Source of the DNA: Laetmonice hystrix
Taxonomy: Eukaryota
DNA: 64,000 nt
Reading direction: 5' to 3'
Assembly (NCBI GenBank): GCA_965235115.1
Contig: OZ249436.1
Coordinates: 36,458,001-36,522,000 of the forward strand
Positions within the stretch are counted from its first letter, which is position 1. Every line of letters starts with the position of its first letter. The position numbers were made by a program, and so were the translations under genes. Positions 1 through 64,000 of this stretch are shown here, piece by piece. The notes beneath the pieces were generated by a model, which had not been told where the DNA came from, did no database searches, and worked only from the letters and a program-made list of their open reading frames with translations.

Positions 1-744
1 AAATGCTATCCAGCAAAGGCGTTCTCTATACTTTCCATCCAATATCCGGAGTACTTCGCTTTAAAGTTTACACCTCACTTTGCCACTTAAAGTTTTTAAT
101 TGAAAATTCTTCCGGTCATATACGAATATTTGAATGAATATTTCTAGTGAGCAAAGTGATAAACTGCATGTGTGTGTGAACTACAGGCATAATGTCAGAT
201 TAAATGTGTAATTCCATCCCACCTGATGTGAATGAATAAAGCTATATCTCCATCACATTCAGTGAGATGTATATTAGGATGAGGCAGCGATATACCGTAA
301 TGTGAATCTTTAATAACGGAATACGAAGGAGTTCAACAAATTTTGTTGATGACCACTTATGAAACTTTAATGTCTAACTCCCATCGGTGATTAGAAAATC
401 GACTTTTCACCATATTACGGGAAGTAATCAGAATTTGTAATATTTCTCTGTTCTAAGTACCAATCTATACGTAAGACCCAGTAGATGCATGCATTCCTTA
501 CCATGTAATACCCCATAATTCCTTGTCGTCAGGAAGTTTGGGATTCTTCCCCTGCCAAGGCAGGCCCATAACGAGTCCACCGTCCATGGTATGGTGGTGT
601 TTGAGTTGTTATGTGGAAAGTTTGCTCTATAAGTAATGTCGTAGATTACATAAAAAGAATATCACGTCTCATATAGATATTACTCTGTTAGAAAGTTGCC
701 TGTATGGTTATGGGCCGGGATAAAATTGGAGGAGGGTCACGCAA

Positions 745-1910
745 ACCACTCCCGTCCATGCCCAGGTGACCGAATCCATACCGAACCTATCCAATCTCTG
801 GTCAAGTGACGCCAGCCACTCCCGGTCCGGACCAGGTGACCCCATCGATACCCAGCCTATCCAATCACTGGTCAAGTGACGCCAGCCACTCCCGTCCCTG
901 ACCAGGTGACCTCATCCATACCCAGCCTATCCAATCTCTGGTCAAGTGACGCCAGCCACTCCCGTCCCTGACCAGGTGACCTCATCCATACCCAGCCTAT
1001 CCAATCTCTGGTCAAGTGACGCCAGCCACTCCCGTCCCTGACCAGGTGACCTCATCCATACCCAGCCTATCCAATCTCTGGTCAGGTGACGCCAGCCACT
1101 CCCGGTCCGGACCAGGTGACCCCATCCATACCCAGCCTATTCAATCTCTGGTCAAGTGACGCCAACCACACCCGACCTAGCCAATCTCTGGTCAAGTGAC
1201 GCAAGCCACTTCCGGTCCGGACCAGGTGACCGCATCCATACCCAGCCTATCCAATCTCTGGTCAAGTGACGCCAGCCACTCCCGTTCCTGACCAGGTGAC
1301 CGCATCCATACCCAGCCTATCCAATCTCTGGTCAAGTGACGCCAGCCACTCTAGGTCCGAACCAGGTGACCCCATCCATACCCAGCCTATCTAATCTCTG
1401 GTCAAGTGACGCCAGCCACTCCCGTCCCTGACCAGGTGACCGCATCCATACCCAGCCTATCCAATCTCTGGTCAAGTGACGCCAGCCACTCCCGTCCCTG
1501 ACCAGGTGACCTCATCCATACCCAGCCTATCCAATCTCTGGTCAAGTGACGCCAGCCACTCCCGGTCCGGACCAGGTGACCGCATCCATACCCAGCCTAT
1601 CCAATCTCTGGTCAAGTGACGCCAGCCACTCCCGGTCCGGGCCAGGTGACCGCATCCATACCCAGCCTATCCAATCTCTGGTCAAGTGACGCCAGCCACT
1701 CCCGTCCCTGACCAGGTGACCTCATCCATACCCAGCCTATCCAATCTCTGGTCGAGTGACGCCAGTCACTCCCGTCCCTGACCAGGTGACCTCATCCATA
1801 CCCAGCCTATCCAATCTCTGGTCAAGTGACGCCAGCCACTCCCGTCCCTGACCAGGTGACCTCATCCATACCCAGCCTATCCAATCTCTGGTCAAGTGAC
1901 GCCAGCCACT
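745..1910. repeat. Minisatellite, 70-bp unit (30+40 bp sub-units)
   Basis: Unit ccaatctctggtcaagtgacgccagccactcccgtccctgaccaggtgacctcatccatacccagcctat with period 70 (e.g. 901, 971). Confidence 0.95.
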
Positions 1911-1999
1911 TTCAGCATTGACTAGGTGACCCCAAACCACACCTGTCATACTCAATCCTTGGTCGACGTCAGCCACACCCGGTATATACAATCCCTAGT

Positions 2000-2460
2000 C
2001 ATGTGACGCCAGCCACACCCAGGGACACCAATTTTTGGTCAAGTGACGCCAGCCACACGCGGCCTAACCAATTTCTGGTCAAGTGACGCCAGCCACACGC
2101 GGCCTAACCAATTTCTGGTCAAGTGACGCCAGCCACACGCGGCCTAACGAATTTCTGGTCAAGTGACGCCAGCCACACGCGGCCTAACCAATTTCTGGTC
2201 AAGTGACGCCAGCCACACGCGGCCTAACCAATTTCTGGTCAAGTGACGCCAGCCACACCCGGCCTAACCAATTTCTGGTCAAGTGACGCCAGCCACACGC
2301 GGCCTAACCAATTTCTGGTCAAGTGACGCCAGCCACACCCGGCCTAACCAATTTCTGGTCAAGTGACGCCAGCCACACGCGGCCTAACCAATTTCTGGTC
2401 AAGTGACGCCAGCCACACCCGGCCTATCCAAATTCTGGTCAAGTGACGCCAACCACGGAC
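2000..2460. repeat. Minisatellite, 40-bp unit related to the adjacent 70-mer
   Basis: aagtgacgccagccacacgcggcctaaccaatttctggtc with period 40. Confidence 0.95.
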
Positions 2461-4789
2461 TATCTAATCTTTGCTCACAAAAGTGACGCCAGCCACTCCC
2501 GGTCCTGCATGGCCAGATGTTGCCAGCCACACCCGGCCTAGTGGTTCTCTTGCCAGTGAATAGGCCTATCTATCCCTGATCGAATCCTGCAGCATACATA
2601 TTAAATTATTAGTAAAATCTCCAGTCACACTATACTCTTGGGATAATTAACTTGAGAAAACAACTGTGGATATTTCAGGCCGACCTGATGACATTAACCA
2701 CACCACGAATCAAGAAGTAACAGGCACACAGGGAGTCGACACGAAGGTATGCGCCTTCTTCGTCTTTGTTTATCGTTCCTGTCTGTAAACTTTACGTCAC
2801 TTACGTAAGTGTTCCGGTTATCTCGGATCTGGCACGGGACAGGCTGTCATGCTTGCATTGGGTGGGTGGCCTTTAAGGCGATTGGTGGTGGGTGGTCGGT
2901 GAGGGGGTTTGCTGAGATGATTAGCCCTGAGACATGCGTGTCACCTTCTCGAATATCCTTTACATCCGCAACGTCTTAAATATTATGTTGGGAACGATAT
3001 ACAGTTTATACCAGGTGTGCTGCATATAAAAGGTGAACATTAAATTTGAAAAGCACATCTCAGATATCTGATTTTTTATACTTTTTCATTTTATTTATTT
3101 GTTACGCCATCGACGCCAAGGCTGTTCATCTTGTTGGTTGGGAAATAAAATCTCAATAGATCTAACCTAACCATATCTGTATGACGTAGATTTATTGTAG
3201 GCCTAAGTGTATAGAAGTACATAAACGCACTTTTATGTCCATGGCCTAAGTTATACCAAGAAGCAGGTCGCATCACGCCTCTTTTTGACTTCTATCAGAA
3301 TATATTTACGCAGACCTGTATTGGACGCGACAGTAACGTCAGCGAACTCAGAAAACTTATAGCCACTGCATATTTGGACCAAGGAGAACATGCCATGGCC
3401 TCTCTCTCGTACCACTTTATTATTGCCTTGCTCGATCGCCGACATTTTCATTTTTGACCATATTGCTTGTCAGCATACATTGCAAAGTCGCCTGTTATAT
3501 TTACCCAGCGTTCGGTGACGGAAAAGTCGGGCTGGCCATGTCCGTTTGGAGGAGCTAATGATTGACATAATGGCGGGAGGATGCGCGCCTCCATTCCTCG
3601 TGACGGCGACGTCGCTAACAACCCGCGTATTTTGCCGGTAATTTGATTGACAGCCGCTGACGCCGTGCGTCACGGTAAGCTATGACCATTTGTCTAATAG
3701 GGCGCTAATGCACTTTAAATGTTTACGCGTTAATTTTCAAATAAATAAACGTTCGCACTTCCTGCCTTATATAAACCCACATCACTGCAATCAGGCTCTA
3801 ATCTAATCTGCAAACTGTTAATTTGGTGGGCTTGTTGTTTGGCTTGCTGTTACGTGGGCCGAGCCCCGGTAATGGTTCTCGAGTGGAGACGGGAGGGCTC
3901 CGTGTGGATGGACCCAGGCGCCAGGAAAACCTCGACGGCCATCGTATAGGTCAACAGAGTGGCACAGAGTCGGCTAGGGGCTCAATCACGCTCAATGACT
4001 GGCTTTCTGGGCTCTGGTACAATACGTAAAGCTATACTAGCAGCATGCTTACAATCTATACTTCTGCTGTTACTTTGATATCCACCCTTTGTACGATTTG
4101 CCCACTTTCCAAGATATATCTGTTTCTATTCATTCCTTTATCGTAACTTAGTCTTTTTTATTTACTTCTTTCCTTCTCCCACAGAACATTAATATTACAT
4201 CCTATATCCGATTCTTACTCGTTCTATTAATGTAGACCCCCCATCCCATAATGTGATGAACCCCCTTTCAGAAATTATTTCGTAGTTTTTACTGCAATGT
4301 CGACGTTTTCAAACGAAATATCCTTTCAATAAAATGTCCGCAGACAATCAATTATTCAGACTATATTTCCATGTATGATATAAAAGATCTACTATAAGAG
4401 GAAGAATTATTGATTGATTTTCGTTATGATTACAGAAAAGCACCTGTCTATAGATGGCTAATACTTGACCCGCAGGCCGATACCGGATGTAGCGTCACAT
4501 AATTACTATTCTCACGGCTGGTTATTGCTGGACACCAATTGACAACTTGTCAAGGATCCCGGTTCTATTTTTATAACCATTAGGCCTAGCTCTAAGTATA
4601 CGTCAGGCCTCAGCGCTAGATGAATATCCCATTACCTGAAAGCATAACCTTCGATGAGACGCTTTCAATTAATATAATTTGCGCTCCATAAATATAAGCA
4701 TTGATGGAGCACGCGGAAGTGGAGAAGTATCATAATATAACAAGCCGACCTCGTGAGTGGAAATGAATATAACGTCATGTATTTCATGC

Positions 4790-5722
4790 AGATATAATAT
4801 CGACATGCTGCATCTACCTTTACATGAATCCAGATATAATATCGACATTCTGCATCTACCTTTACATGAATCCAGATATAATATCGACATTCTGCATCTA
4901 CCTTTACATGAATCTAGAATATCGACATTCCGCATCTACCTTTACATGAATCCAGATATAATATCGACATTCTGCATCTACCTTTACATGAATCCAGATA
5001 TAATATCGACATTCTGCATCTACCTTTACATGAATCCAGATATAGTATCAACATTCTGCATCTACCTTTACATGAATTCAGATATAGTATCGACATTCTG
5101 CATCTACCTTTACATGAATCCAGATATAATATCGACATGCTGCATCTACCTTTACATGAATCCAGATAATATCGACATTCTGCATCTACCTTTACATGAA
5201 TCCAGATATAATATCGACATTCTGCATCTACCTTTACATGAATCCAGATATAATATCGACATTCTGCATCTACCTTTACATGAATCCACATATAATATCG
5301 ACATTCCGCATCTACCTTTACATGAATCCAGATATAATATCGACATTCCGCATCTACCTTTACATGAATCCATATATAATATCGACATTCTACATCTACC
5401 TTTACATGAATCCAGATATAATATCGACATTCTACATCTACCTTTACATGAATTCAGATATAGTATCGACATTCTACATCTACCTTTACATGAATTCAGA
5501 TATAGTATCGACATTCTGCATCTACCTTTACATGAATCCAGATAATATCGACATTCTACATCTACCTTTACATGAATCCAGATGTAATGTTGACATTCTG
5601 CATCTACTTTTACATGAATCCAGAATATCGACATTCCGCATCTACCATTACCTGAATCCAGATATAATATCGACATTCTGCATCTATCTTTACATGAATC
5701 CACATATAATATCGACATTCTG
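4790..5722. repeat. Minisatellite, 42-bp unit
   Basis: gatataatatcgacattctgcatctacctttacatgaatcca repeated about 22 times with small indels. Confidence 0.95.
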
Positions 5723-7426
5723 CTTCTACAATTACATAAATTTAACTATTAGAATGATACACGCATCAATAATCGACTACACTAGACCATTTTATAGCCC
5801 ATACTCAAATTAGGAAAAGTTCAACTGGATTTCCTTATATTAAACATTTTTCACTACAGAAGGTTTATGGTAATATTTGTGATCATTATGAACATCTATA
5901 AAGATTATGTATTCTGGCAAGAACCTATGTGCTGCGGTATATTATGTAGACGGTATCGTTCTTTATTTCAAAAGTTATTTCAGTCATGGTGTACTGCAAT
6001 CTGCATGTATGAGAAATTACTATTAATTGAAGCCTATTAGATTTTTTTCTGACATCCAATATCAAGAGCTGGCATACAGACTTTGTTAACATAGCCATCT
6101 AAGGGTAGATAATGAACAATCATCAACTTATCAAGTTTATCATCTAATTCCATCGCCAGGCAATTTCCCTGGTGTGAATGGGGTCCTTAGCCGTGTTAGC
6201 TCAACGCCGATCCTCAGCTTCATGGGCCTTCGTTCTCAGATACACCGCCTGGGGGACAGCGGCCATGTAAGCCTGGGTCTATACTTCACTGAAGGCTGAC
6301 CACGGTAGTGTGTAGGCCTTTATGACCCTTCATACGGTGCTGAAAGCCTGGAATTATTATCCTTGGTTGGTTACATGATAAAGGTAATTATGATAAAATC
6401 CTTGATGGATACCAATATCACCGTGTAAAATGTCATTTCGAGTGATTTGTATTATTTTACATTAATAAATGAAAAGCATTTGTAAGCATATACTGTGAAT
6501 TAGTTTACGTTTCAGCAAAGACATCACATATACGTAGGGCCTCTATACATGTACATGTAAATACATTGTACAATGTACTATCAGTAATCCGGTTGGGGTT
6601 CGGGGTGGAGGGGAGCTCAACTTCCTGTAATTTGGTGTCCTTCGTTCAATTTTAACTTCTATAATTATCATTTAATGCACGGAAATTGCTCCTATGATTC
6701 TCGAATGCTCACAATGCATGCGTCAGAGAAATATTTTTTCTGGGAGAAACGATCGAGCGACATTCCTGACCATCAGCAGCCCCTATCTGGTGCTGGCCGC
6801 GTGGCTGGTTCGACAGACACACACCAAGAACACCTGTCCCGCGGACAGAACCGACCGAAAAATGAGCACAAAACGGTTTAATCAATTACGTTCATAACTG
6901 TAAATACCTGCAGGGCGCTCCATAAAATGAACAAACAGAGCGCGGTCAGCCGTTCGAGTTGCGTGTAATGCGCCAAATTATATATCATTTATTTCCAATT
7001 TCGCAGCCCCTATGGCGGTATGGCGCAGGTATTTGCTCTGGCGAAGTATTTAATGAAGTCTGTATGGGGTATGATGGGGCCAATTGCAAACGCGGACGCC
7101 GACTCGACGCAGGCCTGACCGCCGGCTAAAACAAGCAGTAGCCGAAATGGAACTGAATTTGGACATGGCGTCCGCATCGGACCGCCTCGGGTCACATTCG
7201 GCACTAATAATGATTTAATGAAAATTTCAAATGTCTGCGTCTATGTAAACAGCCAAGGAGCGCAGAAAGGGTGGAATCAAATAATGTGTACGGATATTAA
7301 ACGCTGGACGCTGGTTCAAAGGCGCGATTTTTTAAAAGGTTTTCCAGCCGCGTGCATGCAGTCTGTGCGACCGCGTTGGTTTGTGAGTCGTTCTGGAAAA
7401 TTCTTACAATCTGTTTTCACGGCATG

Positions 7427-9793
7427 GCCCCGCTACAGTACCACACACCCAGCCGCCCCGCTACAGTACCACACATCCAGCCGCCTCGCTACAGTACCAC
7501 ACATCTACCAGCCACACTACAGTACCACACATCCACCCGCACCGCTACAGTACCACACATCCACCCGCACCGCTACAGTACCACACATCCATCCGCCCCG
7601 CTACAGTATCACACATCCAGCCGCCCCGCTACAGTACCTCACATCCACACACCTCGCTACAGTATCACACATCCACCCTCCGCAACAGTACCACACATCC
7701 ACCCGCACCGCTCCAGTATACCACACATCTACCCGCCCCGCTACAGTATCACACATCCACCCGCCCCACTACAGTATCACACATCTACCCGCCCCGCTAC
7801 AGTATCACACATCTACCCGCCCCGCTACAGTATCACACATCCACCCGCCCCACTACAGTATCACACATCTACCCGCCCCGCTACAGTATCACACATCTAC
7901 CCGCCCCGCTACAGTATCACACATCCACCTGCCCCGCTACAATACCACACGTCCACCCGCCCCACACATCCACACGCCTCGCTACAATACCACAGATCCA
8001 CCCGCCCCGCTACAGTACCAAACATCCACCCGCCCCACTACAGTACCACACATCCACCAGCCCCACTACAGTACCACGCATCCACCCGTCCCAGACATCC
8101 ACCCGCCCCGCTAGAGTACCACACATCCACCCGCCCCGCTAGAGTACCACACATCCACCCGCCCCACTACAGTACCACGCATCCACCCGCCCCAGACATC
8201 CACCAGCCCCACTACAGTACCACACATCCACCCGCCCCGCTACAGTACCACACCTCCACACGCCCCGCTACAGTATCACACATCCACCCTCCGCAACAGT
8301 ACCACACATCCACCCGCCCCACTACAGTACCACGCATCCACCCGCCCCACTACAGTACCACACATGCACCAGCCCCGCTATAGTACCACACATCCACCCA
8401 CCCCACTACAGTACCACACATCCACACGCCCCGCTGGTACCACACATCCACCAGCCCCACTACAGTACCACACATCCACCCGCCCCAGACATCCACCAGC
8501 CCCACTACAGTACCACACATCCACCCGCCCCAGACATCCACCAGCCCCACTACAGTACCACACATCCACCCGCCCCAGACATCCACCAGCCCCACTACAG
8601 TACCACGCATCCACCCGCCCCAGACATCCACCAGCCCCACTACAGTACCACACATCCACCCGCCCCGCTACAGTACCACACATCCACCAGCCCCACTACA
8701 GTACCACGCATCCACCCGCCCCGCTACAGTAGCACACATCCACCTGCCCCGCTACAGTACCACACATCCACCCGCCCCGCTACAGTAGCACACATCCACC
8801 TGCCCCGCTACAGTACCACACATCCACCCGCCCCGCTACAGTACCACACATCCACCCGCCCCAGACATCCACCAGCCCCGCTACAGTACCACACATCCAC
8901 CAGCCCCACTACAGTACCACGCATCCACCGCCCCGCTACAGTACCACACATCCACTAGCCCCACTACAGTACCACACATCCACCCGCCCCGCTACAGTAC
9001 CACACATCCACCAGCCCCACTACAGTACCACACATCCACCCGCCCCAGACATCCACCAGCCCCACTACAGTACCACACATCCACCCGCCCCGCTACAGTA
9101 CCACACATCCACCAGCCCCACTACAGTACTACGCATCCACCCGCCCCGCTACAGTACCACACATCCACCTGCCCCGCTACAGTACCACACATCCACCCGC
9201 CCCGCTACAGTAGCACACATCCACCTGCCCCGCTACAGTACCACACATCCACCCGCCCCGCTACAGTACCACACATCCACCCGCCCCGCTACAGTACCAC
9301 ACATCCACCCGCCCCGCTACAGTACCACACATCCACCCGCCCCAGACATCCACCAGCCCCACTACAGTACCACACATCCACCCGCCCCGCTACAGTACCA
9401 CACATCCACCCGCCCCGCTACAGTACCACACATCCACCAACCCCACTACAGTACCACACATCCACACGCCCCGCTACAGTACCACACATCCACCCGCCCC
9501 ACTACAGTACCACGCATCCACCCGCCCCAAACATCCACCAGCCCCACTACAGTACCACACATCCACCCGCCCCGCTACAGTACCACACATCCACACGCCC
9601 CGCTGGTACCACACATCCACCCGCCCCGCTACAGTACCACACATCCACCTGCCCCGCTACAGTACCACACATCCACCCGCCCCGCTACAGTACCACACAT
9701 CCACCCGCCCCGCTACAGTACCACGCATCCACCCGCCCCGCTACAGTACCACACATCCACCAGCCCCAGACATCCACCAGCCCCACTACAGTA
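7427..9793. repeat. C/A-rich minisatellite, 28-bp unit with 17-bp truncated variants
   Basis: ccccgctacagtaccacacatccacccg with period 28; a local 45-bp (28+17) higher-order unit occurs near 8450-8640. Confidence 0.95.
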
Positions 9794-12700
9794 CAGTATA
9801 ACCAGAATACACTGTATACGTCTCCACATATTCGTACACACATGCGTGTATTTCAGCAAGCATGACCGTACACGTTTATACAGACTGATTGGCAAACAGA
9901 CGAACACTCATGTGGAAAAAACTGAGAACGATATGAAAGTCAGACATGCTTATAGAGAGATATAGACAGCAATATTCACACAAGTATGATGGTGCAATTT
10001 GGTCCGTTGACCATAATGAACCCTATTTTTGGACTGTCCCTTTCGGGTATTTCAACTGAAATGGTTGTACAATTTCTCTCGTAAATGCGATTTTTATGGA
10101 AATTAAAGCACTTTCCCAAAGGCAAGGAGAACATTGACTTGCAGGTTCGAGTCGTTGATAAAGGATGTAAGTAGGCTATGAATTGGGGGTTTGACGCGGG
10201 CACTGTGAGAGTGGCACCATGTCGCCTAGGCCACTGGGTGTTCATGCTATATTTTGCCATCGGGGGTTTCAGGATAGCCACCAAAAGATCCGCACTTAAA
10301 TGGAAAGAAATGCGTAGTCGCAATGGGGGATACAATGTATAAACGTGTAGTTATGCAGTTGTTGCCGTTGGTAGTTGTTGCGCTGTTGCTGGCCGATATT
10401 TATACCTGCGGGTCCCGGTTTAGTTGTAAGATATCTTCACTCATGCTGCACACAAGAGCACCGTGAATGTCGGCGCAGCGTGCGCAGCAGTGGATTTCAT
10501 TAAAAACCTGCCAAAACAAAATGTCGTCTGCTCAGCAGTCGGCCAATTTCGCAATATTCTCTCCTCACAGCTTCCAATTACAACGCAACGCGGGAGCCAT
10601 CGATACTGTCATTATTTTCATTAGGTCTCGTATTATGCCGGAAAATTGGAAGTTTTATTGAGCGCACAAATAGAAAATAACAAATTCATTGAAAACGTTA
10701 TCGTTAATTTGCGTCTAATTCAAATAATTGAAAATTGAATAAAGTTCAGCGTCAATAGCGGATAATTTCGTCAGACGCTAATCTAATGTAATCAGATCGA
10801 ATGGTCGCTTATGTAGCGCGCTTAAGCTTGGATAATGACAAATTATTGCCCACACAAATAAGTTTAATGAATCTGTCTTCGATTTGCAGACGACTCGTTG
10901 TTGTCAGCAATGCTGCTCTCGGTCGGGTCTTTGTTCACTAACCACCGCTGCCCGGCCCACCTCGTTAGCAATTGGCCTAATTGAGCATAGTCTTGCTCTT
11001 GTGCGCCAAGCCGAACACAGAGCATTCGTAGGAGAATCTGTATTATCAGTAACCAAGCGCAAAATGACCGAAAATGACCGAAAATGATTCGGTAATTCAG
11101 TGGCCGAATGATATGATCGCCGCCACTTAGCGCGCCTGCCGATAATGTCCAATAAAGCAAACGCATTTGGCGACTAATGTTTTGCCAATATGTTTGACAA
11201 GATTAAATTCTCGATTGCCTTATGGCTTTATGATGCGTGTGAACGAGCGCGCCGCCAGATATGAGTATCACTTAGTACCTCATTTGGCGACTAATGGAGG
11301 TGTTTTTGATAGTGCAGCGAGTCGACTCGTACTCTCGAGGGCCTCCACGCTCTCTTCCTTTCGCCTCAATTTCCTCCGCGATTTATCGCCTTCGAACGCT
11401 GCGCACGCTGGCTTCCGAATTTTGTAGGCAACTAATGGACCGACGTTTACTTTGCTCCTACCGCGGCGCAGTGAGCGCGGCCGGCCGCTGTCCCAGCTTC
11501 CTCCTCAATCGGCTCAAATCAGACAATCAAGTTGTTGGCGACGATTTGTATCGACGCTCCTCTTGACAGCCTGGCACTGACACCGCGGGGCCAGCCTCGG
11601 CTGGGAACCGGCTAGGGGGCGCTGCAGGGGTGAGGGACGCCACGGCAGGCGAGCGGCAGGGTGGGGTGGGCGTAGGTAGGGGGTGTGGAGGGGGGGGGGC
11701 TGCTGCTGCTTCAACTACTGATTCTGGTCTCCCTGCTGATGCCGATCGTCATGTCTTATGTTTCCCATGGTGATCATCCCGTTAATTCTGTGTGGACCTA
11801 GGCCATCTAGACATTCTTGTCCTCTCTATGTTTCTATCCCAGTTGGTGCCACTGTTGTTCCAATTTCATATCACTGTTAAACTACAACTGACGTGAATTT
11901 AGCCTTATTCAAGTTATTGTGTTATTTAATAGTCATTACATGCCTAAAGTTGATTTTGGTATAATTACGTTTAACGTTCTCCTTCCCTACGAATATACCT
12001 TCCGTGTACATATCATATAGGCCCTGTTTGAAAGTACGAGTTGAATATATATCTAGCTCAGTGTCATGTTGGCCTCATCTAAATATCAAGTTAAACCATG
12101 CACACGCGCCATCTGACAGATTGGGTCGTAACAAACGGAAGAAGTCTCCCGATTCAATGTCCAGCTGTTCACAGTTTGTTGTGTAGATCGACCGCTGCAA
12201 ACTACACACAAACACAGTGCGTAATACATGTATATACATATAAATAACATGCAAGGCATTATTTTAAGTTAAACCGTAACTAAAAACAAGAATTCCGTTT
12301 CATCAAAGATAAAACTAAAAGTCCACAATTACGTATCCCATGACCTCCTCGGCTACGTTGATTCGTAAGTTTTGTATGGTGACCAAAGCTCGTTCGTTTA
12401 ATCTTTCAAAAAAAATTCCTTGAACACACAAACGAAACTTTCAAATGTCGTTTCCACTGTCAGTGACGCCAACCAATCGACCTTTCTAAAATAAAGAGTA
12501 TCAATAATTAGGTTTATTGTATAGCCATCATCTATTCATTCATATGGTTACATGTATACATACATGTATACAAATGTGTATTATTTAAATTAATATCAGT
12601 GAAAACCTCACAATAATAATGAATCACAAAGTTGAGTTCATGGAAAGAATGATCAAGATGATCAAACAAATCTTTCACAACTCTTTGTTACTGTTTTTAT

Positions 12701-14355
12701 GGTATTTGTTCTTAAAACGAAGAAGTAGTATTGCACTTTAAAGTATACTTTTGTATCGTAGAGCTTTGAACACAGGATATGCTGATGTATATAATGGAAG
12801 TTATCTAAGCTTATGATGATGGTTTTATTAATATACGATGAAAGGATAAAGCTGTCTGTAATGTAAGAGCAAACGCTCCCTCTAGTGCTGACTTCATAGA
12901 CTAAAAGATGCTCGGTATTTCAGCAAATGGCTGAAGCAAGACGCCCATCGAGGAGCACGCTCTGTGTTTTGTTTATATACAAAATCAGGATTATCAGGGT
13001 CTTGGAGCGACATCAAAGAGCGTATCGGCTAATCAATGACAATTAGTAATGAGAAGCCAATTCGCAATCTCCTGGATCTTTAGTCTGCAGTTGTTTCCAT
13101 CTGTTTTCTTCTTTTTCATGAAGAGCAAATGAATAATGGTACTGTAGGAAAACAGGGTAATTGCCAATTGGTGATTGGCAAACGATGGAAATCGTGTTCG
13201 CTTTATTGCATGGACCGTTTCTGATTCATGCATTGCAGTTTCCATCACGCTTCACCCTCTTCAAAGAGATGCGCCTGTCGATGAGTTACCTAAAAGAAAA
13301 AAACTTAACACTGTTTAAACTCAATCACGAAACCGTGCAAGAGCTACTCTCATAATTCTGTTATTAAAGACGGCCCGGTCGCCTCGCAGACGGTGTTAGT
13401 TTTTGGCCAAGGCAATGCCATAAGTCGTTGTCCTTTGTCAGCGCTGCCTCTTTGGTGTGACGAATGTGCCCAGGTAATATGAATCAGACCAAACCTTAAT
13501 GGCTTTACGTTGAGAACATCGCCATTATGTCTGTTACCACTTAATGTGTGCCGATTCATTGACAATCGGTTATCATTGAAATGTTTGAAATATGACAACA
13601 ATGTGGTTGTTTCGTGGAGGCGGTACAATGAAAGTTGTGGGTGTAATGATGAAACACCTCGGAGGACTCCAAGGCGCCCAGCCATGCCTTGTCACAGGTG
13701 TTCCCACAGGCCTTCCCGCTGCCGCTTCCAGGGAACAACTCAGAACAAAACCACACACAAAGAGGTCTACAGAAACTCTAAGAGTTGTGGTGGAGAAAAC
13801 ATTTTCAAAACAGGCATCAGGGATTTCATACATGTTTAAACAAAAATTCCAACAATATAACACGAAATATAGTGCACTCGTTGGTGAAGGCTTGGTTGCT
13901 ATTTAAAAGGTGGTATAATTCCCCCCCCCCCCCCCGTGTTCTATAGGGAAATGACAAAGTCGGTCTGTGACGAGGGCATTTGGAAAGAAAGGTTCCAACA
14001 AGAAGGTTTTCTGAAAGAAAACGTACATGTCTTCACAAAAGTTTAGTTTGCACCAGGTCAAGGTTCCTTTTATAGAACTAATTAAAGCTCAGGAGTCACG
14101 TATGATAAACAGGATCTGCACCAAAATTAGGTAAAATTCTATAATTAGTTGAAGTGTATCTGGCTTATGCACATGTATCCATCTGTGCCATTTTTACCGC
14201 ACACTCTTCGCAAGCAATCCAGCTTCAGCTTAGTCGTTTCGCCCTGCAATTCATTGCACTATCATTTATGTTTTCTTGCTGCAACACTATTTATAATGAG
14301 CTATATTGCATGAAGATTTCTACACGTTGGGTTGCAGCGTTATGGCATTCAGGTG

Positions 14356-14358
<3 letters not shown>

Positions 14359-14439
<81 letters not shown>
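14359..14439. repeat. (TC)n microsatellite
   Basis: About 40 uninterrupted TC units. Confidence 0.97.
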
Positions 14440-14446
<7 letters not shown>

Positions 14447-15781
14447 CTCCAAACTACAGGTGAACGATTCTTCACGATGACATCATTTTTGTTTTAACCC
14501 TATAACATTCCTATGAAGTGCATAACTAAAAAGATAATTACTACAAATTCATTATTATATCAATTACACTATTATTTCCCCCATTCAGATTCCCTTAGAC
14601 ATCCTATGAAGTAGGCGAGAGTGGTTGGTGCATACTTGCACCCGAGGGAACCCCGTTGTCAAGCGTAACTCGGTGCGTAATACCAAACACATTGAATTGT
14701 CTCACAGTGCAACCTTAGAAAACACAAGGTGTACTCCTTTCGACGGGAAATATCTGATGGCTTCACTTTCTAATTCACCCTGTGAAAGATGGATCAAGAT
14801 TAGCTGGTGACGCACCACCTATGAGGACCTATAATGAAGTCATGAAGTGTGTCCCGTTTTATCCGGGTGACATTTGGTAAAGAAACTATTTTCACAGTGA
14901 AAGCTACTCAAACCACATTAAGTCCATCTGTTAGGTATATAAACAACAATGTTAGTATTTGAACGTATTATGATGCATTGTCCACAACTGCCCTCGTCTA
15001 AGATGCAATCATTCAGTTATTCAACATTCATTATATTCTTATTTGCACGCGCTAAAGTGTTAGAGTATTTTCGTAAGAATTTAATTCTGAGATTAAAATA
15101 AGAAGAGCTGATTGCGTACAGAAGGTAGTTGGCATTGTCCGCCATTCTAGCAATATAAACTGACGACAGACAGGGTTTTAAAGTCGGGTAAAGATTAGGC
15201 CTATATCCGTCCATGAACACACAAATCGAAATGTTGCTTTCAAGGTTCTAATATATTTCTATGGCCGCGATCTATATACAGGTCAAATCTTGTCATTCGG
15301 GCCGAATTAGAGAATGTAAACATCTCTTTAAATTAACAAAGTAAACTTCCCTTTAAATTCTCGGATTCGGAATAAATTAGATGCCGTATCGATTCTGGTT
15401 TGATCCTATGAGTTGCAGCCACTCCCAGCCTAATAAAACACGCCTATATTATGTTATGACGTACCCATAAACATTAAAGTTGTTAATAATGTTTGTTAGC
15501 CCGTTAATGCATGGATAAATGTTTGATCCAACCTGTAACACGTCCGATATATAGGCCCAATGTACCCGTTAGGATGAACCGACATATACATGTATATACA
15601 ATAAGGGGCTATAGTGCGTGCGAAACACTCAAATTAGCGCTGCTTAATTGTTTCTGGCAAACATTCGGCGTGTGTTAATTTTCCAGTATATGACATGTTA
15701 GAGTGTATATATGTGGGCATGTATAATACTATAATGGAAGCCTCGGGGTGCGCAGTTCGAGCCGGATCCTCAATCCTTCAA

Positions 15782-15843
15782 CACCCCACCCCCACCCGAC
15801 CCCACCCCCCACCCCCACCCCCACCCCCACCCCACCCCCCACC
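15782..15843. repeat. (CCCCA/CCCCCA)n tract, potential G-quadruplex on -
   Basis: Many runs of four or more C separated by single A. Confidence 0.7.
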
Positions 15844-17782
15844 TCTCGGCCTCCAAACAGCCCCTATGTACAATACAGGCGTCAAGTAAAATATTTTGTG
15901 ATTGCATTCAGCGACATAGTCGTCCCGCTTTCACTTAGTCAATGCTAAAGGGGGGCCATGGTTTAGGTTGCTAATAACTCAGCTCTAATTGGATAAATAA
16001 CTATAGCTCCACACGGACGTAATATCTAAGGTCAACAATCAACGTTGTGCAAAGTCTCCAGTTTGGCCGGCGCTTAGGAAGCATTTGCCAACCAAGGACT
16101 TGAGTAAACTCCGACCAGGTAGTCAGTATAATGTGGAGCTTTCCGCTTTTGTCACCTAATTGCCGTATACATGAAAACTTCGGTGTAAAGTGGCATCCCC
16201 GAGCCGAGCTCAATCTAGTCGGACTTGGACTGTGAAGATTATTACAGAGTTGAGCCGACGGTTTGCGGCCATATATACGCCACAAACAGTGCCAAACTTC
16301 CTCCTCCTCTGCTCGTCAGCGTGCCTAACAAGGCCCGGCCTTCCACTTGAGCTGCAATTTGTTGGCGTTTTTCACCCCATCTAGTTAGAGACCTTATAAA
16401 CGCCAGAGAAAGACTGCCCGTTGTGTGAATACAAAGCCAGCCGTGAACGCTGTAACACGTCTATGAGACAGCCCCGGGCTATCTGCCCCCACCTTCACCA
16501 CCCTCCACCCTAACCCGGCCCAACACCGACCCCCAAACGAGCCCCGACCTACACCCGTTTAATAGACTCCCAATAAAGATCCGCCGACTTTAACAAGCAT
16601 ATTAATTCCCAGCCACTGTTGACCCATTTGCTCAAGAACTATTTAAGCGATAAATCGCTGGAAATGATGCCCTCTCTGGGCGCTCGGCGGTGAGCTTTTC
16701 AAAAGATACGACGTACCCCTTTTGGATGAATTCACACCGAAGTGAAAGGGTCAGGGACGTGTGGAGGTTTAAGCGGCTGAGCGGACAAGTATATTTAAAG
16801 GGTAAATGTTGACGGGGTGCTAAGTGATCAGGAAGGGGGTGGCGTTTGGCGGAGGGGAGAAACCAGCACACCTGTCACCGAGATAATGGTCGCAGTCCTC
16901 AACGTTTTACATTATTATCGGTATTTCAGTAAGGGACGAGTCGGAAACATGTACTATAGAGGCTGACATGTGACGACCAAGTACATACCAAACTTCTTCT
17001 CACATAGTGAGGAACTTCTATCCAGTTTCACTCTTGACAGTATATCGACAGCAGTTGTCTCAAACATCAACACTTCACAGCCAGGTGAGACAGCTGTAAA
17101 ATGCACACAACCCCTTGTGTTAGCTTACTGCCAGCCAAATTATACAAAATAGGCTTAGCGCGTTGGTTAATACCGCAAGTCAAACGTTGTCCGCATAGTT
17201 CTGGCAGGTGGAGACAGCACGAGGCTATCGTGATGGCAACCATACAGTATGATCAAACTCACAACTCGAGAGATGATCCGGCTTCAAACATTCAACATTC
17301 CCTCACCATATCCAATCCCTCTCCACATACCAAACTACAAGCCTAAAGATTATCCGCTCTCCACACGATCAAACCACCCAAGTTGTCCTGACCATCCCAT
17401 CTCCCCGTTTTATAGATCTGAATATCTCAACCGATCAAGCCTTGTGTATGGCCTCTCCTAACCATTCAAGTTTTTAGTCCTGACACATACTGCAGAAACC
17501 GCATGTATGTATAGGCACACATGCTGCACGCACAATCTATAGGCCCCCTCTGGAGACCTGAACCCCCTACACATATTAAAATCTCTCAATAACTAAATTC
17601 TGTGAAGTGAACAAAAAGTTTTTACCAATTCTTCTATATTTCTACATTAACAGAATTGTGGTTGGGAATGTTGCAGACTCTAAGGAGTGGGAAATGCAAA
17701 ATGTCTGCATGCGAGGCCGCTTCCTTCTGCAAATTATAAATTAACAGGTTTCATGAATAAAAAAGTAGAGGCGTGGAAATAA

Positions 17783-18172
17783 GGCCAAAAAAAAAAAATA
17801 GATTCGTTTCTTGTCCCCGCGCGCGTCACCTAAAAACCCCCGCGTCAAGTCTTTTTTTTCAAATCCGACTGCTTCATATGGTGGGCAGTGTAGCGCTGTG
17901 ACAGAACGTTGCAACGGTTCTTTGGCGTTGGCGTTTTTCTGTTAGTCTTGTTGATTTTATGTGAGTTTTACACATTCTAAAACATTGAACATCATTGCAT
18001 TAGTCTTTTCTTCAAGATTTATGTACCCAACAGCAATTGCATTCGAAGAATCGGCCGTTGTCTAGTTGCATCCAAAAAAAAAAAGAAAGATGAAAAAAAA
18101 AAAAAAAACCGCGTCACCGCACCAATTTTTTTATATGAAAGGACAAGAAACGAAACTTTTTTTTTTTTGGCC
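17783..18172. mobile_element. MITE, PIF/Harbinger (Tourist)-like
   Basis: TIRs GGCC-A(n)..ttcgtttcttgtcc / ggacaagaaacgaa..T(n)-GGCC; 3-bp TSD TAA on both sides. Confidence 0.75.
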
Positions 18173-19320
18173 TAACCAAACACATTTTGGGCTACCTTCT
18201 CCCATTTGTCCTAATAAACCTCTTCTTGAAGTCCATGCTGTAGTGGGAGGGACAACATTAAGCTATAAGAAAAGTCTCTATTAGTATAAACCTATAAAGG
18301 GACTCTCTCCTTTCTAAGTATAAACTCGGCTATGGCTATGGTGGTTAGCGTAGCGTACAGCGGGGCCCCACGAGTCGCCCACTGGCCGTCTGTATAGCCA
18401 CGATATAGTGCAGACAACTTATTTTTCCGGCGTGTGATTCTTTTAATTTTGCAATTAACGACGGAATGAGAACTAAATCGGAAATGAATGGGCATCACTG
18501 GTCTGACTCATTGTGAATTAGAGAGCACATCTCGGCCGGCATGCACTCGGGCAAACAGGGGTTTCGGTCGCTAATGATGCCGACAAGTCAGGCGTGGTCG
18601 ACCATTATTGACGTGACACTGAGACCCTGTCGTTCGACATCTATCGGCTGGCGGGCCGTGGTGCTCATTTGTCCATTTTCTCTAATAACGCAGGTGAGTG
18701 AGACCCGAGCAGTGCTGACCAGCCACGCCTTCCTTTAATATGGCCGTATAGCATCAACTTATCTGACCTCTAATCACCACTGTACTTACATTGAGAAGGG
18801 GACGAGTGAAAGCGACGCCTGGCTGTGAAATGACTGAGTTACGCCAGCCGAACCCTCCTCGCTGCTGATTGGTCGATCGTCAAAGGCATTTAACCAATAG
18901 CCGCTCTTGCCAGATTACACTGCGTGCAATTGTCGTAAATTACCGGCAAATATCTGATTCGGAGGTCCGTAAATTGTGCACTAATGACATTAGTGAGGTA
19001 TTTAACTGTAAACGCGGCGTGGTTAGCGACCCCGCCGAGCTGAGGCTGAAGTATATTCGTGGCCACTGCAGGGTCGCGCCTTGCAGACTTGCTGTAAGCG
19101 TCACACCATCAGCATCAGTGTCCACAGCTGCACTTTGATTGCCGGTTCGACCGAGACCATTGCCGCTTGCGCTGGACATGGGACAAAAGTCTCTGTAGCC
19201 ACATACAGGCATATATATGCAAGTGCTGGTAACAAAATTGAGGTGTTACCCTGGTTTTGCCGATCAGATACTTAGTTTAAAGTGACTGGTTGCAATTGCT
19301 AAAAGAAGACATATCGCCTA

Positions 19321-19345
19321 CACGTGACATCAGGGTATATTTAAG
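19321..19345 (+). promoter_or_regulatory. Putative hbn core promoter (E-box CACGTG and TATA-like TATATTTAAG)
   Basis: CACGTG at 19321 and TATATTTAAG at 19336-19345, about 90 bp upstream of the ATG. Confidence 0.45.
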
Positions 19346-19426
19346 GAGACCCTATACTTTAACAAACATAATAGTGCATTGACTGAAAAGAAATCGGGAC
19401 TTTGGTGAGTTGACTGCAGGATCAGT

Positions 19427-19640
19427 ATGATGAGTACGCTGGAGCCTCAGAGGGCAGCTATGGCGGTGGAGTGTAAACCACAGAGTTCCAGCCCAATATT
19501 GCCATGTACCAAACCTAAAGGGTCGTACAGTATCGACAGTATTCTCGGAAACGTGACAACAGCGCTGGGCCGGCCAGCCAGGACAAGCACACCCGACGAC
19601 AACCACAACCAACAGTCCGCCCGACGGCCCACCCAACTCG
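19427..19640 (+). CDS. hbn: homeobrain, coding exon 1 (octapeptide/eh1 motif YSIDSILG)
   Basis: ATG at 19427; encodes SYSIDSILG; GTAAGT donor at 19641 in phase 1, matching the exon 2 acceptor (G|AC = Asp). Confidence 0.88.
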
Positions 19641-20545
19641 GTAAGTCTATACCAACCCAACCAGCCAGCCGGACTGAATGGTCGCAAGTTGTCTTCAAAT
19701 GCCATAAAGTATTATATTACAATAGTCTTATTTATAGATCAGCATTCCACTAGAAACATATAGGAGGGTTATATTGAAAACCAACTGAAATATCAAAATT
19801 TTCTGATAATGCATTCATTTCAATAACCAGGCATACTCGTGGTGGGGATAGCATTTCTGTATGAATTTGGACGGCTGGTATTGTTCTTGTCCTGGGCCCA
19901 TGGAGTCGTCATGAACTGATATTTAGATCATAAATCATGCCGGTGGAAGTCGTCGATCAAAGAAACAGCGTGTGCTCCTATGCTAATCACTTTATTGCTT
20001 GTCCAATTTTCCACCCAAGCCGGCAGATTCGCGGCTGTCCACGTGAACACTTTACAGATCATCATCCGTTTGCTGTCCCAGTTAATACTTTAATTTACCT
20101 CGATATTAATTTGGCACGCCAGGTCCTGAAACTATAGTGCAGGGGAGTTCTTTTTATGGTAATGGGGCCTCAAATTGTATTGTCTGTCAGGAGGGCGTGT
20201 AATGGGAATCTTGGACGTATCAATCACGCTAAGGTAATCACTCTCAACACGCAGAGGATCAGGTCTTTGTTGTCGGGTTGTGTAAACACACACACACGCG
20301 TGTGTGTTCACCCGGGCCCTGTACGACGGCTCCATGTCATATGCGCAGTGTCAAGCAATTAAACTATTAGGAGAAAATATTACAAATGAGCGAGTCGATT
20401 AATTATTGTAACACGCCCCCTTTCTACGTGTTCACGTGTCACGGTGAGAGGCTTGAGCTTTGTTAACCAAAGATCCCGATCTGTAAGCGTCCGTATAGAT
20501 TTAGATCATAATAAACCGAGATGTTTGTCCGTTTCTCTCTTACAG

Positions 20546-21024
20546 ACCAGTCGGTGCAGGGGTCAGCCAGTATTGTCCGATCACCAGTCGGATCCAGTAG
20601 TGACAACAGCATCCAGGATCACGACGACGACGAGGACGACGAGGACCTTGACGTAGGCAGCACCCCTGAGCCCGAGGACCTGTCCAGCGGCACCCAGCGG
20701 AGTCACATCCCCGGCAACCCCGACCACACTCCACCGGGGCCTAACTTCAGCCTGCACGGTGACGACTCGCGGTCCGAGGAGGCGGAGGCCGGCGGACCGT
20801 GTGGAGTCTCCCCGGGCGGCGAGCGGGACGACGCCGGCGACGGTTCCGAGAGCGGGGACGGAGAGGCTGGCGGTAAGCCTCGCAAGATCCGCCGGAGCCG
20901 GACCACATTCACCACCTACCAGCTACACCAGCTAGAACGGGCCTTTGAGAAAACCCAGTATCCCGACGTGTTCACTCGTGAGGAACTTGCCCTCCGTCTT
21001 GACCTGAGCGAAGCGCGTGTACAG
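20546..21024 (+). CDS. hbn: homeobrain, coding exon 2 (acidic stretch and most of the paired-class homeodomain)
   Basis: Acceptor tttctctcttacag ends at 20545; encodes [74 protein letters not shown] and RLDLSEARV are Hbn-type rather than Rx-type. GTAAGC donor at 21025 is the typical PRD-class intron position Q|VWF. Confidence 0.93.
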
Positions 21025-22157
21025 GTAAGCTGTCATAATTAATCATATATTAATATAGGCCTATAATTATGTTTTCTGATATAGCCACGGCAGTGTGAAT
21101 GGGTTTATTTCATATAGCGCCGCTATCTCGGGTGTTTTACAGATACAGAGTGAACACTTAATAAAACGGCATTTTCTCTAGGCAAGGCCTAAATTCTTAT
21201 TTTTCAAGACAATTAAAAGAAGTCTACCATTATGTAAGAACTATAATTTTAGTCGTTCAGATCATCATGCATCCTTTAATAGGGCCTACAGGCCTATATG
21301 GGGCCTCGTCTTGCTGATGACAAGGCGGGTATCTTTATAATCGCAATGCATCAGGGAGATGTGCATCTCTCGATCCTGTCAGGATCCAGGTTATACGACT
21401 GAGTGGGGGGGGGGACTTGGCCGGACACCCATCAGATCCCCGGCGTCGACAAAACACTGACCACCACCCAGGGTTCAAACGCTCGAGTCCCGCGTATATA
21501 TATATTTGGGTCGGATGACCAGTTGGTACTATGTAGGCCTACATGTAGACTGGGCGAGCGGGCGGCCGGGCGGCCGGGCGGTGGCAGCCGGCGGTGATTG
21601 GCGGGTGGCCGGCGCCGAGGTACTCGCTGACGGCCGGAGACGAGCCGAGATCCCCGCTGTGTCCGCCATTACCAATGGATCACCCCCGCCTGTATTATAC
21701 GTGAGAAAAACGGGTTCAGAACCGACATGTGTTATTGGACCTATTTCTGTCTAACCGACATGTGTTATTGGACCTATTTCTGTCCAACCCTAAACACCCT
21801 AACCACTTCTAATCCGACGGGGATATTCCCAGCAATCCTCCAACACCCCTCAGAAAACAGGCATGGGCATGCATGACATAGGCCTATAGGGTTCTGCCTA
21901 TCCATGTGCTCTAACTAAAAATATCGTTTTAGGCCTATCTATACTAAAGATAAAGTTGATGAAGGAAAACTCTACTAAATGGTTTATATGGCATCAGACT
22001 AAACCAATCGGTAAATCTCCACGTGTCGTCGGGTATAATCCATGAGGAGTTGGAATCCGCCTGAGTATGTCTGAGTACCGTGTCAACTTAGGGAGATGGC
22101 AGCGCCATAACACATGTCTCACTGTAATTATATAGACACAGACGCTGACTGAGACGA

Positions 22158-22560
22158 GATTTATTTCCTAACTCATGACATGTTCATGATAAACATAGTA
22201 TTATAGGCAGAGATACTTGTGGTGACAGTTCAAGCTTAAAGTGACATTTTCACTAGCAGAGGCCTTCGATAATACAGGTAGATAAGTTATAGGATTTATT
22301 TCGTAACTCATGACATGTTCATGATAAACATAGTATTATAGGAAGAGATACTTGTGGTGACAATTCAAGCTTAAAGTGACTTTTTCACTAGCAGAGGCCT
22401 TCGATAATAAAGGTAGATAAGTTATAGGATTTATTTCGTAACTCATGACATGTTCATGATAAACATAGTATTATAGGAAGAGATACTTGTGGTGACAATT
22501 CAAGCTTAAAGTGACTTTTTCATTAGCAGAAGCCTTCGATAATACAGCTAGATAAGTTAT
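22158..22560. repeat. Tandem triplication of a 135-bp unit in hbn intron 2
   Basis: gatttatttc(c/g)taactcatgacatg starts at 22158, 22293 and 22428. Confidence 0.92.
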
Positions 22561-25500
22561 CATTGTTTACGCCTAATTATTATAATTAATTAGTCAGGAA
22601 TCGATATAACGCACAGGGAGAGTCCACATATCTTTGTTTGCTCCAGTGTAAAGGGATACATTTTTTTAATTGTATAGATCCACGTGAATGGCTATATATT
22701 ATGTTATGTGTGCAGTTTAATTATTCTGGACAGTATTATAATAATTAATTATCCTTGTTACCGGCCTGTTTCTGAATGAACCCGTCCCCGGCTACATGTT
22801 GCAGTATATAGACTATATGGGGGTCTGATAGAGTTAATTAGCCACTATGTATGCGGTCCACTTAATGAGGCGCACGTACTTACATACACGTGATAAAGGT
22901 TCTAACAATACCCTCACTCCGGGGTCCTAACTTACCACCTCAGGTGCAAGTCAATTGTTCTTTAGGATGCAGCTTAATCAACTAGAAGGTGACACACAAA
23001 CCTAACAGGGTTTTCACCAACACCCCTGCTGTTTACTTATTAATTTACATTGTTTTCTCTACTAAGTAAACACCAATACAGTTTGCGAATAGCTGTAATT
23101 ACGAGCCCCGAAAGGATTGCCATTAGCTGTTATAATACGTTTTATCTTGAGTGGGTGCACACAAACAAAACTTTAAGCCGTTCGACAGATGGGAAGGAAG
23201 TCGGGGTTAATTCCTCTAGTTCCACTTGTATAGGTTTCACAGTTTTAATGTCGATCGTTGGCCACAGCTGTGGATGGGACCCCAACACCGCCACGATGTA
23301 AAGGGACCTCGATTCCCCACGGAACACAACAATGACCCATCGGAGGTGTCCGAAACATCTGCGTACTTGGGTCACAGCGGGTGGCGCAGGGCGCGCCCTC
23401 TGAAGTAACTCTGTGAGGAGGGCAGCCTCGAAAACCTGCCCAATTCTTCCCTTTATTACGTTCTCTAATTCCCAAACAACCCCGCATGATTGGCCTTCCG
23501 CGATTGTCGTGTGGAAAACATGCAAACACTTCCACGGCAGTAGTTAGGATGCAAGAGCGTTAGCAAGTAAAGAGGGAAGTCCCTTCAGATGGCTCCTAAT
23601 TTAGCCTGAGTATCTCTTCACTGTGGCCAGTTTAGTGGGCTTTGTGTCACACAGAATAGAATTACCTCTATACCAACGTCACTAATTCGACCTCAGAGCA
23701 TATCGACATATGCGAGAGTGCTTGAGGTTGGGTGTATGTGTCGGCTAGAAGAATGTGACTTGAATAGCGGGAGGCTCCCTTGGCGGGTCGTCCGTTCGGT
23801 ATCTGTATTCCATCCCGCGCATCTATACAGACCATGTGCCCTCATCGGCAACTGTTCGTCTGCACTTCAAAGTCCCTTGAAAGTCTCTTTCCTCATCAAG
23901 TATGGGACCTACACTTGGGTGAAATACACTAGGCCTATATAACACAGTATTTGGGATAAATGACTGACGCTCGGATGACCTCTCAAACCCTGGCATGCAA
24001 AGTGAGTCTAATAAACCCCTACTCTCACCCTCATGTCAGTCAATAGGCCAATACAATGAATACAACTGCACGCGGCCTCTGGGATTAAACCACTAAAGAC
24101 TGCATCTCCTATGTTATATGTGCAGTCATTGACGCCGCTTGAATGAACCCAAGATATCAAAGTAGGCCCACCTCATGAGAATGAGGGGAGGTTCTCGGGT
24201 TAAACTTTACACCGTATATTATTTCTTAGTGAGGAATAACTATAGAACAAGGTTAGTCCGTAATGCCACCTTTCATGCAATATTTGATTAAAAACGCTTT
24301 ATTCGGTAATGAATCCGTATATTCAAATATAGAATCGCTCACGGATCAAGTAACATATCTGTCTTATTATTATATTACATGTTGAACAAATATAGCTATA
24401 GGGGCCTACTGTTCATTTATATGACAAAGTCACCGTATGTACGCATGTTCACGCATGTATACATATAGACATTTCCTTATCTTAGCCCTCAGTGCCTTTA
24501 CTGGCACCGATCTAACGATATGCAGGCAGGTATAAGACGCCCGGGGGAAAAGACCTCTTTTTTTCTTAAGTAAGATATAGGTCTATCGCCTTAAGTCTTG
24601 ATTAGAGGCCCGAAGGACTTGTATCCCGTTTATATACTATAAATAGCCCACATCAGGGTGGTCTATAACGATAGACAGTGGAAACAAGAGAGAGTGCTGT
24701 GCGGGAAAACCAGGCATTATATTAATCTATTATAATAATGTCACACCAAAACATCTGCTGTCTGTATGCGGGACCTTCACCATATACCGTTAATTACAGC
24801 AGAGGGGCGCGCATACCTGACCTCTCGGCCCGTTCACGTTTTGTACCGAATGAAACAAAGTGCACACGAGCTTCCAGATCTGTGCACGCAGTAACTTTCA
24901 GACCAAGCCCAAGCTGCTCGTTTCCATATGCACGGAGCCCATGTAGTACCTTTATTTTCAGTATTGTTCATCACCAATGTCCGGCAAGCTTTGTCTGCCT
25001 GCCCAATGACCCATCTGCCACGAACAATAAGATTTAGCAGTCAATTCACCGACGATTGTTCTCGACCAGGCTTGGATCCGATAGGGAGGAGGTCGGTGGG
25101 CAGCGCTTCGTGTCCAGATGAAACCGAGGCTGTTGAGGCCAGCCTCGTTTGCATGACCTCCGTGGGTGTGCGGTGGAATGGCGCGACTCGAGTATTGTGC
25201 GCTCCTCAACGAAAGCGAACACAATCAAGGCAATTTGATATCCGTACAATGTCGGGATTCGTGCAAGATCTGGGCAGCAGGCGACGGCCTCAACTCAGAC
25301 TTAGGGATATTTATCCGACGGGTACTAAGAACTTATTGTGATGGGGGAGAAACTGCCTTCTGCCAGTCCTTTTCTTTGCAGCATGCCCTCTGCGAAAACC
25401 GCCTCGCCCTTAGGGGAATATTTCTGGAGAGGTCAGGTTTGCTGTAGACCGGTTTTATGATGTGCGACCTTCTATCAAGCTGTTATGGGATTCATAATAG

Positions 25501-25764
25501 TCTGTTTCAAACAATTTTCACACATACAAAACACAATCTCGCTCAAGAATCCACATTACCCCGCGCCAGAGCCAGACCAATTGCAGTGACCTCAAAAACA
25601 TCTTTATAAATCTTGTGCCTTTCCTTGCTCACCCACTGGCTTGGCCGGTCGGCCGATTTTGGCATTTCACCGTTATGATTGGCCGTAAAATTTTAAAAAA
25701 TCACGAATACATGATTTGACATACTCGAATATACCTATCTATCTCTACATTAACATACGCCTAC

Positions 25765-26024
25765 TTTAAATCAGCCAGTCCGGGTAGGGGGTAGTGACAA
25801 CAAGGTAGATCTACCTTTAAATCAGCCAATCCGGGTAGGGGGTAGTGACAACAAGATAGATCTACCTTTAAATCAGCCAATCCGGGTAGGGGGTAGTGAC
25901 AACAAGATAGATCTACCTTTAAATCAGCCAATCCGGGTAGGGGGTAGTGACAACAAGATAGATCTACCTTTAAATCAGCCAATCCGGGTAGGGGGTAGTG
26001 ACAACAAGGTAGATCTACCTTTAA
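25765..26024. repeat. Minisatellite, 51-bp unit x5
   Basis: tttaaatcagccaatccgggtagggggtagtgacaacaagatagatctacc repeated. Confidence 0.95.
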
Positions 26025-29000
26025 AGATAGGCCTAGTTCGATGCCTTCTTGATTTTTGTCCCCCACGGCCAACCATACCAAACCGACCGACCGGCCGGCC
26101 GGGCCATGCAGGAACGGTTATTTATAGGCCGATATTACTTATCTAATAGTGCTTATCTTGTCAGTATTATCATTAAGGGTTATATAATAACTATCCCGCC
26201 TATATATTATTCGGCGTACATAAAATAGAGACAAAGACGTAACTTTAGTAACACTGGCATCAATTAGGCGACGAGAGTTTTGTTTTCACTCAATTTGAGG
26301 AAGAGTTCCCGCCTCCATCATTGTACATTGTTTGGCCACAATACGAGATTGTTGGCTGGAACCCGTATATCTCTACTCCGATCAGATACGTTAATGGTAT
26401 AATGCTACGCCTCATTCAGTCAACTTAGCCCCACTTGCGCAACGGGCTTCAAGGCAAACACTTGAAGCTCCTCTGCTATTTAGCCATTGAGGATAGACAC
26501 AATGCGGGTATATTAAAAGGACCGCCAATAATCACCTGCCTATGAAGAACACCTGCATACCCATAATCAGACTTATTTTTTACAACAGTTTTTAAAGGTA
26601 TGTTGGAGCACGGGTGGAATATACTAATATATTCTTCAGATACATGGGTATATGCATGGGTATATGCAGAAATACAAACAGAGGGGATAAACAATTTGTC
26701 CCGGCGTAGACCTACATCCTGCGTAGGAATATAGGGCGCACAACCTGAGAGAGGGGTGGGGTGGGGGAGGGGGTACAGGAGGGGTGTTCTTGCATAAACA
26801 CATGCAGAATATCTTTAATAATGTTCGAAGTCTTGTAATATAGTCCGGCCAGTTATATGTCTTTTGTTTTATATCTAGTGTAAATCAGAGTGCACGTTTG
26901 GTTCATTGAAACATTTTAAACCGGAACAGTGTCAATCATTACAGGCAATAGTCGGGAAGGTCGTACAAATAGAAATGACGAGTGCGCCGTGATGGAATTG
27001 TTTCGGCTGATTTGTTGTTTGCGGCGCGCTGACTGCCATATTTGGGTTTCGTTATCGTTCGGGAAATGGTCTATCAACGTGGCTAATACGACACGAAAGC
27101 CGGCGTCTTTGACTGCGCTCGCTCCTCTATATTTGATAGAGTCCCATTATGTAGATTATATCTCATCATGCACAGTGAATTATTTTAACTTCATTCACTT
27201 CTGATCTGACTGATCAGTATTCATGGTAGTTGCTTTGTGTGCAAATTACTTCTATTCGCCTTTAGGTATTTCCATTGCCTTTTGCTACAGCCCGCCAACC
27301 TCACCTTCATTACAGTTTGTGTTGAAATTACTCGGTGTTTTTCTCTTCTACTTTCAAGGGAAGTATTTTGAGGTTAGCATACAGCTATCAATTACAGCTG
27401 TGTGTACATGGGATGTCTGGCGGGATGTACTGACTGGCTGCTCTGCGCACGCCACACGTGCATGCGCATGTGGTCGTGCGCACATATCTTCTCTCGGGCG
27501 ATTTCAAATCTTCAAATTTGAATTCTATCAACAGCCGGGGCTGTAGTAAATTGCAGGAATCATCTGTCGACAGTTTCTCCACGCTGCGCTGCGATTTTTC
27601 TCTCGGAGAAGTCAAGCCTGAAATGCAGTAATGTCGGTTCAAGTTTGTCAAATCACAAAAGGCCGCCGGGTTGCCGAAACTTCATTTGACGCCCATTCCA
27701 GCTGAACGAGTCGATGTGGGGGACGTCTTTTATTAGCGCTATAATTTACACATATTTGCGAACGATACCACGATAAATTGCACTTTAACTTGTTGTGATT
27801 ATGCAAACGCCATACTGTCAGCGCTCGCGGTCATTCAATTCCGACTCCAACCAGTCCGAAAGAAAACGGCTAATGAAGCGAAAGCTACAAACGATGTTAT
27901 ATTATGAGATGGCATTGACACAATTCGATGCCGCCTGTAGTTAGAAAATCAACTCGCAATGAAATTAATCCGAAAACAGCCCGATGTTACAGTGTTATGC
28001 TTGCACGGGCAATTTTATTGAATTCCCAATCATCTAGTTAGCGCACGTTCGATTACACATCGCCTAGGAGCCAATTGAGCTAAACGTTCATTGTCGCCAT
28101 TTGCGGCCTCCAATTGGTTAATATACACGCCAAATTAAAAGATTTTGCTCCGCTACAATGAGCACTATTTGCCATTGTCCTGACAAGGACCATAGACAGA
28201 AATACCAATTCATACGCTAATGAGCCTATTGCTCATGTGATGTCCAATTTGTCGATTTTTCGGAGCGTAAGTGGCATGTTTCACGTTCACACAACTGCTG
28301 AATTAGCTGCGAGCGATTTGGAGAGCCAGATCCATCGCTCGCTCGAGCTCATTAGCACCCAAAGCGACGGTCAAACCGCCAGAGAACTAATTGAATTCAT
28401 TGTCACCCCGTAACGATTGACTCGTACGCTAACTTAAAAGCGATCATTTTTGAAAATATTTGCGTTCAAATTCGGAGTAGTGAACCTCAATTAGACATCC
28501 TAATGCCTTTTATTACATTTGTAATTAACGAATTACTGGTGATGGTTGAATGCAACTGGCCAGTCAGCGAATCGATGAGACGATGAATAGGGCCATCAGT
28601 GGGGTTTGTGCACACGGCACCAACCCGCCGTTGCACAAGCATCCGAAGGCTGTAATCCGGCCCCCAATTTAATGGATTTAATAAAGAAATTAGAATATAG
28701 CTAAATCAGTGCGGCGAGAGGGTAGACGAGGGCAATTTACTAGCATTCAACTTGGTCTTCATCAGAGGGTGCGATCGATGCAAATTTGTATTCACTTCCC
28801 GAACAAAACGAGTCGAACTGCCACGAATCGTTCAATAAAGCCTCTTGTGTCTGTCCTTATTAATATTTGCTTCCTTGGTAATTCCGGCTATATACACGCT
28901 CGCAAATGAACGTGGATGAAATTACGGAAGGAAATTCAATTTAGTGTAGCTACGGTGGCGGCGATAATGGGGCTTTTCTAGGCTTCATTACATTACATTG

Positions 29001-30285
29001 ATGGCGATAGGGTGGGGTGGTGTTGGCTACCACGGCACAGCGCACGGCCCGCTCGAGGGAACAAGTCTGGCAGATGTATTCCGTCGTCTGCTGCCAGCAT
29101 CGAGGGGGGCCCGACAGGGTTGTTGGCGTCAAGCGCGCCTGTACCTCAGGGATTGCACCCTGCAAGCTGAATTAATCGCCGATTGCCTTTACGACGTTAG
29201 CGCCCGGGGTTAATTGTACATTGAGAGACTGGCAAGGACATGTGATAATCGCGCTCTAATTGATCAGATCTGGAGAAGTCTTCATTTTGTGGCGGCGTCG
29301 ACCATGATGTGGGGTGACTTGCTCTGCTGATGATGAGAGGCGCTGTATGGCCGCGACATGTCCACAGTTAAAGTCATGCTGAGGGCTGCCGTGCACCTGC
29401 ATATGTCAGCTGCAGACATGTGTGAATGAGGCAGGAGTTACGGACGCACGCCACATAGAAAATAGGTGTCGATTAATTATCGGCCCACTGTGTATCATTA
29501 GCACCGGAGGCTCCACACATAATTACCGGATTTGAGCCACGAAGTTTCTAAGCCCTTACAATGACAGACTTACAAACCATCAGGTAATAACAGTGAGAGA
29601 TCTAGCCTACGTATAGTAAGCCTCAGCCAGTGAGGCTCACGACCACTCAGTGTTAAAAATTTGTATGTCAGTGGCAGCGCAAATTCATGTACCGATCAAC
29701 TCACCGGCATCCTTTATCGGGGGCAACGTCTTCTTTTAGTTGTTTGACAAGACTAGTATTTTAAGGATAAAACATCAAATTCCGAAGTGCCGTACCGCTG
29801 CGGCTTCCGTGGCCTGTTTAACATAGCGGACGCGTCTGTTAGGCAGGGTACCAGGCTACTCCCTGACCCGGGAGGTCAAAATGGCCGCGATAGGCAGAGA
29901 GCGAAATTCGTCGATTCCAGACTTTGTGCTGCCCTTATTATGTCTCGTCGTGCTTTCCAAACTTGGAAATAAGTGAGATAAGTTACTTTAAGCGTGTTTA
30001 TTAATATTCAGTCCAGATATATGGGCAGGGGAGGGGTTTTCATGGTGGTTGGATGGTTTGACCGAACACACCAGGAACTTGCACTACGGGGCGTCCGTCT
30101 CTGTATACGGTAGTACAGAGACGGATACTCTGTCTATGAGAGATCTATATGTGAGAGGGCTTTCAAAGAATACTGACCATGCGCTAAAGTGTTACTTGAC
30201 CTTTACTATAGGCTAATAGGCAATGTGGACAAATTTTGTTTGTTGTACCATTGATGAAACGGTATTTTCTCTTCCTGTGTTATAG

Positions 30286-30858
30286 GTGTGGTTCCAGAAC
30301 CGGCGAGCCAAATGGAGAAAGAGAGAGAAAGCCATGGGTCGGGAGAGTCCATGCTTCATGCCGGGAGAGCAGCACCAGATGCTCCCTGAACTGCCGCCAA
30401 TGCTGAACCCGTTACCCATGGCCACAGGTCCCGACCCTTTGATGGCCGCCCGCATGGGCAATTTCCAAGGTATCAACCCACTTGTGGCGTTCCAACAAGG
30501 CGGCATCACCAGCCTAGCCGCTCACTATCTACAAAACAAGACGGCGTTTGGCGGACTTTTCGCTGGTTACATGTTTCCCCATCCGGGGGCGCCACTGGTT
30601 CCGCACGGTTTTCCCGGCATGCCTCCAACCAGTTCCACTTCCTGCATGTCTCCGCCCACACCCGAGAGTATAATGGCGTCTCGCGTCTTCTCGCACGGAC
30701 ACACCGACCATACACGTGCACACATGCATGAATCCGTCGACATGCGAAAGTCGAGCATTGACGCTTTGAGAATGAAAGCTCGTGAACATTCCGTATCTCT
30801 GGAGAGTGGACTTGGCAATTCGCAATGTTCTTCAAGAGATTCTCCCGTTAAATCCTAA
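30286..30858 (+). CDS. hbn: homeobrain, coding exon 3 (homeodomain helix 3 with Q50, Pro-rich region, OAR motif)
   Basis: Acceptor tttctcttcctgtgttatag; encodes VWFQNRRAKWRKREK and the OAR motif MRKSSIDALRMKAREH; TAA ends at 30858; joined CDS is 1266 nt = 421 aa. Confidence 0.93.
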   Translation: MWFQNRRAKWRKREKAMGRESPCFMPGEQHQMLPELPPMLNPLPMATGPDPLMAARMGNFQGINPLVAFQQGGITSLAAHYLQNKTAFGGLFAGYMFPHPGAPLVPHGFPGMPPTSSTSCMSPPTPESIMASRVFSHGHTDHTRAHMHESVDMRKSSIDALRMKAREHSVSLESGLGNSQCSSRDSPVKS

Positions 30859-31355
30859 CAAGCAAAATGAAGCGGCAACTTTCACACCCAAAAACAAAGT
30901 TGTTTTTATGAGCTTTCCATCTGCTATCGTCAATCTATATATAGTGCTGGTCATTTGTAAATTATATCGTCTGCTTATCATAATGGAATGCCATAGATCT
31001 ACCCGTTGATTGTCGTCTGTGTTCAGTGGGTGAATAAAAGTTTGGTAAACCTGTCCAATCGTAGCCAGATAATGTAGGCCTATATTTCCGGAAACAACGA
31101 CGTAGGCGGTCTATCCATGTCCCTGAACCCTGCGCATTGTACTTAGCCTACTCTAACCATGCACTAGAGATCTCAATGTAAAGATGAAGTCTGCACGTGT
31201 GTGTGTTTTATCCCTCGATAGATGACTATACCGGTATCACAATGTTGTTGCTATCGAAGAATGGACAATGGTTAGGCCTAAGTTGAGTTGAAGGACTAAT
31301 TCAGGGTGAAGAGCTAGTCTCTATAAAGACATATATCTCTATATATTTATGTACA

Positions 31356-31361
31356 AATAAA
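31356..31361 (+). terminator. Likely hbn polyadenylation signal (alternative AATAAA at 31033-31038)
   Basis: AATAAA about 500 nt after the stop, followed by T-rich sequence and (CTT)n. Confidence 0.5.
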
Positions 31362-31393
31362 AAATATGAAGCTTATACCGTAAGAGTTTTCAT

Positions 31394-31430
31394 TCTTCTT
31401 CTTCTTCTTCTTCTTCTTCTTCTTCTTCTT
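31394..31430. repeat. (CTT)n microsatellite
   Basis: About 12 CTT units. Confidence 0.9.
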
Positions 31431-31470
31431 GTTTAACAGTCAGAAATCCAGTTGATATAATGGCAAGTAT

Positions 31471-31541
31471 CAGGGGCGTAGACAGGATTTTCTGAGGGGG
31501 GGGGGAGCAAGGCCCCCTTCGGCCCCCTGGCTACACCTCTG
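31471..31541. mobile_element. Tiny MITE with CAGGGGCGTAG-type ends and 5-bp TSD
   Basis: caggggcgtag...ctacacctctg flanked by AGTAT on both sides. Confidence 0.7.
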
Positions 31542-31556
31542 AGTATGGCCTTTAAA

Positions 31557-31954
31557 TAGGGCGGGCATAAAGAATTGTCGAATTTTTACGTTAAAATTTC
31601 AGAAAGCCTAGGTCACAAGCTTCTAAGAAGTTACATGGGTAAACATCTTAATAATCTTAGGATGTGTTGAAATTTTAAACTTGATATCTCAAAATACTAA
31701 AGTGAAAAGAATGTCCAGTTGATCACCTGGAACACCAGGTATAGGACGTTATTACAACTATAAGCAATTTTTTAAGACAATTTTAATTTTGGTCCCATGT
31801 AAGGATGATATCTCTCTTTGATATATCAACCTGAAAATGATGTTCGGAAAGCCGAGGTGTTTACTTTTGTAAATTTTCAGTTCTAAGCTTATGACATAGG
31901 GTTTTGGGAAATATTGAACGTCACAGTTCGACAAGTTTATTTTATGCCCACCTG
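31557..31954. mobile_element. Degenerate MITE with ~70-bp imperfect TIRs (Tc1/mariner-like ends)
   Basis: gggcataaa..ttgtcgaa..acgtt..gtcacaagctt at left is mirrored by aagcttatgac..aacgt..ttcgacaa..tttatgccc at right. Confidence 0.55.
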
Positions 31955-34617
31955 ATATATCCCGCCGTCACCTGTTTTCGTCGTTCTCCTGATTCCGTCG
32001 GTCACGTGATTTTTGAAGACTTCCGGTGCACGCGAGCGTTTCGAGATTGTAAACAATGCCAATTTGACAGCTCCATACCTGCTTGCTCTTGAAATTTTTT
32101 TTCCAAATGGAGATTACTTTTGACCAGATGCCTAAAATGAGCTTAAAACATAATTATTGACGCCTTTGGAGCGAGTACTACCTACTACCCGCCGTCTGCT
32201 TAGACAGGCACGTACCCAGGATTGTGCTTAGAGGGGGGTTCCATCAGGACGAGAGGGCTGCCCGGGGGCTACCTGTGTTTTTGCACCAGTCGACCTGGGG
32301 ACCGGAGGGTTCGGGGGGGGGGGGGGTCCGGAACCCCTGGAACCCCCCCCCCCCCTGCCTAACATACGCATGATCCGTTTCCGCGGAAAAAAAATCTACG
32401 GAAGCCACCGTATATCAGTGATTAACGACCGCCGACGAAAACTGGTGACGTAGTACACACGAAACAGCGAGTAAGCGACCGCCATTGTTGTTGACATTTA
32501 TGACCGCTGTATTTACTTCAAGTGTATCGATCTTTTGTACAGTTATGTCAGTTTGGATGCTAATTATACCAGGTATAATCAGCATATATCAGCAGATATG
32601 TTGGTCTTGTGAATATGTTTACTATTGTCCCCAAATGGTAAAAGTTGTTCTTACGTCGACGAAAACTGGTGACGCCGGGATAGGGATAGGCCTGGCCTAC
32701 ATGTCACTATCAAACAATATTTCAAAAGTGTCCCGTATCATGCATAGAGCTAGGCCTACGTCAGCGTGAGAATAGAGTAACTTTAGAAATTTAGCGTAGG
32801 CCTACATACATAGATCCCGGGATCCTCGTTCAGAACTAGATGTAGGCTGTAGTTTCCATCCAAGTATAGGCTACCGCAAAGGGAAGAAAATAATTGGTTA
32901 AATTCCAATTTGCGCAAGCATGAAATAGGCAGATCTATGCAATTCAGACGTTCGCTTGTCTTGCTACGACGAGAAAACATTTCAACGATGAAGACTGAAC
33001 CATGAATTAGGAGTCTAGCCGCCAGTTGAATCTAGTTACAACATGTAGGCCTATAGCGAAACTCCTCATAACAAACACATCAATTCGGAAACTCCCCATA
33101 ACAACGCTTCAATAGGCCTAGATAGGCCTAGGCCCTAAGTTATTTCTTCGGTTCGGAACGTTTTGACCGCGGACCGGATGTGACACCAATACTAATGGAG
33201 ATCTCTTTTTTTGGAATGGCGCGTGATAGAAAGGGAGCTAAATTATGCCTGTTTATGATGTTTGTTTCAGCGACCTCTTAAATTAGGGAATCGACAATTC
33301 TGCAATGTCCTGAGAGGTTAATTTAACGAGCCCGCAACTTTGACTACCGGGATTTTGGTCCAGACGGGCGGCCCGTGCGCGTTTACGCCACCTGGCGGGA
33401 GAACAATGTACTACTGTCAATGAAGTGACAAAATATTAGAACGCGTCTCGTAATTCGGTCAAATAAACCATTATTATGCGTCTCTTTGACTCAGAATACA
33501 ACAGCTAGCATCCCCGGCTTCATTGAAAATTAGCTGTTTGCCATAGTTGACGCGAATAGTGCCGCATTCATGAAAATGGGCCTCGTTTCATGTTGTGAGA
33601 CGTCACCCTGTGCAGTTACAGGGGCGACCCCTAGCGTCAACCGTCCGTATGAGTGAATTCTGTGAGAAGTATATGGAAGTTGTCCTTTGTGGCGAGTAGG
33701 CCTAAATGACATTAGGGAAGAGGTTAAAAGAGATTCCTCTCCTTTTCATGTGACCAATTAATACGAAAATTAAAGATAATAAAAAATAGGCTGCTGGATA
33801 CTGAGCCGTGGCGTTTTGAAGAAGTAATTTAGGATAGCTAAGCCAGGCAGAAACGAGTTCTTGTGCAGTCGTGATTAGACTTGATGAGAAGTCACAAAAT
33901 ACATTTTTCAAAATTGTCAAAGAAAAACAATAAATTGAACTCATGATGTTGTGCATATTATGTTTTATTTAAAACTACACTACAAAATAATTTTAGTAAA
34001 ATGTAATCATACAATCAAGAAAGGAAGACCAAAAGCCGGTCTATAGGCTCTATTAGCCTGGGTCTGGGATGTAGCCACTGTACAACTGAATAAAAAACTA
34101 TTCCAAAATTCACCCGATTGTCGACGTATGCTGCTCACACCAATGCTGCGTCTGATGTAAAAACTAATCTGCTGTGCCAATAAGATTTTAAAATATCTAA
34201 ACGCAATTTTGTTGCATTTCCTACATCGATCTAGGGCCTATATGTTTCAGAGGACAGAGTAGGCCTAGATTGCAACGCGACTTGGCTCCGCTTCCCCCAG
34301 ATGACAGTACCTACTATAGTGTAGGCTGGAGGCAGCTCCACTGTATACTATAGTGTAGATTAAAAACACACGGCCTACTCGTTGCGCATGCGGCCCTCTG
34401 GCGGAAGATAATTGCATAACTTTTTATTATTTTTTGTTAATTATAACTGAATGCGTTATTTCTAAAACGGAGCTGTGTAAAGGAGATTCGAATATATGCG
34501 AGAAAGTAGTTCGGGAGGAAAGGAGTATGACCAAAGCCTGGCCCAGCTGCTCGGCCATGCATAGAGTTCCATACTTTCCCGCGGTGAAGGAGACGAATCT
34601 CGTTAAAAGTTTATTTT

Positions 34618-34794
34618 TAAGCTGGTACCCGGCTCACTCGCTAGGTGGCTCGGGGGGGGGGGGGTCGACGCGAGTCTGACTGGTTCCCTGTTCAACTCCT
34701 ATCTCTCCGAGGACGGGAGGAGTTAGTAGGGGACCAGTCAGGACGCGAGTCGACCCCCCAGAGCCACCTAGCGAGTGAGCCGAGTACCAGCTTA
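34618..34794. mobile_element. Fold-back MITE (near-perfect hairpin)
   Basis: taagctggtacccggctcactcgctaggtggctc.. / ..gagccacctagcgagtgagccgagtaccagctta; inner arms also pair. Confidence 0.8.
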
Positions 34795-37700
34795 GTTTAT
34801 TCTACGCGCTTGTATTATTTCTAATTTAAGGAAAATAACCAACAGTAAACCAGAATTGGCACCCCACTGAATGGGAAATAGAATGCGCATCTCATGGCCT
34901 ATAATAAAATAAAAGACACATCGGAAAATTATAGCCAGATAGATTCGATGTTTTTAGTCAGAATTCTAGATAAAGTTACACATTGAATGCATTTTCTTAG
35001 ACACATTCCCATCAACATGCTTTATGCCAGAACCCTCACATTTACCCAGTGATTAACCCTACTAGCACACTTGCTCTATCTATTCACGGACTTCGATCAT
35101 ATATTTGAACAAGTACGTGTAACTATTCTTCCTTGAAAAGAACCTCAAATAACGTTTTGAAATATATTCAATATACTAATAATATGTAAAGATACCCAAT
35201 TCTGTTGTGCTGACTTTAAAGAAAGATGACATAAAAGTATGAAATAAGAACCTTTATTTCTCATAATCATACATCGTGTTAGTAAACGTATCGAAAGTCC
35301 TCTCTTACCGAGTACATGTAACCTTTAATTTGACAAATATGACATACAAAAATATATATGTGTGCCAAACCGCAAAAAGGTCCGTACGAAAACTGTATAT
35401 ACAAATACCAGGGCATCATACATGATTTCAATCTCGTTACAAAATTCGATCATAGCTTGGGGTCCGTCCAATTTAGACACGTCTTCCCTTACCAGAAATT
35501 CTTGTCAAGTCTTTGGTCTGTATGTCGACATACATGAATGCTGCTGCTGTCTATCACTCAGTCACATCGTCAATATATACACACACTTAAGCACTTTCTA
35601 TTTGATGGCAATATTCCATCAAGTAACAAGAATCAGGGAATGATTTATTTCATTGGTAAACAGAAGAATGACAAAAGAATCGGAATGAGACAATAAAATC
35701 TTGGAATGTGAGCGTCACTTTCCGTATAGTTGAACGTGCTGACAAAATCAACATGAACGCTATAATCAAAAAACACAAATCTATAAACTAGGGCTACCCC
35801 TACAACAGTTACTGTCAACGTTAATAGAAACAAGACATAAAGTGCAATAAATCATCTAGTGTGAAAAAAAAGATCGCAGTCTATGAATGTTTTCAGAACA
35901 TAATGCAGTATATATAATGGAATGTTAAACACTTTTTTCACATATTATGCAAAAAAAAAAGGAAAAACTTACACAAAGAAAACACCACGTGTCATTAAAT
36001 TAGGCTGTCACCTCCTGGCCAGTCTGGAAAGCCAAGTTGGCCTACTGATGGCAGTACAATGTTCTGCTCGCAGCATTCCCTCGATTGCACCACCACCTCA
36101 TTTCTAGCCATCTACGTCAATATAACAAATTTACAAGATGCCCCTTTACCTTTTAGAAATCACCAAAACGGTAGTGTCATAACAATACAAAAAAAATCGA
36201 AACCTGACTCACCATCCTAAGATCATTTTTACATATTATCTCGTTTTTAAAATTAATAAATGACCTCAAACAAATCCATAGTTTTCTGAATAAAAGCTTA
36301 ACAATGTGTGCATCTACAATTTAGAAATACAAACAGAAGTTTTCTTTCTATTTTTTTGAACCATAACGTTCCTTCAATGTAAAGTTTGAAGGAACAACCA
36401 CACTCTTGAGCATGCATGTACAGTGTACAGTGTTACATCTATAGAGTATAGTACAGTCTACTGGTACGTACACTAAACTGCCTCTTCAAGCCTAAATTAC
36501 GGTGTCAGCCCTTTGCTTATGTTACGGCGACAAAATGCTTACTACACATCCAAGGCAACGACAGGAGTGTGCACAATCTGTAGACTATAATTCGATGTGG
36601 CACGTTTACTTTTGCAACTTCTATCTTCCTAATAAATTCAGCATCACTGACTAAACCCTCAATTCAGCATCACGTAAACTGTTAAGGCGACATCAACTCA
36701 CGGGTTTTAGGCACTTATTTCATACCTGTAAGTTTCAGGTTCAAAGTTTTTCTGAATCTTTTAAGATCTTCCAGATCTACCGGGTTTTATGGTATCTATC
36801 AGGCATGACAGAAAACCAATTAACGGAAAAGTAAAACATTATAAACTCTTGATAACCTGTTACGAGGCTACCAATACATCAATGTCGAGGTTTTTAACTC
36901 TTCCCTTTTTAACATGAAAGCCTGTATATATTCACCATGTCTGATTGTTCTAATACCATGTACGGCAAATGTCATCTTAGAAACGGCAAGGAAATTCAAA
37001 TAGTAAATCTGATATTTAATCTAGGTCAGGATTCTCTACCTATTTATTACTACCAAGGCACAATTAACAAACGGTATCAGTACTTATGTCATCAGGTCAC
37101 TGGTCAAGGCTCCTAATTTCACTTCACAACCACATGTCGTTTTTAAACAGACAGAAAACGCTTCAGAAAAATATTTCAGAGAAAAATAGATACAATATAT
37201 ATATATCAATATATAATACTTGGAAACGGAATGTTATGTATCACGGTGTAGAAAGATCAGTCTACAGAGTAAACCTTATTATAAAGCACTTTCATACTGT
37301 GAATGTGTCGGTTAAAGTATGGGTCCATCATATTCACTGTAACCATCACAACAGGTGCTGAGCTACCCATCTTTGCAATATTCCTTACAAGAGAAAATCT
37401 CAGAATGAAAGTCAGATGAGGTCAGACTGGCCCTTGCAATAGCATTTTAGAACCACCATTCTCATCAAACCAACGTCCCTGTCGTGCATAAGTTGGAATT
37501 GTCTCCCATTACAAATCTGTGAATGTTGTAAAAGTTAATAGGTTCGACGAAAGAAGTACTGCTTGAATGAGTTGCCATTATCCTATAGTACACATACATT
37601 CACTTCATCCATCATCTGTTAGTGATGCACATTTTTGTCTCTTTAGGGGGTTCTCTCTTTCGAACATCCCGTTTTTCAACAGCTGAATTAATATTTCAAA

Positions 37701-38045
37701 TATGAGTTTTTCAAACACTTTTACGTTGGATCAAAAAACGTGTTGTAAAGGCGACATTTTGGGCATATGTTTCATAGCAATAAAGTGCAAAATCTACAGA
37801 TTACATCTTCAACTCTAAAAACTTAACTAATACCACTGCCTTCAACATCTGATGACCAGTCTAATGCCATATCTCTTCATTTTAAATAACGGCAAAACAT
37901 GAATGGTCATTTCTCTGAGGAACACAAGTGGTGCAGCTATTGCTATGTACTGATGGAGAAAAAAATCTCTCTCTTCATCCCAGCTACCTTAAGGGAGTAT
38001 AGTGTACCTCAACTCGTTGTGTGCAGGCAGACATTATGGCGGGAG

Positions 38046-38846
38046 TCACTCAAACAGATGACTGACCACAGCGGAGGAGATGTTACTAATACTAACACCG
38101 TGGTCCTTGGTCATATGCTGCTGGTACTCGTTGAGTCTGTTGAAACCACGGCTACATTCCACACAGCGATACCGGTACTGACCCGTGTGCACGGATACAT
38201 GCTCCTTGAGGCTGCGTTTCGACATGAGTACTTTGTCGCAGAACTCGCACTTGTAGCCCCCGGGCCCCTGGTGTATGACGGTCATGTGCTCCTGGTAGTC
38301 GCTGCGGTCTCGGTAACGGTTGTGGCAGATCTCGCAAGTGTAACCCGATTTGTTCATGTGCGTATAGTGGATGTGGCGACGACAGTTCCACTTGTTGGAA
38401 TACACCTTGTCGCAGAGTTTACACTTGTAACCCATGGTTTTCTCTCCTCCTTGGAATCTCTCGATGAACTCTTCAGGTTTCTTGAAGTCATCATCATCGC
38501 TGTCGACGGTGAAGATCTCGATGCTGTCTTGGTTGCCGTTTTCAATAGAATAGCTGTAGAAGCCGTCCATGCTGTTCTCAATGCTGTGGTTATTCTCCTT
38601 GCTCTCTCCTAGGTCCGTGTTCTCTTTGTCCGGACATGAACTGGCTCCGTCACTGTCTGATGATGGAAGACTCTTCTTCTCCAGGCTGATCCTGCTGGCT
38701 TTGTTAGAAGGTTTGGGTGTGTCCTTAGTCGGCTTCTCCTGCAGAGAATCCCTCTTCATCTTTCCGGTGATGCTGTAAAGAGGGACCTTGAGAACCGGGC
38801 GATTTTTTATCTTCTCATCGTCCTCTGTGTCAGCATTCTTCTCATC
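38046..38846 (-). CDS. Alternative terminal exon B of the zinc-finger gene: four C2H2 fingers
   Basis: Acceptor tttttatatgtttcag in phase 0; fingers CKLC..HIHYTH, CEIC..HMTVIH, CEFC..HVSVH and CVEC..HMTKDH; stop at 38046; AT-rich 3' UTR with minus-strand AATAAA at 35253-35258. Confidence 0.88.
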   Translation of the reverse strand, partial: DEKNADTEDDEKIKNRPVLKVPLYSITGKMKRDSLQEKPTKDTPKPSNKASRISLEKKSLPSSDSDGASSCPDKENTDLGESKENNHSIENSMDGFYSYSIENGNQDSIEIFTVDSDDDDFKKPEEFIERFQGGEKTMGYKCKLCDKVYSNKWNCRRHIHYTHMNKSGYTCEICHNRYRDRSDYQEHMTVIHQGPGGYKCEFCDKVLMSKRSLKEHVSVHTGQYRYRCVECSRGFNRLNEYQQHMTKDHGVSISNISSAVVSHLFE

Positions 38847-39637
38847 CTGAAACATATAAAAATCAGGGTAGGATTCTTTAGATACTAATGATTGACAATC
38901 TCCCGCTTTCCTTCTGGCTTTCTGTTTTCTTCCGTTGCTTAATAATTCAAAGCTCTAATTAATTATATTGCCATGAATTTGAGGATTACTCTTAATACCA
39001 GTTCATTCCAGCCACTGCATTAATTAGCTTTAGACTACCAATGCATATGACATGAACTTAGTTGCTGCATACCTTTACATATTGAAGTATCGTATGGAAG
39101 CAACACCTAATAGTCGACAACTTACGTCACAGTGCCTCCTTTGGTATTGAAACGGTGTTTTGGTATTTGGCAGAGATTTATCATACATTGTCACCAAGTC
39201 AGGAAGTGCAACGGCTAAATATTCTAAAACCCTTTTTTTCTTTCTGCCCATTTCGCCCCATCCAATAACAAAAATGGGGTCCCTATTCTTCAAAATGACA
39301 GTTTTATCAGAATGCATTGATCAACAGTTCCTTCATAATTATCCTAATTGGATACATTTAGAGTGTGTAGTTTAAAATACTTCAAAATCATATGATATCA
39401 CCAAGTGAAAAACCTAAGAAAAATGTACCTCCATAGCCATATAGGTCTTACTCAAATTGGAGAAAAATATAGTTTGATATTTTTATTATCACTGTAAGAA
39501 CACTTATCAGTATAAACCAGTGCAATATTTTCCATCGTTCGTTTAATTTACCAGCAATACAGAGATCCCACACTAATTCACTGTAATTCATAGCTATTTC
39601 TATACTTTCTATCCTGAAATTTAAGGGCGCTGAAACT

Positions 39638-39856
39638 CAGGGCTTGACATTAGTCCTGGCCCAATGGCCCAAAATGTTTTTTTTCAACTTCATGGGCCAC
39701 TACGTTTGACAAAACACTGGCTGGATCAGGCCAGTAAGAAACCCAACCATTGGTTAATGTCTTTGATATTCCCGCAATTGTTGAGCCAGGGCCAGTAACT
39801 TTCCCTGTCTACTGGCCCTGTACCTGGTACTTGAAACTGTTTAATGTCAAGCCTTG
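39638..39856. mobile_element. MITE with CAGGGCTTGACATTA termini
   Basis: cagggcttgacatta ... taatgtcaagccttg; no clear TSD. Confidence 0.6.
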
Positions 39857-41101
39857 GGACTCTATATATAAATTCAGAGGCAGCCACAGTCCTGACAACT
39901 TGGTGCGTTCAACTATTTCTATGGTACAATTCACACAATTTGTTTCCTGCACACTGTGTAACATTACCTGTAGTGTCAGCATTGATCTAAAATTATCCAC
40001 TATTATAAAACCGTAGACTATTATCTGATTGAAACTTGTGTATCATTCCCACAGTAGTCACACCAAGTGCCATGCAAGTGTCGACACAAGCAATTAGCGC
40101 CCCCTACAGATAAAATCACTTGGCCTAAGATACTCAGCTCTTTGCAACTGACGATTGGTGTACATGTACATGAAGATAGCTATTTCTGTAGAAATAAATA
40201 AATCCCTGATTATAATATAATATCTCTACCTGCTACCTTGGCTGGTAGGTCTTACTGATTGCAATGATTATGGGAGACCTACGTGCTACAAACTGTGGTG
40301 CCTTTTGGAGGTCAGAGTTTCTCACCCCCACCCACCTCAATTGCTCAAAGCTGCCTTGGATTTCAATATAAAACCGAAGACCTACCTATTGGAATTGGTA
40401 AAATCTGCAGAACTGGTAAACAAATTACGCCAATGGACCAGATGGGCGGCTCATCACATTAACACTGCCCCCTCATAAAATACAAGCTTCTCAACAGAAA
40501 CACAGTCCATCACAGACCGTCCATCACACATAGGGACTCAAATGTACGGTACCAATCGACTGAACCTAAGACACGGTAGCTCATGTTCTTGTTAGATTGT
40601 AACAGTAAAATGCTATCAGGGAATCCATCTAAAGCTCTGGGATCATCCAAGATATATTGTAGGAAATGTACCACTAGTTTAACATTTGTGGGGCATCACA
40701 ATGCAAAAATCAGCCACACAGGGTACACCACTGACCATCACCAGTTACGAGACCCACCTTTGCTACTGCCAAAGTCTTTTATAATATAAGTTATGATTTA
40801 AATCTAGTTAAAGGCTATCTGCAAGTTGATTATCTATTTGTCATGTAGAGAGGCACCTTTTCGATGAGTCCTACACATGTCAGAACATTGAAACCTTAGG
40901 ACTGTTACGAAGTCGGCAAGGCATCTCCTTGGCGGCTTTATTCAGTGCTGCCCTCATGTGCTGAACTTGAAAAGTTAAACTTAAAAATAGCGCCCCAAAC
41001 TGAACATAGATGGCAGCACCAGAGTAGTACCCTTTCATTTATCAGGTCTATCTCTTGCCACTACACTGACAAAATTTGGCCATCTGACATGCGATAACAT
41101 A

Positions 41102-41691
41102 CCGGTGTAATGATTTCAAGTTCCCCCCCTCATTCAAGTCCCCCCCCCCCCGGGAACTTAAAAACGTTTTCAAATTCCTCCCCCGGGAACTTGAAAACCT
41201 TTTCAAATTCCCTCCCGCGATTTAACTTTCCCTCCCCCAGGGACTTAAAAACGTTTTACGTTTATAAATAAAATATAGGCCTACCTTATTATTTTTCGAC
41301 TAATTTTAAATGTTGATCCTTTTTGCCCTTCTTACTTCACCACATCTAGGGGGTAGGTCCTAGGCCTAGATATCTTTTGCCAGCTTGTTTCTCTCCATTC
41401 ATTTTACTGACCGTTCATTTTCACCCTAACCTAACCCTAACCCTAGCCCTAGCCCTAACCCTTTCCCAAGGGAATGCGTATTAACGTTTTTCACGTTCTC
41501 GTGGGGGAAATTGAAAACATTTTTAGAATCCTAGGGGGGAATTTGAAAATGGGGGGATGAATCTGAAAACGATTTTCAAATTCCTCCCCGGGAATTTGAA
41601 AACGATTTCAAATTCCTGGGAGGAAATTTGAAAACGTTTTCAAATTCCCGGGGGCGAATTCAGGAGGGGGAATTTCAAAACGTTACACCGG
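41102..41691. mobile_element. Non-autonomous DNA element with CCGGTGTAA termini, subterminal repeats and an internal (CCCTAA)n tract
   Basis: ccggtgtaa / ttacaccgg; repeated ttttcaaattcc and gggaa(c/t)ttgaaaac motifs in both arms; cctaaccctaaccctagccctagccctaaccc at about 41424-41462. Confidence 0.7.
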
Positions 41692-43328
41692 GATCACATT
41701 GGCCGTGTCACTGTATCATACATGTATACCTTAATATGTATATCAACTGTATCAGTAACCCATTTGTGCCTCAACAGCACATTTCCAATTTTGAATCAAT
41801 CATCAATCTGTAACTGGCCAGAAGAGATAAATTTATAATCGTATCCACCATTCTTTGACTGCCTCTGTTGTACAAGTTAAACCATTCTCTATGATTCTGA
41901 GGCTGCCCAACAAATTTTGCAAAAGGCAGTCACACATAGCTTGCTCACGCTCACTAAAAACTTTTGGCCAGAATGATCCCTGGACATGCTAAAATTGCAG
42001 TGTCTTTTGCAGAAATTTCATCCATGTAGATGAAGATCATACAGACTGTAATACATTTAAAGCAATTTCTGTACATTTGGATTGTGCTCCCTATGTTCCT
42101 AAGTCTCCAGTGGCTGACAAGTTATAAGTTTAGTGCATGCAAACTTGTACCATGACAGAAATTATTTCTTATTTTCGAATCTTACTTTACAGTAGGGTAC
42201 CTAGCAAATATGAAGTTTTTTACACTTTGCTGGACAAACACCTCATAGCTTGAATCCAAAATGTTTAACTTCACAAACTAACAATGATTCCTTGGAGTGG
42301 CCTAGTTTTTAAGGCCTCAATGACAGGTTTGGAGAACAGGGAGATATTATTCGTGAACACCAACCTGGTTTTTGTCCTGTCATTACTCCTAGTACAGAGA
42401 TATTAATGGCGATTTCCAGTCCCACTCACTGAATGTCCTAATAGTACATGTGTACGTGTAGGCCTATACAATACTAGGGCAAAATTTAGACTGCTCTTTC
42501 TAATCACCACATATGGTTATCATGCAAGACCCTCTCTTACTGGCAGAGTCTCTCTTACACTTACAGATCTATGTGCTGTGTGATATATCTTTCACAGCTC
42601 TCTCACAACCTGACCTATTGGTAACTGCCACATTGCATATATGGATACTTCCAATGTTCACACAATATCACCTTTGGCATGCCAACTTGCTGTTCGATCC
42701 CTCATTGAGTACAAACAAGTGAAGAAAGTCAAGAAATGCCTCCAAGGAGACAAACAAACTGAAACGTTAAGCCATATGTTAATAAATATGATATAAGGAA
42801 CAGGCCCAGCGACTCCAGGAGAGAACCAGAGACTTCCCAACTTGAGGACCTGGAGAAGCTTCTGCCTGAAGGATGTCAACGGACGAGGTGTTGACTGCAG
42901 ATAGACAAGAAAGACAACAGCTCATCTATCAGATATGCACCCAAAATACTAATGGAATGAAGAGTTTACTCACAATCTGGAACAGCATGCTTTTTAAATG
43001 TTTTTGAACGCAGAGAGAAATGTATTTAGGTCATTGAAATATGGAATTTTTGAGATGACAGAGACACATTAAAACGCTTGTAAAAAACTAATCTGTTTTA
43101 CCCTTATTTATTACACTCTGATCCCCTTTTCTCTAGATTTTTTTTCTACAAACTTGCTTGAATTTTTAGAATGATGAGCTGAAAACGCATGCAGAAACTT
43201 GGCCAAAGCATGCAGGAACCTGACCAAAAGTCGTGACCATGGGAGAAAACAAGCCTAGAAGAAGACAGGTGACCTACCCTATAGGCCCAAGACTTGAGAG
43301 AGAAGTGCTGAACGCTACCTGTCTGGCA

Positions 43329-43619
43329 TTAAGTAGTGTCAGACTGGGGAGATGCAGACACCATCTGAGTGTATGAGGACAGAGTAGCCACAGGTGCCTT
43401 TGACTGGGTCTGTGCCCGTAAGTCAGAGGCTAACCGAGAGGTAGTGCCCGTTTGTTGAGGCTTGTGGTAGTGGAAGCGGTGTACCCGCAGTGAGTTGGAA
43501 GTTTTGAACTGCTTGCCGCACAAGTGGCACTGGCGTGGAGTGCCGCAGCGCTCGACATGGCGAGTCCAGCCCCCGAGATGTTGCATACGCCGACCACAAA
43601 GTGGACAAACATACGCCCC
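43329..43619 (-). CDS. Alternative terminal exon A of the zinc-finger gene: CCHC + C2H2 finger pair
   Basis: Acceptor tgtctgtgtctggaccag in phase 0; GAYVCPLCGRRMQHLGGWTRHVERCGTPRQCHLCGKQFKTSNSLRVHRFHYH; stop at 43329; minus-strand AATAAA at 43107-43112. Confidence 0.75.
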   Translation of the reverse strand, partial: GAYVCPLCGRRMQHLGGWTRHVERCGTPRQCHLCGKQFKTSNSLRVHRFHYHKPQQTGTTSRLASDLRAQTQSKAPVATLSSYTQMVSASPQSDTT

Positions 43620-44603
43620 CTGGTCCAGACACAGACACAACACCCCTGTCAGTTTGTACAAGTATGTTAGTTGTTTATGAACACATCTTGTCAACTGATG
43701 CCCTCCACAGTGTATCCATTATATGTACACGAATTACTTAAACATTAATATAAAAACATTAAAGTTTCTCTGGATCAAAGGTCATCTCATGTCACTATAT
43801 CTTTTTAAAGTATCTTGCTCAGTCAGACACTCAGACAGTGCAAAAGAAAGTAATGACAATGTTCACTAAACAATGTTCAGTAAATGAAAACTGACAGACT
43901 GAACAGAAGACTGATACGTGAGCACAACTGCCTACACAAAATTAAAGTCACACAGATCTATGGCCAAAGATTCCAAGGGAGAGCCCCTTTAAGTTAATCC
44001 ATATAATTCTCATACAGCTACAGCTTAACTGTGCCTGTGGAATACGACAGCCTCTAGTAGGTTGCATCCAGCAAACGAAAAACATTCACTTAATAAAGCT
44101 CTATTTGATATACCGGGTACTTTATCAACAGGGTATCTTTGATCAAACAATATAACTCTAAAATCAAATTTCATATCCCTTGCCCTTCAAACCCTTGCCC
44201 TTCAAAACACTGTGACAATCCTTGAGTGTTAAAAAAAACGAGTTTTTACAGAACATTTAATCTCCAACAGGGCTCAAAATTTTCCCATGCTTGCAGATAA
44301 TTGATTCCATCATTACGTTAAAAAACACCTCAGAGAAGGAATCAAACTGCTCATACTCATGGACTGATGGGCTAATTACATACCATCATATAATCCAATT
44401 TTGACAAAATTACAACCAAAATGTGATTCCAACATTGGCATTCTTGCAAAGATGAAGATTTAAAAAGATAAACTGTGACTTTGAACAGCGATTATAGTTT
44501 TCCATTATATACTTGAAAACCTCAAGAGTTTTGTAGACAACACATTACTGTCATACCGAGCTTACACCTATTTTTTGAGCTCGGCTGTGTCAGTGCTGCC
44601 GCC

Positions 44604-44794
44604 CTCCATACCTAGATCTAAGGAAATCCCATTAGGGGTCACCTCAGGTTGACCTCTGGATTCAGCCAATCAGCGAGTTGCCTACGAAATCTTCAGTGTG
44701 TGCTCGTAGGCATTTTCAACGGCACACTTGAATCTGGGTCAAAGGGCAGCCTGAGGTGACCCCATACGGGATGCCGTTAGATCCTAGTATGGAG
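44604..44794. mobile_element. Degenerate fold-back MITE
   Basis: ctccatac..gatctaa..atccc..ggggtcacctcagg mirrored by cctgaggtgacccc..gggat..ttagatc..gtatggag; inner tgcctacga/tcgtaggca. Confidence 0.65.
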
Positions 44795-45245
44795 CGCATG
44801 CGAAATAACTAAGACCTAATTTTAATTAGATTGTCTTTGACCCTAGTTCCTGCAAAGTAAATCCTTCCTCCCCACATATTTCCTCATTTGAGTAAGTCTA
44901 AGTAGCTCTGAGTTTCACAGAAGCAGACTACCTTCAGATCACATTAATTATTAGCCCAGAGTTGGTGACACTGATGTTACTACCTCTATGGACAGCTGTA
45001 AGTAGCAACTAAAAATAACAGATGCAGGACACACCACTGTACATGGTTCAACAGCACAGAAAACATGAAAAAACACATGTGCATTACTGCTTCATTGTGA
45101 AGTCCATTAAGTATTTGTACCTTTTCTATTCAACTGTTCCAGAATATTGATTCATATATTATCAAGTTGTCCATTATTATCAATACTTAATTATAACTTT
45201 ACAATGCAGAAGGAGAATGTTCAAATACAATGTATGTCAACTCAC

Positions 45246-46139
45246 CTGAGGTGGTGGTGAAAGTAATGATGCTGGAGAAGAAGACTGTAATGCTGCTGGG
45301 GTTTGGGTGTTGGCCAGGCTGGCCTGCCATGCAGAGCATCCTGGCAGAGGGCTGTAGCCGGTGAGAAGTCTAGACAGAGATGGGGCTGCTGCTGCTGTCG
45401 CTGACACACGGAGGTCATAAGCAACATCTTCTGGCTGCTCCTTTTCAGATTTGACTGGATACAGACGTAAAGCTGCTTCTCCTGTGTCAACTACATTGAC
45501 TTCACATTCAAGGTCTTGCTCATGTTTTATGAAAAGGGTCTCATGGGTGGAATTCTGAGGAGTTGGACTTGAGTTGAGGCGCTTTGGGTTCGAGTTCTGT
45601 GGAGAGCCGTTGCATCTTTTTCGTTTTTGAGGGGTTATATCTCTGTGGGGTTCATCCTTTAGGGTTGATTGGGATGTATGGCAGGGTGGGGACCCCTGGC
45701 TTATGGGCGTCCCTTCTCTGCTGAATGCATTCCGTTTGCTCTCTAGACTTGCTGTGGAGCCAACCTCACAGTTTTGGAAATCTCCCAGGCCATTTGAGGA
45801 ATCAGCTATAGGAGACAAGGTCCACATATCAGTTGGATAGTCCTCAGGCTCCTCGACCATGACAACTTCTCTGTGACGTGGAGTGCTCTTCCGGTGTCGA
45901 GACTTCCGTACGGCATCTTTTACAAGAGGCTTATCTTCTTTGCGAGGAACCTCTGGCTGTTTCTCTTTAAGAATTGTCTCCTTTATACTCACTAAAAATA
46001 TGTCATCACTGTCAATCGTTATACCCAAGAGTCCCTCGATGGTGAATTCTGTCTTGTAGTTGAGACCACTTTTACACAGCACTGAGATGGCCTCGGTCAG
46101 TAGTGCCCTGACGCGTTCCTGGTCTGATTTAACTACCAT
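45246..46139 (-). CDS. Zinc-finger transcription factor, common coding exon (uncharacterised N-terminal domain plus low-complexity linker, 298 codons)
   Basis: Acceptor ttttttcaattaccag (exon starts 46187); ATG at 46139; N-terminus VVKSDQERVRALLTEAISVLCKSGLNYKTEFTIEGLLGITIDSDDIFLVSIKETI; basic KRKR and SUMO-type LKDE/IKHE/VKSE motifs; strong CAG|GTGAGT phase-0 donor at 45245. Confidence 0.85.
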
Positions 46140-46904
46140 TGTGACATAGGTTCCCGCAGCATCTTATCATGGCAGTTCCCTCACTCTCTGGTAATTGAAA
46201 AAATGGAATACATTAGAACATTTTGATTAGCACCATCATGTTACACCTGGTAACCACAGAAATTCACACTGGTGTACTCTTTGCTAGATGTAACAACAAT
46301 TTGCTAATTTCTATCAATTTAAATATGTACACCTAATATTGCATAAAATCAGACTTATTCCAGGAGAATCAACATTGCAGTCCCAGAATATAATATAAGT
46401 TTTATGCAACCAGAAGATTAGAACTATCTTGACAACCAGGGCCCTATGTTACTACACTAGACACTCAAGCAATGCCACTTTTGACAACTTTTTCCCCACA
46501 TTTTGCACACTTCTGTGAAAAAACAATTAATAAATCAGAAAACATACTAAACATTTTTCAAGAGGGCAGGCTAAAACCTCAATTCCATTTTACTCTGCCT
46601 GATATTTTAATTTTCCATATTACAAATAGGGCCTTCTTCAAAAATGCTGGTTCCACACCTGTTGTGATTTGATACTAAATGTGATATTCATTCAAAGTCC
46701 AAACTTTTCAAAGCTTTCTGTTCCTACAGCCCTACTAAACTTTTCTGTTTTGAAGTGAAGCAAGTCCACTATTATTCCTTTTTTTTTTATAAATCAAAGA
46801 CTACATTTTAGTGTAAAAAAAAGGAGGAGGGGGGAGTATTTGATTCATTAACATTTCAAAAATCAAATATAAAAATTGCTCCTCAAACAAACGCCCATGA
46901 ATAG

Positions 46905-47086
46905 CAGGGCTACTGACATGCTGTTTTGGGGTACATGCTGAGGCCGTGTGCGGATCCTACGTGCAGGAAAGTGAAAAAAGAACATTGGTAAAAAGATTTT
47001 TTGTCATTCAACAAAAAGTAGGCGGTAGCAAAACTGGTTTTAGACGGCGTTTTGCCGCCGGTGACCGGCTACTTTTGAGAGCCCTG
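46905..47086. mobile_element. Short element with CAGGGCT ends and 6-bp TSD
   Basis: GAATAG|cagggct ... agccctg|GAATAG. Confidence 0.6.
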
Positions 47087-47910
47087 GAATAGCAAAATTG
47101 CTTCAGCCTCAGGCCCCTCAAAAAATATTTCGAGCCTTGTATACTTCTTGGCATTCATCTGATAAAGATAAAAGCCTATTATAAAATCCCATATCTACCT
47201 TCTCCTTGTCTTTTCTGGGCACTGGAACAAAGTTTACTGGATGATCCTTTGGTTTGCTTGGCTGGTGGGTTTGGCCTTGAAAAGGGCTAATGGGAGTAAT
47301 GCCTACACAGCAAACTTCACCCCACTTATAAAGTAATATCCGATGAAGGTGAGAGCCAATGACTCTTCCCCACTCTGTGACACTGACGACAAATTTCACA
47401 CACTGGCAACGCTGAGGTGAGGAGTAGATTAAGATATCGAGACAACACGGGCTGAGGCTCTCAACGGGCGACGGTCAGAACTAGACGTCTAGACCGTCAC
47501 TCGAGTCGGGGTCCAAACTGACACCATCATACACCAAACTAACTTATTTGTAGCCTCTTTATTCAGTGTGCTAGACTGGAATGAAAGCCGCAAAAGCTCT
47601 TTCCGTGATGTGGCATACGTGAACAGGTAGATGTTATCACCTGAACACTGTTTATTAGTGTTGATGACACATGCTGTGACACTGTCACTCGAACCCACAA
47701 CTCGCGAGGTCGTGCGACGCGTCGTTTGTAGTTCACCGTCTTTCACAGTTTGCCTCAGTCATGGCAAATTATGAGTGAAGAAACTTCAAGGACACAAACA
47801 ATGACCAACAAACATTCCCAGCACATGTGCCGCGGTTATAATAACATGTCACGTCTCTTCTTGATTCAAGGGCAGAGATAACAGTTTTAATAAAAGAGAA
47901 ACCAGATTAC

Positions 47911-47990
47911 CTGAAACCACGACAATGTTCTTCCTCTTTCACCGCCCGTTTTAGTACCGGAAGTGAGTAAATGGCGACCCGGATGTAGGT
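47911..47990 (-). promoter_or_regulatory. Putative promoter and non-coding first exon of the zinc-finger gene
   Basis: ETS motifs CCGGAAGT (47957-47964) and CCGGATGT, and a YY1-like AAATGGCG, clustered just upstream of a CAG|GTAATC donor at 47910 on -. Confidence 0.55.
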
Positions 47991-48063
47991 CAAACAAAAG
48001 ACTAGCCTAGGCTTACAATAAAATACAAGGGCTCTTACTGTGCTGCGCTTGTGTTATGTTAGC

Positions 48064-48266
48064 CAGTGGCGGATCCGGGGGGGGGGGGGGTGTCGGCGAC
48101 GTCCGGGACCCCCCCCCCCCCCCTCAAATTTGCCAAATTTAATTTTTTATAACCAAAATGCCTTTTGTTTTTACAACGGACCCCTCCCTCCCTCGATTTG
48201 CCCTTTTTATGCTGGACCCCCCTAGGACCCCCCCCCCTGAATATATAGACCCTAGATCCGCCCCTG
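48064..48266. mobile_element. MITE with CAGTGGCGGATC ends and 5-bp TSD
   Basis: TTAGC|cagtggcggatc ... gatccgcccctg|TTAGC; internal poly-G and poly-C. Confidence 0.8.
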
Positions 48267-51200
48267 TTAGCTATGTTGATATGGACAAGTTTAAAAATAA
48301 CTGAACCGACCTGAAACGACCTATTTCTTTCACTTTCTTTATTACAGGCCTACTACATATTTAAAAATATTTACTTGTTTATGTCTGAGCCTATAAACCT
48401 ACAAAGATCTCACAAGGACAATACGAGCTAAAACGACCTATTTTTTTCACTTTACTTATAATTAGCCTATACTAGGCTATAGGCCTAATACATATTTGAA
48501 AAATATTTAAGCCTATTTGTTTATTCCTGAGCCGCTGACGTTTTAATTAGTACATACCGTATTCATATTTTTAGGAAAATTGATAGCCTATATACCGTGG
48601 ATGTGATAATAAGTCTATTATGTAGGGAGGCCTAGCTTTCACTAAATAAACATCTTAATTAGGTTGATAAATAATTGTTAGGCCTACATCTTAGCCAAAT
48701 CGACTTTTTTGTGAATAGGGTTTGGCGACAGTTCTAAAAGCGAAGTTCAAAGGGGGAAACCGACAAAAAGATCTCCATCTACACCTCTTGTATTATCTAT
48801 AGAAAGGCTGGGGAAAAGGGCCAGGAAAGGAACACATACGAATAGAATATAGACTCATTTTAATCTCCATAGTATAAACATTGTCATTGACGCGCAATTT
48901 CCATCAAATTAAGGACTTCACAACCTGTCGTTGTGTCGTTAACATGACGTGTTTTAATGAGGATATTAACACATTCTATGAGGATAATGGTGATTTCGAC
49001 GTAACCCGATGATTTTACTATTAGAAAATCCTTACAAGCTATCCTGATCAGAAACTCGGTGCAAAGCATGAAGTGACACTGTATGTAGACGAGCTTCGAC
49101 GTCAAATTCATGGGAACACATAAACTTCACATAGATGAATTAGGCCTAGGCCTACTTGAATCCCTAACCCACCCCACAACCGCACTGGGAACGGTTTTAC
49201 TGTCGGCCCTCTATAGTTGCTGCAGTCTTTACGTTTTTGCCAATTACGATACGTTTAATAGATTATACATGAATTTCTGCGGCAAGAGTAGTATACACAA
49301 ATCTCATTGTGACTGAACAATTCAGGTCTAGTATAACATTCCCCATACAGCTAATTATAAATAATCAGTTGCACTACGGTGCATGATTGTAGGGAGGCAT
49401 ATTGCATCCAGAACCAATCCACAACCAAGAATCAAGAATGATCTTTCTCCTTGAATAATAAACATTAATTTTAAAACAGATGGGGTTCGCGGAATAGGCC
49501 GTTTACTTTTTCCACTTTTAACCACATTTTAACAATATTCTTAACCACAGGCTACATAAACCTATAATTTACGTGTCAAACTTCTTATGTAGGCCTTTAT
49601 TTCAATGTCTTTTTTTAATTATTCCATTCCATATTTATTAAAACCATTTGTTTTAATTGAGTTTTTTTGAAATTACATACGCCGACCATCGCTGAACGTT
49701 TATAGTTCAGCGATCCGTTAAACCTATGTGAACTTTGACCTGACGTCGAGCGATGGTCGGCCGATGGTCGGCCGATGGTCGGTCGACGGACTATTCTCGT
49801 TTCCGATAATCCGGGCATTTCTAGATGGCGCTGCTATCTTCTCTGGCCAGTTATGCCAACAACAAAAACAATGCAATCCTCCGCAGAGGCACTGCAGAAC
49901 GTTGAACTGAAGTTGGCGTCCACAACGAACATGTTTCTAGAACTTCCAAGGAACGCAATGTGTGGAAGGAGAGAACTGAACAACAAGGAAATAGGTCCAG
50001 GGAATCATAAGACCAGACTCGCTGGTTAAATTGGAGTACATAATTGTATTAACAGAGAATCACAGTAAATAATCGAATAACAACTATTATGCGTACGTAA
50101 TCACATTGTGGGTGGTTAGGTCTATACATAATAATAATTACAGACTATACTATGTATATACCGGTACTCAGAACTAACATAAAACAACTTTTCACAAATT
50201 ATGCAAAAAATAGTCTCTCTACAAGGTCTACGCTTCCGGTGTGTTCAGATGTATTTCTTTCCAGACATACTTTTTCCAACACGCATGGCTATATTCAGCT
50301 GAGATCTAGATTGCTGACACCCAAAGCATTTTTAAACCAAAAATAACAATAAAAAGTGTTCTGAACTACAAAGGTCAATGAAATAACAATTGTAAATTAT
50401 CTGAATTATTCGATAGCATACCAAATCAGTCCCTTTAATCCAAATAACTCTTTTCTACCGCGCTAAGATTAGAACATCAACACATTTTGATTATGGCTTT
50501 GGTTTATCATTTTCTGTAAATTTTTCTAATGAAAAGGGTCAATCATAATATTTTCCTGTCCAACAGTAAGCTTCTGGTAAAGATATGTAACAAGTTGTAA
50601 GGCATTCACACCACCGCGGCCATACCCGAAAGCTGGACCTGGTCGAGGACCGTGCCTAGAGGTTGACGTGGGCTGCAGCTTGAAACCTGTTCCAAACTGC
50701 CACGCCCCCCCCCCCCCCTCCCCCGGAAAGATTCTGAATTTATATTCGAAATATCCCCCCCCCCCTCCTGCCTTCTACATGGCGGTAAATGTTGTTCAGT
50801 TTACTCGTTTTGATATGTTACCCGGGGTAGGGGTTATATACTACTGAACTCCCCTGTCAGTACGGCCAAAGAACACTGTGGCTCTGCGATCTCCAACTGA
50901 TGCTAACGCCCTCTAGGTCCAGTTAGACGAAATATCACTTCCATAACATCATGAAGGCACCATTTTCTCGCGCCACCTACTGGTTCAATTCGGTACAAAA
51001 CATACTGCGACTTCGAACAAAGTCGTAACATTTCCGATACATTTTTTAATAGAAAAGTACAAAGATATTAGGAAAAGAACGGCCTTTTCCTTAACATCGG
51101 AAACCGCTACGAAATACGTCTTAAAAACGTCCATTCCATACTTCCACGTCGGCAACAACATATTTTGTACATACTCCTCAACTAAATAGGTTCCCTTTAT

Positions 51201-51828
51201 AATGGAGGGCCATGGCCATATGTTTAACTCGAATAACGAACGAAATAAGTTGACATGCAGAATAAACATCACCTATCTACAAAATTCGAGGGAAATATAA
51301 AAAAGGGACAAGGACTGGGGTTCCGTAATATATGGAAATACTGCGGTACAAACTACCATTACCCTGCTTTCGATTCGTTCCGTCAGCATTTTTATTTACA
51401 AATCTCTATCAATCCATAAAAAATGAAATATTTCAATACTAGTATAGTAATCTCCAAACACCTACTTTCAGCACCTTTTGTAAAATCAGTAAAGTAAAAT
51501 GATAAGTACATCAAGCCTTTCACTACCGTTGGAGAATCTGGGACACTTTTCTACTTAATTGTGTTAAATCGCTAATCCATGTGGGCAGAAATCCCCTCTT
51601 CCCTTCACAGACTTAAATAACATTGTGAATAATGTGTAGGAAATAATTGGGAACTCGACCTCTGAATAATGACACTAATGACTAATAAATCACCGAGCCG
51701 ACACCGAATTATTACTGGTAGTATTGATGAGGGTAATGAGGGCTGGGAGGGACGGCTAGGATGACAACACGATGGTTCCATGATACGTTTTGTCATCTTT
51801 GATGAGACTGATGAAATGCAAGTCGGCT

Positions 51829-51906
51829 CTAACAGAACTCTTCAGGAGACTTTCGAATTTTGATTATGTGTTTCAATGCCTGCTGGACTTCTGCACCCAT
51901 CTGTCC
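51829..51906 (-). CDS. Last coding exon of the ANKRD24/UACA-like gene (GQMGAEVQQALKHIIKIRKSPEEFC*)
   Basis: Acceptor ttttgttttttcag in phase 0; TAG at 51829-51831; minus-strand AATAAA at 51391-51396. Confidence 0.82.
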   Translation of the reverse strand, partial: GQMGAEVQQALKHIIKIRKSPEEFC

Positions 51907-54900
51907 CTGAAAAAACAAAATAGCTTATTAGAAATTTCCTTTACTGAAATATTTAAACCATAGATATCGCTTCACATGTATATAGCTGTTTAAGTTATAT
52001 TATCAGTGACGTAGCCAGGAATTAATAAGAGGGGGGGGGGGGCGCAAATTTTTTAAGGAAAATCTGACAAGCCAAAAAAAAAAGGTCTTTAACAATGCTG
52101 ACAAGCCAAAAAAAGAAAAAAGGTCTTCAACAATGCTGACAAGCAAAAAAAAGCCAAACGGGGGGGGGGGGGGGTACGCCGGGTACGCCCTATGCTATGG
52201 TGGCTACGTCACTGATTATGATGTTACCATTTATGGGGGGGGGGGTGATAAAAAAGTAACGTTTTATTAAAGACGTGACGTGGTTTAGGACTTGCCTGGA
52301 CAGCACGCAACAGGTGGGTTCGATATGTGCTCACCACGTCCCTGTGACGACGCTCAACCTCCTGAAAAACACACTGACATGTTAAACGTTGGCTTCAAAC
52401 ACAACAATAACATTGTTGGAAATGGTATTCACGAACGGGTTGTCATGGCCATGGGTACCTTAGCTGAGATACGCGATGATTATTTATTTAACTTATCAAG
52501 AGTCACGCTCCATTACACAACCCTAGAGCTATGTTTATGTTTATTGCAGTCTTTATCCCGATTTGTTCATTTTACACTTTATGACGACTGTATGACTATG
52601 TATGAATCTCGAACCTCAAGTTTTTCTTGCAGTGTGAGTATTTGTTGCGTTGCTAACGCCGTCTGTTCTTCGTTCAGTTCATGCTGGGAACTGTCCACCA
52701 ACTTGGCCACCTGGTGGCGGAGGTGGTCGTTATCCTCCTCTAACTCCTTCATCCTCAGTTCCAGACTGCGCTTCTTGAGCGACTTGCCGAAGTCGAGCGG
52801 TTCGCTGTCCCCACCAGGCTCACCGTCATTCCCGTTTAGAGTGTTTCTCGGTGCACTCGTCAGTTGTGGACTCCTAGCCTGAACGCTCAAACTCTCAACC
52901 CTAACCATGTCGTCCACATTGCCATTATTATAACGCCTCTGCAGGTTCTCCACTTCTTCCATCAGTTTTTTGTTGTCCTCGGTCAAAGAAAGGATCTCTT
53001 CTTTAAGACTGTTCTCTGTGGACTTCTGTTCCGCTGTTCTCCCGTCGAGAATCGTCATGACCGTGGCGTTTCGCTCACTCTCCAAGCTTGCCTCAAGTTG
53101 TTTTACTTGGGCCTTCAGTTCAAAGTAATCGGGCGTGTTTTTCCCAGACTCCGACAGCTGCTCCTCAAGGATGGCGACCTGAGACTTGAGCTTCGTGTTT
53201 TCCTCTTCTAGACCCTCATACCTTTGCTTTAATAGCAACTCACTATTAAACAATGCCATTTCTGCTTGATGATTTTTCAAGTGTAGTTGGGTTTTCTCAT
53301 CTTCCAGCAGATCCTTTTGTCTCTGTAATAGTGTAATCTCCTCTGTATTTTGCTTTGCTACCATAGCAACAGCTGCTAACTCATTGTTTCTCAGCTCCGA
53401 TGTTGCCAGCTGTTCCTGTAACGCATCACGTTCTGCCTCCAGACCGTTCATTCGATCTGACATTAATTCTGATGCCGAGATTTCTTTCTCGAAATGAAAG
53501 ACCGTCTCCTGTAAACTGGCGTTGTCGCTTTTCAGTTTTTTATTGAGTTTTTCTAAGTCACTGAGTTGTTCAGCAAAATTATTATTAACTTCTGTCGACA
53601 AACCACTTGTCTGCTGTGAGAGTTTGTCCTTGAGTTGCATATTGTCGTCCTGTAGCCACCTGATCTCTTGTTCAAGGACACTGACTTGTTCAGCGTGAGC
53701 AGCCCGCTCCACCGTTGGATCAGATTGTGTCTGCATGAGGTTCTGGAACTGTTCCATGCTGTTCTTGAGAACCTCGCTCTCCTGCTGCAGGGTCTCGTAG
53801 TCCTGCCTTAATTGAGCATCTCTGGCAGACTGCTGCATCAGTTCCATGATGGTCTCTTGTTGCTGGGATATTGTGTTTTTGAGGTGCGAAATCTGGGACT
53901 TCAATTCGGAAATATCAGCAGGTTCCGAGGGACTATGAAGGTCAAACTTCTGTTTCGCCAACGTCTGTTTGAGGGCTTCCACTTCTGATTTTAACCTAGA
54001 GTTTTCTTCATTTTGTACATTTAATCTTGTTTTCTCCAAATCTTTCTGGGCCAATGAATCCTTTACACTCCTTTCTATCTCAGCTACCTTAGATTTGAGC
54101 GTCCGGTTATCACTTTTCAGGTCATTGTTCTCTTGCTGGAGAAGCATCGTTAACTGAGCCATTGCCTTTTGGTCGGATTCCGCGTTCTCCTTGTTTCCGA
54201 CTATAAGTTCTTCGTTCTCTTGTCTTAGTTTTTCATTTTCCTGCTGCAGTTCTGTGTTAAATTCTGCCAATGATTGCAGCCCCTGGACCTGACTGTCAAT
54301 CTCAACGAACTCTGCGTTTAACCTGTCGTTCTCAGCTTTCAGAGACTGATTTTCAGTCTGCAAAATTTCAAGTTCTGCTGCCAACATGCGTTTCTCTTCA
54401 AGAATCTGTTGCTGACCGGGTTCATTGGTTGAACTCATGGCGGCTGGGTTATCGATAAGGGACTGAAGTCGCTGGAGCTCACTCTCCACATGTGTTTTCT
54501 TATGTGAAAGTTCGGACACCTTCACCTCCATGTTGTCCTTAGCCATGGCCAGCTGCGTCTTCTGTTCTATGGCACTTGTCAACTGGAACATAACCATGAC
54601 AATTGCAGACTACAAATTGAGTTGTCAATCACAACATATATATGTTGCAAATTTAATCATGACCAACATATGACCAACATAGCCTTGTATGTCTTCTGCT
54701 GTCTGTATCAACGAGAAGCATAGATCGACTCTGGCACCAGACTATTCTGAACTCTCTCCAAGACGGTTTGCCAAATTTAACTGTTGGGTTCATTTGCTTA
54801 GTGAATCATTAAACCCTAACTTGGGAGTGGGTGTAATCTTTATTTCCCACCCAGGGTACAGAATTTCCCATAACACGACTTTTGACTGGCTATCATTGAT

Positions 54901-57900
54901 GCGGACATACTTGGCTACTAAGTGTGGTGTTTTCCCCGAGAAGCTCCTCGATGTGATTCCGTAGTCGTTGACACTCAGCCTGGTGTGCGTGCTGCAGTTC
55001 TTGAAAACGTTTCTTGTCACCAACGTCGCGTTCCACTGTGGACTCTGACGGTGACCCCGTGACACCACTACTGACATCACTGGAGAAGGTTTGTATCTAA
55101 GACAAAATGGTAAACGGTCTTATTCACCTGCCCCGTAACTGGAGACAAGTTATCAAATATTTTAACATTGGCCTCCCCTGAAAAGGTGACGTAAAATTTC
55201 ATGCTTTCACTGTTCAGGAATAGAGTTCATTCTTGTCTTTCGCTTGATTTCATTGGTCATCAAATGTAGAGCTGATATTATAGGATTGGGGCCATTTCGC
55301 ATTGTATCTGTTTGTGATGGGAACAATAACTCACCTGAAGCCGGCCTTTTAATTCCTCATTTTCTCGCTCTAAACCGAGGATCTGACTGCGGAGCAGGGC
55401 AATAAGGGCAGCGTCGGTTCCTCCCGAGGAGGACTTTTTTAAGTTATCTAAAATACAAACAAGATGTACCAAAATCTGAGGGAGTGTTTTTTCAAAATGC
55501 GACCATGTTATACTTAGTGTATCTGTAATTATTTAAGCCATGATTGTTTAAGGTCCTTTATTTTAAGGATGACTTGCCCAACTCCTAAGAAGATAACAGA
55601 ATTCTTAGGATTGTGGAGAATGGCTTACATACTGGTAACCAGCTTATACCAAACCGAAGCTTAAAAAAAGAGAGAAAGCAGAAGAAAAAGCAGAGGAATA
55701 CTAAACAACTCTTTACCTGATTCAAATAAATCATCGTCACTGTCATTCCAGCTGTCGTCAGCGTTACGTTCAGCTTCAGGCTGGGGATACAAGGATGAGT
55801 AAATTATCACTCATGGCTTAACATGAACAGGTCTGATCGTGTAATTCATTTATAAAACTAGAGATATAACACACAGAACGACACCAGTTCCTGCCTGCAC
55901 AACATAGACCACTCGGATACATACCAGAAGATAGACAGCAGTAATGGAATCAGAAAAATAGGTATTTCCCCACCAAGTATTTTGTTGAGGCCTCAAGCGC
56001 AGAGAATAATGGTGAGAGATATTCGGCTTCCGTATCAAGACATGAGCACGACACCCTATCGTTCCGTACACTGGCCTACTTGCCTGACTGTTATATAAAC
56101 AAACATCATGATGGGCTCTCGTTTACAGAACAAATACTGGCATGTTCCTACCTTGGAATCATTATCGATTTGTTTGCGCAATTGTTTGACTTCATCCTCC
56201 AACTCTGTCCTCCGTTCCTTGTCATTATCGAGCTGTTCCCGGGCAGCGTGTAACTGTGGAGGAAATCAGTCAAATATCATAGCAGGCCTCCTAATATAGG
56301 AACAAACTTATTCATGATGACATCTTGGAAGTGTGTGGGGCAATGGGCTCCGTGCACTCTGGTCTTTCAGAAGCTTTAATTACCGGTAGTCCAAATTTAT
56401 GTCTCCCTTGTTGACCGTTTTCGCGTTATTTCATGTTTTTCTTCCATAGTTATCGAAATAAATCAAAAGGAAGGTGTAAAACTATCGTTCCACCGGGATT
56501 AAAACAGCCCTGTTTTGTACCATGGATTGCCACAAAACTGTTACTTTATGAGCATCAAGAGAATCATATGGTCGCCTTGAAAAATGCTTTCTTGTGTCGG
56601 ATGATTTGTAAATGTTCATGACTTTTTAAGCAGACTATTTTCTCCTTGCTTTTCCATATTTAAGTAGGGTCTACAATTGCTTAGAATTTTAAATGATTAT
56701 CCATCACAGAGGGCTGTGTGGTTGAATACTTTGCGTATAGTAAAGGATTATGTGTTACTGAAAGAAGTAGTATATAGAAGGAACGCATTTTACAGTCCCA
56801 ACTGGTTTACGGCCCTCGATTGTTTATTGTTGCCTTTTTTCATTTTTCAACGTACGAATATCTTCAATTCTATTAGCCACAACAATTGCTATGTTCTAAA
56901 GCCTACCTATACTTCGCAATAAATGAAAGCGATAACTACACACAAAAAAAACCCGCAAAATAAAAATAAATCTGTGCAATAAAAACACTACAGCAGAATG
57001 TGCAATATAATGAAAGCACTGATGACTACTTATGTATGAGAAAAAGAATATCTTGCAGCTAACCCTGTCTATATCTGGAACCTGGATAAATATGGATAAA
57101 ATTAATCACCCACTCACCCTACACCCACACTAAATCAAGTCCTCATTCTGGCATGTCATATTGAGACTTATAACCTCTCAACTATGACATCTTCTTTAAA
57201 CCCTGTTTGGAGGTGAGGGGTTACTGCTGCGATATGAGGTCAAGGAATCTGCCCTTTGACCTAATCACTTGACCTAGGACGTTCCTCTGGCTTGGATCCA
57301 ACATATATATGCACACTGGCCAACAGTATTTGATAACATGACAGCATACATTTTGATCAGCCTGCTCCTGGGATTCATACTGCTACACTTGCTTGATTTG
57401 CCAGCGTAATCTTGCAAGACCTTTAAACTACAGCACACAAATTTCTGAATCGGAATGACTTCAGACAAGCAAATGAAAATTCTTAACAAAACATGCAAAA
57501 TCCGCTCTACCCGACATTAGTAGCACCATGCTGACCCAAGGGTTATAAATGCATTTGTTTTAAATGAGATTACATTGCACCAGTAAATATAATCTCAGGG
57601 ATGAGGTACCGCATATCGGGAAGTAAACCTATACACTATGTGGTCATGTCCCTCACTCTGCCAAATCTAAAACCTACGAAGTCACACTGAAAACATAAAC
57701 ATGTATAGCCTAGATGTCTAAGAAGACCTACAACTGCAGCACTATAACAAAAAACAAACTGACACACATCACAGCATGCGGAAACCACCTCCATTTGTCA
57801 TACCTCTTCCTCCAATGTCTCTATGATTGTAGAATCTATAGCAGTCTGCAAACAAATGACTAATTTAGTTTTTGGTCATTCGATTAGTCATCAAAACTAC

Positions 57901-60900
57901 AAGTCCACACTCACAACGCTTCATTTCGCTATTGCCATTCGCAATACCAACACCGTACTAGGAAGAACAAGGCCGTTAAGAGATAGAGCAAGAGAATGAA
58001 GGAGACAGAAGGACAGAGAGAGACAGACGGAAGTAATAATGTAAAACATGTTCCAATACGGACACCACTTCTAACTTTGAGAGTGAAATGGTTGATCTGT
58101 GTCCAAAGTTATTTTTAGAGGAATACCAATAGATACAATGTCAATGACCCCCCCCCCCCTCAAAAAAAAATTCCATTAAATGATTTTATGAATTTGAATT
58201 TATATTACACACAAATCGGCCGAAGAGCTTTCACCTGTGGCATGCATACATATAACAAACGGGTTCAACTTTCCAACCAGTTTGTCGCTTGTCACCATAA
58301 CTGCTATAAGCACCTATTTAAGTCTCCCAATAACACACAACATATGACCAGCCTCTAACAATTACACCAGCCAGAGTATTCAAAGACAAGCCAGAGATTT
58401 TGATTCACGAAGTGAACAGAGAGATCACTAAACAGGCACATTGATGAATTTCAAGTCAACACGCAGCATCCCGGGATTAAACCAGATCTGGTCAATTTCT
58501 TACCATCAACTGGACTGTTATTTGCATGATTCGGTTCGCTGAAAGCCTCCAGTTTATCAACTTTGTTTGCTTTTTGTAATGGAGAGCATATCACATGAAT
58601 TACACCTGCAAATTGGTGAAGAAGAATAAAGAAAACCCACCTGAACCGGAGCAGTGACAGGAATTATTGCCTCTGGCGTGCCACTGCTGGAGTTACTCAA
58701 CCGTCGCTCCAGTACCTCCACCTTCTCCTGTAAGTGTTTGTTCTCCACAGCCACACGCTGGAGTTCACTGTTCAGGCACTCATGCTCCTCTTCCAGCTCC
58801 TGCTCAAAACATTTCCATTCTTATACTCCATAATGTTTTTTTCATATAAATTGTTTTGTTTTTCTCCCATTAGAAATAATTAATCGCCATGAGGTTTGTA
58901 ACATATTCTACATTATAATTATGACGTTTATGCTAGACTTTCAAACGACAGATAATCGAGACAAAAACTGTTAAATTTATATCTACCTGCAGTTCTACAA
59001 TCAGTAATCTAACCCGAATCGCATTTTTCAAAGAACGAGTTTGTTCTACCTTGTATGCTTCAATATCGACAGCTTTTCGGTCCTGTTGATGTCCGTGTGT
59101 AACACCAGGTGGCTGTACTGGTGTTTCCGACTCGACCATCATGGCCTCCACGGCAGCGACCGCCTCTGGCGACACCTGGGGGTGAGTCGTGTGGTAGTAG
59201 TGGTCGGTGGTGTCGTCATCAAGTAACTGAGCCGTCACTGCGTCAACTGACGACAAGACGCGGGCCTCCACAGGTTCGTCTGCCTTCCACCTCCTTGGGT
59301 CCACGTCATCGTCCTACGTTAATGGGAATCACAATTCTGTGTCAATCTACGCACTGATTGCTATTAAAAAAGTACCGTTTCGAAGCTTATGTAGAAGCCC
59401 ATAATTAGGGGCAATTAGAAAGGCCCGTCAGTGAGTATTCTGACGATTTTAAAAAATAGAATTCTGTTTTTTCTAGACGTTTGTACTTTGGAAAGTCTGA
59501 TTTTGAGGGTTAGCATCCCATTCATATCCTTTATTCCATGATTGTGTATATTGATTCTGTTTCTTGGCTCAACATTTACTGAATGTCTCGGAAGGGGAGC
59601 GATAGGGATCAGTAATTTATTTGTGAACACCAAAATCATCTTTCACAAAACCAAGAATCTGCATTATTGAAACGAAATTACAAAAGTGCTCGAAATAAAA
59701 TATGAGTCGTAAAAAAAGATAACTCCTCAACCATGATAAATCATAAGGCAGTGATCAAACCTGGGAGGGCCAAAGGGTATAACAAATGAGAAAAACACAT
59801 CGGGAGGGGGGGGGGGTGGAGGAGAAATCTCAACCTTTCCATCACCTATATATATTGTAATTCCTTATCCACACCAATAACCCGCTCCTGATCTACTGCA
59901 GGCTCGTTTTACTGTAACGCTACAAAGTCCGACTAATCCGGCATCTCCTGACCTTTACAGAAACAATTGCCACCAAGAGGATAGCACTGTCGTATGATAT
60001 CAACAAACGTCCTCACATGCACCTCTAAAGTCCATCTACCACTCTACCTGTCATTTTGGTTAGTAGCTGTAATTTAGACCCCTGTCATTACATGCTCGCT
60101 ATCTTGGCAACTCCGTGATTGGAATATAACTTCATAATTACCAATATCTTCAAAAGATCGCTCCATTTATGATACTGGCGAAGAAACGACAAACATGTGA
60201 TAAATACTGTCTTGATCCAACACCCGTTGAGGGATAAAGTTACTAGACAAAAGGTCAAACGCAGCAGTCGAGTCTTACTGATTACCGTAATAATGTGAGA
60301 GAGACCAAAAACAGGCCAACACAGACACACACGTACATGGTTATCTCAATTCTGGATATGAAGAAAAAACAACTTTCACGGATAATAGGACGGAATGCTA
60401 TGTTCTTTGTAACAGATGAATGTAGGACAACCAAAGTACATCTGTAAATTATATTGTCTTAAGGCCGCGACACACTATGCGACTTGCTGTCGGCCGTTCT
60501 GTCGGCGCATCTATCGCTTGACTTGTTGCAGCAACAGGAAAATATTCAACATGTTGAATATTTGTCGCTGCATTTGTCAGTCCAAGTTACGACAACTCAA
60601 GCGACAGAATTCCTGGCGACAGCCAGGACACACTAGCAGTATTGTGCAGGTATGTCGGCTGCGCAGCCATGACTTTGTATATATTGTTAACCCTAAGCCA
60701 CCTTACCCAGCATGTAAGGTGTCCAAATACATTAACCATGTCTTTACCCATGACCATGTGTTCTCTGTTAGGTCGTCATCTCGGCGGCAAGGATCCCAGT
60801 ACATAGCCTCCCCATTAATTTAGTACTATGAGCTAGCTTCTCATTATCATAGGCCCCTCCATATGGACCATACTGGTAGGGGGGGGGGGGGGGCTCCCTG

Positions 60901-63793
60901 ATAATAACTTTCCGCTTAAAAACTGCAAACGAGCTTTATGTCTTTGTTTCTTTGTTTGTTTCTTTCTTTCTTTTCGTTTCGTTAGCTCTATTGTTCTTTC
61001 TTTTTGTGCATTTCTTATCCGTGTTTTTTTACGGGATGGGGGTGTGGGCATCTTGAGTTGTCAAGGGTATCACGCATCCGGCGAGAGCTGGAAGCGGTTC
61101 AACCCCGAGGTTTTACAACTTAGATGTACTCTGTAATAAAGTTGTCAGCGACGGCAATCCATGTCCTGTTATATTTTGCAGGTGTAAAATGTTGACAGCG
61201 ACGTGAACCCCCAGGGTGAATCTGATATAACGAGATTAGATCAGCTAAGACCCTCCAGATGGCAGCACCATCGTTCCGCGTCCAGCAGACGATAGACACA
61301 TAGCAACCGAACGGCTCGCACCCACCCTGAGGTGGGTGGACCCTTCCATCCATGTGTTGTCCTTAGTTATAGTTAACATGTCACAGGTTTGACGTTTACT
61401 ACCTCACCAATATTCTACATTCATCGATAATTCACATGAGAATTAATTGATATTTCCATAATTGATGTCGCTGATCATGCTTTCTCTTATTTAACAGTGT
61501 GAACTTTATTTGGCTCATTAAGTTCTGCTTAGTACCATTACCAGGGTTTATTCCACTGTGTGAACACTAATTCCTGACTGCCATTCAAAACAAGGTACCT
61601 AAACAGTTACCATTAGTGCAAATTCAATGCACTGCTCCGCTCTTTCATACATTTTTGAGCGACAAAGCCAATTTACTACTGGAGGAGAACACCAGAGATT
61701 GTCTACATAATTATCTGATTTATTGATGCCAACTGGCAGACTTAAATACCGGACCACTAACCATGTGGCCTATTCCATCACGCAGGATGTGTCCCATTGT
61801 CAATCAATATAAGCAGACGGCCCGCTGGGGTGGTGTCGGGGGTAGAACCCTGTGAGGGTTGTGAAGACACTGTAAGTGGTTGAGAAGAAAACTCCCAGGC
61901 AGCAGTGATGTAATACCCCCATGTGTCGGAAAGATCGATACCTGTTTAGTTGCTGGGTGGACGCCCTGCACTGCCATCCATCTGCCTAGTGAACCCCAGC
62001 ATTAACCACAGTGTTCTTATGCCCTCCGCTCCCGCCACCAGCCCGCACGAACTTCGGGAAGGAGCGTTTTTTACGCTTTAACTGATGGACCTGATCATTA
62101 TCAACTGTCATCTAAATTTGGTGATCTATTCACGGTAAAGAATGCCAGGAAACCACGACTATTTTCTATCCTCCCCCAACACGTTCATCTGTTTATGTTC
62201 CTGACGTTTTTTTACGGGTGGCTTCAGAGTGGTTTTATCGGGATGAGCGCATGCCAGGATGGCCGCTTGTTAGAGATCTACACCATTCCCTGCTCAGGCC
62301 ACACCCGACCGCTACCTGAACCTAATAATCACAGACTATAACAAAAACTGTAAGGATCTCTCTAAAAGTGCATATTGTGAATACACTGTGTACACTGTTT
62401 GCGGGAAAACAGAAATAATGAAGAACTGTCGTGAAATGGCTGACTGTCTCTGCAGCTACCATTCTCTCGGCATTCGTCATAACTTCTGTGGAGAAAGAAC
62501 CGAAGTTAACCGTAATCGGGTCTTACAATTTACAAACACTTCGGCAGCTGCACTTGGAAAACAATGTTTTACATTGGGAGGAATAATACTTCAATCTTTA
62601 ACTGAATATTTCAACTCGTTCCTATTCCGTTTCTTTGAACAAAATACCGAGTATCTCTGTAACCGTTTCATGCCAGGAGACTCCTAATGTTGAATCCATA
62701 CAAACTGAAAACTACATTCCGAGACTGAGCACGCATCTGTAATTGTATCGCATGAATCACCCCACAGTATCATAGTTTCGGAGTGGTAGTTTGGCTGAAA
62801 ACAAATGGAATGTTCGCTAAGTTTGCTCCCACTGAATATTGGGCGGTTCCAGACTCCGACAGTGGCGAGACGGGAGCGCTCAACGGCAAGGTCAGTGGGT
62901 CAGACTGCTTGGTGCTAACTGTTGTCTGGGATCTTTCCAATCTGTATACTGATGACAACTTGTAATGAGACATCCCCCCCCCCCCCCCCGTACATAGAGA
63001 AAAGATTTTGCCGGGAATAACTAGTATAGCGTCATCTTTTTATTTGAATATTTCGCTTTACGTTTTAAATGTGGTTTTTCTTCGTAATTATGTAAATTTG
63101 AAAGCAATGCGATATGAGTCGTTCGTTTGGCACGCGCTTCATTGAATTAATGTAAGATTTTATCTTTATTGCCCAGACAGTAGAAAGGAATCCATAACGT
63201 GTATAAGCTATGGCCTTTCTGAGATTCTTTCCGTGGATAACGTACCATCCACATATCCATGTTTTAGGGCGCTCAAAACGGGATGGGTAACAAAAACGTT
63301 AATACTGGTAATTAAATCATTACACCAACCATTAAACCATTGGCAATTTGTATCAGAATGAAATAGCACCATTCTTTTCTTAAACAAACCAGGCCTCAAT
63401 CTATACATGTATATTATACACTGGTATCCCGTGTATTATACCTAGTATAGCACGACGGCACGGCAGGTTCTTATATTTTATATCTATCTTAAAATCTTCA
63501 AATCTTTCATCTCTCCTCCGTTTATTTCTGAAGGACGACATACAGTAGTTCTCAGTAATAGACTCTAATCGTTTCCAATTATTTCAAACATTTTGATAAC
63601 CTACTTGGATTTCAGACATGGGGACAACTCCGAACTCAAGTTGCTCTATGTGCGAAGTGTCCTCATGACTTGGCGTTCCAAACCCAGGGGGTGGCGGAGG
63701 TGCACCTTTGGGACGGTCTGGAGATGATGAACTAGAGGATCGTTCGGGTGAATCCTCGTCAGCTTGTAGCTTGAAGGTTGAGACGTAATTCAT
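51829..63793 (-). CDS. ANKRD24: UACA/RAI14 (ankycorbin)/ANKRD24-family coiled-coil protein, 3' part; ankyrin repeats presumably lie beyond the window end
   Basis: Phase-consistent exons: 63605-63793, 59050-59313, 58641-58799, 57804-57845, 56152-56253, 55717-55780, 55335-55447, 54911-55096, 52615-54582, 52296-52361, 51829-51906. The C-terminus EVERRHRDVVSTYRTHLLRAVQGQMGAEVQQALKHIIKIRK matches the recalled family tail (..H.EV...YRTHLL.A.QG.M...VQ.AL..I...R). The symbol stands for the family; it is likely a co-ortholog of the vertebrate paralogs. Confidence 0.78.
52004..52214. mobile_element. MITE with perfect 14-bp TIR and 5-bp TSD, inside the last intron of the ANKRD24-like gene
   Basis: ATTAT|cagtgacgtagcca ... 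tggctacgtcactg|ATTAT. Confidence 0.85.
52296..52361 (-). CDS. Penultimate exon of the ANKRD24/UACA-like gene (EVERRHRDVVSTYRTHLLRAVQ)
   Basis: Acceptor gtgtttttcag; conserved YRTHLL motif; ends at a CAG|GCAAGT (GC) donor. Confidence 0.82.
52615..54582 (-). CDS. Large coiled-coil exon (656 codons) of the ANKRD24/UACA-like gene
   Basis: Open frame rich in E/Q/L/K heptads; acceptor ttatgttccag; donor GAG|GTTCGA. Confidence 0.88.
54911..55096 (-). CDS. Internal exon of the ANKRD24/UACA-like gene (IQTFSSDV...GENTTLSSQ)
   Basis: Acceptor attttgtcttag; 62 open codons, coiled-coil-like; donor GTATGT. Confidence 0.75.
55335..55447 (-). CDS. Internal exon of the ANKRD24/UACA-like gene (NLKKSSSGGTDAALIALLRSQILGLERENEELKGRLQ)
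   Basis: Phase-1 acceptor ttgtattttag; donor GTGAGT. Confidence 0.78.
55717..55780 (-). CDS. Internal exon of the ANKRD24/UACA-like gene (PEAERNADDSWNDSDDDLFES)
   Basis: Acceptor ccttgtatccccag; phase-1 donor GTAAAG matches the next exon. Confidence 0.72.
56152..56253 (-). CDS. Internal exon of the ANKRD24/UACA-like gene (LHAAREQLDNDKERRTELEDEVKQLRKQIDNDSK)
   Basis: Acceptor tttcctccacag; donor GTAGGA; 34 codons. Confidence 0.78.
57804..57845 (-). CDS. 42-nt exon of the ANKRD24/UACA-like gene (TAIDSTIIETLEEE)
   Basis: Acceptor atttgtttgcag; donor GTATGA; phase 0/0. Confidence 0.68.
58641..58799 (-). CDS. Internal exon of the ANKRD24/UACA-like gene (ELEEEHECLNSELQRV...TAPVQ)
   Basis: Acceptor gttttgagcag; donor GTGGGT; 53 codons. 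Confidence 0.75.
59050..59313 (-). CDS. Internal exon of the ANKRD24/UACA-like gene (DDDVDPRRWK...DIEAYK)
   Basis: Acceptor cccattaacgtag; donor AAG|GTAGAA; 88 codons. Confidence 0.65.
60463..60670. mobile_element. Partial MITE-like element with a central 24-bp palindrome
   Basis: Starts TAA|GGCCGCGACACAC; perfect palindrome aaatattcaacatgttgaatattt at 60540-60563; right terminus not found. Confidence 0.4.
63605..63793 (-). CDS. Exon of the ANKRD24/UACA-like gene (MNYVSTFKLQ...PKGAPPPPPGF...MSEIQ)
   Basis: Acceptor cctctttcag; donor GTAGGT; 63 codons, Ser/Pro-rich. Confidence 0.65.
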
Positions 63794-64000
63794 CTGAAAG
63801 AGGCATGGCAAAAAAATAGATGGACTAAACGGGAAAATAAATGGTTTGTTATAAAAGCCATTTTCCCGACGCACCCTAGGCTATCGTTCATAACTTCTGC
63901 CCATTCCACTCAATTTGCCCAGCAATCACGCGAAAATGCTCTTTTATTACTTGTTTTTTAATGGTGATCACGCCTGTAACATTACCTCAAATTCATGCTC

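Follow-up and report, generated by a model that had tools for sequence, protein, structure and literature searches.

In Drosophila, lola, broad, fruitless and mod(mdg4) join a constant BTB exon to alternative 3' exons that encode DNA-binding domains. According to the available text of a study of the Tramtrack group of BTB factors (PMC11426971), lola, a member of this group, has 20 isoforms, 17 of them with different C2H2 ends, and mod(mdg4) has more than 30, mostly with FLYWCH ends; the same text describes the Tramtrack-group factors (tramtrack, broad, fruitless) as confined to arthropods, none being present in the Annelida and Mollusca searched. That the mod(mdg4) isoforms are trans-spliced from independent promoters is stated in the accessible part of PMC13490949. 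We analyzed a stretch of 64,000 nucleotides from the annelid Laetmonice hystrix (contig OZ249436.1, positions 36,458,001 to 36,522,000; hereafter the window), where a gene with one common exon and two candidate terminal exons, A and B, had been predicted. The family, of which this gene is a small member, resembles lola in that a constant N-terminal part is followed by a choice of 3' exons, each bearing from one to a few fingers. It differs from lola by carrying a 56-residue helix-hairpin domain in place of BTB, by the size of its arrays (at least 85 exons in one and 54 in another, against 20 isoforms), and by the presence of multi-exon arrays in at least 20 genes of one genome. Like mod(mdg4), it combines a single constant part with variable 3' exons by the dozen and makes use of non-C2H2 ends; whereas those of mod(mdg4) are mostly FLYWCH, the ends found here are C2H2, GATA, basic-helix, HTH-like or Rep-like, all on one strand. 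The genomic anatomy corresponds to the Tramtrack-group layout of a constant 5' exon and stop-ended DNA-binding 3' exons, but the BTB/POZ domain with its TTK motif is absent from the common exon and from the 38 N-terminal domains compared, and both the scaffold and the phylum are different.

The gene lies on the minus strand of the window. The sequence at 47911..47990 can be read as a putative promoter together with a first exon that is non-coding and would have CAG/GTAATC at its end; it contains motifs that we take to be YY1-like and ETS-like. The common exon (45246..46187) is opened by an acceptor (..TTACCAG) at 46187 and consists of a 48-nt leader followed, from the ATG at 46139 to 45246, by a stop-free frame of 894 nt, or 298 codons, that ends in a phase-0 donor, CAG/GTGAGT, the top-scoring donor of the whole common frame (8.5 bits). 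Its first 56 residues (45972..46139) form an unnamed N-terminal domain, supported by genome and database matches and by a structure model. Terminal exon A (43329..43619) encodes 96 residues and a stop, with a C2HC and a C2H2 finger (26.7 bits against the Pfam zf-C2H2 model, cut-off 25.2), a pair that resembles the lola/broad type; for isoform A, the AATAAA at 43107..43112 may serve as poly(A) signal. The coding part of terminal exon B (38046..38846) encodes 266 residues and a stop, with four C2H2 fingers (50.9 bits), and AATAAA hexamers follow at 37048, 35649 and 35258. The original prediction was borne out on re-reading with regard to the 298-codon stop-free exon with its phase-0 GTGAGT donor and to the two phase-0 exons, each with an acceptor, fingers, a stop and a downstream AATAAA; the lengths given for the predicted products were recomputed and agree (394 residues for common plus A, 564 for common plus B). 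Scanning all six frames of the window yielded no finger-like motif besides those of A and B, except for one atypical pattern match at +60645.

A model trained on paralog acceptors was used to score all 501 AG dinucleotides from the donor down to position 38000; the acceptor of exon B ranked first and that of exon A tenth, better than expected by chance. The latter is weak (1.4 bits by a generic model, 2.9 bits by the trained one), and paralog L001 has a homologue of exon A whose acceptor is similarly weak (0.6 bits). A third domain-bearing coding exon between A and B was sought and rejected, the candidate acceptor frames there being finger-less and 1–78 codons long. Strong acceptors opening finger-less frames are located at 44995, 43254, 42894, 41807, 41615, 40404 and 40185; that at 41807, although strong, opens just 3 codons. 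The interval between A and B also holds a MITE-like repeat with terminal inverted repeats (41102..41692), for which about 40 scored copies of 84–95% identity occur across many contigs, and which is probably outside the exon system. By sequence comparison, old homologues of both exon A and exon B lie downstream of paralogous common exons. The best three matches of exon A among 231 finger modules are situated behind L003 and L001, the paralogs nearest to the window gene by N-terminal domain, with pS of 0.85–1.04 and pN of 0.37–0.38; synonymous sites are saturated while 43–47% of the residues in the finger region are conserved, which points to long purifying selection on exon A. Exon B is 50% identical over 110 residues to the module of paralog L009.

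One sequencing run, X4, is small and its cover is biased to exons, and on these grounds we treat it as probable RNA. It covers the common exon in part (45361–45890) as well as exon B, and in this one run a contig of depth 65 (35276–38236) ends about 20 nt short of the AATAAA at 35258, which suggests a long 3' UTR of isoform B (35253..38045) ending near that signal. The stretch 39501..41100 between A and B is likewise under X4 contigs, with an AATAAA at 39487; a retained intron, a finger-less third end and a separately started B pre-mRNA are candidate readings of this cover. Depth is zero over the bins 42139–44406, including exon A, a coverage gap of one contig set that carries no evidential weight. 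Among the 15 of 87 joints listed, which are repeat joints of three DNA-like runs, there is no splice junction of the window gene or of any paralog, and alternative use of the exons is therefore what we infer from the anatomy. Database relatives of the N-terminal domain show one spliced end per gene, 20 clusters yielding no more than one, and no pair of proteins was found in which a shared common exon continues into two distinct spliced ends; fingers are present in 3 of 243 relatives, nearly all entries reading through into the intron. Comparison of the spliced Logan proteins P0272 and P0273 with the read-through P0015, and of the spliced gene model P0073 with the read-through P0051, reveals that a donor of the same kind is used in relatives.

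We further analyzed the genome for genes of the same design. At least 39 copies of the N-terminal domain were counted (38 genome matches by search), and the census of modules concerned 38 of these genes, with a finger profile cut-off of 8 bits that lies above all 87 opposite-strand pattern matches. Behind 25 of the 38 genes there are 267 stop-ended modules, 231 of the finger and 36 of the Rep-like type; the ends seen in the family are C2H2 and GATA fingers, basic-helix, HTH-like and the 220-residue Rep-like types, and no FLYWCH module was found among 20 candidates scanned. Two or more phase-0, stop-ended modules follow the common exon in 20 of the 38 genes, which supports the proposed layout of one common exon with alternative terminal finger exons; its extent had been underestimated, since one sister gene has at least 85 modules and the modules include types other than fingers. 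A second array has 54 modules, arrays reach 73 kb, and median module spacing in the largest is 617–714 nt. Each of the 267 modules has the same orientation as its common exon, and by coordinates the opposite-strand modules in extended loci fall in the arrays of converging paralogs. Thirteen of the 38 genes are without a finger or Rep-like module in the 10–20 kb downstream, 3 of these 13 having fingers in the first exon. These arrangements suggest that about 40 transcription-factor genes of this genome share a design of a constant exon and alternative last exons.

The phase of the predicted junctions is biased. Of the 267 modules, 250 have their best acceptor in phase 0 (214 of 231 finger and all 36 Rep-like modules), against about one third in controls. 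For the first 159 finger modules the count is 146, or 138 with the upstream TAG left out, as compared with 381 of 1,227 frames that lack fingers and 72 of 192 windows of coding sequence; in 39 of these 159 frames no Met precedes the first Cys. On the side of the common exon, 29 of 35 genes have a phase-0 donor as the best one within their last 45 codons, the figure for control windows being 50 of 139; this limit of 45 codons was chosen after seeing the data, and the test over the whole common frame gave 21 of 35. An in-frame donor of at least 3 bits after the domain exists in a single one of the 267 modules, the distance from the last finger to the stop has a median of 8 codons, and several modules stop 0–2 codons past the last His. 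Enrichment of poly(A) signals between modules was not found, AATAAA occurring in 125 of 242 intervals as compared with 103 on the opposite strand. Purifying selection on the finger modules is indicated by pN below pS in all 35 unsaturated pairs (of 168), with a pooled dN/dS of 0.27, and in six arrays one extra stop-bearing hit was met against 218 intact modules. For the Rep-like module dN/dS is 0.69, from 4 close pairs of 24.

The structure predicted for the 56-residue N-terminal domain (pLDDT 89) is one long helix followed by a β hairpin. The domain has 1,892 database representatives; no family match was found in Pfam, PDB sequences or Foldseek, and with a best Z of 4.0 by VIA-align and a best score of 0.76 in the ESM Atlas no family was assigned, which is no proof of a new fold. 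The claim of a non-BTB front end holds: a BTB model gave no match to the common exon or to the 38 domains at E up to 1, no BTB structure matched, and the BTB domain is about twice the size. Likewise, the ZAD, KRAB and SCAN models of Pfam match none of the 38 domains, and whereas ZAD has four invariant cysteines, the alignment contains one. A weak topological likeness exists to the dimer core of the MADS box (Z 3.5), and the domain would probably act as a dimerisation module. The tree of the domain is weakly resolved, with 2 starred branches of 35, and no locus of this type was found in metagenome contigs. Neither a description of the family, in the open-access literature searched, nor anything relevant under the name 'Lzf' was found, and the text passages of PMC4085046 and PMC12637686 make no mention of it, though the domain may figure among clade-specific families in their supplements.

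The 220-residue module is found downstream of an N-terminal domain on the same strand in 56 of 56 genome matches, as assigned by coordinates. The top matches of its predicted fold are of the Rep/HUH type, namely SIRV1 ORF119 (2x3g, Z 8.4, rmsd 2.9, 112 residues aligned), the Helitron transposase (7lcc, 6.4), parvovirus NS1 (3wrn, 6.3) and circovirus Rep (7kii, 6.1), generic ferredoxin-like folds attaining values in a similar range (5.5–6.2; S6 and ACT 5.5–6.1). The likeness would be one of predicted fold and not of sequence: there is no Pfam or PDB sequence match, all ESM Atlas hits are below 0.9, the top rows against a viral library are unnamed (E 2e-4), and no relatives occur among proteins of 442–2000 residues. 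Moreover, a search for the His-hydrophobic-His motif found no column with His in at least 6 of the 15 rows of the alignment, so that the module is probably not a nuclease. Here it is a host exon rather than a mobile gene.

Based on these data, the genes very probably form an alternative-last-exon transcription-factor family, the choice in the window being between A (394 residues) and B (564 residues). A constant exon made of the N-terminal domain and a low-complexity linker ends in a phase-0 donor, and each last exon has an acceptor in phase 0 and encodes a DNA-binding module closed by a stop of its own. The sequence shows this anatomy directly, along with the phase bias, the near absence of exit donors and the selection on the modules. 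One last exon being picked per transcript, presumably by cis splicing with exon-specific 3' ends, the products would share the same front and differ in the end that reads DNA. The finger numbers and recognition residues of A and B suggest different DNA specificities, modules in general may bind different DNA, and dimerisation through the N-terminal domain would allow isoforms and paralogs to combine. Under a uniform phase-0 rule any exon that arrives downstream of the donor, by duplication or capture, could become the end of a new isoform, which would account for tandem growth (for 173 of 213 modules the nearest neighbour is within the same gene) and for the mixed module types. The same products could partly arise by trans-splicing, acceptor pre-mRNAs of distal modules, started at internal promoters, being linked to a common exon on a different transcript. 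This is unlikely, though it is the mode described for mod(mdg4) and, mixed with cis-splicing, for lola in the available text of PMC13490949, and the length of the arrays, the lack of AATAAA in about half of the intervals and the X4 cover of unique sequence just upstream of B, which could be an outron, speak for it; however, a retained intron accounts for that cover equally well, and with all modules on the strand of the common exon cis-splicing suffices. It is improbable that the family system is real while the window gene uses B only, A being a minor or decaying cassette: in the sole probable RNA run, cover extends over B and a long UTR, and the acceptor of A is weak, but A is intact, its finger residues have been kept despite saturated synonymous sites, and the acceptor of its L001 homologue is no stronger.

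Two further explanations would dispense with a choice of last exon. Animal genomes often contain C2H2 genes in tandem clusters, and in 120 of 159 finger frames a Met precedes the first finger (in exon B an in-frame Met stands at codon 30), as would be seen if the modules were independent single-exon zinc-finger genes that cluster behind N-domain genes by chance. Such an origin is very improbable given the phase bias of acceptors and of common-exon donors, a spacing that leaves little room for promoters, and the occurrence of the Rep-like module nowhere else in the genome. Chaining of the modules, as constitutive or cassette exons, into a single long protein with many fingers is scarcely credible: the gene model P0073 has two spaced fingers after the common part, which could be two chained modules, but two-finger modules of this type occur as single frames in L012, and the near absence of usable exit donors and the stops that several modules have close behind the last His speak against it.

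A wider claim, that annelids, and perhaps other spiralians, independently built a lola-like system with a new dimerisation domain, about 40 genes, several hundred last exons, more than 85 specificities per gene, heterodimers and a dead Rep/HUH domain of mobile-element origin, is put forward tentatively, its chances being a little short of even; independence from the BTB system is suggested by the lack of detectable BTB homology and not by a phylogeny. The window gene, with its two terminal exons, offers the simplest test case. If confirmed, the family would represent convergence on the lola/mod(mdg4) design outside arthropods, with a different domain and larger arrays than in the fly, and would provide a testable case of per-cell choice among 85 last exons and possibly a novel type of host DNA-binding domain that goes back to a Rep-like fold. 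Much of the module repertoire may then escape standard gene annotation, and hundreds of unannotated transcription factors would be added to the annelid genome.

The common exon of the gene in the window (46187–45246, minus strand) has its ATG at 46139, stays open for 298 codons and ends at a phase-0 donor (CAG/GTGAGT). Behind it lie exon A (43619–43329, minus strand; 96 aa, one C2HC and one C2H2 finger) and exon B (38846–38046, minus strand; 266 aa, four C2H2 fingers), both of which pass the Pfam zf-C2H2 cut-off. Every coordinate of the original prediction for these three exons was reproduced, and its product sizes of about 394 and 564 aa were recomputed as 394 aa (with A) and 564 aa (with B). 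The acceptor of B ranks first among the 501 AG sites of the interval and that of A tenth, so that the latter is plausible yet weak; no additional domain-coding exon was found between A and B within this interval. A strong acceptor at 41807 would yield a finger-less product. Three out-of-frame ATGs (46170–46129, minus strand) lie in the leader of the common exon, which is 48 nt long; the frame starting at the first of them is 13 codons long, overlaps the main start and might restrict translation. The surroundings comprise a homeobox gene of the paired class that also encodes an OAR motif (20515–30858, plus strand; a long intron splits the Pfam homeodomain), which we take to be aristaless/Alx-like, an upstream neighbour gene with a 676-aa coiled-coil frame and no Pfam family above cut-off (52579–54609, minus strand), and long minisatellite arrays (4757–5813 and 7119–9965) that produce repetitive open frames in several phases.

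The window is covered by four runs of one sample, none recorded as RNA; one of them, X4, is small, exon-biased and probably an RNA run. Its cover of 35276–38236, 38338–38809 and 45361–45890 is evidence that the common exon and B are transcribed, B with a UTR of 2.8 kb whose end lies close to the AATAAA at 35258. X4 also covers unique sequence between A and B (39501–41100), ending about 15 nt before the AATAAA at 39487. Among the 15 of 87 joint rows listed, no splice joint was found in the runs covering the window. Use of the donor is shown by database relatives: the Logan proteins P0272 and P0273 diverge from the read-through protein P0015 exactly at the phase-0 donor to enter a basic-helix exon, and the Lamellibrachia gene model P0073 departs at the same donor into two fingers; these proteins say nothing of alternative use. 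Out of 231 finger modules, the three most similar to exon A lie behind L003 and L001, which are the window gene's nearest paralogs by N-domain in a poorly resolved tree; exon B is closest to the sole module of L009 (50% identity over 110 aa). In three comparisons of A or B with paralog modules, synonymous sites are saturated (pS 0.85–1.04) and pN is 0.32–0.38; both exons are old, and it is therefore improbable that A is a dead remnant. We consider it likely that the window gene uses both A and B.

The first 56 residues of the common exon matched no Pfam family and no PDB sequence. In line with the original prediction, this N-domain is not a BTB domain; its predicted model (pLDDT 89) consists of a helix (4–25) and a hairpin (32–42/46–56); the best fold match reaches Z 4.0 with no standout, the MADS-box core being weakly similar (Z 3.5). 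A role in dimerisation may be proposed from its shape and position and by analogy. The genome contains 38 matches, 31 of them on contig C1, and a 39th via a different query. A profile retrieved 1,892 cluster representatives; the only ones with species names belong to two annelids, Lamellibrachia satsuma and Ridgeia piscesae, so that the genome studied here is probably that of an annelid as well. Two tandem N-domains occur in database relatives P0016–P0019, P0135 and P0146.

DNA downstream of 37 paralogs (10–80 kb each), together with the window, was scanned using two profiles: one for fingers, derived from these same loci (cut-off 8 bits; 0/87 opposite-strand pattern matches reached 7 bits), and one for a second module type. 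At least 267 separate stop-to-stop modules were found behind 25 of 38 genes, with two or more in 20 genes. The predicted layout of a common exon followed by terminal finger exons is real, and the first reading of these as alternative ends is supported and exceeded in scale. Since scanned lengths differed between loci, the counts are lower bounds: 85 for L031, 54 for L022, 27 for L026, 22 for L012, 16 for L027 and 14 for L003. The largest array, L031 (with L066, L067, L079, L080 and L084–L086; G000:C1:29172071–29251770), places at least 85 finger exons behind one common exon over 78 kb, and a further module begins at the edge of the scanned DNA. Two paralogs facing each other 100 kb apart (G000:C1:29327424, plus strand, and 29427022, minus strand) have 22 and 54 modules between them, each on its own strand; convergent or divergent pairing was also seen for several further paralogs. 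Recognition-residue signatures are distinct throughout the 85 modules of L031 and likewise throughout the 54 of L022. Broken copies are rare in the finger arrays, and all 35 unsaturated finger-module pairs (of 168) are under purifying selection, with a pooled dN/dS of 0.27. In L023, L036 and L037, possibly retrocopies or intron-loss forms, N-domain and fingers share a single uninterrupted first-exon frame.

For the phase test, acceptors were scored with a generic matrix, untrained on these data. The best acceptor preceding the domain is in phase 0 in 250/267 modules; controls for the first module set gave 381/1,227 and 72/192, and with upstream TAG stops omitted 138/159 of that set were still in phase 0. 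The common frame ends in a phase-0 donor in 29/35 genes versus 50/139 control windows, in a test window narrowed post hoc (the whole-frame test had given 21/35). An in-frame donor follows the domain in only one of the 267 modules; the modules are therefore last exons rather than chain links, and their chaining into one long protein, a poor fit, is the least probable alternative. That they are independent genes fits poorly as well and is scarcely more probable, and a contribution of trans-splicing to the isoforms seems unlikely. Choice among alternative last exons, which we regard as very probable, would supply many DNA-binding ends to one constant front. AATAAA occurs in 125/242 intervals between modules versus 103 on the opposite strand; this lack of enrichment argues against a simple picture of one signal per exon.

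Other ends occur behind paralogs without finger arrays: a GATA finger (L018:7296–7460, minus strand; Pfam E 7e-14), an HTH-like domain (L033:1279–2433, plus strand; a weak match below cut-off) and basic-helix exons judged by eye (L007:4764–5045, minus strand; L014:5579–5794, plus strand), and a repeated, unnamed 215–230-aa domain, all of them in phase-0 exons. Unnamed phase-0 frames behind the common exons of L002 (5483–6145, plus strand), L013 (7892–8596, minus strand) and L006 (1112–1942, plus strand) are possible further types. By coordinates, all 56 genome matches of the 215–230-aa domain lie at most 51 kb downstream of an N-domain gene on the same strand, distributed over ten such genes (L003/L040, L013/L049, L012/L060/L076, L014/L050, L011/L047, L016, L017, L019, L021 and L024; for example L050:6872–7552, plus strand), with 17 copies each behind L003 and L013; finger exons and this domain are mixed in L003, L011, L012 and L016. 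Its predicted model (pLDDT 88.5) most resembles HUH/Rep domains (SIRV1 ORF119, Z 8.4, rmsd 2.9, 112 aligned; Helitron transposase, Z 6.4; parvovirus NS1, 6.3; circovirus Rep, 6.1), with generic ferredoxin-like folds scoring near these values, and no conserved His was found in the alignment. The chances that it is a nuclease-dead Rep-like DNA-binding module appear evenly balanced. A frame coding for a type B DNA polymerase (L039:1433–4432, plus strand; Pfam DNA_pol_B_2), 11 kb behind L002, probably represents a Polinton/Maverick-like element.

No description of the N-domain family was found in the literature at the level of titles and abstract openings, and main-text passages of the annelid genome papers PMC4085046 and PMC12637686 do not mention it. 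The family appears to operate in the same way as lola and mod(mdg4), for which the relevant passages give 20 isoforms, 17 with C2H2 ends (PMC11426971), and more than 30 trans-spliced isoforms (PMC11426971, PMC13490949), respectively. Unlike these genes, however, it has no BTB domain and, as TTK-type BTB was not found in Annelida according to passages of PMC11426971, it stands outside their group. Under the phase-0 rule any duplicated or captured exon would be usable as a new end, which fits growth by local duplication (the nearest neighbour lies within the same gene for 173/213 modules) and the mix of domains.
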